Below, piece after piece: positions 1 through 64,000 of a DNA stretch of 64,000 bases (position 1 is its first letter; each line of letters opens with the position of its first letter). The notes beneath the pieces are model-generated. The model did no database searches and was not told where the DNA came from. It saw nothing but the letters and a program-made list of their open reading frames with translations. The stretch lies in NCBI RefSeq assembly GCF_006345805.1, contig NC_042997.1:72354001-72418000 (forward strand), read 5' to 3'. Made by a program: the position numbers and the translations under genes. The DNA is from Octopus sinensis (Eukaryota).

Positions 1-1060
1 TCTACAAACATATACTACAGTCTTCAGTGAAAGGCAGAAGAAATCAGGATTCAAGTTAAAACTGAATACACCAGAGGAGACATTTACACCAAACTGCTAA
101 TTGAGAACACCAATGTGACTTCTATCACAACTTTATTAATTTCAAAAGAAGCCTTTGGCTATATTTGCAATGTGAGATTTCAACTTTGATAATAACTTCA
201 TCCAAGAAACTCTCAAACAGTACAAGTTGCCTGAATAACAACATTGCAGTTAGCTTCAGGAGAACAACTGGAGTTCATAAAGACTGTAATTTCTCTCAAG
301 TACTTTTCAGCATCTGGAAAATCTTTCGTCCAAGGATAATATGGAGCCTTACATCTCCATTTCCATCAGAGGGTGGCCTCATAAAAATGCATTTTGTTGA
401 TGATGTCAACTGAATGGGAAGCAGCAAAACAGAACTCAAGACTGGAAAACGCAGCAGGAATATGTGGAATGGGGATCGATTCAGAAAGGACAAGATGCCT
501 ATCAACAGCCACAGCCAGAATACTGTAACTGACAAATACTGAATGGATAAAATCTTCTTGGAGTGGTCAATCTTAAATGCTTTACATCTACTTTAAGCAA
601 GCATAGCAGCTCAATAAAGAAGATAAATGCAAGATTTAACTTGTCTAAACAGATTATATGTAATAGCTTTCCCATTCCACAAAGCACAAGCTATGTACTC
701 ATTGGCTTTAATCTTTCTGTATGGGTAGGAAAGTTGAACACTTGCAGTTAATGCAAAACAAAGGATCCAGGTGTTCCAGCACAAGTGCTTCAGGAGGCTG
801 CCAAGCAGATTGTAGACAGAATTTCTGCAGTCTTATCAGACAAAAAGTCAGCAAATAGGTTAACAAGCAGGAACACACCTTGTTATAGTGTCACAACTTC
901 CCATCCAAAATCATTCTCCAGAGCAAAAATGCAGAAGGGCAGGCAAATTCTCAGTGGCAAATGATGAGTACTGGATCATCTGGAGTAGCACCCCAACAAC
1001 AAACTGTGCCGGTAACAATAAGCTAATGATGGCAAATAGAACACAAATTATAGATAATAT
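1..1060 (+). mobile_element. Highly degenerate non-LTR retrotransposon (RTE-like) reverse-transcriptase fragment
   Basis: Frameshifted or stop-interrupted RT motifs in the expected order: LYHNFINF-KEAF (~120-160), TGVHKDCNFSQVLF (GVRQGC..SP.LF-like), KMHFVDDVN (FADD-like), and LIFLYG*ES*TLAVNAKQRIQVFQHKCFRRL (RT C-terminal region). Confidence 0.75.
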
Positions 1061-3069
1061 AGGCATCCAAAACATATCTGCATAACTGATGAAGATTAAT
1101 GCTTTAGTTACAAAACTGAACTTAGTCTTAGAAGTAACCAGCAATAAAACTAATGACTCTATTCTATTTAACATATTACCACACATATGAAAGAGAACAA
1201 TTTCTTTTTTTATATTATGAATGTCTATTAACGTTTTTGTTACAAATCTACCAATAGATACCTGAAAAAATTTGGGTAACTGTTACTCATAACTGCCCAA
1301 AGTGACCCTATTCGTATTTTAATGTGAATTTGAGTGCAAATCTTGTTAAAATATTCATGAAAACATATGATTGTACTATGTAAACAGTTAAGTTACACTG
1401 GCCAACATTTTACATGATATCTGAATGCTGCAAATTCTTAAAGATTTTTTCCCTCCACTTCCATTTTCAGAAATGTTTCACTATGGATGAAAACTGGATA
1501 CCAGTTTTATTTTGTCAAGCAGTGAGTTTGAATTTGAGGTATTTTTGAAAGAAGACATAGAAAAATCTAAGAAAATATACGGCAAACATAAAAAGCATGT
1601 GTATGATTCTGAGTTGGATATTTCTATTTCCAAAAGCAAAACAATTCTAACAACAGTTTCAATAGTGATAAAAAGAAGTGAATTTGCATCTGAATATAGT
1701 AAGAATTTTATTTTAAAAATTGTTTCCTTAGCTATTTTTAGGAAGAAATTAGATCTAGCCATTGTCTTTCCAAGAAAATGAAACCCGTAGAATATTTTTT
1801 TCACTTTTTCCTTTGAAGCAGTTACTGCAGAAACAAATCATTATGCAGGACATAGACACAGAGGAAAAAGAAAATTTGAGGTTTCCCCCATACTTGGAAG
1901 AAAGTCAAAAATCCGAGTATCTTCAGAAATATTAATTTCCAATTTTCTTTTTTCAAATTTTCCTCATTTTTATTTATTATTTCCCTGTAAATTAAGATAT
2001 GACAAGTTTGGATTAATTTGTATTGTGAACCATTATTATAGGTGTTTCAGTGTATTAATGCATGTGTGTGAGTTTATTTCATTTAGTTGATGGCATGTAT
2101 TTCATTTCCTAATTTTCTTCAAAAACAAATTCCAGGATTTTGTTCTGCTTCACCAATATAGTAGAGCTGTCTTATGAGCATTAAGTTCAACTGATAGATA
2201 ATCCAGTAATTTTCACAAGTCTTCTATATTGAAATTTTGTTGTATGCTCATTGGATATTAGCGAATAACTCGTTTTTTATGTTGAGGTTTACACAAAATT
2301 TAAATAATTTTATATTTTGTAGTATTCATCTGTAATTAGATTTGCTTAAGTACCTTTTGTTAAATGGTGTTCGAAAAATCACAGTGATATGTTGATTAAT
2401 GAAAAAAAGTTGTTTTGTGATACCAGTCTAAATTCATGATTATTTTAGAATTTAATTTAAGCACTTTTTTTTTGGTTAGCAAATAGTAACGAAAAGATTA
2501 AAGATGTATTGCACACAAAGAAGTGTACATATTAAAACTCAAATAGCATTTTAAAAAAACTAAAATTTTATAAACATGACAACTTAATATACTTTAAATG
2601 CGAAGATACAAAAATTTAAAAAATTAGAAATTGTACTTTTATGATTTTAACCTCATCAAATTCTAATAGTTCAAATACTCAATTTGAACACAACAAAACT
2701 GACATATCTATCATGTATGTAAAAATAATAATTATTGTTATAATGCTAAGTAAATAGGCTAACAGAACATATCTAACAAAAAGAAATTGCTAGGAAATAT
2801 AAAGAAATACATTTTGCTTGTATGGATTGTGAGGTATAGTTGACAGATTTTGAGTTTAGAGTTACTAGGTTTGATCAGACAAGGAAAAAGGAAGCAACTT
2901 TATTTCACAACATGCTTATGATCATTATATACCATCAGAATATAAGAGTTTTCAAAATATCCAAGTTTCACTGATCCAAAAAAGAATTGCTACAGACCAT
3001 TATTTATGATTGTATCTGTTTTGAGGTCATATATATATATGAGTTACAGAAAGGAGTAGATAAGCTCTG

Positions 3070-3150
3070 GGCTACATGTTTCATAGCGAGCAGAACCTCA
3101 GAAGTGTAGATATCAAAGTGAGGTGTATACCACAAGCTATTCTTCAGGCC
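3070..3150 (-). ncRNA. Minimal type-I hammerhead ribozyme motif (PLE-type), intact core
   Basis: Minus strand reads GGC-CUGAAGA-AUAGC..(48 nt)..GCUAU-GAA-ACAUGU-A-GCC: stem I GGC/GCC, perfect 5-bp stem II, palindromic stem III, GUA cleavage triplet. Confidence 0.75.
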
Positions 3151-3212
3151 AAGAATCTTCCATGCATTTAACATGTACCTCCTTGCAACAATGTAAACTT
3201 TCATTTAATCGA

Positions 3213-3297
3213 GATATCCTTGGCCTGAAGAGTAGTCTGTGGTATACACCTTGCTTGGATATTTACCACTTCTGAGGTTCCGCTCGCTATGAAATAT
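3213..3297 (+). repeat. Inverted partner copy of the hammerhead-bearing repeat (degenerate)
   Basis: 3219-3297 is the reverse complement of ~3075-3155: tggcCTGAAGAgtagt...gctatGAAAtatatg. It is cut off at 3' by a SINE. Confidence 0.8.
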
Positions 3298-3299
3298 AT

Positions 3300-3515
3300 G
3301 CAGCGGCAAGCTGGCAGAATCATTAGCACACTGAGTGAAATGTTTAGTGGTATTTCATCTGCCGTTATGCTCTGAGTTCAAATTCCGTTGAGGTCGACTT
3401 CACCTTTCATGGTTGATTAAAAAGTACCAGTTAAGCACTGGGGTCGATGTAATCAACTTAATCCCTTTGTTTGTCCCCTCTATATTTAGCCCCCTGTGGG
3501 CAATGAAGAAATAAA
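3300..3515 (+). mobile_element. tRNA-derived SINE (family A)
   Basis: ggcaagctggcagaatcattagcac...gagttcaaattcc (B-box-like)...aagtaccagttaagcactggggtcgatgtaatcaactta; same family at 27357-27562 (-) and 43258-43460 (+). Confidence 0.75.
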
Positions 3516-3755
3516 TATATGTAGCCCAGATCTTATCTACTACATTCCGTAACTCTTGTATTCTTATTTGCACACCCAGCAACCCTGGCCGCCTGCTGTG
3601 GAATATAAAAATCAGCTTATTGTACTCCGATATAAAAAAAAATCCACATCTTTCCATCTCAATAAACCACTATTGTCCTTGCAAGTTGTTTTTTATATTT
3701 ACTACAGATTACTTAAAGTTAACTTTGTTCTTACAACACAATAGCTGGATCTTAC

Positions 3756-3808
<53 letters not shown>

Positions 3809-4149
3809 AATATATACTGTTGTATACTTCAGACAACATATAAACACAACCAGAAATATGGATTTAATATTTTTCTACTATAACTAAATTCTCATGGATA
3901 CAATGTTTCTTCAATTTTCACACCATAAAATATATCATAAAATATCAACAGTTCATGGAAAAAAAATGTAAAGGAACACTGACATTAACATGGGTAGCCT
4001 GTCAAGATTGTCAAAAGACAAGAATTTGGAAGATAGACAACAAGAACATACCTAACTGAAAACTTGTTTTATCCTGTATGATTCATTCACACACACACAC
4101 ATCATTAGTAACTTTCATTATTCACCATTTTTATTCCCTCCTAGCTGCT

Positions 4150-4317
4150 TAGTTTAGTTTTCATTAACCTTTTATTGAATACATTTAGACCATGTTTACA
4201 TAAACATGAAATAGTAGAAAAACAGCAAGATAGACAAACAAAAACCTCCATAAAACCTATTTATGTTACTAAAGCGATTAACATAAACCAAATTTACTAT
4301 AATCACCAAATACAGCT

Positions 4318-4364
<47 letters not shown>

Positions 4365-5321
4365 TCTGTGAAGGCCATAAAAGATCACGCGGATCAAAAT
4401 ACCTTGGAATATATAACAGCATTTGAACATTTAAAAAAATCAATTTAAATATTTTAAAACAAAAAAATATTCTGCTAGGAATGAATATGAAATTGCTTGT
4501 TATATTTCAACATGCTGTGGTACAAAATGATCATACAAAATAAGCTGAACTAAAGTTAACATTTAAAATAACAAATGTAAATTTGAGACAAATAAGGGCT
4601 TGACATTATTGTGAATTTAAAATACTATCCGTGTCTAGAATTTAGAATATAAATAAGCAATTCAATAGGTTCTGTTTAATCAAAGTGTAATATTGCAAAA
4701 CGAAATTACCATGAACTTTCAAGAATGTGTATAATGAATTTTGATGTTTTGTATATTTTGTTTGAACTGGGAGGAACCTGTTCTTTGGATTTTCAGTGTA
4801 AACGCTGACCTCATCACAGAACCAAAGCTTCCACTCACTAATTCAGACAGCATGGTACTTCAGTACCATTTAAAACTACATGCAGACTGATTTCCTACTC
4901 ATCCAATCCTGTACAATGTTCACAAAGCAACTACAATATTGAATTTCTTTAAAATGATTTTTAATTTACAAAAAGATATCTGGAAATATGTACAGTCCGG
5001 AAAGGATACTCATCATTGCTACCACATTTTATATGAAGCTATAAACTAAAACATATTTCTGATACTAATCAGTTTAATAATTTAAGTGTCCAGAACATGA
5101 CTAGCTTACAGAACATAAATTGAGGAGATTCTAAAAATGCGTATATTTTCTGAGCAAGCACTTTATTTACAGATGGGTATTGTATCTAATACTAACTAAA
5201 CATGTACAAGTAAAATACTACAGTCATTTAGGCAACACAGATTGAAGTATGTCACTAAATGTGCATACAGAATAATGCACAGTTTGAAATCTTGTTTGCA
5301 GTCAATAACTACTATGCATCA
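4150..5321 (-). other. GPS1: Probable CSN1 terminal exon: TGA stop as first codon plus 3' UTR
   Basis: Strong polypyrimidine acceptor ttttgtttcttgctttctttttctaccacag|TGA (acceptor 5324-5322, TGA 5321-5319) in phase 0 after exon ...QVQVK. AATAAA on the minus strand at 5167-5162 and 4176-4171. Confidence 0.55.
4171..4176 (-). promoter_or_regulatory. Candidate polyadenylation signal of CSN1
   Basis: AATAAA on the minus strand followed by U/GU-rich sequence (gtgtgtgtgtg at ~4100-4088). Confidence 0.4.
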
Positions 5322-8300
5322 CTGTGGTAGAAAAAGAAAGCAAGAAACAAAATTATATATATATATATTAAATAATACAAATTGTTTATGATGAGTTTAT
5401 GACAAAAGAAAACAAGCATTTGAATATAAAAAAAGTAAATACTAATATGGAAAAGAAAATCAAATAAAATAAACCCTTGGCCATCAAAACTATGTGGTAA
5501 TCATCTATGAAATATGGTAAACATATATATAATAAGGATAAAATATATTTTGTCTTTGTTTTCCTTATTTCAATTCCTTATCAACAATCATTTGCTTCTT
5601 TTTTTTAATTCCTTCAAACAGATTATAAAAAAAAAAAATTACAAAAATATTGTGAGAGATTTAACAAGATAAACTACATACAGTCATTTGGAAAAGGAGT
5701 TAAAAATATTATCTAAATAAAAAATATAAAATCTGTACAAGATAACTTCTTAAAGAATTCCTTGTACAAATTCTTCCAAGATAAAGGAAGGACTATAATG
5801 GATACAATTTTTATTGTAAATTTTACAAACATTTTTTTCTAATTTTCAATTTAAAAACAAAACTAACTTAACCCTTTAGCATTCAAACTGGCCATATCTG
5901 GCCCAAATATTCTATCTTTTTTTGTTCAAACTGGCCAGGTCCAAGCTCTTACATCTACCATACATTGTCATTCTAAAAATAAACAATCATACCATTGAAA
6001 TCTCAAAACTATGAGATAATTCACAATTAATTCAAAGCAATGTGAATAAATAAGCATCACACTTGACAGAATAATCTGAATGCTAAAGGGTTTAAACAAA
6101 ATAGTGCTATGTTTTCTATCTTTCATCAGCAAACTTTGTTTAAAACTACTTGGTTTGGACAATGTGCTAATAGAGGATGTCAGTTAAATGTTTCCAAAAA
6201 TCATTGATAATTGTTATAAATACTGATAACAAAGATCAAGAGTTTTTGAGTTAAAAATTGCAAACAATACTGACAGACGGATAAAAATTTACATAAAATT
6301 AATAGAATTATAAATGTATTTTATACTTAAGAGGCAGATGAACTCAACAAAAATACAATTTGGACAATTTCTCCTTATCAATGTGTCTCAAAAATTTTCA
6401 ACAGCTTTTCACAAATTTTTAAAATCTACACTTGAGAAAGTACATAAACAGAATCAAATAATTTCTCTTTAGAAAGATAGGTTTTAGAAAATTTCTACAT
6501 AATATCTCACAAATGTATAATACAAATTTGAAGGGATATTTTGATAATATCAATAATTAAACATAGATGGGTATGTATTACTTATGGAAATAACAATAGT
6601 GATACCTATTGATAAAAAAAAACTTTAAAATGTCATCTGTATCAAAAATTCCAAAACTATTATACCCCGTTTTAAAACTGAGAGTAAACAATAAGCACAG
6701 CAGCTTTGGAGCTAATGTTTTATGCTTTAGCATAATTGATAACCCATGACAGAAAACGAGATGAAATCAAAATATTGCTGCATATTAAATCAATCATTTA
6801 ACTTCATATTCATAAAATTCAAAATATTTGTTGCATACATTTTGAAAATCAACTTTTGTTTGTAAGCGAATTAGTTAATTTGTTAAACAAATGGATGGGT
6901 GGCAATTAGCAAAATGGAATGTCTAAAATAGGAAGTAAAAATTTATTTGTTATGCAACCTAAAAATGGGGAAAATGAAATAAATTTGTTTCATAGCTATT
7001 CTAGAGTTAATTCAATCTCTGCTTACCTTCACCTGCACTTGATATTTCAACATAGCTGACCTTAATATCAATGCCTACAAGGAAGAAAAAGAATCAATTT
7101 CAAAATTATAAAAATTAGTTTAAATTTAGAAGAAAAAATAAATAAAATATGAATGAAATCTGATTATGTAAATATTCATTCATTATTTTAAATGGCCCAT
7201 TCAGTGAATAACTTTCATACAAAAAGCTTTATTCCTTCAAAGTCCATCAAAGTCTGGTAGTTTGACTATATTCTGTTTTTCATTCTGCTCAATCAGTAGA
7301 AAAGGCATAGGTAGAAACTCTATAATAAGTACCAGGTGTAAGCTATGGACACATAAGAGGTGCAGCAATATCAAAGGAAGGTTAACTGAGAAGATAGTTT
7401 TTGTGTGACAGATGCACAGGGGCAATAAACACCGAAGATGTATAGAAAACAGATTCCATCACATGCCAGGGGGAAAAACTATAAGTAGTTGATAGCTTCT
7501 GTTACCTAGGTGACCAAGTCAGTAGTGGGGGGGGGGTGCTCTGAGAGCGTAGCTGCTAGAATAAGAATAGCCTGGATAAAGTTCAGAGAGCTCCTACCTC
7601 TGCTGGTAACAAAGGGCTTCTCATTCAGAGTGAAAGGTAGACTGTATGATGCATGTGTGCAAACAGCCATGCTACACAGCAATGAAACATGGGCTGTGAC
7701 TGCTGAGGACATGTGTAGGCTTGAAAGAAATGAAGATAAGAAGCATCAGACTGTGCTGGTATGGTCATGTGTTACATATGGATGAAGACAGTTGTGTGAA
7801 GTGTCACACTGTAACAGTGGGGGGGAACCTGTGTAAGAGGCAGACCCAGGAAGACATGGGAAGAGGTGGTGAAGCATGACCTTCGAACAATGGGCCTTAC
7901 AGAGGTAATGACAAGCAACGGAGACCTTTGGAGATATGCTGTGCTTGAGAAGACCTGGCAAGCCAAATGAGATTGTAGCCATGGCTGATGCCAGTGTTGC
8001 ATAACCGGCCCGCTAAAAAGTACCCTTCAGTCATTGGGTAATATGATGTGCTTGAGAAGACCTGTAGAGTCAAGTAAAATCGTAGTCATGGCCGATGCCA
8101 GTGCTGCCTGACTGACACATAAAAAGCACTATTCGAGCATGGCTGATATCAGTGCTGGTGGTATGTAAAATGCACCATTCAAGTGTGGTTGATGCCAGTG
8201 CTGCCTCACTGGCTCCTGTACCAGTGGCACATAAAAAGCATTATTTGAGCGTGGTCGATGCCGGTCCCACCTGACTGGTTCCGATGCTGGTGGTACATAA

Positions 8301-11300
8301 AAAGCACCCACTACACTCTCAGAGTGGTTGGTGTTAAAAAGGGCATCCAGCTGTAGAAACATTGCCAGATCTGACTGGATCCTGGTGCAGCCTCCTGGCT
8401 TGCCAGTCCTCAGTCAAACCATCCAACCCATGCCAGCATGGAAAGCGGACGTTAATCAATGATGATGATGATGATAGACATATCTATTAATTTAAGAAAT
8501 ATTCCTTGCATTTCAAAATATTTAAACCAGTCAAATGTACTATGGAAATTTAGCACTTAAGAAAGGAGAGGGAAAGCCAGAAATATTTTATTCAACTATT
8601 CTAAATAATACTTACTTTTGTTCGACGTTCATATTCCTGACCCATTGCTATAGATTTTTCAAAAGTTGAACTACGTTGGTCTATATCTTTAGCATACAAT
8701 ATCTAAAGAAATAAAAGAGTAAAATTAAAGCTGCAATACAAATTAAAGCACAAAAGAAATTCAAAACCTTCTTCTAAAAAGATATTAAAACAAATATAGA
8801 TTTTGTTAAAGTAAAAATTTTTAAAATTTTATTACTGTTTATAGGGAGATGAATGCAGAACAGGAGTGAAATAGTTTTTCACAAAAATATGCATTTGTTC
8901 AATGATTGAGTAATTGCAATTAGACCCTTCTTCCTACTAAGCATTCAGTAGTTAAATAGGAATAGAACATGTTTGTTAATAAAGCAAGCAATATTACACA
9001 CACTGCTAGAAAGTACAAACAAGACTTAAATAAAAATGGATATGATAAATTTGAATACTTATACATCTAAAAGTAACTGGCATTAATTAATATCAACTTC
9101 AAGCAGCTTACGTTATATACAATTTTCACCAGGTAGTGTGTTGACTTATTTATATATATAACTATATACTTCATAAAAACCAATGTATCATTAATCCTTT
9201 TGTTACCATATTTCTTTCAAAATACACTGCTATTGTTTTAATTAATTTTTAAAATAATGAAGAATTTAGTAAAATATTTTTGTCATTATTATATAAGTGT
9301 GGAACAGAAAGTATTGAAGGAAGATTTAAATTTAGATCAGGTTAGAACAAAAGTTTGCTTCATAGAAACAAAGGCAGTCTCAGGTGAGTTGGTAACAAAT
9401 AGGTTTTGATGATTAAGAAATGTTTCATTCTCTAAAATCAGTTAAATGAATTATTCACTAACTAAAGTATAATATAAAAGTATGACTTCTATGGTTTAAT
9501 ATTTTTAAAAATATCTCTACATACCTATATTAATCCTCAATAAAAGTAACCTAATAACTTAGGTAGGCTTTTATTTTCTGTGAACATTATAAAACCTTTT
9601 AGAGGATTTGTATATACAAGACTTACAACCAAAAAGAAGCTCATTATTTTATATATTTCTGCAACATTTTTTTTTATTATTATTGTTTCCATTGGTAAAA
9701 ATTTACATGAATATTTTCTCTTTAACAACTTTCCAACACTGGCAATTATAAGACATGTTAGTAATGGCCCTCAAACTAAGCTAAAATATTAACCAAACTA
9801 CTGTCATTGCTCAAACAGAGTCAACTGATGCTGAGTGGAGCAGAAAACAGATTTTGCAAACTTAACCACTAAAATTTTTTTTAATATGACTTGCATTGAA
9901 ACAATTATTTGAGATTAACAGGAAATTTTTAATAAAAGATTAGCTTACAAATTTAGCATTGTATTTCAATGTAAAGTGCTAAATGATATATATAAATAAT
10001 AAGTACAAGATAGAATTTAAAAAATCTTAAGTGAAGCACCCTCTCCGAACATTTTGCCATGTCAGAATAGGTAAGACAATTTCCAAACATTGCAACAAAT
10101 AATATTGATGATTAATGGGTATTTGTTTTTACAGCTAAATGCTCTTTTCTTTACTAATTTTTCAAACATGATGTCAATACAATATTTGTAGCAATTAAAG
10201 TAATTTGAGAAAAACTATGCTAACATACTCTGGATGATTGTAGCATAATCACTACATACAATATATGTTACTTAAGAGTTTATTTTAAAAGAGTCATAAT
10301 TTAGCTTATAAAAATGATTTGGAGAAAGCTGAATGTTTCTGAAAAGAAAACACCACAATATGAAGAATATAAATATCATAATACCTTGTTGTGGGAGTCT
10401 ATTCTAGCATTAATTTGCCCATCCAATATGAGCTGCATTAATTCATCTTCCAGATCTTTGACATTTGTATTAAAAGCATCTGCCATTTTATGCATTTCAG
10501 CAGATAAATAAGGACTAAAATACTGAAAAAGAAAATAATTATGGTCTTTACAAAACCTAAACTTCAAAATTTTAAGAAAGCAAATCTGAGAAGTGATGTC
10601 CATGTGTTTTTAAAAGTACTGACTTAATTTTTATATGCATAGTCTTCTTTTAATGGTGATATATATATATATATATATATACGCACATACATTTTCTATA
10701 TATAAAGGGTCCTACCTAAACACTAGATCACATCCTCACAAAAAAAAAAAAAATTATTCTATTTGTGAACAGTTTGTGCATAAAAGATATGCTGGGAGAA
10801 TAGAAACAAGGCTAGTATCAGTTTTGAACTTAGAATCTGGACACACCAAATTTGATCTCATAAATCATCTTGATCTAGCTCTTTGTGACAAGTACATCAC
10901 CTTCATAACAATGATAATATAAACAATGGAGATAATTCCTTTTATAAGTTTCAAAGTATTAGAAAGAAGTAAGAAATTGTAATTGCCATACTTGTTAGTT
11001 TTAACAACATGAATTATAAATGAGACTGGATAACAAGATCATCTCATCAGGAATTTACCTCAGGTTTATATGAGACACAGCAATGAGAATAATTTATATT
11101 AAGAAAAGCAGATAACAACAAAGAATCTTTGGTAAACAATCTTCATATTTTTTAAAGCATACAACACACCCACCACACCCCCACCATTTTTAATGCTTAC
11201 TTTTCCATGCTTGCATGGGTCAGATGTGAATATGCTGAGGAAGAGTTTTCTAAGGCTAGATACTCTCCTTGTGGCCAACTCCCACTTGTTTTCATGTGAA

Positions 11301-14300
11301 GTACACAGTATCAAACAACAAACAGCCTGGACATGTTTTATGCAGAGAACTGGAAACAAACAATACTATTTGACGAGTTTTTTGTTTGCACAACATGTCA
11401 AGAAGCCTGAATATCCTTTTGCAGTGAACTGCAAGCAACACTGTCAAGAAGCGATTGCTTGCAAACCAGTGAACATGAGGGAAATACAAATTCACACACA
11501 CACAAACATACAGGCTTCTTCAATTTCCATCTAATCAAATCTAGATAATGTTTTAGTCAGCCTAGGGTTATAGCAGAAAACTCTTGACGAAGGTGTCATG
11601 CAGTGAGCCCAAAACCACATGGCTGGAAAGCAAACTTTTCAACCATACAGGTATATCTGTGCAAAAATAGTAAATGGATTATACTTTTTTTAAATAAAAA
11701 AGTGCACAATAAACACAATGTTCGAATATAATATGTAGATAACTTTTGCAGTAAAGGGCAACTAACAGCAGTAAGATAATTTGGTTGTGTAAAGTTGTTT
11801 GAGAATATTTCAACAGTATCTTATAAAGAAAAGTCAAGTACTTAGCTACCAGTTGGAACTAAATTTGTTTCCATTAGCCTTTGTATAACTTTTTAATATC
11901 TAGGCAACAAAAATATCTAAGTATGAACTTTTGTAATAGATAAAATAAGTAGTAAGTATAAGAGGTAAAGAAAATCTATAGGCATACTTCAAGCATTATG
12001 AATTCTGACAAAACACTTAAAAGCTATGTAAAACTATGAATGTTTATTGATGTGTAAATGTTATTCTATGCAAATAAAGTTATATGTTACAGCTAATTTC
12101 ATTCAATTTAGTTTATGTGATCATAAACAATTTCTTTGATGTGAGGAGTCTCCTAATTTGATGATCTGAACAAACCAATGTTTCAAATACAATAACACTG
12201 TTAAAGATTAGACACTCATACACACCTCTAAAATTTAATATAAACATTCAGAGTAGCTACACACTAATTGAGCTTATTTCATACAGTTAATCTTCCACAT
12301 TAACAACCTCTGTATCCTAGATTTTTTCCAACAGTTAACCAAGAATTAAAATTAAAAAATATTATTTATTCTCAGAAAAATACACACCCAGGATTTAACT
12401 GGTACAGAAAGATAACTTTTTAATTTTACTAACCAAGCTGACCTATTTAACAGTGAAGGAGGACGGTCCAAAAGCATTGTAGCATGAGTGAAAACAAGGT
12501 AATGACAGTTCAGACAGTTCATATCTCTGCTGGCAACAAAGGGTTTCTTTCTCAGAGTAAAGGGTAAACTGCATAATGTTTCTGTATGATGTGCAATGAT
12601 TACAAGGTAGCAACATGTGCACTTTTACGGAGGAGAATTTGTAAATGCTAGTGAAAAGTGGAATATGCTAAACTGGAAATATAATGCTAGTGCATATGAA
12701 CAACGAAATGCAAATTAACTAAAAGAAAACCTGGATGTTAGAGAAATCGAACACAATGGGCAAGACAGAGGAATTCTGCTGATGCACATGGAGGATGTCA
12801 GTTGTATCAAGTGTTGAGTGCTCCAAGAGGTTGAACCCATGAATGAAACAGACCTAGAAGACATGTGATGAAGCAATACACACTAATCTCAAGAAACTGA
12901 ACTTCACAAAGGACTACAAAGAGTGGCTACATTTGATGCTGGAGAAGACCTGCTTATGCACACAAGAACAGCAAAACACAGTAAAATGATGGTAATGAAG
13001 GTCAGAATATACATCTACATTTGAGTTACGTACCCATTACATTCCAGTTAAGTCTTCATTTACAGTGCTGACATCTTCATTATCATTTCTCCTATCATTA
13101 CTATGCCACATGTATGGATGAAGAGCGACATTGGATTTGTTCATATTCAACCCACACTACCATCATCTATGATTTTTCTACTTTTCTCCTGTGAAGCCAT
13201 CTATGTAACAATGGCACTGACTGTCTGTGTTCAATCTCCACCTTCCATTACTATCCTTTATTGTGAACCATCTCTCTCTCATTCTCTCCATTACTTGTTC
13301 ACTACTTTATCATTCACTATTGACAGCCATCACTCTCTCTTACTATTACCCATATTTACTGGAGCTCATTACTCTCTCTTCTATCATTCATTGTTGACAT
13401 CCATCATTCTCTTTACGCCATCAATCACACTTGCATTACACCCTCTTTCATCAGCCTGCTTCCCTCCTATCACACATAATCTTCCCCTATCATGCTGCTC
13501 ATAATGTTTTTCAATTCAACCCCTTCACCAGCAACCAACATGTAGCTGCCCATTACTCTCCCTTCCATTACTACCAACTCTTCATCCTCTCATCTACCTC
13601 ATTCCCACATATCATTTGTGTAACAAAAGATGGCATCAGATCTGTTTCTATTCAATCTCCATCTATCATCATTCGTCTTCATTATTATTACTAACCATCA
13701 GTCTCTTTTGCATGCTCTCATTATCCACTTCCTTGTTACTCATTATGGTCATCAACATAATTTCTCTTCTATTCATCCTTTTGGTCATGTTGCTTTGAAT
13801 GAAGAGACTATGTGAAACTCTTTGCACACACCATAGAAAAGGCAATCTTACTACTAGAGCTGGTGCCACAACAAAATGTACCAATACACTCTGTAAAGTG
13901 GTTGGTGTTAGGAAAAGCATGCAGCCATAGAAACCATACCAAAAATTAAACATAAGCAAGATGTTCCTGACTCGTTTAAAAAAAGAGAATCTTCAAATGA
14001 GAACAGGCTCAGACCATGACAATTAATTCAACCAATTGCCAATATGGAAAGTATAACGTGGTGGTGGAACAATATTGTAGACAGGGCTATTAGAGAAAAG
14101 AGACAGGCTTGGAAGGTCTGGAAAAATGGGGGTAGCAGGGAATTGTATCAGACTGCCAAAAGAGAAGCTAGGAGACAGGTTTATTTAGCCAGAGGGGAAG
14201 CAGATAAGAAAAAATTTGCCAATGTTCTGCGCCGTGAGGACCAAAGACTGGAGGTGTTTCGTGTTGCAAGACAGTGTGTGAGAGAGAATCGTGATGTGGT

Positions 14301-17300
14301 AGGAGAGAAGTGTGTTCGCATGGAAGATGGTTCACTTACGCTAAATGAGGATGCAAAGAGAGAGGTTTGGAGATGCCACTATGAAAGGTTGCTGAATGAA
14401 GAAAATGAATGGGATAAAGAGAGTCTGCCGAATGTTGACCCAACAGAGGGACCAGCTATCCGAGTTGATAGTTCCGTGGTAGCTAAGGCAATTAGAAGCA
14501 TGAAGACAGGGAAAGCCCCAGGCCCATCAGGAATCACTGCAGAGATGCTCAAAATGTCTGGTAGTGTCGGCTACAGCCTAGTCACCCGTATAGTTAATCA
14601 GGTGATACACAAAGGGGTCATACCCAATGACTGGTGTAGCAGCATAATAGTCAACTGCTACAAAGGTAAAGGTGATGCCCTAGATACAAATAACTACAGA
14701 GGTATCAAGCTGTTGGACCAGGTGATGAAGGTTACGGAGAGGGTCATAGCCCAACTAATTAGAGAGAGAGTTAGTTTAGATGAGATGCAGTTTGGGTTTG
14801 TGCCAGGGAAAAGTACTACTGATGCTATATTCCTGGTAAGGCAGCTGCAGGAGAAATACCTAGCCAAAGATAAGCCCCTGTACCTGGCTTTTGTTGACAT
14901 GGAGAAAGCCTTCGACAGGGTCCCCCGATCCCTTATCTGGTGGGCAATGAGGAAACTAGGGATAGATGAATGGTTAGTGAGAGCTGTGCGGGCCATGTAT
15001 AGGGACACCGCTAGTAGGGTGAGGGTTGGAAATGAGTACAGTGAAGAATTCCGGGTAGAGGTAGGGGTCCACCAAGGCTCAGTACTCAGCCCCCTCCTAT
15101 TTATCATAGTCCTCCAGGCAATAACGGAGGAATTCAAGACAGGATGCCCTTGGGAGCTCCTCTATGCTGATGACCTTGCTCTAATTGCTGAGTCGCTATC
15201 AGAACTGGAGGAGAAGTTTCAGGTGTGGAAACAAGGATTAGAATCGAAGGGCCTCAGAGTCAATCTAGCTAAAACCAAAGTCGTAATCAGTAGGAAGGTA
15301 GACAAATCACAAACACCTTCAGGTAGATGGCCCTGCTCGATCTGTAGAAAAGGTGTAGGTAGAAACTCTATAAGATGCACCAAGTGTAAGCTATGGACAC
15401 ATAAGAGATGCAGCAATGTCAAAGGAAGGCTAACTAGGAAGATGGTTTTTGTATGTGGCAGATGCTCAGGAACAATAAACACTGAAAATGCTCTGAGACC
15501 AACTTCCGTCACTTTCCAGGGAGAAAAACTAGAAATAGTTGATAGTTTCCGTTACCTAGGTGACCAAGTCAGCAGCGGGGGCGGGTGTGCTGAAAGTGTA
15601 ACTGCTAGAGTAAGAATAGCTTGGGCAAAGTTCAGAGAGCTCTTACCTCTGCTGGTGACAAAAGGCCTCTCGCACAGAGTGAAAGGCAGACTGTATGATG
15701 CGTGTGTACGAACAGCCATGCTACATGGCAGTGAAACATGGGCCGTGACTGCTGAGGATATGCGTAAGCTCGCTAGAAATGAAGCCAGTATGCTCCGATG
15801 GATGTGTAATGCCGGTACTCACACTCGGCAGAGTGTAAGTACCTTGAGAGAAAAGCTGGACCTAAGAAGCATCAGTTGTGGTGTGCAAGAGAGACGTTTG
15901 CGCTGGTATGGTCATGTGGCGAGAATGGATGAAGATAGTTGTGTGAAAAAGTGCCACACCCTAGCGGTTGAGGGAACCTGTGGAAGAGGCAGACCCAGGA
16001 AAACCTGGGACGAGGTGGTGAAGCACGACCTTCGAACTTTAGGTCTCACTGAGGAAATGACTAGAGACCGAGACCTCTGGAAGTGTGCTGTGCGCTAGAA
16101 GACCCGGCAGGACAAGTGAGACCATAACCCGTGGCCTTCTACATGGGATGGAGCCAGCCTACGTATGCATACCTTCCCTTCTTGGGACACAAAACTCTAC
16201 TTGTGAAGACGTGTTGAGGCAAGTGAGGATCAGAATCGAAATCAATCAATGGAAATTGCGGATGTGCTACCAGTGCCGGTGGCATGTCGAAACTCTGCTT
16301 GTGAAGACCTCGTTGAGGCAAGTGAGGATCAGAATCGAAATCGATCAATGGAAATCGATCAATGGAAATTGCAGATGTGTTACCAGTGCCGGTGGCATGT
16401 AAGAGAACTTTCCGTTTTGCGGCCGTTGCCAGCACCGCCCCGTTTCGTGTCCGTTGCCAGCCTTGCCTGGCCCTCGTGCCGGTGGCACATAAAAAGCACC
16501 ATCCGTTCGTGGCCGTTTGCCAGCTCTGTCTGGCACCAGTGCGGGTGGCACGTAAAAAGCACCCACTACACTCACGGAGTGGTTGGCGTTAGGAAGGGCA
16601 TCCAGCCGTAGAAACACTGCCAGATTTGACTGGGCCTGATGAAGCCTTCTGGCTTCACAGACCCCAGTAGAACCGTCCAACCCATGCTAGCATGGAAAAC
16701 GGACGCTAAACGATGATGATGATGATGAATTGCCAATATGGAAAGTAAATAGATGATGGTGATAAATTAAAATAGGAAAACAATGATATGTTAGTTGTTT
16801 TCAAACAAAACTATCAGGCATAACATATATATAAACTTTTAATGAAATTATAACTTCTTTTTATGACAAGCATATGAAATGTCACAATTTTTGCAAGTTC
16901 AGATTCTGCTAGAGGTATTAAATTTGAGCATTTCTATGTTTTTATACTTGAGATTTATACAACCAGGCAGAGATACCCTCAAATGTTACTTCCAAAATCC
17001 AAATTATAATGTTCAAAGTAGCCAGAGACTAACTAAGTTTAATTAATAGTCACCTACATCATCATCATCATCTCAGAAACTGACAGAAAACTACAGAAAA
17101 ATCTTCTTTGAATTTCACTCTCACTTGAATGGTAAGTGTACAAAATAAACTTTTAAAACAAAACCTTACATTTTCTCTTGTCACTCTACAATCTTTGTTC
17201 CATATAAGAATGGGAGCTGGCAGGGAGAGACTGCTGGCTCAAATTTGAACACTTGCATGTTTCTTGAATAATTATATAATTGGATACTCTTTCTACACCA

Positions 17301-20300
17301 AACAAATCAACTATGAATCAAGAAGGAAGCCTCTTTGCACATAACTTGCAAGAAATAGCAGCCAAATCAACCTCAAATCACTTCCTATCATTTTATATAA
17401 AACAGTATGCATTTGGTAATGAAGTCCTTGATAAGCAAAAATGTAGGATGGTTACTATTTGAAAGCAAGAAATTAAATAATAACTGCAAAACAGGTAAAC
17501 TGAAAGTGATCATCTGTTAATACCTTATTCTAATAATGGTTCTAATTAATATTGTAATTTTTTAAGTGAGCAATATTAAATTGTATAAACTCTTCTAACA
17601 TTTTATTAAAATCACGCACTATATTAAAATAAAATCATATTTACCTGGCATAATGCTCTGTTCCGAATTTGAACATAGAGTGCTTTTACGTGAGGGGCTA
17701 AATACATATCCAGTAACAATGTGTTCTAAAAATCAAAAATATCAATAGCAAAATCATTAAGTAGCAAATCTCACAAACACATATATAATAGAAACTAATG
17801 AATTATAACCACTAACTGATGGGTTCATTTTGTATCACTAAAATATTATATATTTCATATTTCTACAACAAATTGTTAATGTTTTCAAAGTAATATGCTC
17901 TTTCAAAAGATGATTACTCAGTCATTAACTTTTAGTTTGTTGGCCCACAAAAAAATTTAACACAATGTTTCCATACTTCCCATGTGTAAAAAAAACAAGG
18001 CCCATGTCAAAGTCCAAGCATTGACTTCCTGCATCAGTAATCAAATACTTTAAACTGTGTACATTAAGAATTTTCAGATTAAGCTATTTCAAATATTTAC
18101 ATAGACAAGCATCTATCAAAATTGATAAAAATAAAGCTCAGAAAATAGCAACGATGCACTTACTTTAATCTCATCTAGCAGTTTAAGGCAGGAATCATAT
18201 TTTGATTGGTAAAACATATGTAAAATATCACGTAGCTGAGAATCAGATTCCAAGAATAACTTAAAAGAGCTGCAATGTAAACAAGATGTTTAATGGAAAA
18301 TTGATAAAAAAGCATAAACTTTATAATTAAAATTCTGGAATAGAGACAATAACATTATTTAATACAGACTAAGGTAATACAGTTTTTTTTAATAAGTTAA
18401 ATATATTTATGACAAAAGAGATTTTTACATGATGAAAATAGAACAATTCTGCAAACCTAGGATCCTCAAACCAAATACTTCCATATTTGAGCATTCTTTT
18501 AATTATCATCAATATCATCAAACACACAATTTTCAAATAAGTTTGCCAAAACAATAGTTAAGAGAACATATACATGGAACACTACCATCCTTTCAGGAGA
18601 ATTTTTAAGTGTGCAGAGCACAGTGTATTGAAAGAAAAGTTGGACATAAGAGTGTGCACGAGAAGAGACTGCACTGGTCATGTGATGTTGCATAAAGAAG
18701 TGCTGATCACTTAAAGTGGAGGAAAATTGTGAAAGATGGAATACCAGGAAAACATGGAACAAAGTATTAAAGGTGCATCTCAAAACACTAAGCTTACAAG
18801 GGAGATGACAGAGGACCAAGAAACATAGAACATTGCTGTACTCATGATGACTTGCTCACCACAACAGAGGTGATATCCTAAAACCAAGATGCCACATAAA
18901 AAGTACTGGTGATGGTGTTGTGTAAAAAGCACTCAATACACTCTGTAAAGTAATTGGCATTAGAGCATCCAGCAGTAGAAACCAAGCAAAAACAGACTAA
19001 GGAACTTCAAGAGTTTCTTCCTTTGTCCACATTTTATCATTAACATCAAGGTATTCCAACAGGCTGCATTCAGATAACATCAATTTTCATTCAAATGAGA
19101 GTATTAAGATGATATTTATCTGAAAACAATTTTGCACTAAAACAATACAGTTGCCCAATTTAAAAAAAATTTCTAGATCTATCATGAACAGCAACATACA
19201 TCTGCTGATCCAACCTCTTGACAGCAGGGGTTAGATAGATGTATGTTAAGACGTTAAACCTAAACACAGTTTGCCATGAGTTTAGCGCCTGTGTAACAAC
19301 ACTTGTCATCTGCACTTAAAAAAATTATTAGAAATATATAGAATATTTTCTAGATATATACTTACCTACTAGAGATGACATTTTTTTGAAGTTCTTGTCG
19401 ATCAAACGACGCCAAAGCACACAAGGCTCCATAAGTGGCAACATTGCTTGAAGATAACAGCTTGAAAAGTATCAAAAAATAAACCAAATTTAACGAGCAT
19501 TCAGAAAAAAAAAGAATTCATCTAAGAGGCATAACTCATGTTAAAGAGAAATAACTCTTGGGGAAATAAAATTAAAGATGGTATAAAATTTTAAACTGAA
19601 AACTGATTTGAAAGTGACGCAAATCTTTAAAAAATTCCAGTCTGTTGTATTCCACAAACTTCATTAAAAATGCACGTATTTTATATTATTAATAAATGGT
19701 AGTAAAAATAAAGAAAAAATATAAAGCAGGATTACACGACAGCAATCTATTTGTGAGTATATAAATACATGTTCATTTATAGATAAAACAATTACCTCAG
19801 GATATTTAAAATTATCAAAAGAAGCTTGCAAGAAATTTTTAGCAGCTGATTTGTATTTGCCCGTAGCTAAGTCAGCAAGTCCAGCCGCACATTTCAACTT
19901 TGTCTGTACAACTGGATCCACCTCCTTCTGAAAAAAATGCCAGGAAACAATAGCATTTCTCCTTTAAATAAACAATAAAACGACTGAAACAGAAGACAAG
20001 GATTAGTAATTAACATAGAATTAAAAATTTCTTACAAGGTTCATTTTGAATTGGCCATCCATTTTACTTTTTGAGAATGTAACTCAACATGGAATAAATT
20101 CCCTCCTCCCCCAAACAAAAATGCTTTTTATAGATAGTAGTGAGATCCTGTTGGTAGTTTCCATAAAGTGTGATAGTGGTTGCCATGTACTCTCTCTCAG
20201 GAAGGCAATTAAAAATACAATAAATGAAGTGTATAAATACAGGGTCATCCCATAAATAATGCAGTCTTTTTATACTCCTTTATTTCTCAAAATTAAGATA

Positions 20301-23300
20301 AATAAAGTTCTTTGCTTAATCTAAAATATACTCTCTTTCATTTTCTACAATGCTTTTCCATCTATCTGACACACTTGTAAGGCCCTTCTTCCAAAATTCA
20401 CGTGTCTGTGAAGAAAAATGTTCCTCCAGTGCTGTTCTGACCTCGTCTACAGAGTTCATATATTTTCTGTCCAAATGATTTTGAAGACTGCATTATAAAT
20501 GATAATCAGATGGGGCCATGTCCAGTGAATATGGTGGGTGGAGCATCGTTTTTCATTTAAACTGCTCCAGCCTTGGAATGTCATTCTCCCTGTATGTGGC
20601 CAAGCATTATCTTGAGGGAAGAACTCCTTTCGTTTTGAAACCAAAGATGATCATTTTCCTTCTAGCGCTGACTTAAGCCAATCAAGCTGCCTGCAGTTGG
20701 TCTCCTCTGTTATCATTTGGTTTAGGTTTAAAAGTTCATATTGGACTAAACCTTTCACATCCCACCAAACTGGTAACAACATCTTACGTGGTGAAGACCT
20801 TCTTTAGCCTGGGGTGCCAGTGTCTCTCCTTTCCCTACCCAGTCTTCAGAGCTTGACATTTTTATAGAGAACCTATTTCTCGTCACCAGTCACTATTCGG
20901 TCCAAAAAAGATTCATTCGTGAGACATGACAGCAAAAAAGAGCACACATTCATTCTCTGCACGCGATTAGACTCGAAAAGTTTGTGAGGAACCCGCTGAC
21001 CCAATTTGCTGACTTTCCCGAAGGCACACAGGTGTCGATGAATGGTTAAATGAAAAATCCAAGCTTCTCTGCTAGTTCCTCAACAGTTGCGATGGGATTT
21101 TGTTCCAGCAGGGTTTTGCAGGAAATCCTCATCAAACTCTACAGATCTTTTAGGAGAAGGCTTATCTTCTAGGCTGTAATTTAAGCTTGGAATTTCTGGA
21201 AACACTGCTGACACTGGCTTACACTTATTGTCCGACCCCCATACACTACATTAATATTCCTCACACTTTCTGTTGCATTGTTGCCTTTATTGAACTCATA
21301 AAGCAAAATATGCTGTTTTGTCACTACTATTATAGCTTTGAAAAAATAATTAAAATGGAATTGCACACTTCAAAACTTGCACTAAGAATAAGTACAAGGT
21401 AAAATTACTACCTGCTTTTATAGCAAGTTGCTGCAGGTATTTCATCCTGTCCCCCTCTGACATTTAGTTCATGCAATTGAAAAAACTGCGTTGTTTATGG
21501 GATGACCCCATATATGTATATATATATATATATATAAATATATAAGGCAAATAAGAAAATGGAGAGGATATACAATCAACAAACAGCCAGTAAGAATTCA
21601 ATTATATCTATTTATTAAATGATTACAAACATGTGATTGAGTGATACAAATTAACGAATGGAATAAGTCAATAACTGCATAAACAGATATATATACATAT
21701 ACATACACACATATATATATATGTATACACATATACATATATAGAAAAAAATGAATAATAATAGATGAGTGTACAGGTACTAATCCCTTATGGCTGTTTC
21801 TACCATAAAACAACAAAAACTTCCAAGTTATCTTCATCATGTCAGTAATATTCAGGGATGAACAAACACTGGACTGAGTGTTGATAATGGATGTGCCCCT
21901 AGCCTTCTTCAGAGGATCGAAATATTAGGGAACTAACATGTGTGGAAAGTCAGTTGAAAAATAGAGTAGAGTAGGGTAAAATAAAATCAAATAATGTGAT
22001 AGACATAGTAAGAAAAGTTAAGGTAAGGACTTCAATTAAGGTGTTAATATAATCCATGGTATTCCATCCTGTGGTAAGTAGATGCATAAAGTCACACTCA
22101 GGAGGAATTTCCACAGGCTATGGTTTACATTGTGTTTCCATGAAATAGCAAAGGTAGTAATGTAATGGGCTTAATGGTTTGGTCCATGTTACAAGGATTA
22201 GAGGTTAAATGCTAACTGCTATTTAGTAAATATAGCATTATAAAAAGAGTTGGCAGAAATAACTTAGATTAAACCCATTAGAGGAAGTTTAATACATGAG
22301 TATATTAATGAAAGAAAATTGGGTGAAGCCTAAATGCGATGCTAATATTAGTTACTTCTTGACTGAAACCTAATCCCAAAACCCCTATATGTAGTTGGGT
22401 GGGGTCAGGATTAATCCTACAACCTAATTGATCATCTAATATTTAAAAACAATGGTATTGTTCAAGTCCATTAGGGCTATCAATGAATTCCAAGACTGGT
22501 AAAACAAAAGTATAAAAATCAAGCAAAATAAAATAAAAGATATAGATAAATACAAATATCAATATAAGAATTTTCACAGTGGGCTTGCCAGATTCAGCAG
22601 AAGCGACTGACTTAATAGAAATCTACTTTTAAGACAACATAAACAAGGAATTCCCAGAATTAAGAGGTCTGTATAGGGACAATGCACCCTTTATAGTTAA
22701 AAATCACTTGAATAGACGCCTAGAATTATTAAAGAAACGACTACACAAGTTCTTCAGTAGATTTGGTCTCTCTATAACTATAGAAAACAAAAATTACTCA
22801 ATTAACTACTTAGACGTAAACTTTAACTTGAACACTAGACTGCATGAACCGTATATGAAACAGAACTCCAACTTAAGGTATATAAATAACTTCAGTAACC
22901 ATCCCCAACAAACAAAAAGAGCCCTTTTGAGAAATATAAGCAAAAGAATCTCAAATCACTCCTCAAAAATGAAGAGATTTTTGATAAGCACAAGGATAAG
23001 TATAATACAGCACTAAAAAATGCAGGGTATAAGGATAAAATTAAATAATTTCCCTGTAGCAGTAGTAGTAGTAATAATGATGATGATGATGAGAATAATA
23101 TGAATACATGATACAAATAATAATAGAAATAATGGAATTAAAATTAAATTTATAAATTCTAGTAAGAAACGCAGATGTAAGAAAGAAGGAATGAATAACA
23201 TAAGAAATCCTAAACAGGCACATATCATCAGCCCCATAAATTGTGATAATAGTGACCCTAATGATAGGTATAACAATAATATTATTATTAATAATAAAAG

Positions 23301-26300
23301 TAATTGCCTTAATAGCAATAGACCAATGAGCAATAGCCTTAATCTTGCAAATAAAGGAACAATACAGTCTGGCTAATACAACCATATGCTAAGAAAATTA
23401 AAAATAACTTAGTAAAAACAATATTTAAACTAATTAACAAATCTATTATATAAAAATCCATTCTGTCTGTCTGTGTGTGTGTCTTCTAGGATCTTGGGCA
23501 TCCTCCATCCGATTGCGCTCAAATTTGATATGTAGATACTGATAGTATCAGGGCGTGTAAAAGTCTAGAAAAAATTACAAAAATCCATTCCAGGTGAGAA
23601 TGCAATCGATAAAGCCATGGAAACGTGCATTTGTATGTGCAAGTACATCAGCTGTTGCGATCGATACTACGCGTACGCAAGAAAGATGCACGTGCAGTTT
23701 GCACAAAAAAGTCAAGGAGCAGGGGATGCTGTTTTTATTTTCCACTGCAGACTACCTCGTTGACAAACGAGAGAGACCTTCTCTTTGTGGCTGGTGACTT
23801 CAACGGTCACGTTGGACAATATGCTGGGGGCTTCCATGGTGTACATGGAGGCTATGGCTATGGTTCCCGCAATGAGGAGGGAACCAGGCTGCTGGAGTTC
23901 TGCGATGCAAATGATCTTATGATTTGCAACACTAACTTCAGGAAACCTACCAGCCACCTAGTCACCTACCAATCGGGCCAAAATACCAGCCAAATTGACT
24001 ACATCCTTGCCAGGAAAAGGGAAAGATGGCTGCTTATAAATGCCAAAACCTTCCCAGGTGAAGAATGTACCCCGCAACATAGACTGGTAGTTAGTGACTT
24101 TAGGATCAGGACTAAGAGGACGACCAACATGGAGAAGAAGGATCTGGAAGCTTAAAGATCCTGCGAATGGACAGAGATTTAGGGACATATTACTTGAAGC
24201 CTTTGACGAAGTAGAAGGGGATAGAGCATCACATGGGGTAGAAGACAACTGGACGTTTCTAAGGGACAACCTGCTGAAAGCCACTGACCAGATCTGTGGC
24301 TGGTGCAAAGTCCCCTTTCGACCCAAAATAACGTGGTGGTGGAAATATGTTGTAGACAGGGCTATTAGAGAAAAGAGACAGGCTTGGAAGGACTGGAAGA
24401 ATGGTGGTAGCAGGGAATTGTATCAGACTGTCAAAAGGGAAGCTAGGAGACAGGTCTATTTAGCCAGAGGGGAAGCAGATAAGAAAAAATTTGCCAATGT
24501 TCTGCGCCGTGAGGACCAAAGACTTGAGGTGTTTCGTGTTGCAAGACAGTGTGTGAGAGAGAATCGTGATGTGGTAGGATAGAAATGTCTTCGCATGGAT
24601 GATGAATCACTTGCGCTAAATGAGGATGCAAAGAGAGAAGTTTGGAGATGCCACTATGAAAGGTTGCTGAATAAAGAAAATGAATGGGATAAAGAGAGTC
24701 TGCCGAACAGAGGGACCAGCTATCCAAGTTGACAGTTCCTTGGTAGTTAAGGCAATTAGAAGCATGAAGACAGGGAAAGCCCCAGGCCCATCAGGAATCA
24801 CTGTAGAGATGCTCAAAATATCTGGTAGTGTCGGCTATAGCTTAGTCACCTGTATAGTTAATCAGGTGATACATGAAGGCGTCATACCCAATGACTGGTG
24901 TAGCAGCATAATAGTCAACTGCTACAAAGGTAAAGGCGACGCCCTAGATACAAATAACTACAGAGGTATCAAGCTGTTGGATCAGGTAATGAAGGTTATG
25001 GAGAGGGTCATAGCCCAACTAATTAGAGAGAGAATTAGTTTAGATGAGATGCAGTTTGGGTTCGTGCCAGGGAAAAGTACCACTGATGCTATATTCCTGG
25101 TAAGGCAGCTGCAGGAGAAATACCTAGCCAAAGATAAGCCCCTGTACCTGGCTTTTGTTGACATGGAGAAAGCCTTCGACAGGGTCCCCCGATCCCTTAT
25201 CTCCAACCATTATGTACCAGAAACAAAGGGTAGTAACAACAGTAGCAATGAGGATTTTCTTTCTATTGTTGTATGTCTTAAAATAAGTGTTTGGATTTTT
25301 TTTTTTTTTATCACTGGCTAATTTTCACTTGGAAATAAATTTAGCTTGTGCTTTTAAGCAAAGAGAATTGGAACAATTATAAAATGCAGCTTATAAGGAA
25401 TCAACATAGTGATATTTTGACAAATCTACTAGATTTTAAAATACATTTCTCTAAAAGCATCAGTCATAAAGCAAAAAAGCCAACAGCTTTACCTCAGTAC
25501 GTCCAGTAGTGCTCTCTGCCTTCTGTACATAACTGATAACATGTGACCAATTTTCTAAATAGACGCTAACCTGTGAAACAAAGTTAATAGAAACAAACAC
25601 AAAAGTCATTTATATGGAAAAACAAGCATTTCATTATACAATAAATAAGTGAAGTAAAACATGTCTTATTCTCTCTAGCAAACCTAAAAGATACTCTTAG
25701 ATGATGAAATGACAGTCAGTCAAGGAATGCAGCAGTGATTCTTATTTTAATAAATAATAATATAAATGATTGTTTCGGGTAGGCTCAATAATCCTGCCTG
25801 TACAATATTTTAAGATTCATTTATTCCAATGTTAATCCTACAACTGACAAAATTGAACAACCTGGGATGGACTCAACATGTATGAACATATTTCAAACTG
25901 AAATCAGTTACAATCTATTAAATGATAGATTATACGGACCAGCAGACAAAACAGCCACAGAAGAGACTGCTCAAAAAGTTTGCTGGAAGCAGTAGGAAAG
26001 TTATGTTATTTAGTACTGGGAATGGAACTAGTGATAATATAGTGATTACTGGCAAATATCAAAATTAACTTTTATTAACAATTAATAACAATAATAATAA
26101 TGAATTATATAACTAAATTAAATTTCAATAATAATATAGTGCATATAGTATAAACCTAAAGTGTTTATCTTATAGAACACAAACCAATATTCCAAAGGGA
26201 AAAAAATACCTTGATAACATTGAGACACATGTTCACAACATGTTTTGGACTGGTACAATAATCTCGTGCTCTGGAATAACATTTTAATGCATTACACAAA

Positions 26301-29300
26301 TCACCCATATCAAGATAATGGTCTCCAAGATCATCATTTCCACGTCTAGAATGTGAAGAAAAAGAAGATATGGTGTTAATAAATAGAAATAAAAACAAAT
26401 ATTAACACAACAAGGAATTATATTTTGTAGAGAAACCATAAATCACTTAAAATAATTAATTATCAGCAAACGAAGCAGCATTAATACCAAAAGGCAATCT
26501 TTTATATCCAAGTTAACATGGATATATTGTTAGAGTGCCTTAAAAGGACCTCTCATATGGATGCATGATGCATAAAAGCACATGTATTTATATCATTGGA
26601 AGATGAGTATTGTATGCTACAGGCACCAGAATGGTCAAATCATGTGATTTCAACGTGCCTGGTTTCATCAGTAGTAGACATCTGGGAGACACATACCAGC
26701 TGAATCTCGCTGCCAAAAATATACACAATTTCAGTGTCTTTTCCAGCACTGATGTTGCAAATAGCCAGCAAGTTTATTAAAACAATTGTCAGTGACAGAA
26801 GAAATATTAATATCCAACTTAACATGGAAGGAAGTATTGTTAGAGTGCTGAATGCTGCATTATTTAACTTGAGAGGACCTCTCATATGGACGCATGATGC
26901 ATAAAAGCACACATATTTATACCACTGGCTCATCTGCCAATGGTATAAATATGTGTGCTTATTAAAAAAATTAAACTGCAGGTTTAACTTTTTTAATAAG
27001 CCTCTTAGATAATTGCAACATCAGTGCCTGAATGGGCACTGAACTTACATGTATTGCTGGTAGCAAGATTTGGCTGTGTGTGGCTACCAGACAACTGTCA
27101 CGTGATCTAACAGTTCCAATGCCCACAACAGATGATTCTCGCTAAATGAATAAATATATTTACAATGTTTTATGCTGATAAATATACATGAAATGCGGCA
27201 TAATTTTTCAGTACCCTAATATAACTTTTGCTTCCATAACTAATATAAGTGAAAACTACAAAAATTGTACGACAATACAGATAAAAATCAGTGAAATGTA
27301 AAATTGTTTAAATATCATATAAGCTGAGTTCTTAACAAAATTTTGATTTCAAATTTTGGCACAGAGCCAGTAGCTTAGGAGAAGGAGTAAGTCAATTACA
27401 CCAACCCCTGTGCTCCACATGGTACTTATTTTATCAACCCCAAAAGGATGAAACGCAAAGTCAACTTCAGCGGAATTTGAACTTAGAACGTAAGGGCAGA
27501 CAAAATGCCACTACGCATTTTGCCTGGTATGCTAACAATTCTGTCAGCTCACCGATTTAGTTCTTAGTAAAATATTACAATATATTATGTGACTTCCTAA
27601 ATGTCCATTATTATATTTATATTATAGTTATGTCCTAATTTTGTACAGTTTGTCCACTTTTTCCTTTGTTTAAAGATGAACGATTGAGCTGAAGAGAAAT
27701 ATTTTCAAATTTTTGACTCTGACCTGTTTCTGAAAATTATTATTATTGCTATTGTTGTCAATACCATAATTTAAAACAATTGGATAATATATATATAATA
27801 CACCACATATAATGCATAGAGTGTAGTATTATTTGACACAGGGAAGCAACAAGTAGAAAAATTAGGACTGGATTTGCTCATGGTCACATCTGAAAACATA
27901 AACTGATTTGGAATGCTAGGGAATATCAGCACTACAAAATGTCCTTTGCAAAATGACTGAAGCCTTAATTAACAGGTCTATCTAGCTGAAAATAAATATC
28001 ATGTGCAGGTACTTAGTAGAAAAGTGAGTTCAAATCCTCCTATGGGCTTGAAGAAAGCAAAAAGAAATCACACCAGGTTGTTTTCGCCCTAATCAATACT
28101 GTTGATTTCATTTTAAACAGCATTTCAACAATCTAATAACTTATAACATATACCTTTCCTGTGTTTAACTCCTTTAGATGCTCTAATTAATGAGAGAGAG
28201 AAAGTTTGCATCTGTGTGTGTCGCTCTCTCTCCCCACTAACCTTGAAATTCTGTGTTTGCTACAAATCATAGTATTTTCATTTTCAATATTCTGCAAAAC
28301 ATGTTTGGCTACGAGGATAAAATTACTTTGCTTGAAAACTATTGAGCAGACAATGAGAAGAGATCTGACCAAAGAAAATCTGACCCACTAAACCCCATCC
28401 AGTCCAAGCAATCATGGAAAAGTGAACACTGATTATAAAAACTCAATGTATAAAATGCTATGTCTTACCTTATGCTTTCTTTAATTGAATTACTCTTATA
28501 ATTTTTCAGATCGGTATCTAATTTTTCTAGCTTGAGCTGTGCTTTCTTAATAGTCAATTCTATCCACATATTATCTAAAGGTGGTACACTTGATACAGCA
28601 TCTGGTAATGTAGATGGTCTGAAATGAGAAGATTAGCAAATCTTAGGTAGAATCTTGAAGACATTCTGTGCAATAAATTGAACACACTTCCATACATTAT
28701 TGCACTAACCTATTTTGAAAAACATTTTACTTACTTCATGGTATTCTTTTATTCATTTACTGGTATGTCTTTGGACTGCATGAATGGGGGAAGATGTCAG
28801 TAGGAAGTGGTTCAGGAGAGAAGGAGCAATGACAGGTAGCAAAGAAAAGGTGATGTAGTAACAAGTTCTGCTTTCATTAATTACAGCAACAGTAGGTAGA
28901 GAAATGATAGAGGGAAGAGTGATGTGGAAGACAAAGAGAGGAAGAGCAGCAGGTATAAATATGACAGAATCATACTGAGTGAGGTTCCGAAATGTAAGCA
29001 TACATATGTTTCTAGCTTCCATCATTACCACCACTGTAACATTGCATGTCATCTTCATCCTTAGATTAGTCTTCATTCCGTGTCATCCTGTCTCCTTCTT
29101 CCACAAGTTCCATCACTATGTAATCAACATTTCTTGATACAACTGTCCTTATCCATATGTATCACATAACTAGACCAACATACATCTGATTTCTCTTATG
29201 CAGTTTTTCTCTCAACAGGTTTGTACTTCATATTTCAAGCACACTGGTATTGCACATCCAGTTAAGCATGCTCACTTTATTTCTTTCTAACCTCTGCAGG

Positions 29301-32300
29301 ACCTCTGCATTCAGGGCCTACATCTCACTATTACGTAGCATTGCAGTTTGTATACAAACATGAGTCTACCTTTCACTCTGAAAGAGAAATCTTGTTAGCA
29401 ACAGAAGTAACAGCTCCCTGAGATTTCTCCAGCCTATTCTTACTGTCATTCTATATTTTCAGAAAAACCTCTTCCACTGGTAATTAAGTTACCTAGCTAA
29501 CCTGAGATTCTATTTCCATGTGACCTTTAGACTTTATTGCTCCTGTGCATATACCATATACCAAGACGATTTTCTATCAATCTGCCAATGATGCTATTGT
29601 ATCTAAATACATCATATGGGATGCCTACCTAACTCTTTTCAACATATCAAGCAAAATCATTTTCCCAGTAGAGACCTGACTGTCTTTTTACAAACTAATA
29701 CTTTAGTCTTTGCTAAGTTAACTTTGAAACCTTTTGATTCCAAGTTTTACTGCCATGTTTGGAATTTCTTTTCTAATCCCAATATAGATTCCCCCTACCT
29801 GCCCCGACTCATATGTATCATTGATAACACCTCAACTCTACCCAATTTCCACAATTGTCATTCACCTACTCTTTGCTCTCCCTTATATTCTCTACCTACC
29901 ATCCCTCAACACTTTCCAGAGGTCACTCTTATCCTCTCTTCTACAATGTGAATAGCCATGTATCTCCTCTAAAGCAAGAAACCTGTTGTTTTGGTCCCCT
30001 TCTCTTATACTAACCCATTATCCCCAAACAAAAGGTTGCTTCCCTCACAACTGCAATCTCACCCAGTCATACAGGGTACAGCTGGACGCCACAAAAAGGC
30101 ATCCAGCTGTAAAAAACCAAAGCATTCATTGGAGTTTGATTAGTCTTCGTACCTGTTGGATGCTGTTGAATGGTCTGACTTATGTCAGCATAGAACATGA
30201 ACATATAATGATGATGAAATACATACATATACTCTCTCTCTCTCTCTCTCTCTCATACACACATGTATACATACAGTAATAATAACAATAATCCTAGGAT
30301 GGAATTTATAAATATTTTAATGCATTATGTGCGTTTCCACATATGATGCCTGTGTATGAATGGCTATACTCCATGGTAGTGAGACATGGGCTCTGAATGC
30401 TGAAGATATGCATAGACTGGAGAGAAAGGAAGGTAGAATGTTCCGTTGGATGTGCAACATCACTGCACATATACAACAAAATGCAAATGTATTGAGAGAA
30501 AAGTTGGGCAAAAGAGAAATCAAAGGTAGCATGCAAGAGAGAAGACTACTTTGGTTTGGACATGAGATGCATATGAATAAGGACAGTTGCATAAAGAAGT
30601 ATCAATCACTGAAAGTGAATGGTACTTGTGGAAGAGGGAGACTCAGGAAGATATGAGATGAAGTGGTAAGGATTGATCTCAGGAAGCTGGACCGCATGGA
30701 GGAAATAACTATGGCCCAAGATGTCTGGTGATATGAAATTCTTGAGAAGACTTGCCCACATCAACAAAACTGAGTTCAAGAAGTGCTATGTAGAAAACTT
30801 CTCACACACTCCACCACAACAAACCAAACTACATCTCTACATCCCTTCTATTCCTCACATTCCCACTTCATGTACTATGGTTACCTCCCACTCCCCAATC
30901 TTGTCCTCTTGGCCCAGTGCTCTATGCTTGCCCCGACCTATCCGTTCTACCCACATGCCTTGTCTCACTCTATTATTACCATCCACTAGTCACCAACCTG
31001 GGTGTTCCACCCATACATAACAAAAAAAACTTTTCCCTCACCCTACCCCAACAAACTAATTTACATCTCTCTCTTGCATTTCCTCCTTCATTCACTATGC
31101 CTAGCTCTCACTCCCCAATCCTGTCCTCACACACTTGCTCCTCTGTTTCACTGCAATCCAATAGCCCCTCCAACTCTATATATATATCCAGGTCTTTCGC
31201 CATTTACTCACACTCCCTTCGCAATATTCTACCACTTATATTATGGCATTTGAACCTCAAGGGTATGCCCTGGCACTTGCCACTATTTATATCTCTCACT
31301 TCCTTTACTCAACCATCTCATTTATATTCTGATCCCCGTTCCTTGTGAACATGCCCAGCATTTTGCCACCATCTCCATTCTGCAGTCTCCTACTCTCTCT
31401 CCTTCTGCTGCACTTCCCTCAGACTGGGCAACCATGTATTTTCTTTGCAGTAGCACACCTGTTTCTGTCTTCTGGCCAGGTAACCTTGTACTTCCTCTTC
31501 TGCAATACAGCCATATCTGTCTCACTATAACCTTTTCATCATCATCTCCTCCAATGCCTCCTCCTCTCTTAAAAGTTTTTGTCTTGGAAGTACTTGGTGA
31601 CCCTGTCAGTGCAGGAGCCACTTAAAAGCACCCAATCCACACTGTAAAGTGGTTAGTGTTCAGAAGAGCATCCAGCTGTAAAAAAACTTGCCAAAACTGA
31701 CCTTGCCTGTGCTTGTGCTACATAGAAAGCATGAAGTCCACTCTACTGAGTGGTTGGTGTTAGGAAGAGCATCCAGCTGTAAAAATCCTGCCAAAACAGT
31801 CACAGAAATCCAGTGCAGGCTTCGGCCTGGCTGACTCGTGTGATAGCATGGAACATGGACGTTAAATAACGATGATGGTATATGCATAAACGCTTGCATG
31901 CACACAAACACACACACAGCCAACCATGCTACCTATGTGCCCACAAAATTCCCAATACCAGAATTCTATCCCTACTTTACTGCTAGAAAGCAGCTTTAAC
32001 AACCGATCTCTTCCCATAGTACATATACATCATGTATCTGATACAGTCACTCATAACAGGATCCTACAGCTGATCCACCTAATAGGAGTAATAAAATCAA
32101 AGGATACCTTTGAAGCAACTGTAATTAGGAATACTTATTGATAACAGCTGTAAACAGCACTTATATAGCAAGTGATGGAAAATGGATGATGACAAATAGG
32201 AGGAAAGGAGAAATATAGCCAGGTGTGAGAAGCCACAGTAGAAGCTTTTGTATTCCTTACAGGTAAGAAGGCACGTGGTTTTGTGGTTAGGGCATTTGGC

Positions 32301-33334
32301 TCATGATCATTAAATTCATGAAACTTGGCAGTACACTGCGTCCTTGAGTAAAACACTTTATTTCACACTGCTCCAGTCCACTCAGCTAGCAAAAACGAGT
32401 ATTTCAAAGAGCCAGCCTTGTCATATTTTGTATCATGCTGAATCTTCCTAGGAAACACATTAAAGATACATGTGTTTGTAGAGTACTTAGCCACTTGCAC
32501 GTTAATTTCCCAAGCAGGCTGTTGAGTTCAATGGACTGCCATTATTCCTTACAAGTACTACAGCAGCCAACAACAAACAAACAGCTTTACCACTTCCCTT
32601 CCCTTCGTGTCAATTCTAAAACCTTAGGGCTGCAATCAACAAAACAGGTATGATGAAAGATAGGTGAGATTATGGGATGCTGCATCAGAGATAAGTAGAT
32701 GGCTGCTATATGCAAAAAGTAAAATGGAAAGGATCCTAAGCCAAGCTCCTCACAGGGAAGAAACAGCAATATTTCTGATTAAATAAAAGTGATGGTATGG
32801 GTTGGGTAAATATACCGTAAGCAACAAAATGGATAGATTAAGTAACTGAGATAGTCAGGGTGTGCAACAGGAAAACTAAACTGAGATTAGTTGTAGACAA
32901 CTCAACAGCAAGATACAACCTACAATCAAGATTGACTGAAAAATGCAGTTGCCCTATCCGGTTGGCTTTTATGGAACTAAACCCAAATGGGAAGATCTGC
33001 AAACAGACCTCTGACTTGTTTTGGAGAATTTGTTGCAGTTGCTTCCTCCAGAGTCATATCCTAATGATTTGTCACTAAAAAATCATGTAAAAAAAAAATC
33101 GCCGCTAACAACCACAGTAATGAATACATAGGCATCCAAAATTTCAGGATTGCATGTCTGGATTTGGCCCAGAATGTTTTTAACTTATCAAGGAGTCAGC
33201 CTGATTCCAAAATGGTATATGTTGGGTTATGGCTCTAGGAGTAAAGTTGAAAAAGTGTGACACACTGACATTCACATTTATATCAGATATGTTTTATTTT
33301 GGAGAAACTGTATTTCAATTAAAGTGTATTTTAA

Positions 33335-33368
<34 letters not shown>

Positions 33369-33643
33369 AAGGAAACAAATTAAATAATTACACAAGAGTA
33401 AACAAGAGAGACAGAGACAGGCAGAAACAAGGGAAATGCCACTTGTATTTGAACACTATACAAATATTCTTTTAAAAAAACTTTTCTTTTAATTTTTCTA
33501 AATTTAATTATTTAATTATTACAGTTGAAAAAGTCTCAATGACTGAAACTGGTACTGAAATGTTTTTTATAAAATTATTTTAGCATTTTCTATCTTGACT
33601 TTTTTTTCCATATATATCAACTCGTGTGTTCCTTTTCATCCTT

Positions 33644-33703
<60 letters not shown>

Positions 33704-36322
33704 TAAAGAAAGCAAATAATAAAAAAATGAGTGTTCAGTAGTTGGTTCAGAATGCTGGCCACAGGAATTTCTGACCAGGAAAGTTGTACATCATCTTCCT
33801 CTTTCTCTCACATACTCACACTATCTCACTTATTATTACTCTCAATGCCACCATCAACTCTATTACTTTAATAAAACATCATCAACTCTCCCTAAATTTT
33901 TTTGTCTCTCTTTCACTCCCTCTCTTTTTCTTTCTTTCTTTCTTTCTCTCTCTTTCTGTCTGTCTTCGCCACTGCCCTCACCGTCTCTATGCCTACTATT
34001 ACTCTCACCCCAGCACGAGGAAGTGTCATTGAATAGTGAGAAGGGGGTCAAAGTGTGATACTGGCACACAAATTGGTTTTTGTATTTATTATATTAGATG
34101 AGACTCTTTTGCAGACAGCTTCAGTGACAATTTACATCAACTTCATTATTCTGGCTGGTGACTGCAATGGACACAGTCAATATCACAATGGCTTCTCTGA
34201 AATACATAGGAAATATTGATATGGTTCCTGAAATTCTCAAGAAACCAGTCATCTAGCACATCACTTACCAATCTGACAAACACTCAAATTAGATAGATTG
34301 CACTCTCACCAGGAAACATTGCAAATACCAGAAACTTTCCTGGTGAAGAATGCATTACCCAACAACCACTAATCTACAGTAATCTGTTACCACAGGTTAG
34401 TGGTTAGAGACTTCAGAATCAGAGCTAGGCAGATACAAAGAACCTTCCATTGGAAATAGGTTTAGAGAAATTTTAATAAACATGTATGATGCTAGAAAGA
34501 GAAATTTAGATAATTCTAGTATAAAAGATAAGTTAACTACAAAATAATCTGTTTAGGGCTACAGATCAGACACGTAGCTAATACAGAGCCTCAGTTAATC
34601 TAAAGGTGATGTGATAGTGAAATAATACGAGTGATAGGATTGTAAAGGCTAAGGGACAGGCTTGGAAAACCTGGAAAGAAAAAGGTAAGAGGGAGCAATA
34701 TGAAATAAGTACAACAGTAGCTAGGCAAAACGTATATTTGGCTAAAGGTGAAGCAGAAAGGAAGAGATTCGCATGTCATGTAATAAGAAGATCAGAGGCA
34801 TGGGATATTAAGGACTGTGAGTTAGGGAAGACTAAGACGTCACTGCGGAGAAGTGAAACTGAAATGATGAGGAGGAAGAGAGAAGAGATTCAAGGCATTG
34901 CAGAAAATAGTTGTTAATGCCTGTATCCATTACTTCTGAAATATTGGAATGAGTACATTAAAACAATAAATACTAGGGTTTGCCTTTTTTGAGAATGGGA
35001 CAAATAATATCAGGTTTCTAAAGATCTTATCATATTGCTTTAGGGAAGGAGAAATAGTGGGTGCATGAGGAAAGGTTTGGTGCACAATGTTTAAAAGAAT
35101 AGGTACAATGTCAAGGCCACTGGTCTTATGTGTTTGAAATGGTCAGAGGTACTTTTGCACTTGGCATGTAGGTATGCAAGTTGGTGAAATTGGTGAGATG
35201 GAATGAGATAAATTTGAGGGAGATTTACCAAAAGCATGCAGTTGGATGCAAAGTAGGCAGTGAAACTGGATGCTTTCTCACAAGTTGGTGAATATTCTTT
35301 TGGCAAGGGACTAAAACAATAAGCTGGAGTTAGGGAAGTGGGGGAGTTTAAGAACTGTGTGATGCATGAAGGGATTCTTTGCAATTCAAGAGTGCTAGAT
35401 AAACATGGTTGCAAAGAGAACTTCTAAACTACATGGCCATTCTAAACGTTCAAATGTTCAGGGATCATACACACACAAAGACAAATTAAGTAGAGATACT
35501 ATTGACAATCCAATAATTTAATTATATTACGTGATTTACTATGAATTATACATTACACCCATATTTATATGGTATTCAACTAATGTACCAGTGAATTAGA
35601 TGTTTAACACATCCCTTTGAAGTATTTCTTTTCTTCAGTTTGTTACTTTATATATATATATTTATTACTGGAGCTATATATATATATTAGAGAGAGAGAG
35701 AGCACACTATATTGGAGAGACTAATCAAATAATTATCTTTAATTCAATAAAATCATAGGTGCAGGTATGGCTGTGTGGTAAGAAGCTTGCATCCCAGCCA
35801 CTTGGTTCAGTCCCACTTCATAGCACCTAGGGCAAGTGCTATATACTATAGCCTTAGGCTGACCAAAGGCTTGTGAGTGGATTTGGTAGATGGAAACCGA
35901 TATAAGCCCATATTATATATATATATATAGGTGAGAGAGTCAGTATATGAAAGCAGGTGGTTGGATGTATAAAATACAAAACAGAGGGAAAAACTACAGA
36001 AGACATGATTTATATGGTTAAAGAATATATTTAAATCATTATGTTAGAAAAATGTTAGAAAATTTTGTATATAGTAACACTGCTTTGAGAAAAATAACTA
36101 GTTTCATATTTTCTTTTCTAATTTCTTTACCAATATTGCGTCATCTCTTCCCTATGAAGTGAAGTATGAGAGTTCCAGACAGGGGAAGGTAATCAGGGAT
36201 TTTTTCGGTGTAAGTGAGATAATCAAAATGTTGGGTATGACTAGGTTGTATTGATTTAACATGATTATTTGGTTTAGAAAGGGTAGAATGTTAGAAGTGG
36301 CTAAGTTTTGCTTTATTTATAT

Positions 36323-36356
<34 letters not shown>

Positions 36357-39300
36357 GTTAATCCAAACATGAAAACACAAAGAGAAAACACAACAACGCA
36401 GGGATGTGGAACAAGTATAGTGTTATTGGACGCTCAGGAAAGGAAAAAAAGAGGATTTAACGTTTCAAGCAGAGCTCTTCGTCAGAAACATAGGAAAAGG
36501 AAAGATCCAAGGAAGGGAAGACGGAGGAAAAAAATCGCCAATGGTACACACGCGGTCACATTTTGAATGACCGGAAGGGAATGGGTGAAGAAAAAGTTCT
36601 TTCAAAGACAGGAGAGTGCAAGAGAAGAAGGTATGTGTGTGTAAGTGTGGATATATGCGTGCGCGCAGGTCTGTGTTTGTGTGTGTATGTGTGTAATGAT
36701 AGCACGTGTGTGTGGTTGTGGCTGTTAATCTATGTGTATGGTTGGGCTTAGTATCATTTAAGGTCAAGGAAGAATGAAGTAGGAGCAGCTCTTGTATCTA
36801 CCTACCCAGGTGCATAGAAGAATGGTCAGTGGAAGGTACTGGTAGTTTGAAGTATGTGTGTGTGCGTGTATGTATATGTATTGTGTGTGTATATGTGTTC
36901 ATGTGTGTATGCGGGGAATAACTGTCCTTTACTTTGTGTATGTGTGTGTGTGTGCTTGAATGTGCGTATGTGTGTATACATGTATGTATAATTGTGTGCG
37001 TATATGAGTATGTGAGGTATTTGTGGGTTCATTTGTGTGCATGTGCGTGTATGCGTATGTGGGTGTATATACGTGTATCCGTGGGGTTGTGAGTGTTAGG
37101 TGTATGCATTCGTGTGAAGAACTTTTTCTTCACCCATTCCGTTTGTGCGCGCGCATGTGTGTGTCTGTGTCTATATGTGTATACGTATGTGTATGTGTGT
37201 GCGCATGTATGCATATATTGTGTATGTATATGTATAGGTGTGTATCTGAATTTGTGTATACGTGTGTGTGGGGTTTGTGGAGTTTGTCTAGGCGTAATGT
37301 GCGTGTGCTTGTGTGTGCTTATGTACATATGTGTTTGTGCCCATGTGTGTATAATTGTGTGCGTGTCTGTATGTATATTATTTGTTGGAGGTCTATGTGC
37401 AAACCTTTGCTAGTGTGTGTGTGTATGTACGTGTGTGTGTGTGTGTGTATTATGTGCATATGTATGTGCGTGTGTATATGTGTATGTGCGTGCGTGTGTA
37501 TATGTGTGTGAACATGGAGATGTGTCAGGTTGTGTGCATTTTGTTGTGTGTACGTGCTTGAGTATGTGCGTGTATGTGGTTGTGTGTACGTTTATATGCG
37601 TGTGTGTGTCTGTGGGGTTGTGGGATAGGTTTCTGTGCATTCCTGTGTATGTGCATGTGCGTGTACGTTTGTGTATGTGTGTGTGTGTATGCGCATGTGT
37701 GTGCGTGTGGGTGGGTGTATGTGTATGTATGCGTGTGTGTTTGTGTGTGGAAGTATGTGTGTATATGTGCATGTATATATGTTGTATGTGTGCGTGTGGG
37801 AGGTATATGTGTGCATTCGTGGATATGTATGCGTGTGTATGTGTTCGTGTATAAAAGCAATAATTTATAAAAACAAATAAAAAAACTCATCTCATTGCAA
37901 AGATATATATATATTTGCAATGAGATAAATTTTGGCTTTATTTTTCAATGAAGTAGATTTCCTTATTTAATCTATCTTGTGTTGGTGTTCCAGTAGCACA
38001 CTGATAAAATGGAAAAATTACAAATTGTGGTAGTAGTTGCTTTGCGCATTTCTCAATGTGTTCACACCCTTTAGTGAATACATTGAGAAATGTGCAAAGC
38101 AACTGCTACCACAATTTGTAATCTTTCCATTTTATCAATGTGCCATTGGAACACCAACACAAGTTAGATTAAATAAGGAAACCTACTTCAATGAAAAATA
38201 TAGACCAAAACTTAACCATTTCTAGCATTTTTAAATAAGGAAACTTACCTCACTGAAAAAATATATATTTATAAAGCAAAATTTAACCACTTCTAACATT
38301 CTATTCTTTCTAAATCAAAGAATCATGTTAAATTAATAAAACCTAGTAATTCTCAACAATTTTGATTATCTCCCTTATACCGAAAAAATCCCTGATTACT
38401 GTCCCCTGTCTGGAATTCTCATATTTCACATCATAGCGAAGAGATAACACAATATTCGAAAAGAAATTTGAGAAATTTGAAAAGAAAATACCAAACCAGT
38501 TATTTCTCCAAAAGCAATGTTACTATACACAAAATTTTATAACATTTTTCTAACATAACGACTTAAATATATTCTTTAACCATATAACACAAGTCTTCTG
38601 TAGTTTTTCACTCTATTTTGTCTTTTATTTATTTATTTATAGACAGACAAACAGACAGACAGATTGATAGATATCTGTGTGTGTCTTTCTGTCTTTGTCC
38701 CTCAACACTGTTTGACAACTGGTGTCAGGGTGTTTACAGCCCAGTAATTTAGTGGTTCAATGAAAGAGACCAACAGAATAAATAACAGGTTTGAAAAGTA
38801 AAAAATAAATACTGCAGTCAAATCATTTTACTACAAAAGCTTCAAGATGGTGCCCCAGCATGGCCACAATTTAATGATTGATACAAGTAAAAGATATAAA
38901 ATAGAATTTATTAGACACATTTTTAACAAAAAAATTATATCCAATAATTCTGTAAACAAATACATGCTATTCTGTGAATGCATTCATTTTATATACCTGA
39001 AATGAATGCAGAAGTGGTACATCCCTTTTCAGGTAACATCAAGCTTACATTCAACTTACAAATACAGAAACATTTCAATACTGCCCGCAACAAATTCTAC
39101 TTTTAGACTTCACAATTCAGTAAATATAAAACTACAAATGATATTTGGTAAACTTTAATATACTCACATGTCTTGGAGACGTCGATGTATCTGTTGATAA
39201 AGACTAGTATCATGTGTTATTTGGACGTAAGATAAAGCCATGCGAAGGGCTTCCATTTTTAGCGATGGACAGTAATCAGCAATGAAAATAAGTCTGTTGA

Positions 39301-42300
39301 GGCGAGCAATTCCTTCATATTGCTTAGCATAAGAATCGAGATCCTGAAAACAGTTAGCAAATGTATTTCTCAATATATATGTAATACACTGAAAGCTGTT
39401 ATAATCTACAAGGTATGTGTTAATTGGTAGAAATTGATAAAATGCCTACAAGTAAATGTAAGAAAACTTTTTAAAATATTCCTTTAAATTATTTCAGTTT
39501 GTAAAAGTTAATACAGCTTAATGAAAGCTTTCATTTAACTCTTTTGTTGCCATATTTCTGTTATATATTTGTATTAATTAATGCTGAAAATAATGAAAAA
39601 TTTATTATAATAACCTTGTCATTATTATTACTTAGCTGGTGTTTGGAACTTAACATGAAATATTGATGGTAGGCTAAATTTAATTTAGATGACTTTAAAA
39701 CAGAAAGTTTGTATCATAGAACCAGGGGTGGTCTCGGATGGGTTGGCATCAAAATGGTTCATAACATAAGTTTCCTTTACTAAACACTTTCATAATGATT
39801 TGGAAGGTTTTTAAGCTTACTGTGTTGGTGATGCACACTTTTGGTGATGCACATGCTCAGTATCATCATCATCATCATCATCGTTCAACGTCCGTTCTCC
39901 ATGCTAGCATGGGTTGGACGGTTCGACCGGGGATCTGGGAAGCCAGAAGGCTGCACCAGGCTCCAGTCTTATCTGGCAATGTTTCTACAGCTGGATGCCC
40001 TTCCTAACGCCAACCACTCCGTGAGTGTAGTGGGTGCTTTTTATGTGCCACCTGCACAGCTGCCAGGCGAGGCTGGCAACAGCCACGGTCGGATTGGTGT
40101 ACTTTATGTGCCACCGGCACGGAAGCCAGTCGAGGCGGCGCTGGCATCGGCCACGAGTCGGATCATGTTGTAACAATATCATACAGTTTGATTTATCATT
40201 GATAAGATAAACATCTGACTGAAGATATTTTCTGTATCTCTTATCTTCATTAAATGATATCCTGCATAGTCATAGGAGAAAAAATGTGGTAAAATACCCT
40301 TTCATAATCATGCAATTGTTTTAGTGATTAGGCTGTTGCACTCATGATTGCTAGATCATGGGTTCAATTCCCTTATTGGGGGGCACATTGTGTTCTTGAG
40401 CAAAACATTTCACTTCACATTGCTCTAGTCCTCCTTTTGATCAGTAGGGAATGTTGGCCTGCTTGCCTAACCTGCAGAGTGGCTTCATTTGAAGGCTAAA
40501 ATAATGCAAAAACACATTGTGACCGGTAATGTGTAACATCTGATAGCCTGGTAGGTCACGTGATAGTCATAGACATCTGAGTTACAAGTTACTGGACATA
40601 CACTGTTTGAGTAAGATGCATTCCCTATATGTATAGCAAGATAAATAATTAATTTTAATGCAATTTACATTTCAGTTTTACTTTTAATACAGCAATAGGG
40701 ACAAGACTAGTTATGAGATAAATAGGTTTCATTAATGTACAATGAAAATATCAATTTCTTCATAAGATACTCTAGAACACTTTATCTCTATCATTGATGA
40801 AATGAGCTATGAAGTGAGGGTTATTTTTTTTTTTTTTAATATTTATATATGTGTGTGTTCATTTGAAGAGGTAATTAAATACATCTGGGAAAATGGCTAG
40901 TAAACCATCCTCACAGCTTGTGTCAAAGAAAACCTATCTACTATTAATCTTTCCAATACTAGTAGTCTAAAACAGAGGCCCAGCCACTATTATTATATCA
41001 GGATAAGTCCGCTGCAAGCAAAATGACCTTCCCACTTAAGACAGCTTCAATTTCTAACTAGCTATACAACAGCCAAATTTTTTGCCATTTGTTTCAAACT
41101 ATCATAGTAAAACTCTGTCCCATAATGGAGCAAACCTATGCCCATTTAACATAAGAACTCTAGCAAGGTATCCCCTGATAATTAAAGAGCCCATCAATGA
41201 CTGGCACAACAAGAGACTTTTTAATAGATGTAATACCTCCTTACATTATGGAGACATGGTTTTGAAGTTGTACAGAAGGTGACCCATTTTTGAAGATGGG
41301 GGCTTTGAACAAGCCCAACAGTATATGCAAAAGATTCTGCCTTAATCACAGAGAAGAGATGGACTCAGCAAACTGCAGTAAACAAGGCAAGCAGTCTAAG
41401 AGCAGTAACTCTGAATAGAAATTGATACAATACTGAGGAGAGACTAATCTTATATAACCTTTCAAGTGTTAATGGCATGATAAAATGCATCTAGTTCATT
41501 CTATAAAGTAGTTGGTGAAGACATGAAATAGACATGAAATGTTGGTGAAGACATGAAATAGACTGCTCACAGATAAGTAACACAGATACAAATTCTTTTA
41601 AGTAGGTAAAATGCTAGAATTAATGGAATATATATAATGTTGGCAGAAAATGGATGAATAAAATAACTGAGGTAATCAAAGTATGTTAGGTGAGTCTTAG
41701 GCAACATGATTAGCCTAACATACACCAACAGTCGAGATTGACAGGTGAGCAAATGGAATGTATCCCATGAGACTCTCTTGTAGAGTATCTCAATAACAGA
41801 TGACCGCAACTTCTTTATCATAGAGAGTGACTTCAATGGACATAACTGACAACATCAAGATGGTTGGTTACAGAAGTGTACATACAGACATATAGGTTTG
41901 ACCATGATACAATGAACAAAGAGATCAGTACTGCTATGAAGCAAATCTGAGCTTGTACCACAATACAGATATACTTCATACTTTCAAGGAAATAGTATAA
42001 ACAACTGTCCTTTCTTGATATCCAATGGACAGCTTAACATAGACTAGTGATATTAGACCTCACAATTAGAGGTAGATGAAGTCAAAGACACAAGAAAAAG
42101 TAGAAAAGGTAAGGAAGCTGGAAGATCCTTCTGCACACACAGGTTCAAAGAATTACTAATAGTAATGCCTATGATTAAAAGAAGATTTGACAGAGTATCA
42201 GACTTTACAGGAAGCCAGTTTAAGAAAACTGGCTACTAGTGACTTGCTTGTTAAAGTTATAAAGGCGCTGTCAGCTGAGAGCTAGCAACAAGTACAGTGA

Positions 42301-43687
42301 AGAATTTGGCATGCAGGGTCTGAATATTATAGTTCTCCAAATCATAAGAGAGTAATTCAAAACTTGTTTAGCATAGGAACTTCTGTATGCTAATGCCTCG
42401 TTCTTATAACAAAAATAAATTCAAGAATTACAACATATGAAAGTAAATTATTTTAGTTAGCAAGTAAAAAATACTGCCATCTGGGAAGTGGTTCAGCTTG
42501 ATATGATGAAAAGAGTAGGTAGAAATTCTAGAGGGTATGCTTAATGTAAACAACAGGCAAGTGAAAGATACAGGGGATCACAAAAAGGCTGACAGAAGAG
42601 AAGGAACACAAATGTAGCAGATACACAAGAGTAGGTAACAGTTAGAACCCTCATGAAATGAATTCTTTCAACTGCTGGAAGGTACAAGTACACAGAAGAA
42701 AGAGATCGAAAAAGTTCAAGGAACTATCACTACTACTAGAAACAAAATGCTTTTCTTTCCAAGTGATGGGCAGATTGTATGATGGTTATACAAAAAGTGT
42801 GATACAGCACAGAAACAAATGAAACATGAGGAATATAAAGGATGTGCAAAGACTAGAAAGAATGTGAACATATTCTGCTAGGCATGTAATTTAAGCAAAT
42901 ATGAATAGCGAAACAATAAGGAGGGAGGGAAAATGGACATCAGCACATGAACAAATATGTGAATGTAGAATAAAAGTTGGTAGAAGCACCAAGCTATCAA
43001 AGTGAAAAAAAAAACAACATAAAGAGCCTAAGCAGTGGAGGAGAATCTCAGGATGCTGAATTCATGAAGGAGACAGGATGCTGAATTCATGACTGCAGCA
43101 TGTGATGAGAAAGTGTGCTGCAGAAACTCTGCCAATACCAACAAAGTAAAAAGGAAATGAAGAGGTAATGAAGACTCAATTTTAGAATCTAAGAAGCACC
43201 TTTATATATTTAACCAATATTGTAATGATCAGAACAAATTTGAGTTCAATACATAATGAAGGTGGTGAGCTGGCAGAATCATTAGCATGCCAGGTAAAAT
43301 GCTGTCTTTTTGTTCTGAGTTCAAATTCTGCTTAGGTTGACTTTGCCTCTCATTCTTTCAAGATTGATAAAATAAGTACCATTTGAGCACTGGAGTCAAA
43401 GTAATCAACTTATTCCCTCCCCTGAAATTGCTGGCCTTGTGCCAAAATCTGAAACCAATAATAGAATATTATATTTACTAAAGAAATGCAGTAGCACTAC
43501 CCAAATCTTTCACTACAAAATTTATTTCTTTTTAATCATTTAGATACCCATTCATAAAGTTCAAGAAGAATGTTTAAAAACTAAGTCATATTACCAAAGT
43601 TGTACTTTCTACAATAGCATGGTCATTTTTTATATTCTCATTTTCTTCAGGAGAAGCATCTACTTGCATGGGTTCATCAAGAGATGG
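5319..43687 (-). CDS. GPS1: COP9 signalosome complex subunit 1 (CSN1/GPS1/COPS1), spliced; 5'-most exon not found
   Basis: Twelve GT-AG exons join in frame (93+176+150+136+78+132+95+106+81+138+87+48=1320 nt). Translation contains CSN1 hallmarks: [113 protein letters not shown] (PCI domain). Confidence 0.96.
5872..6090. mobile_element. piggyBac-type MITE
   Basis: TIRs CCCTTTAGCATTCA / TGAATGCTAAAGGG, flanked by TTAA and TTTAA; no ORF. Confidence 0.75.
7027..7074 (-). CDS. GPS1: CSN1 exon: [16 protein letters not shown]
   Basis: ttccttgtag|GCA...AAG|gtaagc; 48 nt, phase 0/0. Confidence 0.93.
7245..8475 (+). mobile_element. 5'-truncated, internally deleted RTE LINE with (GAT)n tail
   Basis: ORF remnant [52 protein letters not shown] matches the 14-16.7 kb copy. 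The 3' UTR ends catggaaagcggacgtt...gatgatgat. Fills most of the 1.5-kb intron. Confidence 0.9.
8616..8702 (-). CDS. GPS1: CSN1 exon: [29 protein letters not shown]
   Basis: ttctttag|ATA...AAA|gtaag; 87 nt, phase 0/0. Confidence 0.95.
9195..9403. mobile_element. Degenerate piggyBac-type MITE
   Basis: ttaa-tccttttgttacca ... tggtaacaaatagg: imperfect TIRs with TTAA at the left. Confidence 0.5.
10385..10522 (-). CDS. GPS1: CSN1 exon: [46 protein letters not shown]
   Basis: tttttcag|TAT...AAG|gtat; 138 nt, phase 0/0. Confidence 0.96.
11520..11662 (-). mobile_element. tRNA-derived SINE (family B), degenerate
   Basis: Reverse complement matches the gcaggtatggctgtgtggtaagaagcttgc...ctatagcc..ggctgaccaa pattern of 35757-35910 and 58460-58625. 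Confidence 0.55.
12440..12970 (+). mobile_element. Old RTE LINE 3' fragment
   Basis: ctgctggcaacaaagggtttctttctcagagtaaagggtaaactg... resembles [16 protein letters not shown]; ends ...gctggagaagacctgc. Confidence 0.55.
14044..16098 (+). CDS. RTE-clade LINE ORF2 fragment (RT domain plus PHD-like Zn finger), 684 aa open, no endonuclease
   Basis: RT motifs [67 protein letters not shown]; C4HC3-like CSIC..CTKC..HKRC..CGRC. The ATG lies in host (TSD) sequence. Confidence 0.9.
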   Translation: MESITWWWNNIVDRAIREKRQAWKVWKNGGSRELYQTAKREARRQVYLARGEADKKKFANVLRREDQRLEVFRVARQCVRENRDVVGEKCVRMEDGSLTLNEDAKREVWRCHYERLLNEENEWDKESLPNVDPTEGPAIRVDSSVVAKAIRSMKTGKAPGPSGITAEMLKMSGSVGYSLVTRIVNQVIHKGVIPNDWCSSIIVNCYKGKGDALDTNNYRGIKLLDQVMKVTERVIAQLIRERVSLDEMQFGFVPGKSTTDAIFLVRQLQEKYLAKDKPLYLAFVDMEKAFDRVPRSLIWWAMRKLGIDEWLVRAVRAMYRDTASRVRVGNEYSEEFRVEVGVHQGSVLSPLLFIIVLQAITEEFKTGCPWELLYADDLALIAESLSELEEKFQVWKQGLESKGLRVNLAKTKVVISRKVDKSQTPSGRWPCSICRKGVGRNSIRCTKCKLWTHKRCSNVKGRLTRKMVFVCGRCSGTINTENALRPTSVTFQGEKLEIVDSFRYLGDQVSSGGGCAESVTARVRIAWAKFRELLPLLVTKGLSHRVKGRLYDACVRTAMLHGSETWAVTAEDMRKLARNEASMLRWMCNAGTHTRQSVSTLREKLDLRSISCGVQERRLRWYGHVARMDEDSCVKKCHTLAVEGTCGRGRPRKTWDEVVKHDLRTLGLTEEMTRDRDLWKCAVR
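14054..16727 (+). mobile_element. Young 5'-truncated RTE LINE insertion, antisense in a CSN1 intron
   Basis: Perfect 20-bp TSD AATTGCCAATATGGAAAGTA at 14034-14053 and 16728-16747; (GAT)n tail; uninterrupted ORF. Confidence 0.95.
17645..17725 (-). CDS. GPS1: CSN1 exon: [27 protein letters not shown]
   Basis: gatttttag|AAC...CAG|gtaa; 81 nt, phase 0/0. Confidence 0.96.
18164..18269 (-). CDS. GPS1: CSN1 exon: (S)[35 protein letters not shown]
   Basis: acattgcag|C...AAA|gtaagt; 106 nt, phase 2/0. Confidence 0.95.
18560..19000 (+). mobile_element. Old RTE LINE 3' fragment
   Basis: gaagagactgcactggtcatgtgatg...gaccaaga..attgctgtactc...gcatccagcagtagaaacc matches the RTE 3' end. Confidence 0.55.
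19366..19460 (-). CDS. GPS1: CSN1 exon: [31 protein letters not shown]
   Basis: cttttcaag|CTG...AG|gtaag; 95 nt, phase 0/2. Confidence 0.95.
19796..19927 (-). CDS. GPS1: CSN1 exon: [44 protein letters not shown]
   Basis: tttttttcag|AAG...GAG|gtaatt; 132 nt, phase 0/0. Confidence 0.96.
20240..21510 (-). mobile_element. Full-length but inactivated mariner transposon
   Basis: TIRs cagggtcatcccataaataatgcagt / actgcgttgtttatgggatgacccca, TA on both flanks, 1271 bp. Broken transposase with [23 protein letters not shown] and QDNAWPH. Confidence 0.9.
21570..22450 (-). mobile_element. Degenerate Penelope-like 3' fragment with decayed hammerhead motif
   Basis: Weak GIY-YIG C-terminal-like translation ([18 protein letters not shown]) and tcctCTGAAGAaggc...GAAAcagccataaggg at 21916-21785. 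Boundaries uncertain. Confidence 0.4.
22560..23420 (+). mobile_element. Penelope-like element RT fragment (pseudogenised)
   Basis: [61 protein letters not shown](fs)[21 protein letters not shown], later [14 protein letters not shown] (WFNPPY-like). Confidence 0.8.
23442..23740 (+). mobile_element. Putative non-autonomous Helitron 5' fragment
   Basis: Begins a|TCTATTATATAAAA followed by (tctg)/(tg) microsatellite and ccgatt..caaatttg, as typical of Helitron-type non-autonomous 5' ends. No 3' CTAG hairpin seen; interrupted by RTE. Confidence 0.5.
23745..25203 (+). mobile_element. RTE LINE internal fragment (AP-endonuclease C-terminus plus RT N-terminus), truncated at both ends
   Basis: [31 protein letters not shown], then >90% identical by eye to 14054-14938. 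Stop at ~24580 and small frameshifting deletions. Confidence 0.92.
25493..25570 (-). CDS. GPS1: CSN1 exon: [26 protein letters not shown]
   Basis: tgtttcacag|GTT...GAG|gtaaag; 78 nt, phase 0/0. Confidence 0.95.
26210..26345 (-). CDS. GPS1: CSN1 exon: (R)[45 protein letters not shown]
   Basis: cacattctag|A...AAG|gtattt; 136 nt, phase 2/0. Confidence 0.96.
26503..27095. repeat. Composite direct plus inverted repeat cluster
   Basis: Direct repeat ~26503-26600 / ~26810-26928; inverted pair ~26680-26762 / ~27012-27092; hairpin 26907-26962. Confidence 0.7.
27357..27562 (-). mobile_element. tRNA-derived SINE (family A)
   Basis: Reverse complement of the 3300-3515 / 43258-43460 family. Confidence 0.75.
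28469..28618 (-). CDS. GPS1: CSN1 exon: (I)[49 protein letters not shown](R)
   Basis: ctcatttcag|A...AG|gtaaga; 150 nt, phase 2/2. Confidence 0.96.
29080..29990 (-). mobile_element. Degenerate RTE LINE RT fragment
   Basis: Reverse complement shows remnants of GVHQG/LYADD region, [13 protein letters not shown] and the [12 protein letters not shown]..EM region. Confidence 0.6.
30330..30800 (+). mobile_element. RTE LINE 3' fragment
   Basis: [56 protein letters not shown]. Confidence 0.8.
31600..31875 (+). mobile_element. RTE 3' UTR fragments
   Basis: aaaagcaccc..acactgtaaagtggttag..gcatccagctgtaaaaa (twice), ending gcatggaacatggacgttaaataacgatgatg. Confidence 0.65.
32265..32525 (+). mobile_element. 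tRNA-derived SINE (family C)
   Basis: ggcacgtggttttgtggttagggcatttggc...gtccttgagtaaaacactttatttcacactgctccagtccactcagct; related copy at 40320-40600. Confidence 0.6.
33370..33600 (+). mobile_element. Penelope-like 3' terminal fragment with decayed hammerhead motif
   Basis: cag-TTGAAAA-agtc-tcaat-gact-GAA-ACTGGT-A-ctg at 33522-33557; lies between (TA)n tracts. Confidence 0.45.
34100..34800 (+). mobile_element. Degenerate RTE endonuclease-region fragment
   Basis: gctggtgactgcaatggacac (AGDxNGH) and aactttcctggtgaagaatgcattacccaacaa ([10 protein letters not shown]), matching 23790-24090. Confidence 0.7.
35090..35420 (-). mobile_element. Degenerate LINE fragment (CR1/L2-like)
   Basis: [16 protein letters not shown]...KCKSTS..IRPVALT resembles the CR1-group linker and RT start. 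Confidence 0.4.
35757..35910 (+). mobile_element. tRNA-derived SINE (family B)
   Basis: ggtgcaggtatggctgtgtggtaagaagcttgc..ggttcagtcccact..ctagggcaagtg..ctatagcc..gaccaaaggcttgtgagtggatttggtagatggaaac. Confidence 0.75.
36355..36830 (-). mobile_element. Penelope-like 3' terminal fragment carrying a hammerhead motif
   Basis: Hammerhead core near its 3' end (36489-36455); inserted next to a (TA)n tract. Confidence 0.55.
36455..36489 (-). ncRNA. Minimal hammerhead ribozyme-like motif, sense to the CSN1 pre-mRNA
   Basis: GUUU-CUGACGA-A-GAGC-UCU-GCUU-GAA-ACGU-U-AAAU: conserved core, one extra A before stem II, palindromic ACGU stem III, GUU triplet. Confidence 0.6.
36850..37855. repeat. Cryptic (TG/TA)-rich microsatellite/minisatellite, ~1 kb
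   Basis: Almost exclusively gtgt/gtat/gcgt units with recurring interruptions; it generates many spurious C/V/Y- and H/T-rich ORFs. Confidence 0.9.
39168..39343 (-). CDS. GPS1: CSN1 exon: [58 protein letters not shown](I)
   Basis: tgttttcag|GAT...AT|gtgagt; 176 nt, phase 0/2. Confidence 0.96.
39862..40165 (-). mobile_element. RTE 3' UTR short insertion
   Basis: (CAT)n followed by cgttcaacgtccgttctccatgctagcatgggttggacggttc, the reverse complement of 16500-16727. Confidence 0.9.
40320..40600 (+). mobile_element. tRNA-derived SINE (family C), degenerate
   Basis: gggttcaattccc (B-box-like)...gtgttcttgagcaaaacatttcacttcacattgctctagtcc. Confidence 0.55.
43258..43460 (+). mobile_element. tRNA-derived SINE (family A)
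   Basis: gaaggtggtgagctggcagaatcattagcatgcc...ctgagttcaaattc...aagtaccatttgagcactggagtcaaagtaatcaactta. Confidence 0.75.
43595..43687 (-). CDS. GPS1: CSN1 5'-most exon found: [31 protein letters not shown]
   Basis: tttttttttcag|CCA...TTG|gtaata; 93 nt; EPMQVD motif. The in-frame ATG at 43669-43667 could serve as the start. Confidence 0.93.
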
Positions 43688-44584
43688 CTGAAAAAAAAAA
43701 CCAAAAAAAAAAAACAATAATATAAAATCATATTTGAAAATGCACATACTACATCAATGAAATCCATCTCCACAGACACCAAAATATTATAAAGATAGGG
43801 AAGCCAGCAGAATTGATTTATTTAATAATTTTCCAGAATTCTCAATTCAAGATGCAAAATAGAATATAAGTCAAATAAAACAGTGCATAACATAATAAAA
43901 TTTAATTGAATAAATGAATGGACATACATAGTCACACACATACACACAAATGAAAATCTTATGTTAGATCAACTACTAACATCATGTACTGATGAATGAA
44001 TGTTCATGACATATTGTCAGAAGAATAGCTTTCATACTATGAAAGGTTATTATGATGATGATGATGATAGAATAAAAACATAAAAAAACAGAAAGCATGA
44101 AAGATATTTCAACAAGCTATAATGTAATCACAAATGTCTTTCAACTAGTTTCACTACCGGTGAGGAATTTACCCATTTTCAGAAAGTCTATGTGTTCTTT
44201 AAGCTGAATCAAAATCAGCCTTTTGAAACCTCTCAAATAAAATGACATACCACCAATAGGGTTGAAAAAATATCTCCCCAATTCCCCTAGCAAGATAATA
44301 GCACCTTGCCATTGGTGTTATCGTCTATCCAAAGAAAAGAGAGATTTAAGGAGAAACAAAATACCCATCTGAAAACTTTCTCAACTAATTAACACTCATT
44401 GTCTTCACGACTCATACAAATCTAGCAAATATGACTACCAGTTTATTTCTGTGAAATGTATACACTACTCTCCTCAGCAGCAGTGGTATACATGGATTTG
44501 TTTATTGACAAGCTGCTTAAAAATCACACAACATGGTATGCTCCAACAGTTAAAATTGCATAATATAATTGGATAATTTCCATT

Positions 44585-45960
44585 CATCATCATCCAGTGT
44601 TTTAAATCTGGGGTTTTGTCCCCGTTAACAAGGGTGGCCAGATCTACCTCAATGCCATAGCAACCGCCCTCACACCAACTTGCCCAGTTTTGGGCATCCT
44701 CCCTTCTCAAGTCAGCCCTTCCAATTTACCCACATTTACCTCAAACTCAAGCACCCTCCTCAGAACATGCTCTTCATTCCACCTCAACACATGTCCATAC
44801 TACTGCACACCATTCGCCCCAGTCAGCCATTCCACCAATTCCTCCAGCCCCAGCGTCCCCATCAAGTCTTCAGTCCTCCTCTTAACAAACAGTTTCACAC
44901 CACACATTTTTTTCACCATTGCTCTCTCGGTCCTTCTCAAAATTGCCATCTCTCCCCATTCATACACCATGTCACACTCCCATACAGCATTGCAGCTTTC
45001 ACGCAACTCCTATGACACTTCTTTTCATCTTCAATGAGAATCTTTTTCCATATAACAATGCTCCACATTCTCTGAACTTCACCCAGCCAAGCCTCACTCT
45101 TGCTGTCACAGCTGCTTCATCTCCACCCTATCTCCCAAACAACAAAACCCTCTCACTATTTCTGCCTCGTCACATAAACGTTTCCACTGGGTCCACCAGT
45201 CCTCCAGCTCCTTTCTCACATCTTCCCCAAATAAACTTTCTTGCCAGTCTTAGGGGTCACCTTCATTTCCGTACATCTACCATGGATCCATTTTTTACAT
45301 CTCGTACACAACACCGCATTTGCCATTACACTCCTCCCACATACACCACATGGATCCATTTTACTCACTAACACTTCTCCTTCCACACCACTCACCATCA
45401 CCTTTATCTTCCCAAAGTTTACTGTCAAACCCTTGCTTTCAAATGCCTCCTTCCATTTCCAAAACTTCTCCTTCAATCTCTCCATTGTCTCACTCATCAG
45501 AACAAGGTCATCAGCATACAGTATCTTCATTATTAATCCTTCACTTCCACTCTCTGTCACCACATCAACCACTATTGCAAACAACAACAGTGACAACACA
45601 AATCTCTGATGGACACCAACTTTCACTGCAAACTCCTCCGACATCTCTAATCCAATTCTAACTCGTCTTTACCACCATCACTGCTCTCACTATTACCTCT
45701 AGTACACCTCTCTTCCTCAATGCACACTCAATCACTTTCCTTAAAACCCTATCAAATTCCCTTTCCAGATCAACAAAGTACATATACAACCCCTTCTCCT
45801 TATCTCAGCATTTCTCTTGCAATCTCCTTACAATGAAGACTGTATCTATTGCCCAACTTCCTGGCATAAAACTAAATTGCATCTTGTCCACATCCACCCC
45901 TTTCCAAATTCTCTTCTCCAACACCCTTTCCACTATCTTCATTGCATGCTCCATTCTGTC
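44585..45960 (-). mobile_element. RTE LINE (second subfamily), degenerate RT plus 3' end
   Basis: SEEFAVKVGVHQRFVLSLLLF..ILYADDLVL..AFESKGLTVNFGKIKVM..CGVCGRSVMANAVLCTRCKKWIHGRC; (GAT)-like tail near 44590. Confidence 0.88.
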
Positions 45961-46336
45961 ATGAAATTTTTTATTCAATGATCACAGCAAATAACTAAGA
46001 AAACAAGAAAACAGATTTTTTTGGCTTTACATTGTGCAGTTTTCTGGTTTGGAGGAAACCTAGTATTATGGGGGAAATAATGCAGTTGGCAGTCAGTTTC
46101 TTGAGTGAGAGTCAGAATAATTTGGCATAATTCATTATTTCAAACACTAAGTATACACTGTTCATAACAAATGTACATGTTACTTTTTGTTTTTTTAAAT
46201 TTAAAACATCATTCATATTTCAATAGTCCACAACAAAAGAAAATAATGTCCTACCAGCCATGATAATCCAAGCAATATACAATGTATATTAATACATACA
46301 CACTCAATGTGTGTGTGTGTGTGTATCTACTTATTC

Positions 46337-46835
46337 ACTTGCCCTTAATATAAATTTATTAATTTTACCTTAACTGGTTAATATAAATTTATTAATTTTA
46401 CCTTAACTGGTTATTACAGGCTAACTACCTGATAAAATCATATATAGATTTTATCCTAAATTTTAAAATATATATAATTTCACCTAAACCAAAATTATTC
46501 ACTGCTGAATTATTTGGTTGTTCACATATGGCTGAGATAAACTACATTTTTGAATTTTAATTTGTATATAAGTACAAACAGCTGTATTTACGATGTGAAT
46601 CTGTTGTGTTCCTGTGCTATGCATAATTGTTCGTATTTATGTGCATTGGGTTATATTACACTGACGATGGAAAATGGGAATTTCCCCCATAATCCTGAAA
46701 TCAGTTGATAAGTAATTGAACCTTTTGTGCTTATTCCTCTGATTTCGACACGTGTTTATTATGATAGTTAAGGTAGTTTAGAGCCATTTGGTGTCTTCCT
46801 TTAGCATGTAGTTAAGCCTGTGTACTTACTTGCCC

Positions 46836-46843
<8 letters not shown>
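46337..46843 (+). mobile_element. Short PLE-like element with 16-bp direct terminal repeats and a decayed hammerhead-like motif
   Basis: ACTTGCCCTTAATATA at 46337-46352 and 46828-46843; internal ~33-bp tandem duplication; CTGACGA..GAAA at 46661-46700. Confidence 0.5.
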
Positions 46844-46893
<50 letters not shown>

Positions 46894-47085
46894 TAGACTA
46901 CCCATGACCTGTTGGGTCACCAGGAAACTTTGAGTTTTCCATCAACGGAGTTTTGTTTTGTGGGTTTTTTTTCTTTTCCAAGTTATTCAGATGCTTTCAA
47001 TGAATGTGACATCAGAATCACATGTCAATGGCTCCTTTACCCAGAAAAGAAAGGATTTGGCTGCTATTTCAGGGTAGCCTGCCTT

Positions 47086-48670
47086 TTCTCTTTATTATAG
47101 GCACAATGGCCTGACTGAAGAGGGGACATAACAATACAATACAGGACATGGGGGACAAATAATAAAAATAAAAAGATATGAAATGAAATGAATTATTAAC
47201 AATGAATTAAATGAAATGGCTTACGAGCCCCCCAAAGCTTGCAGTTTCATTTATATTACAGTTATACTATCTGGGGTGTTCGTCCGTAATGTAAACGAGT
47301 AATTCATCTTGCTCTATAACTCCAGGCAAACTGTCATATCGAACGTAATACTTTATGGTTACAACTGTATCTGAAAACAAATTTTTAAATTTATTTACCA
47401 TCTCTTTTTCCACTATTGCAGCCTTTGTTTTGTCATCGTACACCTTCGGGTTCAATTTCACTCTCATTAGATTCTTCGTTGCTGCTAATTTTTTCTCAAT
47501 TTCTTTATCTTTTGTGTACAATATTACAGCTCTGAGATTCTTTCCTTTAGGTCTTCCTCCTTCCTTGCATGTTTTCAGACATTCTTCCACTTTTGTTGAC
47601 CATTTTACCGCTTCCTCCCACCTTGAACCTCTACTCACTTCAGTTGCTGTATCTCTCTCTTCGTGCATTCGATCCTCTGTCTCGTCAGCATACTTCTTTT
47701 TAGTTTTTTTCTTTTTTTGGTCTTTGGGTGGTGATTCCACCCATGTTCGCTTTCTATCCTCTTTTTCTTCTGTTCTTTCCTCTTCTCTCTCCTTCACTAA
47801 CTCGTCGTCACTTTCCATATTATCTCCTAAGTCCTCTGTCAAAGCTCTTATTGCTTCCTCCAGTGTCATCTTCTTCTCTTGTATTTCTCCTTCAGGACAC
47901 ACATATTTCATGTGCCCTCTTTTCTTACATTTATAACACACTGGAGGTCTCCCCTCCACCACCACTCTCAGACGTGTCTCGTCGGGTAACACTAACTCCT
48001 CCGGGATGTTATACAAATCTGGCATGGTTATGTGGACCACATAACCCTACCAGTTTATTTCATTCAACTTTTCCACCTTAAGTATATCCACGTTCTCCTT
48101 GCAGTTGTAGATTATTGCAGCTACTATTCTTTCGGTATCAATTTCCGGTGGGATTTTGCTTATTCATATCCTCACTGCTCTTTTTCCACAATAACTAGGG
48201 AGTAAAACCCATTTTTCCGATCTCAACACTGTCGTTGCGTTCCTTTTCGCTTCGTCTTCATTTTCGAAGCGAACGTCTACCGTAGCATATTTTCTACCTC
48301 TATTGTAGAAGGTAGTTCTTCCTTGTAGACACTTTTCAATCTCTTCCACCACTGCTACTTCTATTGAGACCACATTCCATGTTCTGTATGTTATGATCTT
48401 TTTCTCTGCTTTTTTCACTTCGTCTTCAGGTGGTGTAACCCTCAGACTCCTTCCTTCTTGAAGCTGTCATAGTATTTCCACAAATTTTCCTTCTCAATAA
48501 TTATTTCTTCCAACTGTAACTCGTTCGCAGCCAGGCTTTTGCCTGCTGCTCCCGCATAAGTTTGGGCTTGCATACCCAACAAAGAATTCAACAACTCAAC
48601 AGCTTTCAACAACAACAATCAACAAAACTCAACTCACAACCGTAAATCCGAAAAACCGACACAAACACAG
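47086..48670 (-). mobile_element. ORF1-only non-LTR element (L1/Tx1-type ORF1 with CCHC zinc knuckle)
   Basis: ORF1 from ATG 48573 to stop 47267 (~435 codons, one frameshift, three stops): TYAGAA, RRM-like KYATVDVRFENEDEAK, VVVEGRPPVCYKCKKRGHMKYVC. Then a ~180-nt 3' UTR ending AATAAAGAGAA; 18-bp direct repeats on both sides. Confidence 0.8.
47267..48573 (-). pseudogene. Disrupted ORF1 (gag-like nucleic-acid chaperone)
   Basis: Track ORFs 48164-48418 and 47267-48040 are in one frame, separated by single TGA/TAG stops; CX2CX4HX4C knuckle. Confidence 0.8.
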
Positions 48671-48823
48671 TTCAGGGTCGCCTGCCTTGCTCGCTGAGAT
48701 GACTGCAACCTCTCTGCAAATATATCATATCAGTAAAATTTATTTACTGATCACCGAAATTAAAAATATTGAATTTTTAAATGTCTCAGAGAGACATAAG
48801 CGGTGGTGGAGCGATATAGTGGT

Positions 48824-49053
48824 CGTATACTGTCAACTCAATGTGACAGTCCTGTAAGGACTCAGAAACATATGTCTTCTACACTCAAAAACATATGTCC
48901 TCAGGTGCCTTGTCCCGGCTTGCGGAGGTGATTGCCTCCCCTTTTCAAATATAAGGACACAGAAAATGTGTCAAAGCTAACGAAGTTTCCTACGGCTAAA
49001 TGGCGGTGGTGTAATTCCCTTACGGGACTGTCACATTCAGTTGACAGTATACG
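48824..49053. mobile_element. MITE with 36-bp TIRs (Tc1/mariner-type TA ends likely)
   Basis: cgtatactgtcaactcaatgtgacagtcctgtaagg vs reverse complement cgtatactgtcaactgaatgtgacagtcccgtaagg (2 mismatches); 230 bp, no ORF. Confidence 0.85.
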
Positions 49054-49584
49054 AAAATAGAAACATTTACTGTCAAAAGAAAAAAAGCGTATTTTTCCGT
49101 TGCCAAGTCTCTGTATCTAATTGAAAGATAAGAGTTTCTTTCCTTTCAGGGTTAAGATTATTATCAGAATACTTTCCCATTATGCACCGTTTTGGGTATT
49201 CATACCCCGCAAACCTCTAATATCCGAAGACACCACTTGTCCAATTTACGCGAAATTTGTTTTATTCTGTTCATATTAACATTTCAGGGTAAACTTAATT
49301 CATAGTATTCTCCCATTATGTGCCAGTTTGGCTGGGTAACACTGCAAGCAAGCAAAGAAGACTCAAACTGACTTTTAATGTATTATAGATATAAATCATT
49401 CATTTCGATTAACATCTGTTTCCTGTGTTAACATGGCTTAGACAGACGTAAATATTAAGGCAAGGTTTTTATGACTAGATGCATTTCTTGTCACTAAACT
49501 GTTTTCAGAAGAATTTGAGAGCATATTCAATGAACAATTTCAGTGACAAGAAATATCAATAAACATTTCATTCTTCCCTTGACT

Positions 49585-50250
49585 ACACCTTTTTCTTGCA
49601 TTTGGACACAATTTTTTATCTGTCATCATTATCTTGGAGATTTTCCAAGTGGGCTCTTCTGATCTCTTGTAAACTACCTGACAACTGCAATGGTCCACCT
49701 ATTGTCTGCAAGCCTCGCAACATGTCCATTCCAGCAGAATTTGTGCTTTTAGAATTCCTTTCTTGAATTACTTTGTTTTGGTAATACTCCTGCAAATGTA
49801 TTCCTAGCATGGATCTTTCCATGACTCTCAGTGCTGTATCCGGTATTATTTTTCCTTATTCTTCACAGCCAACGTCTCATTTGCATACAGGAGCACAGAT
49901 AAAATAGTACTAATGAAAGTGTCTTGCAGATTTGGACTTGAGCATGGAGATCAGTTGTGCATTTAAATCTGAGCACAGCTTTAAATAAGGCAAATGCCTT
50001 CATACCTGCTCTTACTCTGCACAAAATTCCAGTGTCCATACCTCAGCATATATTTACTGTCTGTCCCAAATAGATATATTTCTTCACCTCCTCAATTTCA
50101 TCACTTTCTGTAACAATTCAGCCTTTTCAAACAGCATGTATTTTGTTTCCACATGGTTTATTTTGAAACCTACGGCTGATCTCTGAACCCTGATATCTTA
50201 ATAACAAGAAATAGGCCATGGCATATCAGGTGACTTGCCCTGAATTCTGA
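49585..50250 (-). mobile_element. Degenerate RTE-like LINE RT C-terminal fragment
   Basis: EIEEVKKYIYLGQ..., LPVLSYGxETL, MERSMLGIHLQE..., CRQ*VDHCSCQ; stop-riddled. Confidence 0.65.
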
Positions 50251-51564
50251 CCAATCATATTTCAAACACATCATGTGACTGCATGATTTGAATAGAAATT
50301 TCAGATCTTTTCCTTTTCATGGGCAGCTCGATTAACTAAACACTTTGAAACTTCGTATACTGGTAGAATCTGTCAAAAAGAATATCATTTTACTCTTAGC
50401 ATTGTTGAGAATGAACTGAAGTTGCTAAAGAAAGCTTAAATTATTGGCAGTTGTTCTGGTTTAAAGGATAGGACTTAACTGATATTGTTCAAGTTAGGTC
50501 CAATTTTGGGGACAAGTTATTGTCATGGTTCTGATGACAAATTTCAACAAACCTGAGGTTAGGTATTGCTGTGAATTGGAGGCATACAGCACAAGTTCTT
50601 GGAAATGTTGTATATGGAAATGAACATGAGCACATACAAAATACAAGTATCTGTCTATACATATGTGTGTGTGATAGTGATGATATATACACACACACAC
50701 ACACACAAAGTACAAGAATCTGCATATACATGTGTGTATGTGTGTGTTTGATGATACACACACACTCACACACATTATTTATGTCCATACTAGCATGGAC
50801 TGGACAGTTTAACAGGATATGATGGGCCCAATGATAGCATCATGCTCCTGTACCTGCTTTGGCATGGTTACAATGACTGGATACTCTTTGTAATGCCAAA
50901 CATTTTACAGCATATACTGGATGGTTTTTTTTTTTTCATGCTATCAGTACAATTGAGGTTATCATGCAACTCACAAGGCAATGAACCCTGATGAGGGAGT
51001 CAGCATTATGCAAGGGAAGGAAGGATTGAAGTATGAGAGGTGGGGAGGCAGAGTAGGTTCTTGTAGAGAAGCTACATGGCTACTTGAATTTAGGAGAAAT
51101 AGTGACAATGATCAGTAGCAAAGTAAAATAGTGGTGATGGGGTATTCAGGTGGCTTCACAAGGCATTGAGATAAACTTGAGAACATCATACTGCTAACAC
51201 ACTAATCAGCAGAACAATAACAGCCATAATCCTAAGGCAGTCATATGGTTAAATAAATCTATATTTACCTCTCATACCCCATTTTGTTTTTATACGCTCC
51301 TCACAAAATAATTTAATCACTCAGATTTTCTGGATGTGCATGGATGCTTTACATTAGATTACTTTGTAATTGATTATGATGTGGACTGATAGCTGAGTCT
51401 GTATGAGGGGCTTACTGTTATAGTAACATGATTCTCTGAATCCATATCTTATACTACTCATTTACACACACATACATATATACATGTACATATGTGCACA
51501 CACATATATATATATATATATATACACACACATATATATGCATATATATATATACACACACACA

Positions 51565-51601
<37 letters not shown>

Positions 51602-51628
51602 GAATATATACATACATGTATACATATA

Positions 51629-52645
51629 TCAGGTCATCCCATAAGTACTGTCCGAATTTTGAATAAAGAAAACAAGTGATCAAATGTTATATTTAATTGA
51701 AATTTAATCATCGATATACTTTCTCTGATTATCTATGACTTTCTTCCATCTATTTACAAGCTTTTTAATCCCATCAATGTAAAACACTTTTGGTTTCAAA
51801 GAACTCTGAAATGTCAGTTTCCACCTTGTCCTGGCTTACGAAAGTTATGTCCCCCAAATAATTCTGTAAACTACGAAACAAATGGTAGTCCGAAGGTGTA
51901 TGGTTGGGAGAATAGGGTGGATGAGGAATTTTTTGCCAGCTGAGCTCTTCGATCTTCTGTGATGTGATCTTTGGAGTGTGGGGGTCACACATTATCCAGA
52001 TGAAACATCACTCCTTTTCGAGTCACTAAAGCAGGTCTTTTTTTCTTCAAAGCTTGGTTCAAACGCTCCAATTGCTGACAGTAGACTTGAGCACTGATTG
52101 TTGCATTAGGTGGTAACAATTCAAAGTGAATTACTCCTTTGCAATCCCTCTAGATACAGAGAAGAACCTTTTTTCCATAAAGTTCCCTTCTCGGTTGTGG
52201 TTGAGCTTTTTCCCTTTTACCTAGCCACTGTTTACGACGTTTAACATTTCGATAGAAGATCTATTTTTCCTCACCATTCACAAGTCTATCCAAAAAGGGT
52301 GAAATAAATTCACAAGAATGGAGATAAGGGCAGATGTCAACTCACGATTTGCAGTTGCTTTCGTACAATTCATGAGGCACCCATTTTCCAAGTTTAGGAA
52401 CCTTTCCAAGCTGTTGAAGATGAAAACAAACAGTTGTATGGTTTGAACTAAGCTTTATTGCCAATTTTTCAACTGATAATGCAGGATTTTCTTCAAGTAA
52501 TGCCTCAAGGAGCTTATCATCAAACTCAACTGGACATCCTGTTCGATCTTCATCTTCAAGGCTGAAATCTCCACTACTGAATTTTGCAAACTCTCTTCTG
52601 CAAGTTCTTTCATTCAAGCATTCTTTCCCATAAACTAAGTATACA
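51629..52645 (-). mobile_element. 5'-truncated mariner transposon (DD34D type)
   Basis: One TIR ta|tcaggtcatcccataag. Transposase remnants FSSGDFSLEDEDRTGCPVEFD, LGKWVPHEL, GVIHFELL, HPPYSPNHTPSDYHLFRSLQN. Confidence 0.9.
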
Positions 52646-52995
52646 ATGTAAAGAAGAAAAAAAACGATTTGAACACCTGGAGGAAAGCACCATTGAAAAG
52701 TGTCTTGGTGTGACTATGAAAGATATCAAGTATCTAACCAGAGGCAGTAAATTCGCCACAATAGAAGTAAGGTTTGAGTCAACAGAGCATGCAAGGGAGT
52801 ACTCGACTCGAACCTTGCAAAGTGGAAATATTTTATTTTTACCTTTATATCTGGGACGTAGGACATTCTGGATAAAAATTAAAAATGTCCCTCCCAGAAG
52901 TAGAGGTAGGCTGGATTGTAGCCACTCTTCTATACAAGAGGGAGGACAAGATACAATTGATTGAAATTGCAAGAGAGGGGCCTAAAATTCCAGTC
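52645..52995 (+). mobile_element. Fragment of a divergent ORF1 related to the 47086-48670 element
   Basis: IEKCLGVTMKDIKYLTRGSKFATIEVRFESTEHAREYSTRTLQSGNILFLPLYLGRRTFWIKIKNVP(fs)PEVEVGWIVATLLY aligns with IEKCLQGRTTFYNRGRKYATVDVRFENEDEAKRNATTVLRSEKWVLLPSYCGKRAVRI*ISKIPPEIDTERIVAAIIY. Confidence 0.8.
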
Positions 52996-53006
52996 TGTTA
53001 TATATG

Positions 53007-53049
53007 TACTAGCACTATGACCCGGCAACGCCGGGTCATCATGCTAGTA
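53007..53049. repeat. GC-rich palindrome with CTAG at both ends (Helitron 3'-end-like)
   Basis: TACTAGCA-ct-ATGACCCGGC-aac-GCCGGGTCAT-ca-TGCTAGTA. Confidence 0.7.
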
Positions 53050-53169
53050 TATATATATATAATTAAAGTCAAAATGAGGGTGAAAAAATTCGATATTAAT
53101 TTAATAACATCGATTTAAACACCAGTGGCCTAGCGTATAAAACACTGAGATTCAGTAAATATTATTAAT

Positions 53170-53343
53170 ACACAACTATAAGAGAGAATCAACTATGTGG
53201 ACGCTCTTACGCTAGATATAGATCCGCAAAGGGACTCAACCACTAAGAATTGTTCTCAAGGAGAACAATTCTTAGTGGTTGAGTCCCTTTGTGGATCTAT
53301 ATCTAGCGTAAGAGCGTCCACATAGTGGATACTCTCTCATAGT

Positions 53344-53348
<5 letters not shown>
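53170..53348. repeat. Near-perfect 88-bp-arm hairpin, 3-nt loop
   Basis: Arms 53170-53257 and 53261-53348, 4 mismatches; loop AAG. Confidence 0.95.
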
Positions 53349-53396
<48 letters not shown>

Positions 53397-53399
53397 GTA

Positions 53400-54155
53400 T
53401 AAATAAATAAATGGAGTTTAACACAGGTGTAATTCAAATTCTTTTACTTCCAACACATGTTTCAAAGATATCACTGATATTATTCCAAAGGAATAAAATG
53501 GTGGAAAACAATGTAATCTTCTCTTCAGGGAAATGAAGAAATGAAACTCATCAATAAGACATTTTAACCGAAAATTATGGATATATATAGTGATTAACTG
53601 AACACTATTAATATTGTTTCAAAAAAACGTTATAGGATATAACATCAGAGGTAGCCTATAGAAAGAAGAGAGATAAAGTAAAGAAAAACTAAATAAATGA
53701 GAAATATATGACTTTATGTATATTAAATAAAACCTTATAGACTAGGAAAAATATATATATAGTGAATGTGAATTATAAAAAGAAAATTAATGTTTGAATT
53801 ATATATAATGATAGGGATCACTTATATGAACTGAAGGTGTGTTTATGCCGATGTTTACATCGGTATGCACGCTCTATAACCGTGTTTACAAGGGGATTTT
53901 TAGAAAAAGGAATGAAAAATAGTTCAGAATTACAGAGAAGACAGAATTCCTCCCCTTTGTCATAAGGTATCAGATTGAGAGAATCTGTAAATTTCAACTA
54001 TATATAGTTGAAATTTACAGAAAAACAAAAGACGAAGACTGGTGTATAAACAAGAAGCAAGTGTATTAGTTTGATACTCAGGAAGGTGAGAAAGTCTTTT
54101 ACATTTTGATCCTACGCTCTTCAACAGAAAGGAACACGAGGAAATATATGTAAAT
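53400..54155 (-). mobile_element. Penelope-like 3' fragment: GIY-YIG C-terminal half, 3' UTR and hammerhead-like motif
   Basis: YISSCSFLLKS..HLPEYQTNTLASCLY..(fs)PYDKGEEFCLLCNSELFFIPFSKNPLVNTVIERAYRCKHRHKH; ttccCTGAAGAgaaga..tcttTGAAACATGT at 53532-53455. Confidence 0.75.
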
Positions 54156-54161
54156 ATATAT

Positions 54162-54224
<63 letters not shown>

Positions 54225-54385
54225 TTAATTCTCTTTTTGCATAGAGGATATGTTCCAGAGACTACTGTACAAAATATAGTGTCCATATGAAAATTAGAGA
54301 TAGGTTTCATCCAAATATATTTGATTAAAAAAATGTTAATTTTCTTAGACAAATAAATTGAATTTTTTTATTTATACATACATAT

Positions 54386-54451
<66 letters not shown>

Positions 54452-54619
54452 TATATATATATATATATAACAGAATCATTCAGTTATTCAGTGTCACTAC
54501 TAGACAGTAAATGTGCACGCCTTCTGTTGTTTTTCAGTGGCACAAATTCACTCTCATCACTGGAAATATTTAATGCCGATATATCTTCATGTGTATCTTG
54601 AATAAAATTAACATGTGTT

Positions 54620-56217
54620 TCTTTTGTTTCACTGGTTTGAATATGAATTCAGTTATCAGATGCTGTGATTTTATTTTTGTTAGTTCTTTATGATTCTTCA
54701 TAACGCGCCATAATCATTTTCAAATCACGTTGGAATTGCACAGCTTGCTTACCATTGTTATCATTTGCAAGAAAATGATTTCCAAATTTGAAGATCTTGT
54801 AGAATTGTACTAGCAGATAGTGGAACCACTTCATCATCATTACTATAATCTAACATGGTATCATATACATTCTCTGAAATACTCTGTTCTTCATTAATTG
54901 TTAATTCTGCAATATTTTCAACTGTTAATTCTTCAAAACCTTCCCTGCCAATCTGATGTGACAAAGTAATGATATCAGAATGTAATTTGTTCGTATTTAT
55001 ATAAGATATGAGATTTTTACAAATTCTGGCCAAAGTGATTTCCAGCATGCATTTAGGGTGGATGGCTTCAATTTGGATAAAGCCAGGGTAGTATATTTAA
55101 CACAATTAATTATAGTAAAGTTTTTCCATGCTTGAATGATTGAAAATGTACCAACTTTTTCTAGTTCATCTATAATATATTCAAATGTTCACTGGGTATA
55201 TAATTTGAATGTTGAAATTACACCCTGATCAAGCAGTTGAATCAGCGATTTTGTACTAGGTGGCAAGAATACAACTTCTACATTCAAGTGTTCCAAATCT
55301 TGATGACCAGGTGCATTGTAAAAAGACCTTAGTTTCAAGACTTTTATCTTACATATATATTCTTACTTCAGGAGCAAAGCAGTTGTTAAACCATTCAGTA
55401 AATATTTCTGCTGTCATCCATAATTTTTTTATTGGCTCTCCAATGAATTGGTAATTTACTTGAGTCTACGCCTTTCATTGCACACAGATGAACTGATCAA
55501 TTAATTAATAACGGTTTTAACAAACAATCTCCTGAAGCATTGCTACATAACAAAAAAGTTACATGGTCTTTAGCTGCCTTAAAACCACTGGCACATTTCT
55601 CTGATTTTGCTATATACGTTCTGTTTGGCATTTTTTCCAAAAGAGACCAGTTTCATCTCCATTGAAAACTTGGTCTGAAATGTAACCACCTTCTTCAATT
55701 ATTTTGGTTAGTTTTGAAAGAAATTCTTCAGCAGCAGTCTTATCTGCCGATGAAATTTCACATCTCATTTTTATATTATGCAAGGAATTTTGTAAGCCAT
55801 CCCATACTTGCAGCAAATTCATTCTTCTTTTTATCACTAGACAGATGTAATGCACTTGATGACTCCAGATCATTAATCATCTTGTAAAATCATAATACTA
55901 TCTGTTTTATGGTTTTACCATCTACTGGTATCCTTTTTTTGTTTTCTTCTATCCATATTAAAAAAGCTTCCTCCATTTTTTTCTTGAATTATATCTCTTG
56001 TATATGATGACTTGGTAGAAAATTTTGTTCCAGAAGCTACAATTCATCTAATGGCAGTATCATTCACTTTGATCATTCATATCATAGCTTCATTCAGGCA
56101 GAAAGCTGTACCCAAGGATGCTGCACTTTCACCCTTACAAAGACAATCCAAAATATTAATCTTGGTCTCCAAAGAAATTGATGCTCTTTTATTTTTCTTA
56201 GCTGTATCAACCAACAT
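54620..56217 (-). mobile_element. pogo/Tigger-like (CENP-B-type) transposase pseudogene
   Basis: KRASISLETKINILDCL (HTH), MEEAFLIWIE, FAASMGWL, GYISDQVFNGDETGLFWKK; many stops and frameshifts; TIRs not resolved. Confidence 0.85.
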
Positions 56218-56826
56218 TTTGGGGCAGGTTATCACAGAGCATAAAATACATGACAAATCGTTTGTATTAAACTCAATGCTAACGAATGCCGCCCTGCACC
56301 ATCTGATGGAGCTGTTACATGCCAATAGAGGTATGTATAGTGTATAGCTCCTGCCCACACTGAACACTGCTCTCTACTACTCATCGCTTGAGAAAGTTCA
56401 AGCTACTCCAGCTGCTTGCCCATTCTTCGTCCGTCTTCACTTCGGAGCACCAAGCAGAGATCGCATTGCATTTGTGCACTGACCGGTGCACACACTCATG
56501 CTCTATACCGCTGATGATGATGACGAGCACCATCTTAGCCATCGACCACTGCCCCAGCCTCGCAAACATAACACACGGATACACACACTCACGACGACAG
56601 CCTTTCGACCGCACCATATTGACGGCCAGTGCCATACGAGCGGCTGGCAACGCTTTGCAGCAGCAGCCAGCTCTTTGCTCACTCTGAACACTGCTCTCTA
56701 ATAATCACTTGCTTGAAGTTTAAGAGAGTCCAAGCTACTCCCGCCATTTGCCTACAATTTGTTCAACGTCTTCAGTTTGGAGCACTGGGCAGAGATTGCA
56801 TCGCATCCGTGCACCACCTCCCCCAC

Positions 56827-56867
<41 letters not shown>

Positions 56868-56870
<3 letters not shown>

Positions 56871-57215
56871 TCATCATCGTTTAGCGTCCACTTTCCATGC
56901 TAGCATGGGTTGGATGGTTCAACTGGGGTCTGGGAAGCCAGAAGGCTGCACCAGGCCCAGTTTGATCTGGCAGTGTTTCTACGGCTGGATGCCCTTCCTA
57001 ACGCCAACCACTTCATGAGTGTAGTGGGTGCTTTTTACGTGCCAGACGAGTCTGGCAAACGGCCACGATCGGATGGTGCTTTTTATGTGCCACCGGCACG
57101 GGGGCCAGGCGAGGCTGGCAACGGCCACGAACGGATGGTGCTTTTTACGTGCCTTTGGCACGAGGCCAGTCGGGGCGGCGCTGGCAACGGCCACGAACGG
57201 ATGGTGCTTTTTACG
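56868..57215 (-). mobile_element. RTE 3' UTR short insertion
   Basis: (CAT)n-cgtttagcgtccactttccatgctagcatgggttgg..., reverse complement of 16420-16727; inserted in (TA)n. Confidence 0.9.
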
Positions 57216-57227
57216 TGCATATATATA

Positions 57228-57261
<34 letters not shown>

Positions 57262-57265
57262 CACA

Positions 57266-58423
57266 CAGGGGGTCCTGAAATTAAGGCAACCAAAGTTTCG
57301 GGCTTCGATAACTATCAATTATAAAAGCTTAGTGTGTCTTGTTTTTGTTTCAGAACAAATAAATTCAGATTTATAAATTAGATAATGGCTATAGACCAAA
57401 ATACAATCATAACCCTCAACAGCAGGAGTGAAAGTAATACAGCTATAGCAAAAAGGCTTAAAATTAAATGAACAGTCTGGAAAATTGTCAAGAAATTTCA
57501 AGAGACTGGTTCCACAGCTGATCAACCTGGATGTGATTGAAAAAGAAATGCGTGAACCTTTCAGTTTATCAAAAGTACTAGAGAAAGAATTAGAAAAATC
57601 CTCATTGTTCAGTCAGAAAACTGGCTGCCACAGCAAAAATAAACTGAACATCAAAGTATCGAGTGCTAAAGGGGGATCCACTGTCATGAGCTATAAGGCC
57701 ATGAGACTGGAGAGAATTCATCATATCCTGTGTCAGGTTGCTGAAGGCACACTGCCCAACCTGGTGTTTACTGATGAATAGAAATTTGATATCGAACAGA
57801 TAGTAAGCCACTAGAAAATCGACATCAAAATCCATAGTCAGTTATGGTATGGGCACTTGTGACAGCTACTGGATGGTCTCCCCTGTTTTTGTGCCCTTGG
57901 GTGTCAAAATTAACACACAGTGATACATTAGCAACATTCTGGAAGCTGAACTGCTTCCATAGGCAAAAGAGCACTTTCAAGGCGCATCTTGGAGCCTCCA
58001 ACAGGACTTGGCAGCATTCCACAGCTCCAAACAGGCAAAACTCTGTATTCAGAAAAACATTCTATCTTTCATATGCAAGGATGTATGGCCCTCAAGAAGC
58101 CCTGATCTCAATCTGTTAGATTTTTCTGCTTGGTCTATTTTGGAAATGAGGATCTCAAGTACTCATCATGCTTTGCTTGATACTCTGAAGGCAAAACTCC
58201 ACCAGGAATGGACTTCGATTCTGCAAGAATAGTTGTGTGCCATGTGTGAAGCATTCACACCTAGACTTAAGACTGTGATTCAAAACAAAGGTAGTCATAT
58301 CGAATAAATGTGGTAGAGACATAATTGTGTTTCTTTTACCACTGCATTGCAGCCTGAAATATATCGATATTTTGCTTTGACAAAATTGAAATAAGTTGGT
58401 TGCCTTAATTTTAGGACACCCTG
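57266..58423 (+). mobile_element. maT/DD37D Tc1-mariner transposon, internally deleted
   Basis: TIRs cagggggtcctgaaattaaggcaaccaa / ttggttgccttaattttaggacaccctg, TA at the right flank. VFTDE, QQDLAAFH...WPSRSPDLNLLDF with 37 residues between the second and third D. Confidence 0.9.
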
Positions 58424-58459
58424 TATGTATGTATGTATGTGTACTTTATATATATATAT

Positions 58460-58625
58460 TAGGTGCACGTGTGGCTGTGTGGTAAGAAGTTTCCTTCTCA
58501 ACCACGTGGTTACTGGTTCAGTGCTACTGCATGACACTGTGAGCAAGTGTCTTCTAATATAGCCCTGGACCAACCAAAGCCTTGTAAGTGGAGCTGGTAG
58601 ACAGAAAGTGAAAGAAGCCCATTGC
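58460..58625 (+). mobile_element. tRNA-derived SINE (family B) 5' part
   Basis: ggtgcacgtgtggctgtgtggtaagaagtttcc..ggttcagtg..gagcaagtgtcttctaatatagcc..gaccaaccaaagccttg; its 3' part resumes at ~59470-59625 after a DNA transposon. Confidence 0.7.
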
Positions 58626-58634
58626 GTGTATATA

Positions 58635-59465
58635 CAGGGTGTGATGGGTAAAATGTTGCCATTCTATATTTCTAATTTCACACATGCGCATTGTTTGTGT
58701 TTGATTTGTCAACTACAGTAGAGTCAGTTGAGCACCATCTGTGAGATAAACAGCATCATGATACAATTCACTCTGCCAGAAATTTGGAAACGACATGCTG
58801 TACTGCTTGGCATTCGTGCTGGAAGCTCCAATATGAATATTTCAGAGTGATTGGGTGTCAATCTGAAGGCATGTACCAAGAGTGATAAAAATCAAACATC
58901 CAGTCAACATCATGGTGTTTGGAGTAATCAATAGTGGTGATGTTATGCCTCCATTCATCTTCCCACATGGCTTCAAGACTCAACAAGGAGGCCTATATCA
59001 AGTGCCTAGGTCAAGAGGGTAGCTGCTGGAAGATCCAATGTTGGGCAACAGGACTGCACCATGCCACACAAGCAGAACCCAGTCATGGCTGTCAGACAAT
59101 TTCTGCGACCACAACACCTCTAACATCTGGCCACCTAACTCCCCAGACTGCAAGCCCCTTGATTATGTATGTAGCACAGTTGAGCGAGAGACCAAAATAA
59201 CTCCTTGTAATACCAAAGATGAACTGAAGGCAAGGATTATGGCACCATTCACCAACTTAAACAAGGAGATTGTCCAGAAGAGTTGCAGGAGATTCTGAAG
59301 TCATCTGAAGGCCATGGTTGAAGCCAATGGCAAATTTATTGAATAAATTTACTCTGTAGTATTTCAAGAAATTTTTATGTAATTTTGGTAAATATATCTG
59401 TTAAGATGAGATGTCAGTGTTATTTCATTTTTGCGTAATTTAGACAATTTATTCACCACACTCTG
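58635..59465 (+). mobile_element. Internally deleted maT-like (DD37D group) transposon
   Basis: ta|cagggtgtgatgggtaaa...ttattcaccacactctg|ta; remnant RTAPCHTSRTQSWLSDNF..IWPPNSPDCKPLDY. Confidence 0.85.
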
Positions 59466-59626
59466 TATATGTTTTTGTTTGTCCCCATCACCATAACTTA
59501 GCAGTTCAGCAAAACAGACCAATAAAATAAGTACCAGGGTTTAAAAAAATAAGTACTGGTGTTCAGTTGATTGACTAAAACCCTTCAAAGTGGTGCCCAT
59601 GCATGGTCAGTCTAATGACTGAAGTA

Positions 59627-60570
59627 CAAGGGTGGGCTGAAAATTTCATAGGCTGGCTACAAAGGTGTGATGCAAAAGCTGTGAAATTTAGCATGCATTA
59701 ATTTCAACTCTCTTTATTAATAACTGCATTGTTCCTTTCCAGGTAAACTGATATCTGACTGCTCAAAGAAGACTTCAAAACTAACTAGTAGCAATTTCTC
59801 CTGAAAATGGACAAAATTTGGCATAGTGGTGTTATCAAATACCTGCAGAAAAAGAGTTTAGCCTTCAACAGCATTCATACTGACATGGTTGCTACATTGG
59901 GGGATGGTGTTCCAGCTTTAACAACAGTACAAAAGTGAGCAGTTGAATTTAGGAGGGGAAGGTAGAATTTTGAAGATGACCCAAGATTTGGACATCCTGC
60001 TACTGCCACCACCAAGGAAAACATGGTGATGTATGACAAGCAATTAATTACAAATCAAATAGACAATGATATTAGCAAACTTAGCATGATTAAAGTTTCT
60101 GTTCAGTAGGTGCCACATCTGACATCTGATCGAAAGCGCACTAGGCTATCACATCACAGGAAAATCTAAGCCAGGATGAGAGCCAGAGACAAGACAATCC
60201 ATATACGAGAAAACACTCCTCCTAACCTACTCCAAAGAAGGCCAATGTTTCATCAGATGGAAAAGTGATAACTTCAGTTTTTTGGAGATGCAAATGGCAT
60301 TCTATTTGTTGACTATCTTCAAAAGAGTCTCACCATCAATGGGGAGTACAATGACAACTTACTGAGGTAGTTATGAAAGGCTATCAAGACCAAACACACA
60401 GGGAAACTGATGAAAGGGATTTTGTTTCATCAGTACAATGCTCCAGCATACAAGTCCTTGGTTTCAATGGCTGCAGTGCGTGACTGTGATTTTGAACTGG
60501 TTGATCACCCTTCCTATTCTCTTGATTTGGCCCTATCTATTATCTGTTCCCTAGCATGAAAAAACACTTT
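59627..60570 (+). mobile_element. mariner transposon (irritans-like), 3'-truncated and deleted
   Basis: ta|caagggtgggctgaaaa start. MDKIWHSGVIKYLQKK..TTVQK*AVEFRRG, GILFVDYLQK..TINGEY, HQYNAPAY, HPSYSLDLAP. Confidence 0.85.
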
Positions 60571-61059
60571 CAATGGCTGGGTGAATCAGCCAGGCATTTA
60601 GGGAGTCTATTTCATGAGCACTCTTAATGCATGTTGTTTCAGTGCATCAGTCACATGCAAAGCTGTCTGCACTGTTTGCCTAGTTGTGATTTCACTACAC
60701 CTCATGTCCACAGTTGACACTGGTACAAAGAATAGAGTTCAAACTTTTCTGCATATTGAGCAAAGCCATTTCTCTGACGATACTAAAACCTTGTCTTCTT
60801 TCCTACTTAATTAGTCTTCACTACATTTACATTGAAGCCTTGCAAATCAAGGGTTCACTTCTATTCCTGGAATTTCTTCTCCAATTCTTCTGTAAACTCA
60901 GCTATAAGAACTAGATTGTCAGAATCAAGGAGTTCCCATGGACTACTGGTCTTGTACTCCTCTCTAAAGAATGGGAGGGAGTTAAATACTGAGCCCTCAC
61001 CTATACATCTGATTTGTAGTCCTGAGTAGTTTACTCCCAGTTATTGTATATGCTACATA

Positions 61060-63130
61060 CAACTCTTCTCAACATTCATAGTATCAAGTAGAATTTCTTT
61101 AAACCTATTCCCAACAGCAGCAGGAAGATATAGAGATGTCTGGTATAGAAGACAGCTGAAAGCTCCTAAGAAACAACATACTAACTTAGGATGAAGTGGT
61201 GACGATTGATTAGAAGTTGCTGTGCATCTCATGAAGGAAATGACAAAGGGCTGTATGATTGAGGACACATTGCTCTGCAGAACTCAACCACCCATGACAA
61301 AGCATACTCTGACACTAGGGTAGTTTTAAGAGGCTGAAGTATTTTGTATTATGCCAAGCCTACATTTGCTGTTCCCTACCTATATTATCACCTTGCACCC
61401 ATGATCCTGCATCACATCTACCTACTGCACATAACTCCCTTTTCACTTATCTCGTTATTGCTTACATCCCTCTATCTCTTCACTACCTGTGATGACCACA
61501 TTGTCCACATCACTCTGACACCACCCACCCAATGTAAGTTCTATATGAAAACTACATCAGCTCATACTTAACCCTCTATCACACTTTCCCGTTTCTAAGT
61601 CAGGGATAAGAGACTCTCAGCACCCAATACAGTCTAAGTACACCCCTTCTGTATCACTCTGAATCTATGGCCAATGGAGGGCTTTCTCAAACTCCAAGTC
61701 ATTCTTCTTCGAATTGTCTTTTCTTGTGTGTCAGATAAGCACTTATTTTCGAGCCACTAACCACTAGTATGTTGGGAGGTATATTCTTCACCTGGAAAAC
61801 ACTTGTAAAATTACAAGTGCTTTCTGGTGTAACTACAATTTAAAACCATGTGATTGCAAGTAAACTTTTTGATTACAGAGCTATGTTTGTATATTTTTCC
61901 AATTAGAGCAACCATATACCTCTCTCCACAACAGGACACCTATTTATGTCTTGCAAGTGACTTGATAACCTCACTGGTGCTGGTGCCACATAAAAAGTAC
62001 TCGGTACACTCTGTAAAGTTGTTGGCATTAGGAAAGACATCCAGCCAAAGAAACCATGCCAAAACAGACAGCAGAGATTGGGGCAGACATTAAATGATAT
62101 ATACATTTGCTGAAACTGACATCAGTATTAAGAATTCTCAATCAGCATTTTTGGGATGATTCAGGTCCCTGTTAGTGTATAAGTTTTCATTTATGTGCAT
62201 TAACTACAACATTAGAGCATTTTACCTCATATTCTAGTAATGTAGGTGTTTCTTAACAACCTAGTCACATTTAGTGACAATTATAATTCTCCTTTTTGGT
62301 GAAATATTACAACCTGCTGTTTATATTAATTATATGTATATTACACACACACCCATCACTGAACTTACTGCTGATTCTCATCTTTACTGAATGAACCACT
62401 GTACATGGCTTGCATTAGTCATAAGCCATTCATCTACACCTGGTTTCCTCCATGACCAGGTCTTTGACAGAGTAAGGAACTATGTCAAAGACCTTTTCCA
62501 CATCAGAACTTCTCTCGTAGTTGTCTCAATAAGAATATGGCACCAGCAGTACTTCCTCCTAAGATGAAGCTGAACTACATTTCATTCAGGCCAACTGTGT
62601 TCCTAATCAGTTTTGCGATAATATTTCATAACCTGCTCCAGCAATTTGATGCCTCTGTAGTCACCTCTAGTGCATCTTCTTTGGCCTTGTAGCAGTTTAT
62701 GCTGAAACTGCAACCCATCACTGGGTATGACACTTTTCTGTATTACCAAATTTACTATTTAAGTGACTATTCTGTACCCTACTCTGCGAAATCTTTTAAG
62801 CATTTGGGTGGGCTATCTTTGAGAGCACAACTGCTTTCCTTACCTTTGCAATCCTCACTGCTCTGTCTACTTGGAAGACTGGCCCCCTCATGTCCCTAAT
62901 CATCACATCATAGAACATGTGATAGAGGACCATGTCAACTGACAATACTCAGTTTTACTGAAGCCCCTACCTCTGGCTAAAACTTAGCAAAATACTCATT
63001 AAAGAAGAGAGATAGTACACACCTCACTCTGCCTTTTAAACAATGCATGCATCGCACTTGCCTATTACATGTCATACACTCCTACATCTCACCACCATAC
63101 CTATTCTGTGCCTGCACATCTCCCCAACTC
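61060..63130. mobile_element. Patchwork of old RTE LINE fragments on both strands
   Basis: 3' end piece + (~61060-61330), endonuclease piece - (~61400-61810, FPGEEY..QH), 3' UTR piece + (~61960-62090), RT piece - (~62440-63130, NYRGIKLL-like). Boundaries approximate. Confidence 0.55.
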
Positions 63131-64000
63131 ACTATATGTCACTTATAATTGAAAGAAAAACAATCAGTTCATGAGGTTTTGTAAACAAACCTAAGAAAAC
63201 ATGGGAAACATTACTTTCTAAATAAAAAACATGCAACCTATATGAAATGCAAACATGGATATTAACAAACCATTTGTACACACTGTTCCAGCCACTTCTA
63301 TGCATGCATAGTCTATTTGTGGTTTGTTGTACAAATTTCAGCTCATTGGTGGAACAAAATTTTCTGAAGAAAATCTAATAGCTATTCACTTTATTCATTG
63401 AATGTACCACCAGTGTATAGTCCTCAGCACTTGTACGCATGCATAATCTACTGGTGATTTCTTGTTTGAAATTTAGTTCACGAAGCAAATGGGCTCCCAG
63501 TCAGGTATACACATGCATGATCTGCTAGTTGCTCTTTCATTAAATTCCAGCCCATTATGCAATTAATTTTCTTTCTTTTTTAATTAATTATTCAGTTTAT
63601 TTATTTTGAAAACTATTCAGATATATAGGTTGTCCTACTGTATAAGTGTGATTATGGATGGACGGTAGAAGGGAAAAGGAAATGTGAAAGAAAAAGATAA
63701 GGGTAGCAAGGGTTCAGGGGCAGCCTTTGATGAAAAGAGAGGTCTGGGAATAGTGAGGGTAGACTAGAGAGGGAAGGATGAGTTGAGCCATAAAAACTCC
63801 ACACCTTACTCCTTGACACACACGCAGATAGCTACCAATACTCTTTTCTACTCAAGGTTGAAGGCCCGAAATTGGTACTGGCAGTGATTATATTGGTTTT
63901 GGTGTTGGTGATACAGTGGTGGTGGTAGTGAAAGTTGACTTATAAATAGACATCCACATATGCAGGTTTCGTGATTATAGTTTTTGAAATTGCTAACATT

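What the first reader, a model, noticed from the sequence alone, without database searches (positions are those of the whole stretch)
3070..3150. Intact minimal hammerhead ribozyme on the CSN1 strand just downstream of the gene
Seen: GGC-CUGAAGA-AUAGC..GCUAU-GAA-ACAUGU-A-GCC, with all core nucleotides present and a GUA triplet. The 10.1-11.1 pair is A-U where the inverted sister copy has G-U, which suggests a compensatory change. Known: Penelope-like elements carry minimal type-I hammerheads whose palindromic stem III allows dimeric cleavage. Inference: it lies ~1 kb past the candidate CSN1 poly(A) signal on the same strand, so read-through CSN1 transcripts would contain it and it could act as a co-transcriptional cleavage site.
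Basis: partly seen in the sequence, partly recalled or inferred. Interest (0 to 1): 0.7.

Follow-up and report, generated by a model that had tools for sequence, protein, structure and literature searches.

The report
Decayed retrotransposon hammerhead relic in CSN1 intron
The hammerhead ribozyme motif is really there, but it is most likely a worn-out leftover of a Penelope-like retrotransposon insertion inside the last intron of the octopus CSN1 gene, and not a working RNA-cutting site for that gene.

Summary
The motif is exactly as described on the minus strand, 3150->3070, with predicted cleavage after A17 at 3073. A matching descriptor finds 3 hits in the window against 0.04 expected from shuffles.

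1. The motif is one arm of a head-to-head inverted pair of short 5'-truncated copies (3041-3156 and 3216-3555). The pair abuts a (TA)n microsatellite, which is the insertion signature published for Penelope-like elements (PLEs). The sister arm is split inside helix III by a 213-nt SINE-like insertion.
2. The "compensatory" A-U versus G-U difference is a single one-sided transition. The canonical G10.1-C11.1 pair is missing in every copy, consistent with CpG decay (CpG o/e 0.31).
3. The annotated long CSN1 isoforms have a final coding exon that is not in the window. The motif therefore lies about 3.9 kb into their last intron, not simply downstream of the gene.
4. There is no second sense copy to form the dimer that minimal hammerheads need. 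The antisense sister arm, transcribed first, can pair with the motif (-117 kcal/mol against -15 for the ribozyme fold).

Verdict: an ordinary PLE-derived relic, probably inactive. Family membership could not be confirmed because no Octopus genome DNA was reachable.

The parts
3070..3150 (-). Minimal type-I hammerhead motif (copy A). It comprises helix I GGC/GCC, the CUGAAGA box, helix II AUAGC/GCUAU with a 48-nt insert, GAA, and helix III A-CAUG-U. Predicted cleavage is 3' of A17 at 3073.
3041..3156 (-). Arm A: a 5'-truncated repeat copy. It starts at the 5' edge of the extended helix I and ends 32 nt past the cleavage site at GUAACUC.
3024..3040 (.). (TA)n microsatellite abutting the 3' end of arm A. 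This is the presumed insertion target.
3157..3215 (.). 59-nt spacer between the two head-to-head arms. It is either filler or an extra 5' stretch of one copy.
3216..3299 (+). Arm B, first part (sister copy). It carries GGC-CUGAAGA-GUAGU...GCUAU-GAA-A-UAUAU and is broken inside helix III.
3300..3520 (.). SINE-like interspersed repeat (3300-3512) plus the second copy of its 8-bp target duplication AAATATAT (3513-3520; the first copy is at 3292-3299).
3521..3555 (+). Arm B, second part: G-U16.1-A17-GCC followed by the tail, ending at GTAACTC.
7027..7074 (-). CSN1 exon encoding [16 protein letters not shown] (aa 461-476), with a GT donor at 7026. It is the last CSN1 coding exon present in the window.
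4130..4181 (-). Two AATAAA hexamers (starting at 4176 and 4135 on the minus strand). They could end an alternative terminal exon whose candidate acceptor, cag|TGA, is at about 5324.
   Evidence: inference; no transcript data

Best explanation
This is a relic of one old insertion of a Penelope-like element (PLE), or of a non-autonomous element mobilised by PLE machinery, into a (TA)n microsatellite in the last intron of CSN1.

How it arose (inferred): both DNA strands were nicked and used to prime reverse transcription from the 3' part of the element RNA. That left two short (~115 nt) 5'-truncated copies head to head. Each copy carries the element's minimal hammerhead about 32 nt from its 3' end.

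What the hammerhead does in an active element (from the literature): in tandem PLE transcripts, two sense copies pair through the palindromic helix III and self-cleave as a dimer.

What it does here (inferred): the copy is a passenger. It has lost the canonical G10.1-C11.1 pair, probably by CpG deamination of C11.1. It has no sense partner in cis. It is preceded in the CSN1 pre-mRNA by the antisense sister arm, with which it forms a long hairpin. Its sister was later broken by a SINE-like insertion. It is therefore most likely catalytically silent and has no role in CSN1 3'-end formation.

Shown: the motif, the inverted pair, the SINE-like insertion and its target duplication, the (TA)n flank, the intronic position, and the folding energies. 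Inferred: the PLE origin, the both-strand priming mechanism, and the inactivity.
For: Motif and enrichment: 3 hits against 0.043 expected.

Inverted arms: 86-87% identical, with their 3' ends pointing outward.

(TA)n flank: all three hammerhead hits in the window have a (TA)>=5 run 33, 103 or 56 nt downstream of the cleavage site. The background chance of such a run within 120 nt is 6%.

Published PLE traits:
- 5' truncation, an adjacent inverted 5'-truncated copy, hammerheads near the 3' ends, and a microsatellite/(TA)n target bias (PMC8557442).
- A PLE protein cleaves and extends both strands, targets AT-rich DNA, and starts reverse transcription downstream of the hammerhead (PMC11167929).
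- Paired minimal hammerheads 100-700 bp apart on opposite strands, and no detectable cleavage by a single motif (PMC4209133).
- PLE expansions in Octopus (PMC13282606).

Decay: the sister arm is split by a 213-nt repeat with an 8-bp target duplication. CpG o/e is 0.31, and all four hammerhead copies in the window have U11.1 as TpG.

Folding: the ribozyme-competent monomer fold is -14.7 against an MFE of -22.2 kcal/mol, an ensemble fraction of about 2e-6. The arm-arm duplex is -116.6 kcal/mol, and the whole repeat folds at -223 kcal/mol, z = -12.6.

Intronic position.
Against: - No PLE reverse transcriptase or GIY-YIG ORF is in the window.
- No other copy of this repeat could be obtained, so homology to an Octopus PLE pLTR is untested.
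- Helix II (5 bp plus a 48-nt insert), the absence of the usual bulged nucleotide after A9, and A10.1-U11.1 all depart from the published minimal-hammerhead consensus.
- No clear target-site duplication flanks the pair.
- Inactivity is inferred from thermodynamic models and analogy, not measured. PLE hammerheads may use protein cofactors in vivo.
- Core positions are unchanged between the arms (0/13), which is compatible with constraint, although not significant.
Confidence: 0.72

Rival explanations
1. Functional or exapted ribozyme. The hammerhead cleaves CSN1 transcripts, either read-through RNA as the reader proposed or the pre-mRNA of the long isoforms inside their last intron. This would aid termination or favour the short isoform that ends at a proximal terminal exon.
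For: - The core is intact and on the sense strand.
- It is transcribed as part of the last intron of the long isoforms.
- A candidate alternative terminal exon and AATAAA signals lie 1-2 kb upstream.
- The core is unchanged between the arms.
Against: - There is a single sense copy, while minimal hammerheads need a dimer and single motifs show no detectable cleavage.
- The 10.1-11.1 pair is not G-C.
- The ribozyme fold is strongly disfavoured, and the motif is sequestered by the antisense sister arm, which is transcribed first.
- No related sequence or descriptor hit is present in the Argonauta CSN1 locus.
- The arms' divergence and the SINE-like hit look like neutral decay.
Confidence: 0.04
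2. MITE or foldback DNA transposon. The 115-nt arms are terminal inverted repeats of a non-autonomous DNA element, and the hammerhead-like motif in them is fortuitous or captured.
For: It is a compact inverted repeat of about 294 bp without the SINE-like insert, with a 59-nt loop and a very stable hairpin.
Against: - No target-site duplication is evident. The flanks are ATATAT on the left and TTGTAT on the right.
- A complete hammerhead in each arm is very unlikely by chance.
- Two other, unrelated hammerhead hits in the window show the same (TA)n adjacency, which is a retroelement/PLE trait.
Confidence: 0.1
3. A single PLE-derived copy was later duplicated in inverted orientation by a local rearrangement, such as a replication template switch, rather than by both-strand priming at insertion.
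For: The arms are only 86-87% identical and differ by a 2-nt indel in helix III. The 59-nt spacer is unexplained.
Against: Inverted adjacent 5'-truncated copies are a documented primary product of PLE integration, and both arms end at the same 3' terminus (GTAACTC).
Confidence: 0.12

Closest known systems
Minimal hammerhead ribozymes of Penelope-like elements (Cervera & de la Pena 2014, PMC4209133; Lunse, Weinberg & Breaker 2017, cited in PMC6765202)
   Same: - Type-I topology, complete catalytic boxes, short helix I, and a tiny palindromic helix III that implies dimeric cleavage.
- Occurs as a pair on opposite strands 100-700 bp apart.
- Dispersed truncated copies, located near the element's 3' end, next to a (TA)n target.
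   Different: - Helix II is 5 bp plus a 48-nt imperfect insert, rather than 6-8 bp with a small loop.
- There is no bulged nucleotide between A9 and 10.1.
- The 10.1-11.1 pair is A-U (G-U in the sister copy), not the highly conserved G-C.
- No PLE ORF is nearby and no family consensus is available.
Drosophila virilis Penelope hammerhead variant (PMC4209133)
   Same: [quoted passage not shown] It also escapes standard descriptors and models.
   Different: The D. virilis copies are nearly identical (a recent invasion) and sit in full elements. This copy is old, diverged and truncated.
Intronic hammerheads HH9/HH10 of amniotes (Rfam RF02275, RF02277; my own knowledge of de la Pena & Garcia-Robles 2010)
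   Same: A sense-strand hammerhead inside an intron of a protein-coding gene.
   Different: HH9/HH10 are stable monomeric ribozymes with loop-loop tertiary contacts and are ultraconserved across species. This motif matches no Rfam hammerhead model and is absent from the Argonauta locus.
Discontinuous hammerhead in mammalian Clec2 3'UTRs (Martick et al. 2008, cited in PMC4209133)
   Different: The Clec2 ribozyme is an efficient monomer with a large insert in helix I and is conserved among rodents. Here the insert is in helix II, a dimer would be required, and there is no evidence of conservation or activity.
Animal non-LTR retrozymes (PMC7229834; bioRxiv 10.64898/2026.07.22.740005)
   Same: Non-autonomous, hammerhead-bearing repeats thought to derive from PLE pLTRs.
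   Different: Retrozymes are head-to-tail tandem arrays that give circular RNAs. Here there are two inverted copies and no direct repeat.

Membership tests
Hammerhead ribozyme (general) | Catalytic boxes C3-U4-G5-A6-N7-G8-A9 and G12-A13-A14, the A15.1-U16.1 pair, and H17 at the cleavage site | tested here: met
   CUGAAGA at 3147-3141, GAA at 3082-3080, A15.1 at 3079, U16.1 at 3074, A17 at 3073
Hammerhead ribozyme (general) | Three helices radiating from the core | tested here: met
   Helix I is 3 bp, or 3+4 bp across one mismatch. Helix II is 5 bp and can be extended after a 2x2 internal loop. Helix III is 1 bp as a monomer and 6 bp as a dimer.
Hammerhead ribozyme (general) | Conserved G10.1-C11.1 closing pair of helix II | tested here: not met
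   It is A-U in this copy and G-U in the sister. The two other hits in the window also have U11.1. This is consistent with CpG->TpG decay (CpG o/e 0.31).
Hammerhead ribozyme (general) | Match to curated covariance models (Rfam Hammerhead_1, _3, _II, HH9, HH10) | tested here: not met
   No hammerhead hit at gathering score or at E<=10. A textbook-looking minimal hammerhead at 36455-36489 is missed too, so the models do not cover minimal forms.
Hammerhead ribozyme (general) | Site-specific self-cleavage giving 2',3'-cyclic phosphate and 5'-OH ends | not testable with these tools
   Needs a bench assay. Thermodynamic modelling puts the monomeric active fold at about 2e-6 of the ensemble.
PLE minimal hammerhead (min-HHR) | Type-I topology with a very short palindromic helix III or loop 3 | tested here: met
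   A-CAUG-U, with ACAUGU self-complementary. The homodimer helix III duplex is -6.6 kcal/mol.
PLE minimal hammerhead (min-HHR) | Long helix II (6-8 bp) with a small loop, and an unpaired nucleotide between A9 and 10.1 | tested here: not met
   5 bp plus a 48-nt insert, with no bulge
PLE minimal hammerhead (min-HHR) | Lies in the pseudo-LTR of an element that encodes RT plus a GIY-YIG endonuclease | tested here: inconclusive
   No PLE ORF is in the window; the RT ORFs present are LINE-type (RVT_1 + PHD). The copy is 5'-truncated to about 115 nt, so no ORF is expected. No Octopus PLE consensus could be fetched.
PLE minimal hammerhead (min-HHR) | PLE insertion signature: 5' truncation, adjacent inverted copy, AT-rich/(TA)n target, hammerhead near the 3' end | tested here: met
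   Head-to-head arms with outward 3' ends. A (TA)n run starts 33 nt past the cleavage site, and the same holds for the 2 other hits, against a 6% background. The traits are as described in PMC8557442 and PMC11167929.
PLE minimal hammerhead (min-HHR) | Belongs to a multi-copy consensus family with covariation in the helices | not testable with these tools
   Only two copies are available. Their helix differences are one-sided transitions. No eukaryotic genome DNA collection is available, and the indirect routes failed.
Animal non-LTR retrozyme | Head-to-tail tandem repeats, each with a type-I hammerhead | tested here: not met
   No direct repeat of the unit is present; there is only the inverted pair.
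Conserved intronic hammerhead (HH9/HH10-like) | Positional and sequence conservation across species, and a stable monomeric fold | tested here: not met
   The Argonauta hians CSN1 locus (88 kb, including its 40-kb last intron) has no homologue of the arm and no descriptor hit. The monomer fold z-score is -0.43. Octopus orthologues could not be fetched.
MITE / foldback DNA transposon | Terminal inverted repeats flanked by a target-site duplication | tested here: inconclusive
   Inverted arms are present, but the flanks ATATAT and TTGTAT give no clear duplication.

The most novel reading that the evidence does not exclude
The relic may retain enough activity, through protein chaperones, trans-dimerisation or breathing of the hairpin, to cut CSN1 pre-mRNA about 3.9 kb into its very long last intron. 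That would bias expression towards the 476-aa isoform, which ends at a proximal terminal exon. It would be a retrotransposon-derived ribozyme acting as an isoform switch in a cephalopod housekeeping gene.

A milder version is also open. Two of the three hammerhead hits in the window carry a 46-48-nt helix II insert and a GAAACAUGU junction. This may define an undescribed long-helix-II hammerhead subclass in Octopus PLEs.
Probability: 0.04. Interest if true: 0.6.

Novelty: new member of a known kind. Interest (0 to 1): 0.2.

Why it matters
It matters little for CSN1 biology, because the evidence points to a neutral retrotransposon relic. It has three modest uses.
- It shows that Octopus introns carry PLE-type minimal hammerheads at a density far above chance. 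The open literature I searched does not describe this for cephalopods.
- The obligatory C11.1-G12 CpG makes genomic hammerhead copies in CpG-depleted genomes lose their key helix II pair early. "Intact core" scans therefore overestimate the number of active ribozymes.
- A motif scored as "downstream of a gene" can be intronic once long isoforms with distant last exons are taken into account.

Tried and rejected
- **Rfam** at gathering score and at E<=10: no hammerhead hit. The weak mir-2513, mir-3473 and MIR319 hits only reflect the arm-arm hairpin and fall far below their gathering scores.
- **Fetching orthologous Octopus loci through the CSN1 protein:** Shorter isoforms are not on record. 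Only Argonauta hians was obtained.
- **Fishing for other repeat copies through the spurious 66-aa ORF across the arm:** no homologue was found. Exact look-ups of two ORFs found nothing.
- **Pattern scan of metagenome contigs:** three hits, all from one unrelated soil-bacterial locus (52% GC) with no similarity beyond the pattern.
- **Search for a PLE RT/GIY-YIG ORF** in the window or in L001 to seed a search for Octopus PLEs: none found.
- **Similarity among the three hammerhead-bearing sequences:** not above shuffled controls, so they are not one family.
- **tRNA scan of the SINE-like insertion:** none found.
- **Lunse et al. 2017 (PMC5785218):** not held in the library.
- **The "compensatory change":** rejected as evidence of selection.

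Full report
**1. Observation**

On the minus strand the sequence reads GGC-CUGAAGA-AUAGC-(48 nt)-GCUAU-GAA-A-CAUG-U-A|GCC from 3150 to 3070.
- All hammerhead core positions are present: C3 to A9, G12 to A14, A15.1/U16.1, and H17 = A.
- The cleavage triplet is GUA, and the predicted cut is 3' of 3073.
- Helix III (ACAUGU) is self-complementary.

**2. Chance**

I wrote a descriptor of this shape: helix I >=3 bp, helix II >=4 bp, loop 2 <=60 nt, and 0-8 nt inside helix III.
- It finds 3 hits in the 64-kb window against a mean of 0.043 in 300 dinucleotide-preserving shuffles.
- The stricter form (helix II >=5 bp, palindromic helix III) finds only the focal motif, against 0 in 300 shuffles.
- The descriptor was shaped on the focal motif. 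The two further hits, at 36455-36489 and 53446-53534 (both minus strand), are independent, so hammerhead motifs are truly enriched here.
- The 88-kb Argonauta hians CSN1 locus has none.
- Rfam gives no hammerhead match at gathering score or at E<=10. It also misses the textbook-looking minimal motif at 36.4 kb. This shows the motif is not a canonical hammerhead stabilised by loop-loop contacts, but it says little about minimal forms.

**3. Surroundings**

The motif is one arm of an inverted repeat.
- Arm A runs 3156->3041 on the minus strand.
- Arm B runs 3216-3299 and resumes at 3521-3555 on the plus strand.
- The arms are 86-87% identical and separated by a 59-nt spacer.
- Arm B is interrupted inside helix III by a 213-nt insertion (3300-3512) flanked by an 8-bp duplication AAATATAT. 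The insertion has partial copies elsewhere in the window and in Argonauta, so it is an interspersed SINE-like repeat. Before that insertion arm B read GAA-A-UAUAUG-U-A-GCC, another complete core.
- The two copies are head to head. Their homology begins at the 5' edge of helix I, and both end 32 nt past the cleavage site at GTAACTC. The outer ends of the pair are therefore the 3' ends of the copies.
- Arm A abuts a (TA)n run at 3024-3040.
- All three hammerhead hits in the window have a (TA)>=5 run 33, 103 or 56 nt downstream of the cleavage site. Only 6% of window positions have such a run within 120 nt.

**4. What is known**

- Minimal hammerheads with short palindromic helix III occur in the pseudo-LTRs of Penelope-like elements and in huge numbers of dispersed truncated copies in metazoan genomes.
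- Pairs on opposite strands 100-700 bp apart have been described.
- A single motif showed no detectable cleavage, and dimers showed low cleavage (PMC4209133; review PMC6765202).
- PLE insertions are typically 5'-truncated, often have an adjacent inverted 5'-truncated copy, carry the hammerhead near the 3' end, and favour microsatellite/(TA)n targets (PMC8557442).
- A purified PLE protein cleaves and extends both DNA strands, targets AT-rich DNA, and starts reverse transcription downstream of the hammerhead (PMC11167929).
- Octopus genomes contain PLE families with an old expansion (PMC13282606).

The structure at 3041-3555 fits this picture point by point. I therefore read it as the product of one PLE-type integration with both-strand priming. 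This is an inference. No PLE ORF is in the window, and I could not reach any Octopus genome DNA to test homology with a PLE pseudo-LTR.

**5. Gene context**

CSN1 is on the minus strand. Exons for residues 36-476 of Octopus CSN1 map from 43690 down to 7027, and several are 100% identical to the annotated protein.

The 547-aa isoforms of O. bimaculoides, O. sinensis and O. vulgaris continue with 71 residues (SDAEDRRKEEK...) that are not encoded anywhere in the window. In Argonauta that exon lies 40 kb beyond the VQVK exon. The Octopus genes span 126-142 kb. So the motif sits about 3.9 kb into the last intron of the long isoforms, in sense orientation, and is transcribed without any read-through.

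The 476-aa isoform must end at an alternative terminal exon. A good candidate acceptor followed directly by a stop codon (cag|TGA) is at about 5324. AATAAA hexamers lie at 5167, 4176 and 4135.

**6. Can it work here?**

- *No dimer partner.* The window holds no second sense copy on the minus strand, so the dimer that minimal hammerheads need cannot form in cis.
- *Unfavourable monomer fold.* Folded alone, the 101-nt region is no more stable than shuffles (z = -0.43), and its MFE is not the hammerhead. Forcing the hammerhead helices gives -14.7 against -22.2 kcal/mol, about 2e-6 of the ensemble.
- *Sequestration.* In the CSN1 transcript the antisense of arm B is made first. Its duplex with arm A is -116.6 kcal/mol, and the whole 541-nt region folds as one long hairpin (-223 kcal/mol, z = -12.6).
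- *Non-canonical 10.1-11.1 pair.* The A10.1-U11.1 pair replaces the G-C pair that the PLE hammerhead study lists as highly conserved. From my own knowledge of hammerhead mutagenesis this lowers activity.

These are model-based arguments, not measurements.

**7. The "compensatory" change**

| Region | Differences between the arms |
|---|---|
| Core | 0/13 |
| Helix I | 2/16 |
| Helix II | 2/10 |
| Loop 2 | 6/48 |
| Helix III | 1/4 plus a 2-nt indel |

- Both helix II differences are one-sided transitions (A/G opposite U, and C/U opposite G), which keep pairing automatically.
- Zero core changes against about 1.6 expected is not significant.
- If both arms date from one insertion, their differences arose in dead DNA.
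- All four hammerhead copies in the window have U at 11.1, forming TpG with G12. The canonical C11.1-G12 is an obligatory CpG, and the window is strongly CpG-depleted (o/e 0.31; TpG 1.31). CpG decay of C11.1 is the simplest reading.
- The CAUGUG in the 53-kb copy could likewise derive from a palindromic CACGUG. This is inference.

**8. Conservation**

The only other octopod locus I could fetch (Argonauta hians, L001) shares the exons and some interspersed repeats. It has nothing matching the arms and no hammerhead hit. Its introns are not alignable with the window, so this rules out deep conservation only. Conservation within Octopus remains untested.

**9. Verdict**

The PLE link is well supported by structure and context but is unproven by homology. 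The functional inference is not supported. The most likely reading is a decayed, inactive PLE-derived hammerhead pair in the CSN1 last intron. That makes it a new member of a known kind, of low interest. The one mildly unusual feature is a long helix II insert, which it shares with one other hit in the window.

Noticed in passing
window 36455-36489 (-): A second, textbook-looking minimal hammerhead: GUUU-CUGACGA-A-GAGC-UCU-GCUU-GAAA-CG-UU|AAAU. It has the bulged A after A9, a CG palindrome and G10.1-U11.1. A (TA)n run lies 103 nt downstream. A 27-nt inverted partner fragment lies at 37117-37143, paired with 36575-36601.
   Followed up: partly
window 53446-53534 (-): A third hammerhead hit: helix I 6 bp, helix II 6 bp with a 46-nt insert, GAAA-CAUGUG-UU, and G10.1-U11.1. 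A (TA)n run lies 56 nt downstream. Its architecture resembles the focal motif, but it has no significant sequence similarity to it.
   Followed up: partly
window 3300-3512; also 27384-27549 and 43268-43418; L001 1720-1781 and 19302-19360: A SINE-like interspersed repeat with an 8-bp target duplication (AAATATAT) is inserted into the sister hammerhead. Related copies are present in Argonauta. ARAGORN detects no tRNA in it.
   Followed up: partly
window 8410-8477; about 30 sites in L001: A 60-65-nt repeat core in a CSN1 intron has about 30 copies at 80-89% identity across the 88-kb Argonauta CSN1 locus. It is a very abundant octopod repeat.
   Followed up: no
window 7027-1 (-) and beyond: The last coding exon of the 547-aa CSN1 isoforms (aa 477-547) is outside the window, so the last intron is longer than 7 kb here (40 kb in Argonauta). 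A candidate alternative terminal exon for the 476-aa isoform starts at about 5324 (cag|TGA).
   Followed up: partly
window 14044-16098 (+); fragments at 23625-25321 (+), 45216-45644 (-), 7510-7785 (+): An intact 684-aa LINE-type reverse transcriptase ORF (Pfam RVT_1 plus a PHD finger) lies inside a CSN1 intron on the opposite strand. Degraded relatives occur elsewhere in the window. Their coding sequence accounts for the recurring CTGAGGA...GAAA pattern hits.
   Followed up: partly
window 3035-3561 (-): The inverted arms would form an ~85-bp plus ~40-bp near-perfect dsRNA hairpin in CSN1 pre-mRNA. This is a plausible ADAR editing or small-RNA substrate in a cephalopod. The weak Rfam miRNA hits (mir-2513, 32 bits against a gathering score of 89) only reflect this hairpin.
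   Followed up: no
window 53170-53348: An 88-nt inverted repeat is 95% complementary with only 3 nt between the arms. It lies just beyond the (TA)n run that follows the third hammerhead hit.
   Followed up: no
whole window: CpG is strongly depleted (o/e 0.31), with excess TpG and CpA (1.31 and 1.27). There are 36 (TA)>=5 microsatellites in 64 kb.
   Followed up: yes
window 47267-48040 (-): A 257-aa ORF carries a CCHC zinc-knuckle-like motif (CYKCKKRGHMKYVCPEGE) and a lysine/glutamate-rich region. It has no Pfam match and is probably a retroelement ORF1/gag remnant.
   Followed up: partly
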